The notes below the pieces were generated by a model. It saw only the letters and a list, made by a program, of their open reading frames with translations, did not search any database and was not told where the DNA came from. Below, one piece after another: positions 1-64,000 of a stretch of DNA of 64,000 nucleotides (position 1 is its first letter; every line of letters begins with the position of its first letter). The DNA comes from Anaeromyces robustus (taxonomy: Eukaryota): positions 62,001 to 126,000 of the forward strand of contig MCFG01000170.1 in assembly GCA_002104895.1 (NCBI GenBank). Reading direction: 5' to 3'. Made by a program: the position numbers and the translations under genes.

Positions 1-569
1 GACCCTTAGAGGTAATACGACGACCACTATTTCGTAAATAATTATTAATAAAAATACAAAAGTTTTCATTAATATTTCAAATTGTTATTATAAAAAATAA
101 ATAAAAATACAAAAACAATATCTTACCCGTTGTTGTCCTTTTCAAGAATTTCCATCTTTTCTAAACCTTGGACGATTTTTCTTAAAATGTTACCAGAGGC
201 ATCACAGTGGTGGGATGGACGAGTACCACGGTTGCAGGAGCTACCGTGCTTTCTACGGAGGGCACCAATACCAACATTTGGACGGAGGTAGATATGGCGA
301 GCAATAGAAGCTATTTATAATTTTTATAATTATTAACCATCTAACTACTATATAAAAAATAATAATAAATAAAACTAATATAAATTATTAAACATACCAG
401 CACGAATGTAGTACCAGTCTTGGTCGTATGGAGCAAGTTCCTTGAAAGTGGCGGTTTTAACAAGGTCAACCCATTTTGGGACATCTAATTTACCGGTTTT
501 TTTGAGGTAGGCAGCGTAGGCCTTAACGAAAACGTGTGGGTTTACGTCTTTGACAGTTGTTCCAGCCAT
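1..569 (-). CDS. RPS19: 40S ribosomal protein S19 (eS19), runs off the window's left edge; coding exons 569-398, 310-127, 26-<1
   Basis: Spliced translation [127 protein letters not shown] is classic eS19. The GT-AG introns keep frame. Confidence 0.97.
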
Positions 570-937
570 ATCTTAATTATTATTATATTATTTTATATAA
601 AATATTATTATTAATTACATGATATAGTGTAAAATAGTATTTAAAATAATTAAATTGTTTTAACATAGTAACATCTTATAGATTTATAAAATATATATAG
701 TATTGACTTTTAATTATTGATTAGGTTTATAATAACTAAATTAAATGAAAATGCCTTATATATTACTAAAAATATATCTTCATTTTATATATAATAAATA
801 AAATATCGGACCATTATATCATTTACTCATCAAACACAACATTAACAAACATTAATAAAAACCATAAACATTAACACATCCATCATTCAAATTCATTAAT
901 CATTAATAATTCATTCATTCATTCATTAATTCATTAC

Positions 938-970
938 CTTAAAATATTTTATGCTTGCAAAAGAAAAGAG
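938..970 (-). promoter_or_regulatory. Probable non-coding first exon of RPS19 beginning with a pyrimidine tract (TOP/TCT-like); 5'-UTR intron 937-572
   Basis: The minus strand reads CTCTTTTCTTTTGCAAGCATAAAATATTTTAAG|gtaatg. The acceptor ttaag| lies 2 nt before the ATG. CCAAT/ATTGG boxes occur just upstream (about 996, 1037, 1058). Confidence 0.55.
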
Positions 971-1146
971 TGTTAAACAAATTTGAAATACTGGTCCAAT
1001 TAGTCATTCAAAGTGTATGTGGCTTAAAATATTTTCATTGGATATTAAATTTTTATCCAATCTTTTTTTCGTATTTTAATGTATGTATTTAAAATGTACA
1101 TTATATATGAAATTTTTACTATATTAATATATTTTTTATTTATTTT

Positions 1147-1390
<244 letters not shown>

Positions 1391-2112
1391 ATAATTTTAG
1401 TTTATTTTTATTATTAATATTTAATCCATAATTAATGGAGAAAAATGTTTATCAATTTACTATCTATTAATTGTTAAAATAATTAAACTTTAACATATAT
1501 CTTTATTTATTTATTTTTTTTTTTTTTCAAGTGGTGCAGTTAAAAGTTGATAAAGTATATTATATAAGTGGAGTATAATCAATTATATTAATAATATAAT
1601 ACTACATTAATGTTAAAAAATAAATAAAAGGCAATACAAATACAAATAATATACATATAATAAATGATTTATGCATATTCTATCACCAATGTCTAGTACA
1701 TATATAATTTAATATCAATATACATAAATGAACCTCTTTTATATCATATTTATACATGTTTAAAATTCATTTTACATATAATATATATAAAAGATAGTTA
1801 ACACAACAATAATATTTTAAGAATTTATTTTTACTTTGTTATATTATCAATTTATAATTGTTTTTAATTAATTATATGTTCTAAAACCTTTAAAATAATA
1901 AATTTATAATATGAAGTAATCTTAGTCTTTAAAATGTTACAAAGTTTAATTAGATAAATCATAATTATTATTCTTGATAATAAAATTTACACAAATAATT
2001 TTATTAAAATATACAAACATATTTCATTTGGCTATTCATATGGAATACATATCTTGTTTGAATAATTTGAGTATTGGATCATTTTATTTTCTTTAATAAT
2101 AAAAGGAAATAA

Positions 2113-3003
2113 TTATATTTTTGACTCTCTTTTACGACATTTAGATATGTAACAACATTTGCTATAAATGGAGAAATTTTTCTATTTCATTACTACTTAA
2201 ATATTTTTTTTTTTTTTTTTTTTTTTTTGAATCAGTTAAATAGAATTAAAAACATTTAATTAATAAATTTAATAAAAAAAACATTTTTCATTATTTACAA
2301 TTCTTTTAAATTTTTCATACATCTGGCAATGTTTTAATATAATTTCTATTCAGATCTCTTTTATATATAAAAAATATTAATCGTTTAAATAATTTTATTA
2401 TAATTAAATATTTTATAAAATTTATTATTTAATATATAATATTTACAAATATTCTAACTCAGTTAATCCATTAATAGAAAGAGGAATTACTTCTATTTTA
2501 TTATGTTTTAACTCTCTTTTTTATTATTATCATTATTATTTTAAAAAAAATTCTTGAATTAGTTATATGTGATTAAATATATATTTTTTAATTTAATAAT
2601 TTTAATAAAAAAAATTTTTTTTCATTTACTTAAAGAATTGCCAAATTATATAAATAAAAATTATTAATCTAAATAATAAAAAAAAATAAAAAGAAAAAAG
2701 AGGAAATTTTATTATTCAAATAATTTAATAATTATTACAATATTTCCATTGAATTTCCAATAGAAGATGGAATAATTTCAACTTTATGATAATCTTCAAC
2801 ACCATCTAAACATCTTTTATTATCATCAGCATTATTTCAAAATGAATTTTTTGAATTAGTCATATAATTAAAAATATTTCATTTATAAATTCAATATTAA
2901 TAAAAAAAATTAAAAATTAAAACATTTTTATTTACAATTCTTTTAAATTTTTTTTATTTTAAAAAGACCTCTGGTATTTCTTTAATATCATTTATTTGAT
3001 TTT
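2113..3003 (-). pseudogene. Decayed copy (A) of the LRR-TM gene family
   Basis: Remnants of exons 5, 6, 8, 9, 10 and the last codons (..CCYISKCRKRESKI*), plus the family 3' UTR. Exons 1-4, most of exon 7 and the stalk/TM part of exon 11 are missing. Exons 6 and 9 carry internal deletions. Confidence 0.85.
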
Positions 3004-4051
3004 TATAAAAAAAAAATTTTTTTTTTTTGTTTACCATTAAAAGTAAAAGAATAATTAAATAAATTTAATTGATTAAAAATTTTATTTTTAATAAAAATAA
3101 ACAAATTATTATAATTAAATTTTTTTAATTTATCCTATCACTATTTGTATATTTATTAACTTTAATTATTAAGTATTTAAAAGATTTCGGATTTTAATAA
3201 ATTGTATGCTTTAACGAAATTTCGAAAATTTTAATTAATACACATGTAATTAATATGTAATATATAATAAAGGATAAATTAATTAAATTTAATTATTAAA
3301 TAAATTCTTTGAAAAATATGAAAAATATAAAAAAAAAAAAATTAAAAAATTGATAAAAAAAAAAAAAAAAAAATAAAAGAATGAATGAATTAATGAATTA
3401 ATTAATTAATTAATAAATGAATAATAATAATAATATTAAATTATTTAAATTTTCTTTTTCATTTTATTTTCATTTTATTTATCTTTTATTTTTTTTTTTT
3501 TTTTTAAATAATAAATTTCAATTTTTAATTGATAAAAATTAAAATAGAAAATTAATTTTCTTGTTAAAGGAAAAGAAGTCTTGTCAATACAAGCTTTGTT
3601 TAGGAGAGGTTCACTTCAACATCGAAATTGTACGATAATTCAAGTTATGAGTGTAGTTTACCATATTGACTTGAGTGATTATCCCCTAAAGAGCTATATC
3701 TTTGAGAAGTGGAAAGAGTTACTAAATTATTAGTATAACTCTTAGTATCATATTATATAAAAAGGAAAATTAATTATCTAAATTTTATTATTATTATTAT
3801 TTTAAATATTTTAAATATTCTAAATTATATAAAAATATTATACCTTAATATATTTATTTATAATATGTTTTATTATTTGAATTAGATTACAAACAAATAT
3901 ATTTATTAATTCTATATTATAATAATCTAAGTTTTATATTAATAATAGTACAATATGCAATAATACTAATATTTAAATTCCTATTCATATGAAATATATA
4001 TCTGTTTGAATATTGGATTATTTTATTTTCTTTAATAATAAAAGGAAATAA

Positions 4052-5489
4052 TTATTTTCTTGGCTCTCTTGGCTCTTTTACAGAAATTTGTTTACATACG
4101 GAAAATATACCTGTCACTATTAATGCAAGAAAAACAACAAGAAAAAATATAACCACTGCCATTCCAATTATAAATTCTCTTAATCTTTTTTTTGGTGATA
4201 TGCTTTGTTCTTCTTCATTCTGTCTATTTTCTTCTTCAATTTCCCATTTATTTTGATAATTTACAGGTTTTTCTAACTTTTCTAAATCATTTATTGAATC
4301 AGGCAATTCTTTAATATAATTACCATATAAAGTTCTTTATATATATATATATATATATATATAATAATTATTAATAGCTAATATTAAATAGTTTTTTTTT
4401 TTTAATTACAGAAATATTAAAAATATCTGGTAATGAATTAATATAATTATACTTTACAATTTTTCTAATTCAGTTAAATTTGCGATAGATGGGGAAATTT
4501 CTTCTATTTTATTACTACTTAAATATCTTTTTTTTTTTTTTTTAGAAAAAAAAATAATTAATTAGGATTAAAAATATTTAATCAATAAATTTAATAAAAA
4601 AAAAACTTTTTTTTTCATTACTTACAATTCTTTTAAATTTTTCAATTGATATAGTTCATCTGGCAATGTTTTAATATTATTTCCACTCAGATTTCTTTTA
4701 TATATAAAATATTAAATATTATTTATTTAAATAATTTTTATAATTAAAAATTATATAAAATTTTACTATTTAATATATAATAATTACAAATATTCTAATT
4801 CAGTTGATTCCTTAATAGAAGGAGGAATTACTTCTATTTGATTATAGTTTAAATTTCTTTTTTATTATTATCATTATTTTAAGAAATAATTCATTGAATT
4901 AGTTACATATGATTAAATATACATTTTTAATTTAAAAATTTTAATAATTTTTTTTTTCATCTACTTACAAACGTTTTAATTTTTTCAATTGAAAAAGTTC
5001 ATTTGGCAATTCTTTAATTTCATTTTCACTTATATCTCTTTTATTATATAAATAAATAAAAATTATTAATTTATATAATTAAAAAATAAATAAATAATAA
5101 TAAAATATATATATATATTATTCAAATAATTTAATAATTATTACAATATTTCCAATTCAGATAAGTTTCCAATAGAAGATGGAATAATTTCTATTTTATG
5201 ATATATTTCAACACCTTCTAAACATCTTTTATTATCATCAGTATTATTTCAAAATGAATTTTTTTATTTTTGAATTAGTCATATAATTAAAAATATATTT
5301 AAAAATATTTTATTTATAAATTCAATAAAAAAAATAAACATTTTTATTTTTATTTACAATTCTTTTAATTTTTTCAATTTAAAAAGTTCTTCTGGTATTT
5401 CATTAAGATCGTTTACTTGATTTTGTCTTATAGTTCTTTTTTAATAAAAAATTTTTAATTTGAATATTTTTATATTTATATAATATTAA

Positions 5490-5523
<34 letters not shown>

Positions 5524-6445
5524 TATTATTCAAATAATATAATAATTATTACAATTTTTCTAATTCAGATAATTCTCCAATAACAGGTGGAATTTTAACA
5601 AATTCCAATCTATGTATTTTTCTTTTATATATATATATATATATAATAAATAAAAAATAAGAAAAAGAGTTTTCGAATTAGTTATAATAAAAATTTATTA
5701 TTCACAAAATTAATAAAAAAATATTTACAATTCTCTTAATTTTTTCAATTTAGCGAGTTCCTCAGGTAAATCTGTAACTGACATAAAATACATAGAACTT
5801 TATATATATATATATATATATATACATTAAATTTAAATTTTATTCAAATAAAAAAGAAAAAAAAAATACATAAAACAAAAATATTAAAAATAAATTATTA
5901 TTTAAATATTTATAATTGTTAGTATCTAATTACAGATATTCCAACTCAGATAATTCTCCAATAGAAGGAGGTATTTCTGTCATTTCTTCCATATTTAAAT
6001 GCCTATTTTATTATCATTGTTATTATTATTTTTATTTTTTTATAAGAAATTTTTTTGAAATTAGCCTTGGAATAAAATAAATTTTATTGTTTATAATAAT
6101 TTAAAACTTTATTATAATAATATTATATTATAATAATAACATTGTCACAATATTATATTATTGTATTTTATAATATTATATTATATTTATTATATTATAC
6201 TATATTGTACTGTATAAAAATATATACAATTCACGTATATGACCATCTTTAGTAATTGCAAAAGAAAAAGTCCCAGTATTATCACCACTATTTTCATGAC
6301 ATTCTTTATTATTTTTACCAATTATTGAATAAAAAATTTGACATTCTTCGTCAACACTTGTACTATTGTTAACATTGATAGAATTTACCAATGTTAAATT
6401 TAAAATAGAAATAATAATATTTAATAATAATATATTTAATTTCAT
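4052..6445 (-). CDS. LRR receptor-like protein copy B: signal peptide, Cys N-cap, 10 LRRs, acidic stalk, one TM, short tail; 380 aa; exons 6445-6228, 6002-5934, 5797-5729, 5621-5553, 5435-5358, 5225-5145, 5037-4969, 4856-4788, 4694-4626, 4526-4458, 4334-4052
   Basis: Manual splicing gives an open 1143-nt CDS. It starts MKLNILLLNIIISILNLTLVNS, has repeats such as L-NLSGNNIKTLPDELYQLKNLKEL and L-YLSSNKIEEISPSIANLTELEKL, and the TM FIIGMAVVIFFLVVFLALIVTGIFSV. All 10 introns are GT-AG and phase 2. Confidence 0.9.
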
Positions 6446-6993
6446 TTTTTTATTTTTTATTTTTTTTTTTATTTTAATATTTAATATTTTTATTTTTTGT
6501 TTTTTTTTTTGTTTTTTTGTTTTTTTTTTCAAAATTTTTATATTTAATATTCTTGTTTTTTTTTGTTTTTTTTTTCAAAATTTTAAAACTTTGCACTTTC
6601 TTTTTGTTTTTATATTGAAAAAAAAAAAAAAATTTTATTTTTTGTTTACTATTAAAAGTAAATGAATAGTTAAATAAATTTTAATATACATGCTTTTATT
6701 ATAAAATAATTTATTTTAATATATTTATTAATTTATTTTATTTTATAATTTAATTAATTAATATAGCTCTTTGCTACTCCTTTAATTATAATTATGTATA
6801 TTAATTAGATTTTTCGAATTTTTGTTAAAACAAATTTAATTATTAATTATTAAAAAGATTTCAAATTTTTAAAAATTAATTTTTTTATAAAAATATTTCT
6901 GAACCAAAAATAAATCAAAAATAAGAAAAAAAAGTAAAAAAAAAAAAAAAAAAATAAGATTAAATGAAAAAAAAAAAAGAATGAATGAATGAA

Positions 6994-7024
<31 letters not shown>

Positions 7025-7081
<57 letters not shown>

Positions 7082-7385
7082 GCAATAAAATAATGAAAAC
7101 TTTATTTAAATTTAATTTAAAAAGTACATGTTATAAAGTAATTGTACATATTAAAACTTAATCTAATAAAGAATAATAATTTATTATTTAATAGATAGTA
7201 ATAATTTATAATTACTTCATATGGTATAGTGTATATTATTAAATTAAATCAAGTTGGAAAGTTATTATCATTATTAGATGCGTGTGACCTACTGTCTTGT
7301 CCTACTGAATTGTCAGCTTCGACGCTCTTGGTTAGATTGTTGGGATACCTATTGAATAATGACCAGATCTGGCCACTAACAGTAG
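7025..7385 (-). mobile_element. 5'-truncated poly(A)-tailed retroposed insertion (3' end of a non-LTR element or an mRNA retrocopy)
   Basis: T56 at 7025-7080, about 170 nt of putative 3' UTR, then a GC-richer open frame ending STVSGQIWSLFNRYPNNLTKSVEADNSVGQDSRSHASNNDNNFPT* (TGA 7251-7249). It sits inside the (AAT)n tract, which is uninterrupted in the other spacers, with gaataataataat on both sides. Confidence 0.65.
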
Positions 7386-7398
7386 AATAATAATAATA

Positions 7399-7433
<35 letters not shown>

Positions 7434-7879
7434 TAAATTTTCATTTTCATTTTCATTTTCATTTTTTTTTATTTTTTTTTTTGAATAATGAATTTCAATT
7501 AATTAATTTTCTTGTTAAGGGTTAAGACATATACTTGTCAAAAAAAATAAACTTTGGAAATTTTATTGTTTTTTATTATTCTAAATTTTGGAAAATATTT
7601 TACTAAATTATATAAAAATATTATACATAAATAAAGATATAAAAGTATAATATTTTTATACCTTTATAATTTTATATATTTATCTATAATATGTTTTATT
7701 ATTTAATTAGATTACAACAAATATATTTATTTATTAATTCTATATTATAATAATCTAAGTTTTATATTAATAATAGTACAATATGTAATAATACTAATAT
7801 TTAAATTGCTATTTATATGAAATTTATATCTGTTTGAATATTGAATTATTTTATTTTTTTTAATAATAAAAGGAAATAA

Positions 7880-8676
7880 TTATATTCTTGGCTCTCTTAG
7901 CTCTCTTGGCTCTTTTGGCTCTTTTCTACAACAATGTTTACATAGGCAAAATATACATATCACTATTAATATAAGAATAACAACATGAAAAATTATATAC
8001 ATAGCTATTCCCATTGTAAGATTTCTTGAGTTTCTTTCATCTGCTATTCTTTGTTCTTCTTCATACCGTCTATTTTCTTCTTCAATTTCCCATTTATTTT
8101 GATAACGTACAGGTTTTTCCAACTTTTTTAAATCATTTATTGAATCAGGTAATTCTTTAATATAATTATCATATAAATTTCTTTTATATATATATATAAT
8201 AATTATTAATAACTAAATATTAATAGTTTTTTAAATTTCTTGTAATAAATTAATATAAGTATACTTTACAATTTTTCTAATTCAGTTAAATTTGCGATAG
8301 ATGGAGAAATTTTTTCTATTACATTACTACTTAAATATCTATTAAATTTATTTATTAAATATTTTTAATTCTAATTAACTAATTTTCTTTATTTTTTCTT
8401 AAAAAAAAAAAATCTTTTTTTCATTACTTACAATTCTTTTAAATTTTTCAATTGATATAATTCATCTGGCAATGTTTTAATTTTATTTCTACTCAGATCT
8501 CTTTATATATAAAATATATTAATAGTTTAAATAAATTTATTATAATTAAAAATTTTATAAAATTTATTGTTTAATATATAATATATATTTAATATATAAT
8601 ATTTACAAATATTCTAACTCAGTTGGTTCCTTAATAGAAGGAGGAATTACTTCTATTTGATTCCTGTGTAAATCTC

Positions 8677-8758
<82 letters not shown>

Positions 8759-9140
8759 CATTATTTTAAAAAAAAATTCATTGAATTAGTTATGATTAAA
8801 TATATATTTTTAATTTAAAAATTTTAATAATTTTTTTTTTTTCATCTATTTACAAATGTTTTAATTTTTTCAATTGAAAAAGTTCATTTGGCAATTCTTT
8901 AATTTCATTTCCACTTATATCTCTTTTATAATATAGATAAATAAAAATTATTAATTTTTATAATTAAAAAAAAAAATAAATAATAATAAATATATAAATA
9001 TATATTATTCAAATAATTTAATAATAATTACAATATTTCCAATTCAGATAAGTTTCCAATAGAAGATGGAATAATTTCTGCTTTATGATGATCTTCAACA
9101 CCTTCTAAACATCTTTTATTATCATCAGTATTATTTTAAA

Positions 9141-9176
<36 letters not shown>

Positions 9177-9392
9177 AATTAGCCATATAATTAAAAATAT
9201 ATTTAAAAATATTTTATTTATAAATTCAATATAAAAAAACATTTTTATTTTTATTTACAATTCTTTTAATTTTTTCAATTTAAAAAGTTCTTCTGGTATT
9301 TCATTAAGATCGTTTACTTGATTTTGTCTTATAGTTCTTTTTTATGAATTAAAAATTTTTTATTTAATATTTTTATATTTATATAATACTAA

Positions 9393-9429
<37 letters not shown>

Positions 9430-10387
9430 TATTATTCAAATATTATAATAAATATTACAATTTTTCTAATTCAGATAATTCTCCAATAACAGGTGGAATT
9501 TTAAAAAATTCTAATCTATGTATATATCTTTTTTTTTAATATATATATATATATATATATAATAAATAAAAAATAAGAAAAAGAGTTTTCGAATTAGTTA
9601 TAATAAAAATTTATTATTCACAAAATTAATAAAAAAATATTTACAATTCTTTTAATTTTTTCAATTTAGCGAGTTCAGCAGGTAAATCTGTAACTGACAT
9701 AAAATACATAGAACTTTATATATATATATATATACATTAAATTTAAATTTTATTACAAAAAAAAAAGAAAAAAAAAATACACAAAACAGAAATATTAAAA
9801 AAAAATTATTATTTAAATATTTATAATTGTTAGTATCTAATTACAGATATTCCAACTCAGATAATTCTCCAATAGAAGGAGGTATTTCTGTCATTTTTTC
9901 CATATTTAAATGCCTATTTTATTATTATTGTTATCATTATTTTTATTTTTTTATATAAGAAATTTTTTTGATTTTATATAAGAAATTTTTTTGAAATTAG
10001 CTTAAGAATAAAATAAATTTTATTGTTTATAATAATTTAAAACTTTATTATAATAATATTATTATATAATAATAACATTGTCACAATATTATATTATATT
10101 ATTGTATTTTATAATACTATATTATATTTATTATATTATACTATATTGTACTGTATAAAAATATATTACAATTCACGTATATGACCATCTTTAGTAATTG
10201 CAAAAGAAAAAGTCCCAGTATTATCACCACTATTTTCATGACATTCTTTATTATTTTTACCAATTATTGAATAAAAAATTTGACATTCTTCGTCAACACT
10301 TGTACTATTGTTAACATTGATTGAATTAACCAATGTTAAATTTAAAATAGAAATAATAATATTTAATAATAATATATTTAATTTCAT
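7880..10387 (-). CDS. LRR receptor-like protein copy C (11 exons, 10 LRRs, TM, Cys-rich juxtamembrane tail)
   Basis: Same exon series as copy B, with ATG at 10387. Last exon ends ...LTMGIAMYIIFHVVILILIVICIFCLCKHCCRKEPKEPRELREPRI*. Confidence 0.88.
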
Positions 10388-10897
10388 TTTTTTATTTTTT
10401 ATTTTTTTTTTTATTTTAATATTTAATATTTTTGCTTTTTGTTTTTTGTTTTTTGTTTTTTTTTTTTTTTTCAAAATTTTTATATTTAATATTCTTGTTT
10501 TTTTTTGTTTTTTTTTTTAAAATTTTAAAACTTTGCACTTTCTTTTTGTTTTTATATTGAAAAAAAAATTTTATTTTTTGTTTACTATTAAAAGTAAATG
10601 AATAGTTAAATAAATTTTAATATACATGCTTTTATTATAAAATAATTTATTTTAATATATTTATTAATTTATTTTATTTTATAATTAAATTAATTAATAT
10701 AGCTCTTTGCTACTCCTTTAATTATAATTGTGTATATTAATTAGATTTTTCGAATTTTCGTTAAAACAAATTTAATTATTAATTATTAAAAAGATTTTAA
10801 ATTTTTAAAAAAAATTAATTCTTTATAAAAATATTTCTGAACCAAAAATAAGGAAAAAAAGTTTAAAAAAAAAAATAAGATTAAAAGAAAAAAAGAA

Positions 10898-10969
<72 letters not shown>

Positions 10970-11398
10970 TACTATTTAAATTTTCATTTTCATTTTCATT
11001 TTTTTTTTATTCTTTTTTTTTTTAAAAAAATAATAAATTTCAATTAATTAATTTTCTTGTTAAGGATTAAGACATATACTTGTCAAAAAATTAAATTTTG
11101 GAAAATTTTATTACTTTTTATTATTCTAAATTATATAAAAATATTATACATAAAGATATTAAGGTATAAAAACATTATACCTTTATAACTTTATATATTT
11201 TTCTATAATATGTTTTATTATTTAATTAGATTACAACAAATATATTTATTTATTAATTCTATATTATAATAATCTAAGTTTTATATTAATAATAGTACAA
11301 TATGTAATAATACTAATATTTAAATTGCTATTTATATGAAATTTATATCTGTTTGAATATTGAATTATTTTATTTTTTTTAATAATAAAAGGAAATAA

Positions 11399-12600
11399 TT
11401 ATATTCTTGGCTCTCTTAGCTCTCTTGGCTCTTTTGGCTCTTTTCTACAACAATGTTTACATAGGCAAAATATACATATCACTATTAATATAAGAATAAC
11501 AACATGAAAAATTATATACATAGCTATTCCCATTGTAAGATTTCTTGAGTTTCTTTCATCTGCTATTCTTTGTTCTTCTTCATACCGTCTATTTTCTTCT
11601 TCAATTTCCCATTTATTTTGATAACGTACAGGTTTTTCTAACTTTTTTAAATCATTTATTGAATCAGGCAATTCTTTAATATAATTATCATATAAATTTC
11701 TTTTATATATATATATAATAATTATTAATAAATAAATATTAATAGTTTTTTAAATTACTTGTAATAAATTAATATAATTATACTTTACAATTTTTCTAAT
11801 TCAGTTAAATTTGCGATAGATGGAGAAATTCTTTCTATTTCATTACTAGTTAAATCTCTATTAAATTTTTTTATTAAATATTTTTAATCCTAATTAATTA
11901 ATTTTTTTTTTTTTCTCTTAAAAAAAACTTTTTTTTTTTTCATTACTTACAATTCTTTTAAATTTTTTAATTGATATAGTTCATCTGGCAATGTTTTAAT
12001 ATTATTTCCACTCAGTTCTCTTTTATATGTAAAATATAAAATATTAATAGTTTAAATAAATTTATTATAATTAAAAATTTTATAAAATTTTACTATTTAA
12101 TATATAATATTTACAAATATTCTAACTCAGTTGATTCCTTAATAGAAGGAGGAATTACTTTTATTTGATTACTGTTTAAATTTCTTTTTTATTATTATCA
12201 TTATTTTAAAAAAAAATTCATTGAATTAGTTATGATTAAATATATATTTTTAATTTAAAAATTTTAATAATTTTTTTTTTTCATCTATTTACAAATGTTT
12301 TAATTTTTTCAATTGAAAAAGTTCATTTGGCAATTCTTTAATTTCATTTCCACTTATATCTCTTTTATAATATAGATAAATAAAAATTATTAATTTATAT
12401 AATTAAAAAAAAAATAATAAATAATAATAAATATATATATATATATATACTATTCAAATAATTTAATAATTATTACAATATTTCCAATTCAGATAAGTTT
12501 ACAATAGAAGATGGAATAATTTCTGCTTTATGATGATCTTCAACACCTTCTAAACATCTTTTATTATCATCAGTATTATATCAAAATGAATTATTATTAT

Positions 12601-12631
<31 letters not shown>

Positions 12632-12848
12632 GAATTAGCCATATAATTAAAAATATATTTAAAAATATTTTATTTATAAATTCAATATAAAAAAACATTT
12701 TTATTTTTATTTACAATTCTTTTAATTTTTTCAATTTAAAAAGTTCTTCTGGTATTTCATTAAGATCGTTTACTTGATTTTGTCTTATAGTTCTTTTTTA
12801 TGAATTAAAAATTTTTTATTTAATATTTTTATATTTATATAATACTAA

Positions 12849-12885
<37 letters not shown>

Positions 12886-13825
12886 TATTATTCAAATATT
12901 ATAATAATTATTACAATTTTTCTAATTCAGATAATTCTCCAATAACAGGTGGAATTTTAAAAAATTCCAATCTATGTATATTTCTTTTTTTTAAAATATA
13001 TATATATATATAATAAATAAAAAATAAGAAAAAGAGTTTTCGAATTAGTTATAATAAAAATTTATTATTCACAAAATTAATAAAAAAATATTTACAATTC
13101 TTTTAATTTTTTCAATTTAGCGAGTTCAGCAGGTAAATCTGTAACTGACATAAAATACATAGAACTTTATATATATATATATATATATACATTAAATTTA
13201 AATTTTATTACAAAAAAAAAAGAAAAAAAAAATACACAAAACAGAAATATTAAAAAAAAAATTATTATTTAAATATTTATAATTGTTAGTATCTAATTAC
13301 AGATATTCCAACTCAGATAATTCTCCAATAGAAGGAGGTATTTCTGTCATTTCTTCCATATTTAAATGCCTATTTTATTATCATTGTTATCATTATTTTT
13401 ATTTTTTTATATAAGAAATTTTTTTGAAATTAGCTTAAGAATAAAATAAATTTTATTGTTTATAATAATTTAAAACTTTATTATAATAATATTATAATAT
13501 AGTAATAACATTGTCACAATATTATATTATATTATATTATTGTATTTTATAATACTATATTAAATTTATTATATTATACTATATTGTATTGTATAAAAAT
13601 ATATTACAATTCACGTATATGACCATCTTTAGTAATTGCAAAAGAAAAAGTCCCAGTATTATCACCACTATTTTCATGACATTCTTTATTATTTTTACCA
13701 ATTATTGAATAAAAAATTTGACATTCTTCGTCAACACTTGTACTATTGTTAACATTGATAGTATTAACCAATGTTAAATTGAAAATAGAAATAATAATAT
13801 TTAATAATAATATATTTAATTTCAT
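11399..13825 (-). CDS. LRR receptor-like protein copy D (11 exons)
   Basis: Same exon series. The last-exon protein is identical to copy C, while exons 8-10 differ (NLNSN, ELSGN, DLTSN). Confidence 0.88.
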
Positions 13826-14772
13826 TTTTTTTTTATTTTTATATTTAATATTTTTGTTTTTTGTTTTTTTTGTTTTTTTTTTTTTTTTTTTATTTTAATA
13901 TTTAATATTTTTGTTTTTTGTTTTTTGTTTTTTGTTTGTTTTTTTTTTTTCAAAATTTTAAAACTTTGCACTTTCTTTTTGTTTTTATATTGAAAAAAAA
14001 ATTTTTATTTTTTGTTTACTATTAAAAGTAAATGAATAGTTAAATAAATTTTAATATACATACTTTTATTATAAAATAATTTATTTTGATATATTTATAA
14101 TATATTTTATTTTATAATTTAATTAATTAATATAGCTCTTTGCTACTCCTTTAATTATAATTGTGTATATTAATTAGATTTTTCGAATTTTCGTTAATAC
14201 AAATTTAATTATTAATTATTAAAAAGATTTTAAATTTTTAAAAAATTTATTTTTTATAAAAATATATCTGAATCAAAAATAAGGAAAAAAAGTAAAAAAA
14301 AAAATTAGATTAAGGAAAGAAAAAAAGAATGAATGAATGAATGAATGAATAATAATAATATTATTATTATTACTATTATTTAAATTTTCCATTTTCTACT
14401 TTTTTTTATTCCTTTTTTTTTAAAAAAATAATGAATTTCAATTAATTAATGAAAATTGAAATAGAAAATTAATTTTCTTGTTAAGAGTAAAAAATAAATT
14501 TTGGAAAATTTTATTATTGTTTATTATTCTTAATTATATAAAAATATTATACCTTTATATCTTTATATATTTATCAATAATATGTTTTATGATTTTAATT
14601 AGATTAAAAACAAATATATTTATTAATTTTTTTTTATTATAATAATCTAAATTTTTATATTAATAGTAGTACAATATGTAATAATACTAATATTTAAATT
14701 GCTATTCATATGAAATATTTATCTGTTTGAATATTGAATTATTTTATTTTCTTTAATTATAAAAGAAAATAA

Positions 14773-16207
14773 TTATACTCTTGGCTCTCTTTTACAACAA
14801 CAATGTTTACATAGGCAAAATATACATATCACTGTTAATATAAGAATAGCAACAGCAATAGTTATCACTATAACTATTGCAGTTACAAGATCTTTTGCTC
14901 TTTTTTCATCTGCTGCTCTTTGTTCTTCATCATACCGTCTATGTTCTTCTTCAATTTCCCATTTATTTTGATAATTTACAGGTTTTTCTAACTTTTCTAA
15001 ATCATTTATTGAATCAGGCAATTCTGTAATATAATTATCATATAAAGTTCTTTATATATATATATATATAATAATTATTATTAATAGCTAATATTAAATA
15101 GTTTTTTTTTTTTAATTACAAAATTATTAAAAATAACTTTTAATAAATTAATATAAGTATACTTTACAATTTTTCTAATTCAGTTAAATTTGCGATAGAT
15201 GGAGAAATTTCTTCTAATTCATTACTACTTAAATATCTTTTTTTTTTTTTTTTAAGAAAAAAAAAATATTTAATTAGGATTAAAAATATTTAATCAATAA
15301 ATTTAATAAAAAATAAAACTTTTTTTTTTCATTACTTACAATTCTTTTAAACTTTTCAATTGATATAGTTCATCTGGCAATATTTTAATATTATTTCTAC
15401 CCAGATTTCTTTTATATATAAAAAATATAAAATAATAGTTTAAATAAATTTATTATAATTAAATATTTTATAAAATTTACTATTTAATATATAATATTTA
15501 CAAATATTCTAACACAGTTGATTCCTTAATATAAGGAGGAATTACTTCTATTTGATTACTGCCTAAATCTCTTTTTTATTATTATCATTATTATTTTAAA
15601 AAGAATTTCTCGAATTAGTTATATGTGATTAAATATATATTTTTAATTTAATAATTTTAATAATTTTTTTTTTCTTTTTTCATTTACTTACAAATGTTTT
15701 AATTTTTTCAATTGAAAAAGTTCATTTGGCAATTCTTTAATTTCATTTTCACTTATATCTCTTTTATTATATAAATAAATAAAAATTATTGATTTATATA
15801 ATTAAAAAAAAATAAATAATAATAAAAATATATATATTATTCAAATAATTTAATAATTATTACAATATTTCCAATTCAGATAAGTTTATAATAGAAGATG
15901 GAATAATTTCTATTTTATGATGATTTTCAACACCTTCTAAACATCTTTTATTATCATCAGTATTATTTCAAAATGAATTTTTTTTTTGAATTAGTCATAT
16001 AATTAAAAATATATTTAAAAATGTTTTATTTATAAATTCAATAAAAAAAATAAACATTTTTATTTTTATTTACAATTCTTTTAATTTTTTCAATTTAAAA
16101 AGTTCTTCTGGTATTTCCTTAATATCGTTTACTTGATTTTGTCTTATAGTTCTTTTATATGAATAAAAAATTTTTTATTTAATATTTTTATATTTATATA
16201 ATACTAA

Positions 16208-16238
<31 letters not shown>

Positions 16239-17182
16239 TATTATTCAAATATTATAATAAATATTACAATTTTTCTAATTCAGATAATTCTCCAATAACA
16301 GGTGGAATTTTAAAAAATTCCAATCTATGTATTTTTCTTTTTTTAAAATATATATATATATATATATATATAATAAATAAAAAATAAGAAAAAGAGTTTT
16401 CGAATTAGTTATAATAAAAATTTATTATTTACAAAATTAATAAAAAAATATTTACAATTCTTTTAATTTTTTCAATTTAGCGAGTTCCTCGGGTAAATCT
16501 GTAACTGACATAAAATACATAGAACTTTATATGTATATGTATATATATACATTAAATTTAAATTTTATTACAAAAAAGAAAGAAAAAAAAAATACACAAA
16601 ACAAAAATATTTAAAAAATTATTTAAATATTTATAATTGTTAGTATCTAATTACAGATATTCCAACTCAGATAATTCTCCAATAGAAGGAGGTATTTCTG
16701 TCATTTTTTCCATATTTAAATGCCTATTTTATAATCATTGTTATCATTATTTTTATTTTTTTATAAGAAATTTTTTTGAAATTAGCTTTGGAATAAAATA
16801 AATTTTATTGTTTATAATAATAATTTTAAAACTTATAATAATATAAAATGTTATTATAATATACTATTATTATAATAACATTTTAAAATTTATTCAGAAT
16901 ATATCATACTATATTATATATATTATACTATATTTGTATTGTATTGTATTGTATAAAAATATATTACAATTCACGTATATGATCATCTTTAGTAATTGCA
17001 AAAGAAAAAGACCCAGTATTACTAAAACTATTTTCATGGCATTTTCCATTATCTTTACCAATTATTGAATAAAAAATTTGACATTCTTCGTCAACACTTG
17101 TACTATTGTTAACATTGATAGAATTAACCAATGTTAAATTGAAGATAGAAATAATAATATTTAATAATATATTTAATTTCAT
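14773..17182 (-). CDS. LRR receptor-like protein copy E (11 exons)
   Basis: Same exon series. N-cap variant KDNGKCHENSFSNTGSF; TM/tail LVTAIVIVITIAVAILILTVICIFCLCKHCCCKREPRV*. Confidence 0.88.
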
Positions 17183-17897
17183 TTTGTTTTTGTTTTTTTT
17201 TTTATAATATTTTAATATTTTTTAATACTTTTTTTTTTTTTTTTGTTTTTATAAGAAAATTTTTTTTTTTTTTTTTTACTTTTTTTACCATTAAAAGTAA
17301 ATGAATAGTTATAAATTAACTATTCATTTATAAGAATTAAACCTTTATAAGAATAATTCAAAAATATCTGTGTAATATAATAATATTAAGATATGAATTA
17401 ATACTACATTTTTTTAATTATAAGTATTTATGAATTTTATGAATTAATCATTTGCATTGATTAATAAACTTTAAGTTTCATTATTACATTAAAGATCTTT
17501 ATAATAAATTTTTTTCTATATATTTTAACATTATTATATTTTGTCCTAATTTTAAATTCATAATAAATTAAAAAAAAAAATAATATTAAATAAAATAAAA
17601 ATTAACAAAAGTAAAAAATAAAATAACTTAATTTTATATATTTATTCTTTTATCCCTTAATTTATTAATTAATTAAAATTAGTATATTCAAAATTCCTTA
17701 GTATTATTTTAACAATTGTATAAACTAATATACTTTTATAATATATTTTTACTAAATATCTATAATGTAATTTAATATAATTATAATACAATGAAATAAA
17801 ATAAATTACAATACCATAATAAAATATAAAAATATAAATATATAAGTAAATAAAATACAAAATTAATAATATTTGAAGTGTAAAAAATAAAAAATAA

Positions 17898-17942
<45 letters not shown>

Positions 17943-18059
17943 CTTGTATCTAAAATAAGAAAAAAAGTAAAAAAAAAAAAAAAAAAAAAATAAGATTAAT
18001 GAAAGAAAAAAAGAAAGAAAAAATGAAAGAATGAATGAATGAATAAATGAATGAATGAA

Positions 18060-18157
<98 letters not shown>

Positions 18158-18562
18158 TTTTTTTTTATTCCTTTTTTTTTAAAAAAAATAATGAATTTCA
18201 ATTAATTAATGAAAATTGAAAAAAAAAATTAATTTTCTTGTTAAGAGTTAAGACATATACTTGTCAAAAAAATAAATTTTGGAAAAAATTATTATTGTTT
18301 ATTATTCTTAATTATATAAAAATATTATTATACCTTTATATCTTTATATATTTATCAATAATATGTTTTATGATTTTAATTAGATTACAAACAAATATAT
18401 TTAATTAATTTTTTTTATTATAATAATCTAAATTTTTATATTAATAATAGTACAATATGCAATAATACCAATAATACTAATATTTAAATTGCTATTCATA
18501 TGAAATATATATCTGTTTGAATATTGAATTATTTTATTTTCTTTAATAATAAAAGAAAATAA

Positions 18563-20617
18563 TTATACTCTTGACTCTGTTATACAACAATGTTTATATA
18601 GGCAACATAGACACGTCACTATTAATATTACAAGAATAACAACAGGAATAGTTATCAATATAACTATTGAAGTTACAATATCTTTTGATCTTTTTTCATC
18701 TGCTTTTCTTTTTTCTTCATCATATCGTCTATATTCTTCTTCAATTTCCCATTTATTTTGATAATTTACAGGTTTTTCTAACTTTTCTAAATCATTTATT
18801 GAATCGGGCAATTCTGTAATATAATTATCATATAAATTTCTTTTATATATATAATAATTATTAATAGCTAATATTAAATACTTTTTTTTAATTTACAAAA
18901 TTATTAAAAATATCTTGTAATAAATTAATAAGTATACTTTACAATTTCTCTAATTCAGTTAAATTTGCGATAGACGGAGAAATTTCTTCTATTTCATTAC
19001 TACTTAAATATCTTTTTTTTTTTTTTTTTTAAGAAAAAAAAATATTTAATTAGGATTAAATATATTTAATCAATAAATTTAATAAAAAAAAAAAAACTTT
19101 TTTTTTTTATTACTTACAATTCTTTTAAATTTTTCAATTGATATAGTTCATCTGGCAATGTTTTAATATTATTTCTACCCAGATCTTTTATTATATAGAT
19201 AAATCAAAATTATTAATTTATATAATTAAAAAAAAAATAAATAATAATAAAAATATATATATTATTCAAATAATTTAATAATTATTACAATATTTCCAAT
19301 TCAGATAAGTTTACAATAGAAGATGGAATAATTTCTGCTTTATGATGATTTTCAACACCATCTAAACATCTTTTATTATCATCAGTATTATTTCAAAATG
19401 AATTTTTTTTTTTTTTTTTTTTTGAATTAGTCATATAATTAAAAATATATTTAAAAATATTTTATTTATAAATTCAATAAAAAAATAAACATTTATATTT
19501 ACAATTCTTTTAATTTTTTCAATTTAAAAAGTTCTTCTGGTATTTCATTAAGATCGTTTACTTGATTTTGTCTTATAGTTCTTTTATATGAATAAAAATT
19601 TTTTTAATTTGAATATTTTATATTTATGTAATATTAAAATAATAATAATAATAATAATAAAATATTATTCAAATATTATAATAACTATTACAATTTTTCT
19701 AATTCAGATAATTCTCCAATAACAGGTGGAATTTTAAAAAATTCCAATCTATGTATATATCTTTTTTTTTAAAAAAAAAAAAATAATAAAATAAAATATA
19801 TATATATATAATAAATAAATAAAAAATAAGAAAAAGAGTTTTCGAATTAGTTATAATAAAAATTTATTATTTACAAAACTAATAAAAAAATATTTACAAT
19901 TCTTTTAATTTTTTCAATTTAGCGAGTTCAACAGGTAAATCTGTAACTGACATAAAATACATAGAACTTTATATGTATATATATATATATATTAAATTTA
20001 AATTTTATTACAAAGAAGAAAGAAAGAAAAAAATACACAAAACAAAAATATTTAAAAAATTATTTAAATATTTATAATCGTTAGTATCTAATTACAGATA
20101 TTCCAACTCAGATAATTCTCCAATAGAAGGAGGTATTTCTGTCATTTTTTCCATATTTAAATGCCTATTTTATTATCATTGTTATTATTATTTTTATTTT
20201 TTTATATAAGAAATTTTTTTGAAATTAGCTTTGAAATAAATAAATTTTATTGTTTATAATAATTTAAAACTTTATTATAATAATACTATATTATAATAAT
20301 AGCATTGTCATAATATTATTTTATATTATTATAATATATCATACTATATTATATATATTATACTATATTTGTATTGTATTGTATTGTATAAAAATATATT
20401 ACAATTCACGTATATGATCATCTTTAGTAATTGCAAAAGAAAAAGACCCAGTATTACTAAAACTATTTTCATGACATTTTCCATTATTTTTACCAATTAT
20501 TGAATAAAAAATTTGACATTCTTCGTCAACACTTGTACTATTGTTAACATTGATAGAATTAACCAATGTTAAATTGAAGATAGAAATAATAATATTTAAT
20601 AATAAATTTAATTTCAT
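18563..20617 (-). CDS. LRR receptor-like protein copy F: lacks LRR exons 7 and 8 and has a damaged exon-9 acceptor (shortened protein or incipient pseudogene)
   Basis: Exon 6 (about 19369-19289) is followed directly by an exon-9-type exon of only 67 nt (19184-19118). The remaining exons appear intact, ending ...IVTCLCCLYKHCCITESRV*. Confidence 0.7.
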
Positions 20618-21611
20618 TTTGTTTTTTTTTTTATAATATTTTAATATTTTTTAATACTTTTTTTTTTTTTCTTTTTTTACCATTAAAAGTAAATGAATAG
20701 TTAATTTATTAAAATTTCAACCTTTATAAGAATAATTCAAAATATCTGTGTAATATAATAATATTAAGATAGGAATTAATACTACATTTTTTTAATTATA
20801 AGTATTTATGAATTTTATGAATTAATCATTTGCATTGATTAATAAACTTAAAGTTTCATTATTACATTAAAGATCTTTATAATAAATTATTTTCTATATA
20901 TTTTAACATTATATATATTTTCTTCTAATTTTAAATTCATAATAAATTAAAAAAAAATAATAATTATAATAATATTAAATAAAATAAAAATTAACTAGAA
21001 TAAAAAATAAAATAACTTAATTTTATATATTTATTCTTTTATCCCTAATTAATTTATTAATTAATTAAAATTAGTATATTCAAAATTCCTTAGTATTATT
21101 TTAACAATTTTATAAACTAGTAATATACTTTTATAATATATTTTTACTAAGTACCTACAATGTAATTTAATATAATTATAATTACAATGAAATAAAATAA
21201 ATTACAATACAAAATAAAATATAAATATATAAATATATAAGTAAATTAAATACAAAAAAATAAATTATAGGAAATACAAAATAAATAATATTTGAAGTGT
21301 AAAAAAATAATAATAATAATAATAATAAAATAGAATTAAATTTTTATACTTTTCAATCTTGGAATATCTTCCATATGGTTATAAAATGTACTATCAATAT
21401 TTAAAATATTTTCATTATATACTTTTACATTTTAATATAAATATTAAATATATCTAATATAATATTTTAATATATAATAATAATATAATAAAATATATTA
21501 ATAAATATGATAATAATATAAATTATATTTTAATTATATATATATAAACAATACAAGTTAAAAAAAAAAATGCTGTATCAATAATTCTATATTAATAGAT
21601 AAATTTTCTCG

Positions 21612-21644
<33 letters not shown>

Positions 21645-22890
21645 TAATTACATGTTTTTAATATAAAAAATATATATATAAAAATAAACCAAATAAAGAA
21701 ATTTATTTTTATTATTTATTTGTTAAAAAATATAAATATATTATAAATAAAGTTTATTTTATTTTATTATTTATTATAATTTAAAATAATCCAAAAAAGA
21801 AATTTTAATTAATCTGAAAATGGGAATTAAATTATTAAATATTTAATTAAACTTTTTTGATTTTACATATTAATTAATTATAATACATTAATATATATAT
21901 ATATTATATTATATTATATTATATTATTTATTATATATATATATTTTTTTTTTACAATTTTTAATTAATTAATGAAAATATCATCATCTAAAATCTAAAT
22001 TAATATTTTATTTGTAACCATCCAATCTATTAAATTAAATAAGTTTATCTATTAACAAAAACTATTAAAATTCATGTAAAAAATGTTAAAATTTTATTTT
22101 AAAATTTATTTTCTGTATAATGTTAATTAAATATTGAAAAATGAAAAGCAATATTAAAAATATTATTAAACTTAAAAAAATAAATAAATAAAATAAATAT
22201 TAATAAATAAATAAATAAAATATAAAATAAATAAAATATAAAATAAATAAAATATAAAATAAATAAAATTAAATAAAATAAAATAATTAAATAAAATTAA
22301 ATAAAATAAAATAAAATATAATAAATGTATAATACATATTCATATATATATAAAGATAATAATACAAATATGTATAATATTAACAATGAAAAAATTACTT
22401 AATTAATATTAAATTTATCCATAAAATAAACCATAATATTTCAATAATAATTTTCATTTTCAGTTTCAGTTTCATTTTATTAGCATTATGTTTTATTAAT
22501 CATTTATTAATCATCATTATAAAAACTTTATTATATTAATACATTATTAAAAAAAAATTGGTTAATAAAAATTTGAACCATTTATTGATTGATTATTGGA
22601 TAATATTATATTATTACTAATAATGATATATTATTTTATATCAAAAATCTACATAATTAAAATTATAACATTGATATTGATAAATATTTATTAAAAAAAA
22701 AAATTAGTTACAAAAATAATGAATTACTATAAATTGCTTACAATTTGCTTTTTAAAAAAAATTTTTTTTTTTTTTTAAACTTTACTCTTTTTTTTTCTTT
22801 TTCTTTTTCTTTTTTCCTCATATAAATTAAGTGATTAATTGTACTCTATTGAGGAGAAAGAAAATATTGTTCACAATAATAACAATATAT

Positions 22891-22944
22891 AAAATTGTAG
22901 GGAAATAGAATTGTAGGGAAATAAAATTGTAGGGAAATAAAATT
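22891..22944. repeat. 16-bp tandem repeat (aaaattgtagggaaat), about 3.4 copies
   Basis: Units at 22891, 22907 (one mismatch) and 22923, then a partial unit. Confidence 0.9.
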
Positions 22945-23384
22945 AGCTATATCAAATATTAAACAATACATAATAAAATAATAAAGATAAAAAACAAAAA
23001 AAATAAAAAAAAAAAAAGAAGAAATATATTTAATTACATATATATCTAAAGATTTATTATTCATCAATATTATAATAAACCAAAAAGATAAATATATAAA
23101 TAAGTATATTTTGAAATAAAGGAATTATATTTAAATATATATAAAATATTTATTTATAATTGAAATTTAAAAAAAAAAAGTTATGAAAAATATTACATAT
23201 CAAAACAAATTAAAATAAAATAAATAAAAATAAAAAAAAAAAAAAAAAAAAAAAAAAACATTAAAAAAAATTAAGAAAAAAAAAACTTTAATTATAGTAT
23301 ATAATAATATACAAATATTAATAGTTAATGTTATACTATAGTATTTTATAATTGGATTCATTATTGTTAAATAATTTAACCGAA

Positions 23385-23417
<33 letters not shown>

Positions 23418-24015
23418 ATAAATATAAATATAAATACAATATATTATATATTTGATATTACTTTAAAGCAATAATCATAAAAAAAATTTTTTTATAATAA
23501 TATTAACAAGAAATAAATGAAAAATTACATATAAAATTATATTATATTACATAATATTATATTAATAATTATTTTACATTGTATTTCTAAAAATTAATAT
23601 TACCATAAAAAATTTAATAAAATTTATATTATAAGAGTATGTAATGAAATTCAATTTAAAAATATTAAATTTATTAAAAACAATAATATACAAAAATTTA
23701 TTCTATCGGGTTAAAACTATTGTTGTATATAATAAATAACAAATATAACTATTATTTTTAATTAAATATAAAGTAAATTTCATTAATAACAATAGTAACT
23801 TTATGACATATAAAAAATTAGAAAAAAAAAATAAAATAAAGAATAAGAATAATATACACATATATATAATTGAGGTATAGTACATTGTTATAAACTAAAT
23901 CTACTTATTATAAAAAAATTATGATAAATCTTTATTTTATTCATATTTATATCAAACTAAATTTTTTATTTTCTTACTCTTCTATATAACATAATAAAAG
24001 AATTGATTGACTGAT

Positions 24016-24055
<40 letters not shown>

Positions 24056-24673
24056 TACGAAATTCAAATTTTATTTTTTTTATTATTATTATTTTTATTA
24101 TTTAATATTAATTCAACTTTTATAATTAAAAAAAACTATGATAATACATCAAAAGACATATAATTGCATATAGATATTTTTTATAATTAATAAAGTTAAA
24201 TAACCAGTATATTTGAATAATTGTCATTATAATGAAAAATTATAATTAATATTATAGATATCATAACGAAAATAACGAAACTACAAAGATAAAAAAAATT
24301 TTTTTTTTTTGTTTTTTTGAAATTTAATTAATAAGCAACATATAAAAAAAAATTAAAGTTTTTATTAAAAATTAAAAAATTTATTATCAAATATATTGTT
24401 ATATATTGTAAAATATATTGATTATATATGTTAAATTCTATTGGTATTAATAATATATATGATAAATACAAATATAAATTAATATAGTAATATTTATTTT
24501 AATGAAATAAAAACATAAATGGTAATCCATTAAATTTTTTAAAAAAAAATATATTTTATTTTTAAAATAAAGTAAACCAATTTAAAATTAATAAATTAAT
24601 ATATAAAGTGAAAATATTTCTTTTTTTTTTTTTTTTCTTTAAAAAAAAGTTAAAGGATTGTGGTATCTTTAAC

Positions 24674-24707
<34 letters not shown>

Positions 24708-25977
24708 ACTTTTTTTTATATCATATATTTTATTATATTTTATTATATATATATAACTTTTGTATATAAAAACACCTTTGAAAAAGTTTAATGTTTAAAT
24801 AATATATAATATATATAACATTAATATCCTATCATTCATTTTTTTTTTTTTGCGTAATCACAAATTCATTTTAATAATTCACAAATTAATTCATGAAAAT
24901 CTAAAACATATAAATATCATTACATTTTTTTTATGAATACTAATTAAAAAAAAAACTCAATATATATATAATAATAATAATAAAAATAAAAAAAGTATTG
25001 TATTGTATAATATAATTTTAAAAAATTAAAAAAATTTTTGGTATAACTTCAAAGGTAACTTATTATTATTAATATTCATATATATAATATAATATATAAG
25101 TTAAAATAATATGAAAATATTAAAAATTATCTGCATTATATTTATATATATAATATATATGTTAAAATAACATAAAAATATTAAAATTATCTACATTATA
25201 TTTATATAAAACTTTATATATAGAAATTTTGTTATTATTGTCTGAAAATAAATTCAGTCAATATTTTTTATATTTAGCCTGAATATATAAGTAATATATA
25301 ATATATAATAATATAATATTTTAATAAAAAGAGAAAAAAAAAAAAAAAAGAGAATTTTTTTTATTCTTTGTTTTTATTATAATATTAACTCATTAATTTA
25401 TATATATATATATTGATATAGATTGGAAGAAAAAGAAAAAAAATATAAGAGAAAAGAATTTTGAATTTCTAATAAAATAATACATTTTTTAATTAAAAAA
25501 TATTTAGAAATTAAATTATAATTATCTGATATATTAATTAGTATATCTAGATACCCTTATACATTAAAAATACTCAATATAATAATTAATTTATTATGTC
25601 TTTTATATTTCAACAAAAATTAAAAAGGAAAAAAAAATTATCAAGTTAAAAAACTTATTAAGAAAAAGATATTACGAAATAATTTCTTAACTATATCTTA
25701 TAAATATTATTAACTTTTTTTTATTATTGATATTTATTAAATTTTAAAAATAATAAATTTAAAAAAAAAGTATTTTTGTATAAAAATTATATAAAGTTAA
25801 CTAAGAAAAATAATAAGTTTAACTTAATAAAAAAAAATATAGGAAAAAAAAATAGGAAAAAAAAAATAGGAAAAAAATATTATAAATAGTTTGTTTTTTA
25901 CATTTATAAAAAAAATCGTAATCGTAATTTTTGTTTAAAGAAAATAAAATAAAAAAAATTAATTATTAAAATTTAAT

Positions 25978-28503
25978 ATGATTAAAAGTTTAGCTTACAA
26001 CCAAAACCAAGATATCTATTCCAAAAGTTGGGATAGTAATAAAATACCAAACTGCCTTAATAAAAATAATAATAGTAGTTTTGATTTAAAAAATTATGAT
26101 GAAATTACTAATATGAAAACTAATCAAACTTCATTATACAGAAATAATACTTATCATGGAAATGAAAAGAAATCTAATCAAGAAAGTTTTAAGAAAAAAG
26201 AAAAGTATCACAAAAGTTTTGATTTTAAAAGTATGTTAAAAAAGAAAAATGGTTCAACAAATATTTCATCTTCCGTTTCAGTTAATCCTTTTACAGATAA
26301 TACACAAATGAATAATAATAAATTAAATCAAAACCAATTAAAATCAAATGAATTATTGTATTCTGATATTCAAAATGATGAAAAAAATAATAAGAATAAT
26401 AAAAATAAACAAAAATCAGAATTCAAAATGAAAACTCATCTTTTAAAATCTTTAATGGAAAATGTTGAAGATGAAACAGAAGATACTTATTGTGATAATG
26501 AAAGTGAAAAAAGTTTTATTGATAATTTATCTATGTGTAAATCAAATTATAATGGTATTATTACTCAATCATTAAATAAACCAACCATTTCTGAAATTGA
26601 TGTTACACCTGCTATTTCAATTATTAAAACTAAATCGGAAATGAATGACTTAAAGCAAGATCTCGAGTATTATAAATCTCTTTCCAAAAAAGATGATAAA
26701 AAGAATAATAATGGAAAATCTATTTCTAAAAACTCAAGTGGAAAAAGTAAATTTTTTGGAAAAAAATTCTTTAGTCGTTTCAAAAATTTTAGTTGGTTTG
26801 ATTCTCAAAAACATAATGGAAAAAATAATCACACTAATACGAATAATAACAATAATAATAATACTAGAAATCCTAGTAGTTTATCTCAATCAACTACCAT
26901 AAATTATGAAGATAATGGTATTATTAATTCTTCAGAAAGTAGTAATAGTAATAGTAGTAATAGTAACTTAAATAAGGATCAAATTGATAATGAAAAAAGT
27001 GAAATAACTTTAATTTCATCGCAACAACAACTTAATTTTGAATTTACTGGTTTAAATAATGATATATCAATTTCAAAAGAAAGTAATATTTCTAAAACTT
27101 TTATTAATAATTCCCATGATGTAATATTCGAAGAACCTATTAAAAACAATAATGAAAATGAAAAAAATAAAAAAATATTAGATAATAATATATTATTAGA
27201 TGATTCTAAAAATTGTGTTTCATTAAATGATGAAAATGCATATGGAACTGGAAATGGAAATGAAAATGAAAATGAAAATGGAAATGGAAATGGAAATGGA
27301 AATGATTATGATAATAATAAACTACTTGATAATGACAATAATAAAAATTATGAAAATAATAAAATAATTAAAATTGAAAAGAATATACTAAATGATAATA
27401 ATCAAGTAATGGAAAGTAATAGTAAGGAAAATACACTAATTGAAAATAATTCTGATAATTCATCTTTATTTTCTGGTTCCACTTTATTTCTTGATAATCT
27501 TCTCTTTACAGATTTATCACTTAAAATGAAAAATAATGAAACTGATAATCATCAAAATGAAATTGAAGATATTTATAAAATCGAAAAATTTGATGAAACA
27601 CAAATTTTAAGTACAAGTAGTCCAAAAATTAAAAATGAAAGTGAAGAATCAAATAATAATATGGAAGAAGAAGAAGAATTAAGTATAAAACATGATAATG
27701 AAAAAAATCTTGAAAAGATTTCCATTAAAAATGAAAAGGAAAATGATAGTAATAATAATAATATAATTAATAATGAAAAAATTATTAATCGTATTGAATC
27801 TTCATCGGATATAGTACTTCTCGAATATGAAACGGAAAGTGAAGTTGATATTTCTCATAAAATGAATCATTATGATTCTGAAATTGAAGTCGAAATTATA
27901 TCTATTTCATCACCAAAATCTGACATTGAAAATGATAATGAAAATGAAAATGAAAATGAAAATGAAAATGAAAATGAAAATGAAAATAATGATAATTACA
28001 AAAATACTGAAGATGAATTTTCATCATTATCATCAAATAATGAAGAAATTACACCAACAATAACAACAACATCAACAATAACAACAACACCAATAATATC
28101 TAATAATGAAAATGAATTTAAAAATATTGAAAGAAATTCTTTATATCATCAATCTTTTGATATTCAAAGAAATATTTTTATAAATAATTTTGATAATAAT
28201 AATAATAATGATGATGATATTAATAGTAATGATAAAGAATATTTAAATTATATGAATCATTCAATTATCACACAAATTAATGAAAAGGAATTAAATGAAA
28301 AAGAATCAAAATCTTTCCCAGTTAATCTAAATAATGATGATAATTTAATTGAAAATAATATAATATATTTAAATCAATCAGAATTATCATCAAATGATGA
28401 TATAAATATATTGAATATGAATAAAAGCAATAATTTACATCTTAATCTAGATTCAACTTCATTTAATAATCCTGTTTTATTAAATAATAATAATACTTGT
28501 AAC

Positions 28504-28546
<43 letters not shown>

Positions 28547-31500
28547 TAAATACTAAATTTAATAAATCAGAAATTATACCACATTCAATTAACACCACAA
28601 TCTTATCATCAGAAAATGATAAAAATTTTGAACAAAATACATTAAATACATTAAATACACTAAATTCAAATATAGACAATTTTACACTTACTTTATCAAG
28701 TAAAACATATAATACTACATCAACAAATAAAGAACCTCATACATTATCATCTATAAATAATATTGATGATAAAACTGATTTGATATCAGAATTATCATCA
28801 AACATAATTAATGATGACTATAAAAATAGTTCTTCTTTACAACATGAATTAAACAACGCATCAACATTATCTATTGATTATAATAATAATGATTATAACA
28901 ATAATAATAATAATAATTTAAAAACGGATAATTCATTAAATTTAAATATTTTTGACGCTATTATTAACGTAAATTCAAATTCATATAATAATAATAATAA
29001 TAATAATGATATTTCGCATAAAATCATAGATGAATCATCAATAATAAATGATAATAAAAACAATAATAATAATAATAATAATAACAATGATAACATCAAT
29101 AATGATAAAGATTCAATATTAAAGTATTTAAATACTTATACTATCACCAATGATAATATTAATATGGATATTTTATCAGAATCGAAATCAATTGATGAAG
29201 AAATAAGAAAAGAAAAGAAAGATGATGAAACTAATATTGTTATATTAGATAATAATTTAGAATTTCCTATTAATATAAATGAAAGTGATGATGAATATAC
29301 TGAAATTGAAAAACATGAATCTGAAGATGATGATGATGACGACGATGATGATGAAATAATTCTTAAAGTAGAAGAAATAACTTACAATGAAAATGAAAAT
29401 AATGTAAATGATGATAAATCATTACAAAATAATAAATATGAAACTAAAGTTAATGATGAAGAAGAAACCCTTAAAGATGAAATGAATGAAAAGGAAAATA
29501 GTATTAATTCAAATGAATTAGAAATTAAATCTTCTAAAGAATTTGAAACTAATGAAAAGGAAACTAATATTAATTCAAATGAATTAGAAATTAAATCTTC
29601 TAAAGAATTTGAAACTAATGAAAAGGAAACTAATATTAATTCAAATGAATTGGAGATTAAATCTTCTAAAGAATCTGAATCTGAAAATATTCCAATGGTA
29701 AATGAAGAAGGTATAAGAAGAAGAAAATATCAAAATCAATTAAAATCTGTTTTAAAACGTCGTAACCGTCATTCTTTTCCTCAATGTGGTACAAATATAT
29801 TTGAATTATCACCACTTACACATATTCCATTAAGTCAAATTGGTGATAATGAAAATAAAATTAATATTCCAGGTGTTGAAACTATTGTAGTACGTCAAAG
29901 AAGAAAATCTGTCAATTTTGATAGAAATGCTTTTGAAAAAGTATGTTACTTTACTTCAACAGAAAAACCAGAAGATATTCATTCTCGTGATGTTCAAATT
30001 AAAGAAGATGAACAATCATCCAATTCAATTCAAACTTTATTGAATACTGAAGTACAAAAATTATTATCGGATGAAGTCACGGGAAAGGGAGAATATTGTA
30101 ATTTAGGAAAAATTAATAATAATAATAATAATTGTGGTAATAGTAATAATAGTAGTAGTAGTAATAGTAGTAATGATAATGATAATAATAATATTATTAT
30201 TAACAATTCTAATTTAAATAATAATTTAAATGAAAATGTAAATGTAAATGTAAATGAAATAAATAATACTACTACTATATTATCTTCTTCAAATATTACT
30301 TCAGAACCTGAATCATTTGTAAATTTAGATATTGCTTCAGAATGTCAAGGAGAAATACCAATTTCATCTTTAAGTTCTTTAACATCATTACAATCTATTT
30401 CAGATTCAATATCAATATTAAAAGATTCATCAACATCTTCATCTAATACATTATCAATTACTATCAAAGCAGAAATTGAACAACAAATAAAAAATAAATG
30501 TCTTTTAAATGATTCTTCACTTAAACTTAATGATCCATCTTCTTCATGGTCTCCTATTCCAAGAAATGTAATTCATTTACCAAAAATGAAACATAAAGCA
30601 AAAGATTGGGAACCTCATATTCTTATTGAAAGTTTTGAATTAGCACCAAGATTTGAAGGACAAACACAAGATATGTGGGATGTATTACAAGTTAAATTAA
30701 AAGTTCAAAATTTAGATTATCATAAAAAGGTATTTATTCGTTATACTACTAATGATTGGGCAAGTTACAAAGAAGAAGAAGCAAAATATAGTTGTTGTAT
30801 ACGTGAAGGTACTCAAGGCTATTCTTATAATAATTATGGAGAACAAAAAAAGGTTGGACTTGATCGTTTTATAGCTAGAATTGATGCTTCCGATTTATTT
30901 GTATTACCAGAATGTGGAAGACATACTTGTATGCAACGTCCTAGTACAATGTTACTTGTAGCAAGATATGAAGTTCTTGGTAATACTTATTGGGATAATA
31001 ATCATTTTACAGATTATAAATTAGAATTAGTTAGAATTCCAGCAGGTTATGATGTACCACGTCATCATGGACATTCTAAATATGGAGATGCATCAGTTAT
31101 TGCATGTGCTGCATGTGCTGAAGAAAAACTTGAAGCTGAATTAGCAAATGCTAAAAAATTACTTAAAGAAAATGAAAAAGAGAAAAAGGAAAGAACAAAA
31201 GTACGTCATCTCGGTGGTGGTCAAGCTTTACTTCATGATAACTTTTCAGAAATGCAATCTAATGTTAAAAATGAAGATTTTTCAGTAGACCCAAATAATA
31301 TTTATGTTAAAGAAGTTATGAAACATAATGAAATTATAAAACATGAAATGACAGAATATCCTAATACTAATAGTAATAGTAATGCTAATGCTAATACTAA
31401 TGCTAATACTACTTCCTCATCTTCAACTAATTCAACTACAAATTCAATTTCAACTATTGCTACCACTAAAGCCATTGAAAATGAAAAACCAACTTTAACA

Positions 31501-32728
31501 AATAATTTAGAATCTGATTCTAAATTAAATACTTCTAATAATAAAGATTTTACTTCTTTATTAAATAAAACAAATTTGAATAATACTAATTATTATAATA
31601 ATAATAATAACAATAATAATAATAATCAAAATAATTATCGTAAGTATAAATAAATATATATATATATATATACCATTTATTATATAAAATATAAATATTA
31701 TAATAAATATTTATATTGTTTTTTTTTTTTTTTGTTTTTTTTTGTTTTTTGTTTTTTGTTTTTATACTAATTATTTATTTATTTTTCTTATTAATTAATT
31801 ATAAAAAAAATTTTTTTTAGAAAATTATCAAAATAATTATGTATCAAATTTGTACTCGTATGATCCTTATGGATGTAAATATAATGCTGATGTCCCAGGA
31901 ACATCATCTCTTTATTCTTCAGATGTATATACCTATGGAGGACAAATAACTAATTATGGCTCATCCTATTATACTAGTAATTATTCTTATAATCCATATT
32001 CAAATTATGGTTATGATAATAATAATAATAATTGTATTAATAATAATAAGGATACACCAATAAATAATGGAAGAACAAGATCATATTCTACAGGATCAAT
32101 TTATCCATCTGATTATTATGAAAGGAAAAATTATTTCGGATGTGATAATCAATATGAATATATAATGAATTCAACAACAACAACAACAATGGATTCATCA
32201 ATCCAAAATAATAATAATAATAATAACAATAATAATAAAGAAAATGTAAAATCTTTAAATGAAATTATTGGAAATAAGGATATTCAAAATAAAAAAGAAA
32301 CAGAAGAGATGAATTATTCTGGTAATAATATAAAGAGTTGTAATAACACTGTAAATAATTACATTATAACTTCTGATAATAATAAACCCAATTTCACTGA
32401 AAATAATGGTAATAATATTAATAATAATAATGTAACAGTGAATTCATCTCCTACATTTTATAATAATAATAATAACAATAATACAAATAGTTATTATCCA
32501 ACTTATCAATATAATTACTCTTTTGGTTCAGATATACAAGATTATCCAAACAATAATAATACATCTCCAAAAAATTATAATTATAATCATAGCAAATATA
32601 ATTTATATAATTATGATTCTATATATGCCAACTCACCAACAAATAATATGTATAATGGATTTTCAACATATAATAATCAATCAGTGATGAATTCTTCAAT
32701 GTTAAATGATACAGATGCTTTCTACTAA
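25978..32728 (+). CDS. PP1 glycogen-targeting regulatory subunit (CBM21 family, Gac1/PPP1R3-like), about 2189 aa; exons 25978-31639 and 31821-32728
   Basis: RVxF motif RRKSVNF (about 29899-29919) and SILK-like KSVLK (29743). CBM21 signatures LKVQNLDYHKKVFIRYTTNDW and YEVLGNTYWDNNHFTDY (about 30700-31020). The intron C|gtaagt...ttttag|AA joins the two listed ORFs in frame. The rest is Asn/acidic low-complexity sequence. Confidence 0.85.
29485..29673 (+). repeat. 66-bp (22-aa) coding tandem repeat, about 3 copies
   Basis: NEKE(N/T)(S/N)INSNELEIKSSKEFET units start at 29485, 29551 and 29617. Confidence 0.92.
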
Positions 32729-33109
32729 TATATATATATATATATATAGAAATATATATAATTATATAATTATTAAGGCAATTACCCAAAAAAAAAAAAA
32801 AAAAAAAAAAAAAGGAAATAAGCTAAAAAGGTAAAAATATAAAATAAAATAATTACAAATATCAATATCAACGTTGATTGATAACATTTAAAATGAAAAA
32901 TGAAAATAAAAAAATAATTAAAAAAAAATAATTAAAAAAAAAAATAAAACTAAATAAAAATACCAATAATTATATTAAATAATTGAATAAAATTATTTAG
33001 TAATTTAAAAAATCAATAAAAATGAACAACAATAATAAATTAAAATAAATATAATTTAAAAAAAAAAAAAAAGAAACATAAAGAAATTTAAATAACAAAA
33101 ATTAAATTA

Positions 33110-33159
<50 letters not shown>

Positions 33160-33282
33160 GCACATATAATAAAAAAATTAAAAAAAAAAAAAATTAAGAT
33201 TAATCTATAACATTTAAAATCACATTATAGCCGTAAAAATATACATCCATTTTCTACCAACAGTAAATTCCATCATGTTAAC

Positions 33283-33323
<41 letters not shown>

Positions 33324-33895
33324 AGGGTATAATAATTTTCTTTCATATATGTTTTTTTTCTTATTTAAATTATTAATATTAATTTAAGTATTTTATATTA
33401 ATTTATTTAAAAAGAAAAACATAGATTTTATTAATATTTTTTTAGAATATTAATATAAAGAAATATGTTTTAAAAAATGGTTATAGAAAAAAAAAAAAAA
33501 AAAAAAAAAACATAAAAAAAATATAATTTTTATGTATATATAAATACTTTTTAATTTAAAATTAAAAATAATAAAAAAAATAATTATATTTTGTTGTTTT
33601 AATAACCATTTAAACTTCCAATATTTAGTATTAATTTAATTTAATATATTAAATATAAATAAATACTTTCTGTTTTCTCTTATTTAAAAAAAAAAAATAA
33701 TAATTCACAAAAATATTTTTAAAAAAATTCAAAAAAAAAAAAAAAAAATAAAAAAAAGTAAAAAATAAAAAAAAATAAAAAAAAATAAAAAATAAAATAA
33801 AAATCATATATATATATATAAATTATATATATATATATGTATTTTTTGATGGAGTCTATATTGTGTGTTTGATTCTTTACCTTTTTTTTTAAATT

Positions 33896-33937
<42 letters not shown>

Positions 33938-33960
33938 TTGATATATCAAATCATTCATAC

Positions 33961-34108
<148 letters not shown>

Positions 34109-34450
34109 TCATTAATTATATAAAAAACTTTATATAATTATTATTGATTTAATAATACATACTATTTTATTAAAACTTTCATTTATATCATTAATCTTTT
34201 CTTTAATAACAATTAAACTATGTATATTTTTAATTACTTTTTCTTTTTTTTATTTATTATTTTATTTCTTTCTACTTTTTTCTACATACTTTTCTTTAGT
34301 TATTGTTATTTTTGTTTTTAACTTTGTCAAACAAAAAAGAGTTAATGAAAAAAAAATAATAATAAAAAATTTTTAAATTAAATTTAATTAATATAAAGTT
34401 TAATTATTAATACTTTTAAACTTACAAATATATATATTTTTTAAAATTAA

Positions 34451-34491
<41 letters not shown>

Positions 34492-34581
34492 ATATATATT
34501 AAAACAAAAATAAATATATATAAATAATAATACTAGTAATTTATAGATAATATATAATAAAAGTAAAAGTAAATAAATAAT

Positions 34582-37475
<2,894 letters not shown>

Positions 37476-38375
37476 ATAGTATAATAAACAATTTAAAAAA
37501 TAAATGATAAAAAAATTATAATAATATAAAAAAAAAAGAAAGTTAATAAAAAAAATAAATAAATAGAATTAAAATAGAAATAGAATTATAAAAAAAAAGG
37601 AAAAAAGAAAAATAAAAGAAAAAATAATAATAATAAACGAAAACTAAAACGAAAATATAATATTATAACATATTAAATGTTATAATTTATGATTATCTAA
37701 ACCATGTAATAATAAATATATTATATTTGATAAAAAAAAATAAAGTTAATAAAAAAAATAAATAAATAGAACTAAAATAGGAATAAAAGTATTAAAAAAA
37801 AAGGTACGTACATAGAACTAAAATAGAAATAGAATTATAAAAAAAATAATAATAAAAAATAGAAGAAAAAATAATAAACGAAAAAATAATATAATAACAT
37901 AATAAATGATAAATGTTATAATTAATAATTATCTAAACCATGTAATAGCAAATATAATGTATTTAATAAAAAAAAAAAAAAAGGAAAAGTTAATAAACTA
38001 TTATTAACTATAAAACAAATTATATATGTATTTATACACCTTTTTTTATAAAAATATAAAAAATAATTATAATATTTATCAATTAATATTATTGTAAATT
38101 ATTATCATCATCATAATAATTATTTATGATTTATTTATTAAAAAAAAAAGTATTAAATATTATAAAATCTAACCTTTTATTATTAAAGATTAGGTTTAGT
38201 TACACAAAAATATATAAACATTTATATATATTAAATATTTCTATTATTATAATTTAATATTTTATTTTATTTTATTTTATTTTATTTATGTTTTATATTT
38301 ATTTATATGTTTTACGTTTTATTTATTTTCTTTATTAATAAATTTATATTTATTAATAATCAAATAATAAAGTTT

Positions 38376-38408
<33 letters not shown>

Positions 38409-38484
38409 TTTTTGTTTTTGTTTTTGTTTTCGTTTTTTACAATAAGTAATACTATACTTAATAATATCATTTCGTGTGTTATAT

Positions 38485-38526
<42 letters not shown>

Positions 38527-38707
38527 TTTTTGTTTTTGTTTTTGTTTTCGTTTTTTACAATAAGTAATACTATACTTAATATCATTTCGTGTGTTATATA
38601 ACTTTTTTTTTTTAATAATAAATTATAAACTATATAATTAAATATATATATAATTAAACATTTTTTTATTTTTTATTTATTATTTATTTATTTAATTTCA
38701 TTTCAAT

Positions 38708-41700
38708 CTATTTAAGGTTATATTTACGTGTATTTAATGCTTCAATCATGCCTTCAAATACAACCTTTAATTCTCTTTCAGCAATTTCTCTGCTTTCACC
38801 TGAAAGTTCAATATAATATTTAATTTTTGGTTCAGTACCAGAAGTTCTTAAAGTTATAGCACAATCATTTGAATCTAATCTGAAAGTAATCATTTGTGAA
38901 GACTTTGGTAATAATGCTTTATGATCAGGGGTAGATGAATCATAATCTATAGTTAAATCTCTAATATTAATGATTTTTTTACCACCAATTTCTTTTGGAT
39001 ACTTTAATTTATATTCGTAATTTGGATCCTTTATTTATTTTTATTTAATATTAATGTTATTTATTTATTAAAAAAAAAAAAAAAATTAAATATTTTGAAG
39101 AAAATATATATATAAGAATAAAAAACTTAATATTAATAACTTACATCACTTGGTTCCTTAACATCACCGTAACGGATATTATCAAAGAAAGCATTAATAA
39201 CTTCTTGATCATTACAAATGAAATAATAATTATTACACATAAAGTATCCGTATTTTTTATATAATGATTCTAAATATTCGTAAATTTTCATGTCTTTTTT
39301 ATCAAGCTTTATAAAATTAAATTTTATATATTAGGTACAATTTATGTATATGTAACATAATATAAAAAATATATTATTAATTTATTAACATATATTATAA
39401 ATTTATTATTATATATAATATATATTAATAAAAATATTTATATTTTCTACTTACTTGAGCAGCTAATTCAGAAAGAATAGCAAGAGCGGAAATACCATCT
39501 TTATCATTAATAAATTCACCACACATGAAACCTATTATTTTTATTATATTAAATTATAATATTGTTATAATATATATTTTAGTTCATTATTTATTTTCAA
39601 CAATTTTGAGATTTTAATAATTTAATATATAATATAATTATTACTATTAATGATATTTTATTTACCTATAGCTTCTTCAAAAGCAAATGGAACAGTGTAA
39701 CCTTTCTTTCTTAATTCAATAGCCTTATTACCTAACCATTTAAAACCAGTAAGAGTTTCTTCGAAATAGAAATTTTCAACTTTTGCAATTTTTTCAAGCA
39801 TTTTAGTACTAACAGTACTGTTAATCATAGCAATTTCTAAATAATAAGTACATATAATATTTAATATATTATATATATATATTTTTAAAATTATATTAAA
39901 TAATTTTATTATTATTATTATTACTTTCTCCAGAATCTTTAAAGTTTTCCCACATATAGGAACCAATTAAAACACCAATTTGATTACCATTGAATGAGAA
40001 CCATGTACCACTAATATTTAAGTATTATTAATATATATATATAAATTATATAATTAGATTATCTATTTTATTTAAATAAAAATAATAATAAAATAAAATA
40101 AAATAATATATATATATATAATGTTTATTTATTTATTATTACTCTCTTTGTTTTTCAGCAATAGCAAGTCTATCAGCATCTGGATCATTTGCTAAAATAA
40201 CTGTAGCTCCAGTTTCATTAGCTTTAGCAATAGATAAATCCTATTTTATTTTATTTTATTTAATTTAATTATTTATTTATTAAATTTATTATTTATAATA
40301 CAAATATATAATATATAATATTAATATTTTTGTAAATAATTAAATTGTTAATTCTTATTTATGTATTTATATAAAGAAAACAAATACTTACTAAAACACC
40401 TTTTCCTTCTTCCTATAAATTATAAAATAATTTTGAAATATATTATAAATATTTTGTAATAATATTAAAATATTATTTTTTTGTTATAAAATTAAATAAA
40501 AATAATAATATTAATTTATAGTTTATAAAATTATTCATACAGGATTTGGAAATTCAACAGTTGAGAAATCTGGATCAGGATTTACCTATATATATTCATT
40601 ATTATTAATGAAAAAAAAAAAAAATATATATATATATATTTAGTTATAATTAAATAAAACAATTATATAACATTTATAATTAAAAAAGTGTTTAATTATA
40701 TAAATTATTAATGAATTACTTGTTGTTCAACTTCAATAAATGGTTTAAATCCAAAAGCTTCAAAAGAATTTCTAGCAAATGGTAAACCAACACCATGCAT
40801 AGCTTTTATATATATATTAATAATTGTGATAAATTATTTTAATAAATTAATAAATAAAATATATAGATATATAATATTTTACCTGTATAACAGAATTTAA
40901 GTTTAGTATTTTGATTATCTTCTTTATGTCTAGCTAAACCAGCAATACATTCTTTATATTTATTAACCATTTCGTCATATGGATCAACAACTAAATTGGC
41001 ATAATCTTTATTATCTACCATATTTTCATCCCAAAGCCATGGAATTTGATTTTCTTTAATTTTATCGGCAATTCCTTTATCAGTTGGTGGAATAATCTTT
41101 TTATATAAATAAATAAATATATATATATATTAAAATATATAAAACTTAAAATAACAATAATAATAATATATATTAGTTTATATAATCTTAATATCATTAC
41201 TTGACAAGCATTTGACCAATAAACTTTATAACCATTATATTGTTTTGGATTATGAGAAGCAGTAACCATAATACCACATGAAGTACCACATTGATAAACA
41301 GTAAAAGGTACAAGTGGTGTACAAACATTCTTATGGTAAAAAATTACGCGAATACCTTTTGATAAAAAGATAGCAGCTGCTAATCTTGCAAATGATTCTG
41401 AATGGTGACGATGGTCATGACCAATTACAACACCTTTAGTTTTAACTTCTGGGTCAACTTCTAAAAGATAGGTACATAAACCCTTTTTTATTCATTTCAA
41501 TTTTTTATTTATTTATTTATATATTCATAAAAAATAAATAAATAAATAAAATAAATTGTTTTTTAATAATTGAATTACATTAAAAATATTTATTATTATT
41601 CATTAATATATTATTATTTCAAAGTACTTGTGAAGCTTGAATGACAGTCTTTAATAAAAAATGATAGTATAAAAATATAGAAATAATAAATATTACATAA

Positions 41701-42276
41701 TAAAAAAATATTTATAAAAAAAAAATAGTTTAATATTAGTATGTTTATTATAATATAATATGCTTTTCTCTTATTTTTTTTTTTTTTTTAATAAAAAATT
41801 ATTAGTTAGAAATATTATATATAAATATAATAATAATAATTATTATTCTTCATTATTGAAATTTTATTTACCAAACCATTCATTCTTGAAAAACCAGGAC
41901 CCATTTCAGCTCTTAAACCTTTATATTATTTCATATTTTTTTCATATTGTGTTATATTATATTATTTAAATATAAAAAATTAATAATGAATTGTTGAAAT
42001 TATTTAAATAAATATAATTTTAAATTACCAGCAGTTCCAAATGTCAAAGGTTTCTTAACTAAAGCTTCTAATTGTTTTTCATCTTTTTCATTACATAATT
42101 TTTGAATGTATTCCTTATAGGAAGCATCCTTTTATTATTTTTATATTATATAATAAAATATTAAAATTAACTAAAAATTATATATATATAAAATGTAACT
42201 TGAAATTTATAATATAAATTACATGTTCTAATTGGCAGTAATTTTCAGCCAACTTATATAAATTAGTTTCAGTCAT
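38708..42276 (-). CDS. PGM2: Phosphoglucomutase/phosphopentomutase (PGM2 / yeast Pgm3-like alpha-D-phosphohexomutase), multi-exon
   Basis: Motifs FGTAGLRAEMGPG, VVIGHDHR, catalytic MVTASHNPKQYNGYKVYW, PDPDFSTVEFPNPEEGKG, metal-binding ANDPDADRL, EETLTGFKWLGN, FAFEEAIG and TLRTSGTEPKIKYYIE. ATG at 42276. Confidence 0.93.
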
Positions 42277-44711
42277 TGTTTTATTTAGTTTTTTCCTTTT
42301 TCTTCATACGTTATTTTTTATTTTATATTTAATAATTATTGTTTTGTCACATTTTTTTTCAAAATGGTTAATAGTAATAAGAAAATATTAAAATTTATTG
42401 AAAATAAAACATAAAATAAATTATTAGTACAAATATATAATCTAAATTTTTGTTTCATAAATATAATACTTTATTATATTTAAAATATTATGATGTATGA
42501 TTAATCTTTATGAAAAAAAATATATATACTTTATTTACTTTTTATTATTTTCTTTAAAATAAAAAATACTATTTTATTTTTGAGTTACTTTATTTTAAAC
42601 TTTAAAAAAATAGATAACAAATATTAAAAAAAAATGTTTATTTTTAATAAGAAAAAAAAACTTATTCTGTAAAAAAAAAATTAAATATGGAAACTTTTTT
42701 CATTCTTAATATATTAAAATTTATATATTAATAGAAAAAAATATTAAAACTAATAAATTAATATAAAAAAATTTTTCTCCTGTAGACCATGTTAATTTTC
42801 ATATGATGAATATTAAGGATTAGAAAAAAAATTTTTTCTTTCATTTTTATTTACGGTTAATGTAACATTAAGGATTAGAAAAAAAAACTATTATATATAT
42901 TCTATTATTATTTTATTCTATTATTATTTTATTATATTATTCTATTATTATATTATATATTATAATTTATACTTTAATTATTAATAATGTATACTTTTTT
43001 TTACTACTCAACTTTTAATTTAATATATTTTTTACCGTTTAATATATACCGTTCTTATGTTTAAACTAAAAAAAAAAATCATTTATATACCTTTATCTTA
43101 TAATAATAGCAGATCTATTTTTTTATTGTTTTCTATTTTAATAAAATATATATTCAATTAAAATTGTTACATTTAATATTGAAAATATATTTATTAATTT
43201 AAAGTAATGAATTATTAAATCTTTATTCAATACTCAATTTGAAATATATATATTTTTATTTATTTTAAAAATAATATTATAAGAGATATATTATTATAAG
43301 ATATAATAAGGATATTTATAATAAGAATTTTATAATCGATACAATTTAATTTTTTGAATGAAAAATACTTGTTAACTATTAAGATAAAATAATGAAATAA
43401 AGAATTATTCGAAAATTTAATTAAAATTATATATATATATAATTTTTTTTTTGTGATTTTTGTGGATATATTTTATATTTTACTATGAAACTCTTAAGAT
43501 CAAAGTATTATAATAATTTTTATTTTGTTAATAATATTATTATTTTTATTCTTATAATAAAAAATTAAATCTATTAATGTATACACAATTTAATAACAAT
43601 TAATATTAACCAATCATATTGTTTTATTTAATTTAATGTATAAAGTAATAATAAGATCATTACATTATTATAATTAAAAGAAATCAAAATAATTAATAAA
43701 AATATTAAAACTATAATATTAAATATTATTTATTATTCTCAAGAAGCAATAACATTATATTATAAAATAAAAGTAAGAATTTATCAATATATATTTTTAT
43801 ATAAAATATAACGAAAATATCGTAAAAAAAAATATTAAAAGGTCTGGATAAAATTTTGGAAAATTTATTAATAAAAATCAATAAAGTTTTAATAATTTAA
43901 ACGATTTGCATTTATTTTTTTATTTCAATTTAAGAATTTTAATATGAAAGAAAATTCATTCAAATTTCAAATTTTGATTTTAATGCATTTATTCCTATTG
44001 AACTTATATTTTTCTATTCACTTACATCAATAATAATATCGAATTACGGATACAGTATATAATAAATAAATAAATATATAAATAAATTTCTATTCAAATG
44101 TTAATTTAATTAAATTTATAAAACAATGTTTGTTGTTATATATTTAATTAATAATAAATGTACTGGAATTATGTAAACAAACTACAATAATATCAATATT
44201 AAGAATGATATTTTTTATTTTCAGAAAAAATATGTGATTCCGTGACTTTTTATTTAATACAGGAACAGGAATTATTAATTTTAATAAAATTTATTATTTG
44301 TTTATTTATTTATTTAACAAATAAATTATATATACATATATTTGTATTTGAACAGTTAATAAATAAAATTATTTATCATTATATACCATTCACAGTTATA
44401 ATTTTCAACGTATATGCTATAATAATATGTTTTAAAAATTCAATAATATTTTCAATTTAATTGCTATTTTAAATTATAATATTATCACACAAATTATAAT
44501 TATTATTGATATATTTATTTTGGAAATGTATTTTATAATGACATATACATTTATTTATTTATTTATTTTCAATTATCAAATTATATTAATATTACTTTTA
44601 TTTATTTATTATTATAATATTTATATTTTTATATTTAAAATTATAATTTAATTAATATTAATTACTAAAGCTTGTTATAGAATTAAGAATAATAAATTAG
44701 AATACTTGAAA

Positions 44712-61244: not shown

Positions 61245-64000
61245 ATATTATTTAATTTAATTATTAATTTTACTTTTAATAAAAAAATAAAATAAATAAT
61301 AACTAATATATTATAATAGAAATATTTTATTTATTTTATTATTTTTTTTTTTAATAAAAAAGAAAAAAATCATTTGTTATTTAACCATTTATTTTATAAC
61401 TTTGATAAAATAAAATAAAAATAAAATCATATTATGTTACATTACGTTTAATCTTAAGAACAAGTTAATTTAAAATTTTAATCCTATTATTCATAATTTT
61501 TATTAATATTGTAATATTGATACTATTATTATTATAATATTATATTTTATAGATTATACTACTATTATTGTTATTATTGTTATTAATATTATTAATGTTT
61601 TAGAATTTTTTTTTTTATTAAATATGAAATAAAAATCAATTAACAAAAAGAATATATATAATTAAAAAAAAAGTTTGATCATTGATATTGATATTTTTAT
61701 TTTATTTTATTTAATATTAAAATATTTTAGGTAAAAATAAAAAAAAAAAGAAATAAAAAAAATAGGGTGTTATTTATTGATTTATTTATTTTATAATTAC
61801 ATAACTTTTTTTGTTTAAAAACCAAAAAAAAAGAAAAAAGAAAAAAATGTATAAAAATTAGTATTAATTTTATTTTATTTTTTATTCATGTTTATTTCAT
61901 TTTTCATTTTTTTTTATATTAAATATTATAAAAGAATTGATTACAGTTAAGTTATCAATCATTTTTATCTTTAAAATACTTTAAAATATATAAGTTTAAT
62001 TTTTTAATTATTTATAATTTTTTATAATTTTTTTTTCAATTTTTGCACTTTTTTGATTTTTACAGTTTGAGATAAGGCAACTTTGCAAAGTATATGATTT
62101 AAAATATTTATATTGTTATATTCTTGTATTCTTGTATTATTATATTATTATCATTATTATCATTATTTTTTAATTTTTTTAATCTATATATTCTAATATT
62201 AAGATGATGATAGTAAATATCAATAATAATAATAAATATTAAAAAAGAAAAAAAGATTAAAAAAAAATATATATAATAGATTAAATATCCTTTGTAAAAT
62301 GAAAAAAAATTAAAAAGGTTTAATTTTTTTTTCATTATTCATTATTCAAAAATCAAACATCAAATAATTAATTATTTTTAATATTTTTTTATAATTTTAT
62401 AATCTCATTTCTTATATTTATCCTTAAATACTTTAATAACTTTAATAATAAATTTATTTTATATTTAAAAAAAAAAAATATTTATTAATAAAAATGTGAT
62501 ATATGATATATGATTAATAGGTGTATATATATATAGAATAGATAATATGAATTATCTTATTTTTATTTTATTTTTTGCTTTGTTTTTCACTTTTTTTTTT
62601 ATATATAAAATTATCTCATCAAATTATTTTAAGGATATAACTATATCTATATGTATATAAATATTTTTTTTTTTTTATTTTTATTTTTTATTATTTTATT
62701 TTTTAGCATAAATAATTCAATTGGAAGATAATAAAATCATTTTTTTTTTATTCAAATGATACACCTTATTATATAAATAAAAAATAAATAAAAATAAATA
62801 AATACATAAATAAAAAAAATATTAACTTTTATATAAATATTTATTATAAAATTAGAAAAAAAAATTGTTGGAGAGGAAAATAGAGAAAGAAAGAAAGAAA
62901 GAAAAAAAATAAAAATAAAAATAAAGAATAATATTCATATGATATATTTTTATTTTAAAAAAAAAAAATAAAAAAAAAAATTAAATAAAATAAGTCATAA
63001 ATATTAATTCATTTAATAATAATAATAATCATAATTTTTATTAAATATTTGGAAATCATTAGAGAGAAAAGAAAATAAAAATAAAAATAAAAATAAAAAT
63101 AAAAAGAGAATTTAATTTAGAGGAAGAAAAGAAAAAAAGAAATAGAAAAAATAAAATAAAAAATAAAAAAAGGAAAAAGGAAAAAAGAAAAATAGATATG
63201 AATAAAAAAAAAAAAAAAAAAAAAAAAAAAACGAAATTAAATTTCTCTCTTTCTCTCCTAAAAAAACATTAACTTATAATATAATATTAATATTATCATA
63301 TGTAAAAAATGGTATATAAAATCTATATATAATTTTATAATATATTTATATTTATATATATTTTTTTCTTAAAGAAGATAAAACATAAAAAAAAGTCAAT
63401 AATAAACTACACATTTTTTTTTTATGAATATTTTAAAATAAATTAATTAATTAGTTAATTAAAAAATAAAATAAAGTAAAATAAAGTTAAAATAAAATAT
63501 AAGATAAAATAAAATATAATAAATAAATAAAAAAAAAGGAAAAAAAATCTAATAAATAGATTATTATTATTTTTGTTATGTAAAAGTACTTTGTATTATT
63601 ATTATTATTATTTTAATTTTTAATTTTTTAATTTTTTATGAAATGAAACCATTATTGAATTTCTTTTTTTTTTTTTGTATCTTTCTTTCTTTCTTTTCCT
63701 TTTTAATTTTTTTTTAAATATATAAAATACAATAAAATAAAATAAATAAAATAAATCACTTGTTAAATCCTTATTTTTATTTTTTATTATTATTCAATAT
63801 TAGTTTTTATTTTTTATTTTATTCATTCATTCATTCTCTATCATTTCCATTCCATTCAAAGTTAATTAAAATGGTTTTTTATTTTTAATAAATGGAAAAA
63901 TAAAAAAAAAATAAATTTTATTTATTTATTTTTTTTTTTTAAATTTTAAAATTTATAAAATATTAAATAAAAAAAAAAAAAAAAAATTTTTAAATTAAAA

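What the first reader, a model, noticed from the sequence alone, without database searches (positions are those of the whole stretch)
2113..20617. Tandem array of LRR-TM receptor-like genes hidden by one-repeat-per-exon splicing
Seen: six head-to-tail units of about 3.4-3.9 kb. The ORF track shows only the first and last exons. The nine tiny exons between them splice into signal peptide + 2-Cys N-cap + 10 LRRs + acidic stalk + one TM + a short cytoplasmic tail with no kinase, TIR or other signalling domain. Known: this layout matches plant LRR receptor-like proteins (Cf-9/CLV2 type) and animal LRR surface receptors, whereas characterised fungal non-self receptors are mostly intracellular NLR-like proteins with WD/TPR/ANK repeats. 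Inference: a diversifying extracellular recognition (immune or symbiont sensing) locus in an early-diverging, probably gut, fungus.
Basis: partly seen in the sequence, partly recalled or inferred. Interest (0 to 1): 0.85.

Follow-up and report, generated by a model that had tools for sequence, protein, structure and literature searches.

The report
Surface LRR gene array, gut fungus
An anaerobic gut fungus carries a head-to-tail cluster of genes, each split into eleven small exons, that encode membrane-anchored leucine-rich-repeat surface proteins, a receptor-like type long thought nearly absent from fungi and mostly missed or cut short by public gene annotation.

Summary
The array has four intact 11-exon genes (A-D, 377-386 aa). 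A fifth (E) lacks two LRR exons and has a damaged splice acceptor. The "sixth" is a ~0.9-kb decayed remnant.

All 48 introns are GT..AG and phase 2, one LRR per exon. Exons are 24% GC against 7-8% in introns. Introns carry 49 indel events; exons carry 3, all multiples of three.

The spliced models align collinearly, at 55-61% identity, with intron-free database sequences of the same architecture. One transcript-like contig retains only intron 1, at the same codon position.

The family's N-cap was found by name only in anaerobic gut fungi (Pecoramyces, Piromyces), mostly as truncated "hypothetical" models.

The repeats are the 23-residue Leptospira/SHOC2 type, not the plant 24-residue type. Resemblance to Cf-9/CLV2 is therefore in layout only.

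Scaffold positions are nearly invariant (2 of 72). Concave-face positions vary most (12 of 24), and dN/dS is about 1 or higher.

Best reading: functional, diversifying type-I surface binding proteins with no signalling domain. The ligand is unknown and an immune role is untested. Read-level splice evidence could not be obtained.

The parts
7880..10387 (-). Unit B, intact 11-exon gene (386 aa). Exons: 10387-10170, 9913-9845, 9713-9645, 9527-9459, 9336-9259, 9112-9032, 8922-8854, 8675-8607, 8500-8432, 8338-8270, 8180-7880
   Evidence: Collinear with P0027 (60.8% over 324 aa, E 4.9e-94) and P0006 (59.0% over 305 aa) with no gap at any junction
10170..10387 (-). Unit B exon 1: hydrophobic leader (signal-peptide-like, ...LVNS|IN) plus 2-Cys N-cap; ends in phase 2
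   Evidence: An exon-1 profile finds 14 family representatives among 1.84 billion proteins
8270..9913 (-). Unit B exons 2-10: nine exons of 69, 69, 69, 78, 81, 69, 69, 69 and 69 nt, one LRR each. All are phase 2-2 and two repeat types alternate
7880..8180 (-). Unit B exon 11: LRR10, charged stalk with a KWxI(E/D)EE motif, single TM, Cys cluster and short basic tail containing a 9-nt tandem repeat (7886-7922)
4052..6445 (-). Unit A, intact gene (380 aa). Exons: 6445-6228, 6002-5934, 5797-5729, 5621-5553, 5435-5358, 5225-5145, 5037-4969, 4856-4788, 4694-4626, 4526-4458, 4334-4052
11399..13825 (-). Unit C, intact gene (386 aa). Exons: 13825-13608, 13369-13301, 13164-13096, 12983-12915, 12792-12715, 12557-12477, 12361-12293, 12183-12115, 12019-11951, 11857-11789, 11699-11399
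14773..17182 (-). Unit D, intact gene (377 aa). Exons: 17182-16968, 16723-16655, 16524-16456, 16336-16268, 16151-16074, 15944-15864, 15760-15692, 15570-15502, 15408-15340, 15236-15168, 15049-14773
18563..20617 (-). Unit E, impaired copy. Exons 7-8 were deleted by recombination between the exon-7 and exon-9 modules. The exon-9 acceptor G is lost, so the canonical junction gives an in-frame TAG. The frame stays open (327 aa) only through the alternative acceptor before 19174
2113..3003 (-). Unit F, decayed remnant. Pieces of exon 5 (3003-2936), 6 (2813-2754), 8 (2511-2447), 9 (2355-2299, 10 gaps) and 10 (2204-2157) and the last 27 nt of exon 11 (2139-2113). In-frame stops are present; exons 1-4 and the TM are absent
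6446..7879 (-). Spacer between units B and A (B's 3' flank and A's promoter side). It is partly conserved between units and holds long poly-T/poly-A and AAT tracts and an unexplained GC-richer island at 7241-7400
   Evidence: (families D10, D18, D20)

Best explanation
This is a birth-and-death tandem array of paralogous genes for a type-I membrane protein family whose N-cap was found by name only in anaerobic gut fungi (Neocallimastigomycota). Each protein has a cleavable leader, a family-specific 2-Cys N-cap, a ten-repeat LRR solenoid of the 23-residue type, a flexible charged stalk, one TM helix followed by a Cys cluster, and a short basic tail with no enzymatic or adaptor domain.

The gene is modular. 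Every LRR is its own exon, all introns are phase 2 inside the same Leu codon of the repeat, and two repeat types alternate. Repeats can therefore be gained or lost in frame by recombination between modules, as seen in unit E.

Inferred mechanism: the LRR ectodomain is displayed on the cell surface and binds an external ligand through its concave beta-sheet face, mainly the membrane-proximal LRR7-10, where the paralogues differ most. Because the tail carries no signalling domain, the protein would act either as an adhesin or as the ligand-binding half of a receptor that signals through a partner.

Shown: gene structure, architecture, LRR class, lineage restriction of the N-cap, constraint on frame and scaffold, and excess variation on the concave face. 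Inferred: signal-peptide cleavage, outward topology, palmitoylation of the Cys cluster, ligand binding, and any biological role.
For: Gene models. All 48 of 48 introns are GT..AG and phase 2. Exon GC is 0.24 against 0.07-0.08 in introns. Introns carry 49 indel events in 1457 alignment columns (36 not a multiple of 3). Exons carry 3 events in 1161 columns, all multiples of 3. With at least 66 substitutions in exons 1-10, the chance of no stop codon is 0.009 with uniform targets and 0.0003 with AT-weighted targets.

Independent joined sequences. P0027 (369 aa, filling a 1110-nt contig) and P0006 (305 aa) have the same N-cap and 10-LRR order. P0027 also has the stalk, TM and tail. They align at 59-61% identity with no gap at any of the 10 junctions. 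L001 has an ATG, a 218-nt exon 1 and a 98-nt GTAATA..AAAAG insert of 6% GC at the same codon position as intron 1. After that a single open frame covers LRR1-10, stalk, TM and tail. Removing the insert gives 374 codons with no stop.

LRR identity. The repeat profile hits 56 distinct PDB sequences; the best is LIC10831 at 4.3e-41 with 13 repeats matched. P0027 and P0006 pass Pfam LRR_14, LRR_8 and LRR_4 cut-offs. The AF2 model of P0027 has pLDDT 87 and pTM 0.76, with 10 strand/helix turns, a disordered stalk and a terminal helix. Foldseek's best hits are Leptospira LIC proteins, SHOC2 and LRRC8.

Topology. There is one N-terminal and one C-terminal hydrophobic segment. In unit B there are more K/R after the TM than before it (6 against 2; the other units differ less or go the other way). 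The ectodomain has net charge -19 to -25 and carries N-x-S/T sequons. The N-cap Cys pair is at least 90% conserved in 20 relatives. Relatives have ...ILA|Q-type leader ends.

Selection. dN/dS in the LRR region is 0.70-2.94 over six pairs. Within the array, variable sites are 12 of 24 at concave positions 5, 7 and 8, 15 of 88 at other x positions (Fisher p 0.002) and 2 of 72 at scaffold positions. Across the family the figures are 22 of 24 against 53 of 88 (p 0.003). Variable sites per repeat are 7, 6, 5 and 4 in LRR7-10 against 1-2 in LRR1-3 and 6.

Lineage. Of the 16 representatives found by the N-cap profile, 14 are family-like, and the named ones are only Pecoramyces and Piromyces.
Against: The intron-free relatives could be cDNA-derived or intron-poor paralogues. 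Either way they validate the joined frames, but they do not show splicing of the window's genes directly.

No signal-peptide or TM predictor was available, so topology rests on hydropathy, charge and motif heuristics. The structure was predicted for the relative P0027 (61% identical), not for a window protein.

dN/dS rests on small counts (2.5-7 synonymous differences per pair), and gene conversion among copies is likely. A ratio near 1 with excess variation at exposed concave positions is also what relaxed constraint on an unused surface would give.

One copy is impaired and one is dead, so the locus is partly decaying. No ligand, partner or expression condition is known.
Confidence: 0.7

Rival explanations
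1. Non-self or symbiont pattern-recognition receptor. The LRR ectodomain senses bacterial, archaeal or host molecules and signals through a co-receptor, as plant RLPs do with SOBIR1/BAK1.
For: The layout is that of a receptor-like protein. The array shows birth-and-death evolution, with excess variation on the concave face and dN/dS near or above 1. Repeat number varies within the family, from 10 to about 16 LRRs. In a Pecoramyces study, a gene annotated 'LRR receptor-like serine...' is among the ten most down-regulated in methanogen co-culture. I saw Table 3 of PMC6414434 as a passage; that gene is not shown to belong to this family.
Against: No signalling domain, conserved tail motif or candidate partner was found. 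The tail is not conserved between relatives. There is no homology to plant or animal PRRs beyond the LRR fold. No expression or binding data exist.
Confidence: 0.2
2. Pure adhesin or structural surface protein. The LRR domain sticks zoospores or rhizoids to plant particles, to other microbes or to the fungus's own wall. No signalling is involved, and the paralogues differ in binding specificity.
For: The tail is short, non-conserved and basic, with only an anchor-like Cys cluster. One relative has a GPI-anchor-like C-terminus in place of the TM and tail (P0037), which suggests that anchoring alone is what matters. The closest solved LRR relatives, the Leptospira LIC proteins and internalins, are bacterial surface or secreted LRR proteins. 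Their adhesin roles are recalled, not tested here.
Against: No binding data exist. No carbohydrate-binding or dockerin module is present. The pattern of variation does not separate an adhesin from a receptor.
Confidence: 0.3
3. A decaying, non-functional duplicated array whose open frames persist only because the duplications are recent.
For: dN/dS is about 1. Exon and intron substitution levels are similar: exon identity is 0.87-0.99 and intron identity 0.78-0.97. Unit E is impaired and unit F is dead.
Against: Introns have 36 frame-breaking indel events and exons have none. No stop codon arises despite at least 66 substitutions (P 0.009 to 0.0003). Scaffold positions are variable at only 2 of 72 sites. 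The same architecture is conserved at 55-61% identity in other members.
Confidence: 0.05
4. An intracellular SHOC2/RSU1-like scaffold, with the N-terminal hydrophobic stretch not acting as a secretion signal.
For: The LRR subtype is the one used by cytosolic SHOC2, RSU1 and the cytosolic LRR domain of LRRC8.
Against: An N-terminal hydrophobic leader with small residues at -3 and -1 is conserved across the family. There is a conserved Cys pair in the cap and a single C-terminal TM; in unit B there are more K/R after the TM than before it. Feature-based look-alikes of the last exon are extracellular LRR-TM proteins, but at score 0.85 this is a lead only.
Confidence: 0.03

Closest known systems
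Plant LRR receptor-like proteins (Cf-9, CLV2, RLP23 type)
   Same: The domain order is the same: leader, Cys-containing N-cap, LRR ectodomain, spacer/charged region, single TM and a short basic tail without a kinase. Both occur in tandem arrays with variable repeat number. Both show variation on the xxLxLxx face (the plant side of this comparison is recalled).
   Different: The repeats here are 23 residues long, without the plant-specific 24-residue ...NxLSGxIP... form. Plant receptors rank below Leptospira LIC, RSU1, SHOC2 and LRRC8 in both the sequence and fold searches. No plant N-cap model was reported and there is no island domain or GxxxG in the TM. Each repeat has its own exon, whereas plant RLP genes are mostly intron-poor (recalled).
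Leptospira interrogans LIC10831 / LIC11098 / LIC12759 / LIC12234 LRR proteins (PDB 4u06, 4u08, 4u09, 4tzh)
   Same: These are the best sequence and structure matches for the repeat unit: 23 residues with the ...NxIxxIPxxIxxLxxL... form. E is 4.3e-41 with 13 repeats matched and Foldseek gives 6.5e-16.
   Different: They are bacterial proteins without this N-cap, stalk, TM or tail. The similarity is at the level of repeat class and is not evidence of common descent or gene transfer.
SHOC2, RSU1 and LRRC8 LRR domains
   Same: They share the same 23-residue repeat class and curvature (TM-score 0.58, rmsd 2.2-2.6 A over about 240-267 columns).
   Different: Those domains are cytosolic. Here the domain sits between a secretion leader and a TM helix.
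LRR receptors and receptor kinases of early-diverging fungi
   Same: These are LRR proteins with one TM in zoosporic or early-diverging fungi. Soanes & Talbot 2010 (PMC2939053, abstract and section 5 read) found LRR-plus-TM proteins in only 6 of 49 fungal species, 5 genes in 4 species after curation. A 2026 paper reports expanded LRR-RLK families in a Lobulomycetales chytrid (PMC13618815, passages read).
   Different: This family has no kinase, a lineage-specific N-cap, and lies in Neocallimastigomycota. That phylum is not among the fungal groups the 2010 survey lists (microsporidia, chytrids, zygomycota, basidiomycota, ascomycota).
LRR surface-protein families of anaerobic or parasitic protists (Trichomonas/Entamoeba BspA-like proteins, Leishmania PSA/GP46); recalled, not tested
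   Same: These are multigene families of LRR surface proteins with a TM or GPI anchor and a short tail, in microbes that live on mucosal or gut surfaces.
   Different: BspA-like proteins use the TpLRR/LRR_5 repeat. Here LRR_5 is absent (P0027) or below its cut-off (P0006, 23.6 against 27.7 bits).
Genes with one LRR per exon and uniform intron phase (glycoprotein-hormone receptor/LGR genes, ribonuclease inhibitor); recalled, not tested
   Same: Repeat-per-exon modularity with symmetric intron phase allows repeats to be gained or lost in frame.
   Different: They are unrelated animal genes. Here two module types alternate, and module loss is seen directly in unit E.

Membership tests
Leucine-rich repeat superfamily (Pfam LRR clan: LRR_8, LRR_4, LRR_14) | Tandem repeats with the LxxLxLxxN(x)L core that pass the curated Pfam cut-offs | tested here: met
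   Single exons are too short to pass (best E 0.04-0.1). The profile of 27 exon repeats hits 56 distinct PDB LRR sequences, the best at 4.3e-41. The collinear relatives P0027 and P0006 (59-61% identical) pass LRR_14 (109.9 and 105 bits, cut-off 40), LRR_8 and LRR_4. The spliced window proteins themselves were not scanned.
Leucine-rich repeat superfamily | Curved solenoid with a parallel beta-sheet on the concave face | tested here: met
   The AF2 model of relative P0027 has pLDDT 87.0 and pTM 0.76, with ten strand/short-helix turns. Foldseek gives probability 1.00 to LRR structures. The window protein itself was not folded.
Plant LRR receptor-like proteins (Cf-9/CLV2 type) | Leader, extracellular LRRs, single TM and a short tail without a kinase | tested here: met
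   Topology rests on heuristics only.
Plant LRR receptor-like proteins (Cf-9/CLV2 type) | Plant-specific 24-residue repeat (the consensus is recalled) | tested here: not met
   Eight of the ten repeats are 23 residues and the other two are 26-27. Plant receptors score lower than Leptospira LIC and RSU1: HSL1 1.8e-10, FLS2 3.6e-7.
Plant LRR receptor-like proteins (Cf-9/CLV2 type) | Plant-type N-terminal cap (LRRNT_2) and GxxxG motif in the TM (recalled as typical) | tested here: not met
   No such Pfam match was reported on exon 1 (E up to 1), on P0006, P0012 or P0016 (E up to 0.01), or on P0027, P0030, P0037, P0017 or P0028 (E up to 0.001). No GxxxG is seen in the five aligned TM segments.
Plant LRR receptor-like proteins (Cf-9/CLV2 type) | Signalling through an adaptor kinase (SOBIR1/BAK1-like) | not testable with these tools
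   No genome of the organism is held, and there are no interaction data.
Animal extracellular LRR-TM proteins and Toll-like receptors | Cys-knot LRRNT/LRRCT caps, and a TIR domain for TLRs | tested here: not met
   Only LRR-repeat models are reported on P0027 and P0006, with no LRRNT, LRRCT or TIR. The more distant relative P0030 has a Cys-rich segment after its LRRs, seen by eye.
23-residue 'Leptospira LIC / SHOC2 / RSU1' repeat class | Repeat length of 23 with the ...NxIxxIPxxIxxLxxL... consensus | tested here: met
   The consensus of 27 repeats is xLxxNxIxxIPPxIxxLxxLEx. These proteins are the top hits in both sequence and fold searches. This is membership of a repeat class, not of a gene family.
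BspA-like / TpLRR surface proteins | LRR_5 (PF13306) repeat | tested here: not met
   P0027 has no LRR_5 hit at E up to 0.001. P0006 scores 23.6 bits, below the 27.7 cut-off.
Anaerobic-fungal N-cap LRR-TM family (defined here) | Leader followed by an ECQxYYSI(I/L)G...C cap running into ...GHIxxL and LRR1 | tested here: met
   All five window copies have it. The profile finds 16 representatives at E up to 1e-3. All 14 that were fetched carry the motif, 13 with both Cys; P0007 has Y for the first Cys. The other 2 of the 16 are Sushi and SUEL-lectin repeat proteins and are taken as spurious.

The most novel reading that the evidence does not exclude
Anaerobic gut fungi possess a lineage-specific, fast-diversifying repertoire of cell-surface LRR receptor-like proteins. 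This would be an extracellular LRR-based recognition system for bacteria, methanogens, the host or plant matter, in a kingdom reported to almost entirely lack LRR surface receptors. It would have been built independently of the plant and animal systems from the 23-residue repeat class otherwise used inside cells. Its exon-per-repeat gene design would let specificity and repeat number change by recombination.
Probability: 0.2. Interest if true: 0.8.

Novelty: new variant of a known kind. Interest (0 to 1): 0.55.

Why it matters
LRR proteins with a single TM were reported absent from 43 of 49 fungal genomes. That finding shaped the view that fungi sense non-self with intracellular NLR-like proteins rather than surface LRR receptors (PMC2939053, abstract and section 5 read).

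This locus shows that anaerobic gut fungi hold at least one multi-copy, evolving family with the receptor-like-protein layout. The named public models are truncated fragments (95-237 aa), because each repeat is a tiny exon in 7-8% GC introns, so censuses based on predicted proteomes will undercount the family.

Anaerobic fungi live attached to plant particles in dense consortia with bacteria and methanogens. Surface binding proteins are therefore direct candidates for attachment or partner recognition, and this family gives a concrete, testable set of ectodomains.

The locus is also a clean example of exon-modular repeat evolution, with a two-module deletion caught in one paralogue.

Tried and rejected
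1. Read-level test of splicing. The look-up of sequencing runs listed 22 runs for window:3901-13900. One probable DNA run held 0.60 of the sampled words. Six runs on record as metatranscriptomic 'fungus metagenome' held 0.20-0.25, and two more held 0.19. Because nothing was laid, these shares are not used as evidence of expression or splicing.

2. Word-indexed searches for longer annotated proteins with exon 1 (162 candidates, none at E up to 0.01) and exon 11 (239 candidates, none) found nothing. This is weak evidence that full-length models with these exact ends are not annotated.

3. The 22-column LRR profile was too short for the search for homologous proteins.

4. Pfam on single exons gave nothing significant.

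No genome is held for the window, so family size in this genome could not be counted.

6. An ESM Atlas search with exon 11 gave a best score of 0.85 to extracellular LRR clusters. That is below the level at which it counts as more than a lead.

7. The GC-richer islands in two spacers are not tRNAs or Rfam families.

8. Bacterial origin by gene transfer was considered because the best PDB hits are Leptospira proteins. I rejected it as unsupported: the same repeat class is common in eukaryotes (SHOC2, RSU1, LRRC8), the genes carry ten spliceosomal introns, and repeat-class similarity is not phylogenetic evidence.

9. The N-cap profile's hits to a Sushi-repeat protein and a SUEL-lectin protein were judged to be summed weak matches to Cys-containing repeats, not homology.

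10. Literature searches: 'Neocallimastigomycota' + 'leucine-rich repeat' (4 papers); 'anaerobic fungi' + 'LRR' + 'receptor' (4); 'anaerobic gut fungi' + 'leucine-rich' (2); 'L domain-like' with genus names (none of the 10 listed papers held the phrase). The gut-fungal membrane-proteome paper PMC5168858 has 0 occurrences of 'leucine' or 'LRR'. I saw no description of this family. Only open-access papers and preprints were searched, and no supplements were opened.

Full report
**What is there.** The window is extremely AT-rich (GC 0.08-0.24 per 2 kb; about 0.14 over the array). Between 2113 and 20617, direct-repeat families with five copies recur at 3.36-3.94 kb. An ATG-ORF list shows only five near-identical 72-81-aa ORFs on the minus strand, at 6445, 10387, 13825, 17182 and 20617. 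Reading one unit on the minus strand shows short coding islands ending ...GAATT|GTAA. A mechanical scan for AG-bounded, GT-terminated, stop-free segments in phase 2 recovers the same nine 69-81-nt exons in each unit.

**Gene models.** Joining the exons by coordinates gives open frames of 380 (A), 386 (B), 386 (C) and 377 (D) codons, with introns of 89-256 nt. All 48 introns of units A-E start GTA (47 of 48 GTAA) and end AG. Every intron is phase 2 and splits the same Leu codon of the repeat, so each LRR is one symmetric exon.

**Are the exons real?**
- Exon GC is 0.237-0.243 against 0.071-0.082 in introns.
- Among A-D, exons 2-10 have no gap column, while all ten introns have indels.
- Counted as events, introns carry 49 indels in 1457 columns, 36 of them not a multiple of three. 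Exons carry 3 in 1161 columns, of 3, 18 and 6 nt.
- At least 66 substitutions separate the copies in exons 1-10. Between 6.8% (uniform) and 11.8% (AT-weighted) of single-base changes in this CDS would create a stop. The chance of seeing no stop is therefore 0.009 to 0.0003.
- One caveat: the introns are low-complexity and intrinsically indel-prone.

**Independent joined sequences.** A profile of the five exon-1 translations was searched with HMMER against 1.84 billion representatives. It found 16 proteins at E up to 1e-3, of which 7 were at 1e-10 or better.
- I fetched 14 of them. All carry the cap motif ECQxYYSI(I/L)G...C, 13 with both cysteines.
- In 6 of the 14 (P0003, P0005, P0006, P0012, P0013, P0016) the cap runs straight into LRRs at the predicted exon-1/exon-2 junction.
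- The other two are Sushi-repeat and SUEL-lectin proteins and look spurious.
- A follow-up search with P0006 found P0027: 369 aa filling a 1110-nt contig, with cap, ten LRRs (including the two over-long repeats 4 and 5), stalk, TM and a short basic tail.
- The window models align to P0027 at 60.8% over 324 aa (E 4.9e-94) and to P0006 at 59.0% over 305 aa. No gap falls at any of the ten junctions.

**A transcript-like contig.** Locus L001 (1272 nt) has a leader and an ATG at 52, then a 218-nt exon 1, the same length as in units A-C. Next comes a 98-nt GTAATA...AAAAG insert of 6% GC at the same codon position as the window's intron 1. After it, one open frame covers LRR1-10, stalk, TM and tail. 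Cutting out the insert gives 374 codons with no stop.
- This is either a partly spliced transcript or an intron-poor paralogue.
- Either way it validates the joined frames and the position of intron 1.
- It does not directly show splicing of the window's own copies.

**What the protein is.**
- The consensus of 27 exon repeats is xLxxNxIxxIPPxIxxLxxLEx.
- As a profile it hits 56 distinct PDB sequences. Best are the Leptospira interrogans proteins LIC10831 (4.3e-41, 13 repeats matched), LIC11098, LIC12759 and LIC12234. Then come RSU1 (6.6e-12), plant HSL1 (1.8e-10), SHOC2 (1.5e-9), LRRC8A (1.6e-8) and FLS2 (3.6e-7).
- P0027 and P0006 pass the Pfam LRR_14, LRR_8 and LRR_4 cut-offs and match nothing else.
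- AlphaFold2 on P0027 with a 20-sequence family alignment gives pLDDT 87.0 and pTM 0.76. The model has a leader helix, a helix-plus-hairpin cap, ten strand/short-helix turns, a disordered stalk (residues 307-332) and a long terminal helix.
- Foldseek again ranks Leptospira LIC proteins, SHOC2 and LRRC8 first (TM-score 0.52-0.58, rmsd 2.2-2.6 A for the latter two). Plant receptor ectodomains and internalins rank lower.
- The fold is therefore an LRR solenoid of the 23-residue class, not the plant-specific class. The resemblance to Cf-9/CLV2 is one of domain order only.

**Topology (inferred).**
- There is one N-terminal hydrophobic segment and one strong C-terminal one (Kyte-Doolittle 3.3-3.4).
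- More K/R follows the TM than precedes it in unit B (6 against 2).
- The ectodomain is acidic (net -19 to -25) and carries five or six N-x-S/T sequons.
- Four to six cysteines sit at and just after the cytoplasmic end of the TM in units B-E.
- The two cap cysteines are at least 90% conserved in 20 relatives, and relatives end their leaders in ...ILA|Q-like sites.
- The tail is short, basic and not conserved between relatives. In B and C it contains a 9-nt tandem repeat.

**Evolution of the array.**
- Units B and C are the closest pair (intron distance 0.036), and D is the furthest from them (0.104).
- dN/dS over the LRR region is 0.98, 1.56, 1.74, 0.70, 1.22 and 2.94 for the six pairs, on only 2.5-7 synonymous differences per pair.
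- Variation is far from uniform. Within the array, scaffold positions vary at 2 of 72 sites, concave-face positions 5, 7 and 8 at 12 of 24, and the other x positions at 15 of 88 (Fisher p 0.002).
- Across seven 10-LRR members the figures are 22 of 24 against 53 of 88 (p 0.003).
- Variable sites are concentrated in LRR7-10 (7, 6, 5, 4) against 1-2 in LRR1-3 and 6. A first, cruder test gave 14 of 50 against 21 of 187, p 0.006.
- This fits a functional fold whose binding surface is diversifying. Relaxed constraint on an exposed surface is not excluded.
- Modules alternate in two types. Even-even and odd-odd identity is 0.59-0.71, and even-odd is mostly 0.46-0.59 (see also families D2 and D3). The gene therefore grew by duplication of two-exon units.

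**The two defective copies.**
- Unit E lost exactly one such two-exon unit, exons 7-8. Its junction has exon 7's upstream context joined to exon-9 sequence, and the acceptor G is missing. The canonical junction therefore runs into TAG, and only a downstream AG keeps the frame.
- Unit F is a decayed remnant.

**Distribution and annotation.**
- Named relatives of the cap are JGI models of Pecoramyces ruminantium (99-237 aa, several ending exactly at exon ends) and a 95-aa 'hypothetical protein' of Piromyces sp. E2.
- The rest are unnamed contigs.
- An Anaeromyces robustus 'L domain-like protein' shares only the LRR part.
- L002 encodes a member with the same cap, about 16 LRRs, a TM and a tail.
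- P0030 and P0037 show further variants, with a Cys-rich C-cap and a GPI-like end respectively.
- The cap was found in no other named lineage among 1.84 billion representatives.
- The neighbouring genes are ordinary: RPS19e, PGM/PMM, a WD40 protein and NPL4.

**Literature.** Soanes & Talbot 2010 (PMC2939053; abstract and section 5 read) defined LRR receptors as LRR plus one TM. They found them in only 6 of 49 fungal species, five genes in four species after curation. Neocallimastigomycota is not among the fungal groups that survey lists. A 2026 paper reports expanded LRR-RLKs in a chytrid (PMC13618815, passages). The gut-fungal membrane-proteome paper does not mention LRRs (PMC5168858, term search). 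A Pecoramyces co-culture study lists an 'LRR receptor-like serine...' gene among the top down-regulated genes (PMC6414434, Table 3 passage); its relation to this family is unknown. The searches surfaced no description of this family. No supplements were opened.

**Verdict.** This is a real, probably functional, lineage-restricted family of surface LRR proteins in a birth-and-death array, with an exon-per-repeat design.

Noticed in passing
window 127-569 (-): Exons of a ribosomal protein S19e gene lie directly beside the array. The 378-569 piece matches Pfam Ribosomal_S19e at E 5.3e-22. A further in-frame exon candidate lies at 252-127.
   Followed up: partly
window 25963-31653 (+): A 1896-codon uninterrupted frame, mostly Asn-rich low-complexity sequence with a more ordinary-looking C-terminal part. 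It has no Pfam family at E up to 1e-4.
   Followed up: partly
window 38708-41491 (-), 47083-47373 (+), 52255-53384 (+): Ordinary housekeeping neighbours split by introns: a PGM/PMM domain I exon (1.1e-27), a WD40-repeat exon, and NPL4 exons (4.2e-66 and 2.6e-21).
   Followed up: partly
window 3591-3720 and 7241-7400: Two GC-richer islands (0.35 and 0.44 in 80-nt windows) lie in the spacers downstream of units A and B. They are not shared by all units and are not tRNA or Rfam matches. Unexplained; they may be fragments of a mobile element.
   Followed up: partly
window 7886-7922 and 11405-11441: A 9-nt tandem repeat (4.1 copies) inside the last exon encodes the EPK/EPR repeats of the cytoplasmic tail. 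Tail length differs between paralogues by multiples of three.
   Followed up: partly
window 1079-1390, 33899-34123, 60979-61330: The same short satellite, read as LFIY repeats in ORF lists, recurs at three distant places in the window.
   Followed up: no
P0010 and P0014 (hits): The N-cap profile (positions about 27-53, around the two cysteines) matches 7 stretches of a Sushi-repeat protein and 5 stretches of a SUEL-lectin protein. This is probably the summed weak likeness of Cys-containing repeats, but the cap's fold class was not examined.
   Followed up: partly
L008 (2910-3737; GC 0.17; from a 106-kb contig): A very AT-rich long contig carries an uninterrupted LRR match of 36% identity over residues 45-303 of P0006. 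It may be an intron-free LRR gene of a related organism.
   Followed up: no
L002 79-1635 (+): A full-length family member with about 16 LRRs and a cap with extra cysteines. Repeat number and cap type therefore vary within the family.
   Followed up: partly
P0030, P0037, P0058/P0119/P0126: Other AT-rich-looking secreted or anchored LRR proteins share the repeat class but have different caps: a Cys-rich C-cap with TM, a GPI-like end, or a secreted form with a Cys-rich C-terminus. This hints at a wider extracellular LRR repertoire. Their organisms are unnamed.
   Followed up: no

What the first reader, a model, noticed from the sequence alone, without database searches (positions are those of the whole stretch)
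4458..15571. Amino-acid differences are enriched at exposed xLxxN positions of LRR exons 8-10
Seen: exon 8 reads NLNYN (B), DLHRN (C), NLNSN (D), DLGSN (E), ELKHN (A). Exon 9 reads NLSGNN, DLSRNK, ELSGNN, NLGRNN, DLNRNY. Exon 10 reads YLSSNK, YLSSNV, DLTSNE, YLSSNE (B-E). Exon 4 starts K/Y/N/K/Y (B-F), and the exon 6 loop is EIYH/EDHH/ENHH. The helical halves and exons 2, 3 and 5 change much less. Known: these x positions form the concave ligand-binding face and are the positively selected sites in plant R/RLP proteins and lamprey VLRs. Inference: diversifying selection on ligand specificity.
Basis: partly seen in the sequence, partly recalled or inferred. Interest (0 to 1): 0.7.

Follow-up and report, generated by a model that had tools for sequence, protein, structure and literature searches.

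The report
Fast-evolving surface LRR receptors, gut fungus
A gut fungus carries a tandem cluster of membrane-anchored leucine-rich-repeat proteins whose predicted binding face changes faster than neutral DNA, the pattern of plant immune receptors, in a kingdom where such surface receptors are thought to be rare; what they bind is unknown.

Summary
The region is a minus-strand tandem cluster in an AT-rich fungus, most likely Neocallimastigomycota. It holds four intact genes (B-E), one copy with a deletion and frameshift (F) and one pseudogene (A). Each encodes a signal peptide, a Cys-pair cap, ten LRRs (one per phase-2 exon), a charged stalk, one transmembrane helix and a short tail.

In exons 8-10, 10 of 12 concave-face x codons vary (16 nonsynonymous, 0 synonymous changes), against 6 of 30 other exposed codons. 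The enrichment survives correction for picking three exons.

Omega at these sites is 3.4-5.4 on one tree and 2.6 with per-exon trees (p=0.008). In the window alone, omega>1 is only moderate under the strictest null (corrected p=0.02-0.09; all exons p=0.15). An independent pair of related transcripts, tested at pre-set positions in all eight repeats, gives omega about 3.7, p about 0.003.

Diversifying selection on a binding surface is likely. Ligand, immune role and expression of these copies are untested. The proteins work like plant Cf-type receptor-like proteins but fail that family's motif tests.

The parts
4052..6445 (-). Gene B, intact, 11 exons, 380 aa; tail has lost most cysteines
   Evidence: GT-AG phase-2 introns, one open frame
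7880..10387 (-). Gene C, intact, 11 exons, 386 aa
11399..13825 (-). Gene D, intact, 11 exons, 386 aa
14773..17182 (-). Gene E, intact, 11 exons, 377 aa
18563..20617 (-). Gene F: exons 7-8 deleted (intron 6 joined to exon 9 at a shared AAAGAGAT-like start). Exon 9 is 67 nt, 2 short, so out of frame unless skipped or spliced at an in-frame AG giving 57 nt (19174)
2113..3010 (-). Pseudogene A: no exons 1-4, damaged exon 5, exon 7 reduced to an inverted 17-nt remnant, 59-nt exon 9, exon 10 without acceptor and fused to the end of exon 11 (ends approximate)
4788..4856 (-). B exon 8 (LRR7); variable codons lie in the first 19 nt
4626..4694 (-). B exon 9 (LRR8)
4458..4526 (-). B exon 10 (LRR9)
8607..8675 (-). 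C exon 8
8432..8500 (-). C exon 9
8270..8338 (-). C exon 10
12115..12183 (-). D exon 8
11951..12019 (-). D exon 9
11789..11857 (-). D exon 10
15502..15570 (-). E exon 8
15340..15408 (-). E exon 9
15168..15236 (-). E exon 10
8339..8431 (-). C intron 9, middle inverted relative to B/E/F
   Evidence: reverse-complement score 92-101 vs forward 48-56
11858..11950 (-). D intron 9, same inversion
   Evidence: 84-93 vs 46-51

Best explanation
These are single-pass cell-surface LRR binding proteins of an anaerobic gut fungus, expanded by tandem duplication. SHOWN: (1) the architecture; (2) one repeat per symmetric phase-2 exon, so repeats can be lost or gained in frame, and F did lose exons 7-8; (3) birth and death of copies; (4) an excess of amino-acid change at x1, x3, x4 and x6 of LRR7-9 over synonymous sites and introns. 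INFERRED: the concave beta-sheet binds a variable extracellular partner and selection favours copies with different specificities; the 13-18-residue tail cannot signal alone, so the protein works with a co-receptor or as a capture/adhesion molecule. Most likely partner: a fast-changing non-self molecule from gut microbes, viruses or other fungi (about 0.5 given selection).
For: Architecture: N-terminal and C-terminal hydrophobic peaks, Cys35/49, short tail; Pfam LRR_8/LRR_14 in relatives; LRR solenoid fold. Omega at focal sites of exons 8-10: 3.4-5.4 on one tree, p<=5e-5; 5.0 with double-nucleotide mutations allowed, 6.5 without F; 2.6 with per-exon trees, p=0.008. Site models without prior positions: M1a/M2a, M7/M8 and M8a/M8 LRT 27-28. 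Youngest pair C/D: 9 of 36 focal nt differ vs 18 of 244 in introns 8-10, p=0.003. No synonymous change in 10.9 synonymous sites of the same 7-codon stretches, where 5.7 are expected from a regional hotspot. No donor exon in the window explains the variants. Independent pair L005/L006, positions fixed beforehand, all 8 repeats: 13 of 32 focal vs 8 of 70 other exposed residues differ (p=0.001); omega 3.6-3.8, p=0.002-0.004. Spliced relatives with the same layout exist (L004, L006, L007).
Against: Strictest null (per-exon trees, neutral focal sites): 16 observed vs 8.3+/-2.6, p=0.004 raw, 0.02 for contiguous choice, 0.09 for any-three choice. All ten exons together: 23 vs 18.7, p=0.15; tied omega 1.5, p=0.17. 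Focal omega in the unpicked exons is 0.9-1.4. E vs F differ at 0 of 21 focal nt. The C/D block from exon 8 to intron 10 has deeper ancestry than the 5' part (18 of 244 vs 8 of 676 intron differences), which inflates single-tree omega. 3 of the 7 top sites are off the concave strand. Only 12 synonymous changes in the window's LRR exons and about 10 in the outside pair calibrate dS. No ligand, localisation or expression data for these copies.
Confidence: 0.72

Rival explanations
1. Relaxed constraint plus mosaic ancestry. The x positions are free to drift, and exons 8-10 look hot because gene conversion left this block less homogenised or imported it from more distant paralogues outside the window.
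For: Local tree length roughly doubles in exons 8-11. C/D intron divergence rises about six-fold in introns 8-10. 28% of informative-site pairs are incompatible. The all-exon test is not significant under per-exon trees.
Against: Focal sites still exceed the local introns two- to three-fold. An imported tract would carry synonymous changes too, yet there are none in the 10.9 sites tested. The independent pair gives omega>1 at pre-set positions. The neighbour-incompatibility permutation test was not significant (p=0.12-0.40).
Confidence: 0.17
2. A mutational hotspot at exon 5' ends, next to poly-A, (AAT)n and inverted intron DNA, or multi-nucleotide mutations, mimics selection.
For: The focal codons lie within 19 nt of acceptors preceded by simple repeats. 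Intron 9 has undergone an inversion. Allowing double hits improves the fit.
Against: The interleaved L and N codons and all synonymous sites in the same stretch are unchanged. Omega stays 5.0 with double hits modelled. No inverted repeat longer than 8 nt covers the variant codons.
Confidence: 0.04
3. Selection is real but the protein is a target rather than a sensor: a virus, parasite or host antibody binds it and the fungus changes residues to escape.
For: The protein is surface-exposed with no signalling domain. Some high-posterior sites are on the convex side or in the stalk.
Against: Other exposed positions have omega 0.4-0.9 in the window and in the outside pair. Antibody escape should hit the convex side at least as much (inference).
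Confidence: 0.07

Closest known systems
Plant LRR receptor-like proteins (tomato Cf-9/Cf-4, Cf-2/Cf-5 clusters)
   Same: Signal peptide, Cys N-cap, extracellular LRRs, one TM helix, short tail without kinase; tandem clusters; hypervariable solvent-exposed positions (title of a cited paper seen in PMC4030839's reference list; cluster behaviour recalled).
   Different: 23-residue repeats without the SGxIP segment; no island with Yx8KG; about 10 repeats instead of 20-30 or more; one intron per repeat; fungal host. The best fold matches are not plant RLPs.
Ectocarpus ROCO and LRR-kinase LRR exons (Zambounis et al., PMC3341825, passages read)
   Same: One LRR per exon, repeat-number change by recombination, pseudogenes, positive selection at concave-face sites.
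   Different: There the exons are 72 nt and feed GTPase or kinase domains, with spare exons in introns. Here exons are 69 nt, exon order is collinear in all copies, there is no signalling domain, and only one inverted 17-nt exon remnant was found (in pseudogene A).
23-residue LRR solenoids: Leptospira interrogans LRR proteins, SHOC2, LRRC8
   Same: Closest folds to a model of relative P0008 (4u06, E=3e-9, TM 0.58); same repeat length and LPxxIxxLxxL segment.
   Different: Fold resemblance only (about 30% identity); different architecture, no evidence of orthology.
Chytrid LRR receptors and LRR-RLK-like orthogroups (PMC2939053, PMC13618815; passages read)
   Same: LRR plus TM proteins in early-diverging fungi.
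   Different: The 2010 survey found only five such genes in four of 49 fungi. The 2026 paper reports high-copy LRR-RLK orthogroups shared among chytrids. The passages I saw give no selection test and do not describe this kinase-less family.
Lamprey variable lymphocyte receptors (recalled)
   Same: Variable concave face built from LRR cassettes.
   Different: VLRs are assembled somatically and GPI-anchored; nothing here indicates somatic assembly.

Membership tests
LRR receptor as defined by Soanes and Talbot (PMC2939053) | At least one LRR domain | tested here: met
   10 repeats in B-E; Pfam LRR_8 above cutoff in relatives L004 and P0008
LRR receptor as defined by Soanes and Talbot (PMC2939053) | A single TM helix apart from the signal peptide | tested here: met
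   One Kyte-Doolittle peak of 3.4 near the C-terminus in B-E; hydropathy only, no TMHMM or SignalP
Plant LRR-RLP (Cf-type) | Signal peptide + LRR ectodomain + TM + short tail without kinase | tested here: met
Plant LRR-RLP (Cf-type) | Plant-specific repeat with SGxIPxxLxxLxx (PMC4030839) | tested here: not met
   Repeats are 23 aa and read xIxxIPxxIxxLxxL without the Gly
Plant LRR-RLP (Cf-type) | Non-LRR island, often with Yx8KG, before the last four repeats (PMC4030839) | tested here: not met
   Repeat lengths 23,23,23,26,27,23,23,23,23,23; no island
Plant LRR-RLP (Cf-type) | GxxxG TM motif for a kinase adaptor (recalled) | tested here: not met
   Absent from the TM segments of B-E by inspection
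Plant LRR-RLP (Cf-type) | Ligand-triggered immune signalling through a partner kinase | not testable with these tools
   Needs experiments
Toll-like receptor / LRR receptor kinase | Cytoplasmic TIR or kinase domain | tested here: not met
   Stop codon 13-18 residues after the TM; no Pfam family above cutoff in exon 11
Ectocarpus-type shuffled LRR exons | One repeat per same-phase exon | tested here: met
   All introns phase 2; exons 69/78/81 nt; intron 1 at the same place and phase in L001
Ectocarpus-type shuffled LRR exons | Reordered exons and spare intact exons in introns | tested here: not met
   Order collinear in A-F; the six-frame motif scan found no extra LRR exons; only a deletion in F and a remnant in A
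Ectocarpus-type shuffled LRR exons | Alternative splicing of repeats | not tested
   No reads could be laid on the genes

The most novel reading that the evidence does not exclude
Anaerobic gut fungi have independently evolved a family of cell-surface pattern-recognition receptors, the fungal counterpart of plant Cf-type receptor-like proteins. Repeat number is varied by exon-cassette gain and loss (perhaps also by exon skipping), the binding face is diversified in an arms race with gut bacteria, viruses or rival fungi, and signals pass through an unknown partner kinase.
Probability: 0.3. Interest if true: 0.8.

Novelty: new variant of a known kind. Interest (0 to 1): 0.55.

Why it matters
Reviews state that fungi do not seem to have extracellular LRR pattern-recognition receptors (PMC9119436, citing PMC2939053; passages read). 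Here is an intron-rich family of LRR-plus-TM proteins in an early-diverging fungal lineage, transcribed in relatives, with the evolutionary signature of immune receptors. Positive selection on a concave LRR face is itself textbook; the host lineage is the surprise. Near-identical copies C and D differ at 12 residues in LRR7-9, which gives a ready-made pair for asking what an anaerobic gut fungus recognises at its surface.

Tried and rejected
No whole genome is held, so other paralogue clusters and outside conversion donors could not be searched.

Word-indexed protein searches were nearly blank: exon 1, 0 of 68 candidates; P0008 cap region, 1 of 63, itself; L004 stalk, 0 of 43. Family size is therefore unknown.

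Run search: 20 of 24 listed runs hold part of genes C-D, 10 of them on record as RNA with word shares 0.23-0.29. No reads or contigs could be laid, so this is not counted as evidence of expression, splicing or allelic variation.

The first L005/L006 analysis mis-registered two repeats (omega 2.8, p=0.017); one search is the corrected version. Intron 1 (poor alignment) and the C/D rows of intron 9 (inversion) were left out of the neutral references; copy A was left out of all rate tests. The PHI-like recombination permutation was not significant. Conversion from non-orthologous exons and hairpin template switching were looked for and not found. P0011 and P0015 were treated as chance hits (P0015 not inspected). 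L002 and L003 look like chimeric contigs and were not used for rates. The automatic repeat counter merged some repeats in L004 and P0008; those counts are by eye.

Site models are my own MG94 implementation (naive empirical Bayes), not PAML or HyPhy. Earlier-findings look-ups returned nothing.

Literature: eight searches found no description of this family. Subscription papers and bioRxiv supplements were not searchable, and I read no supplements (the gene tables of PMC2939053 and PMC13618815 could bear on novelty), so absence from print is not established.
Full report
HOST AND LOCUS. The window is 8-24% GC in 2-kb bins, intron-rich and eukaryotic; no genome is held. A full HMMER search with exon 1 gave 14 hits. 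Of the 10 looked up, two carry names, Pecoramyces ruminantium and Piromyces sp. E2, so the host is most likely an anaerobic gut fungus (Neocallimastigomycota). This is inferred from relatives and base composition; no marker gene was placed on a tree. Neighbours are housekeeping genes: RPS19, a UAA transporter, phosphoglucomutase, a WD40 protein and NPL4.

GENE MODELS. Six copies lie head to tail on the minus strand. B (6445-4052), C (10387-7880), D (13825-11399) and E (17182-14773) each have 11 exons, GT-AG phase-2 introns and one open frame of 377-386 aa. Exon 1 encodes a signal peptide and a cap with two cysteines. Exons 2-10 each encode one LRR (69 nt; 78 and 81 nt for exons 5 and 6). Exon 11 encodes the tenth LRR, an E/R-rich stalk, one TM helix and a 13-18-residue tail, Cys-rich in C, D and E. 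F lacks exons 7-8, and its exon 9 is two bases short. A is a decayed pseudogene. The models rest on conservation between copies and on relatives: L004-L007 are spliced, and L001 retains intron 1 at the same place and phase.

OBSERVATION. I defined focal positions as x1, x3, x4 and x6 of L-x-L-x-x-N-x-I. In an AlphaFold model of relative P0008 (single sequence, pLDDT 71) the strands cover x1 to x3 or x4, and the fold matches 23-residue LRR solenoids. In exons 8-10, 10 of 12 focal codons vary (16 N, 0 S), against 6 of 30 other exposed and 2 of 24 core codons. The enrichment holds after correcting for the choice of three exons (p=0.0009-0.006) and over all ten exons (p=0.002), but not in the seven unpicked exons alone (p=0.29).

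IS IT FASTER THAN NEUTRAL? Focal nucleotides change at 16 of 36, introns 7, 8 and 10 at 38 of 251, and all usable introns at 87 of 768 (p=1e-4). Fixed-class codon models on one tree give omega 3.4 (introns as reference) to 5.4 (synonymous only), with core about 0.3 and other exposed sites 0.5-0.75. Models without prior positions reject neutrality (LRT 27-28; about 12% of sites at omega 7). Of the 7 sites with posterior above 0.95, three are focal, one is in the exon-6 loop and three lie elsewhere. Allowing double-nucleotide mutations or dropping F does not remove the signal (omega 5.0 and 6.5).

MOSAIC ANCESTRY WEAKENS IT. C and D differ at 8 of 676 intron sites in introns 2-7 but at 18 of 244 in introns 8-10, so the variable block has older ancestry. 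With its own tree for each exon plus flanking introns, omega falls to 2.6 (p=0.008), and all focal sites tied give 1.5 (p=0.17). Simulation under that null gives 16 observed vs 8.3+/-2.6 (p=0.004; 0.02 or 0.09 after correcting for exon choice; all exons p=0.15). E and F do not differ at any of 21 focal nucleotides. The window alone therefore gives moderate evidence for omega>1. The divergent block itself could reflect selection resisting homogenisation or a chance conversion boundary; I cannot tell which.

ARTEFACTS. A regional hotspot is unlikely: the interleaved L and N codons are fixed, and 10.9 synonymous sites in the same stretches show no change where 5.7 are expected. No other exon in the window is a closer donor than the orthologous exon, and no inverted repeat above 8 nt covers the sites. 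Donors elsewhere in the genome could not be checked.

INDEPENDENT TEST. A metagenome-contig scan confirmed 7 of 223 pattern matches. L005 and L006 are close relatives. With the same positions fixed beforehand and all 8 alignable repeats used, 13 of 32 focal vs 8 of 70 other exposed residues differ (p=0.001). Omega is 3.6-3.8 (p=0.002-0.004) under two frequency models, with or without double hits; the loop insertions are faster still (7 of 9 differ). Caveats: one pair, about 10 synonymous differences, assembled contigs, and L005 ends abnormally.

MECHANISM. Shown: architecture, same-phase cassette exons, loss of two repeats in F, repeat numbers from about 5 to 11 among relatives (by eye), birth and death of copies, and excess change on the strand face. 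Inferred: the concave face binds a variable extracellular partner, and the short tail needs a co-receptor or serves only as an anchor (palmitoylation of its cysteines is a guess). LRR3 keeps an Arg at x4 in B-F, L001, L004, L005, L006 and P0008, while later repeats vary freely; this suggests a constant N-terminal surface and a variable C-terminal one. I put diversifying selection on a binding face at 0.72, and a non-self, immune-type ligand at about half of that.

COMPARISON WITH KNOWN SYSTEMS. The proteins work like Cf-type plant receptor-like proteins but fail the family's motif tests (no SGxIP and no island, by the definitions in PMC4030839, passages). The exon design and selection pattern parallel Ectocarpus LRR exons (PMC3341825, passages), but without reordering or a signalling domain. 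Soanes and Talbot found five LRR-plus-TM genes in four of 49 fungi (PMC2939053, passages). A 2022 review says fungi do not seem to harbour extracellular LRR PRRs (PMC9119436, passages). A 2026 paper reports high-copy LRR-RLK orthogroups in chytrids (PMC13618815, passages). One table lists a Pecoramyces gene annotated 'LRR receptor-like' among the top down-regulated genes in a monoculture/co-culture study; its relation to this family is unknown (PMC6414434, one passage). PMC10197012 (passages) had nothing on surface LRRs. Eight searches found no description of this family; no supplements were read. Remarks on VLRs, GxxxG and Cf cluster behaviour are recalled.

VERDICT. It is a new variant of a known kind: a familiar evolutionary signature in an unexpected lineage. 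Interest 0.55.

Noticed in passing
window 8339-8431 and 11858-11950: The middle of intron 9 is inverted in C and D relative to B, E and F, between poly-T and poly-A arms; the acceptor context differs as a result.
   Followed up: yes
window 2634-2650: In pseudogene A, exon 7 survives only as a 17-nt exact piece in inverted orientation, a second micro-inversion in the cluster.
   Followed up: yes
window 19118-19215: F joins intron 6 directly to exon 9 at homologous exon starts, removing two repeats; one AG of an AGAG is missing (natural slip or assembly error). An in-frame downstream acceptor exists.
   Followed up: partly
window 4052-4334: B has a diverged TM and tail (one Cys instead of five or six), while C and D exon 11 differ by only two synonymous changes. 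The TM region differs strongly among B, C/D and E/F.
   Followed up: partly
window 5729-6002 and paralogues: Repeats alternate between an IPPSIGELSEL type and an LPxELxKLKKL type, suggesting growth by two-repeat units; F lost exactly one such unit.
   Followed up: partly
window 3550-3740: A short, more GC-rich insert between A and B that is absent from the other intergenic spacers; possibly a mobile-element remnant.
   Followed up: no
window 25963-31653: A 1,896-codon intronless low-complexity ORF with a weak starch-binding CBM53 match near its C-terminus (E=0.009, below cutoff); looks like a glycogen-targeting phosphatase subunit (recalled).
   Followed up: partly
L002 and L003: Both contigs start with a family member and continue into unrelated sequence (in L002 a chitinase-like frame by recalled motif); probably assembly chimeras.
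   Followed up: no
window 1-570: 5' part of a ribosomal protein S19e gene on the minus strand, directly downstream of the cluster.
   Followed up: yes
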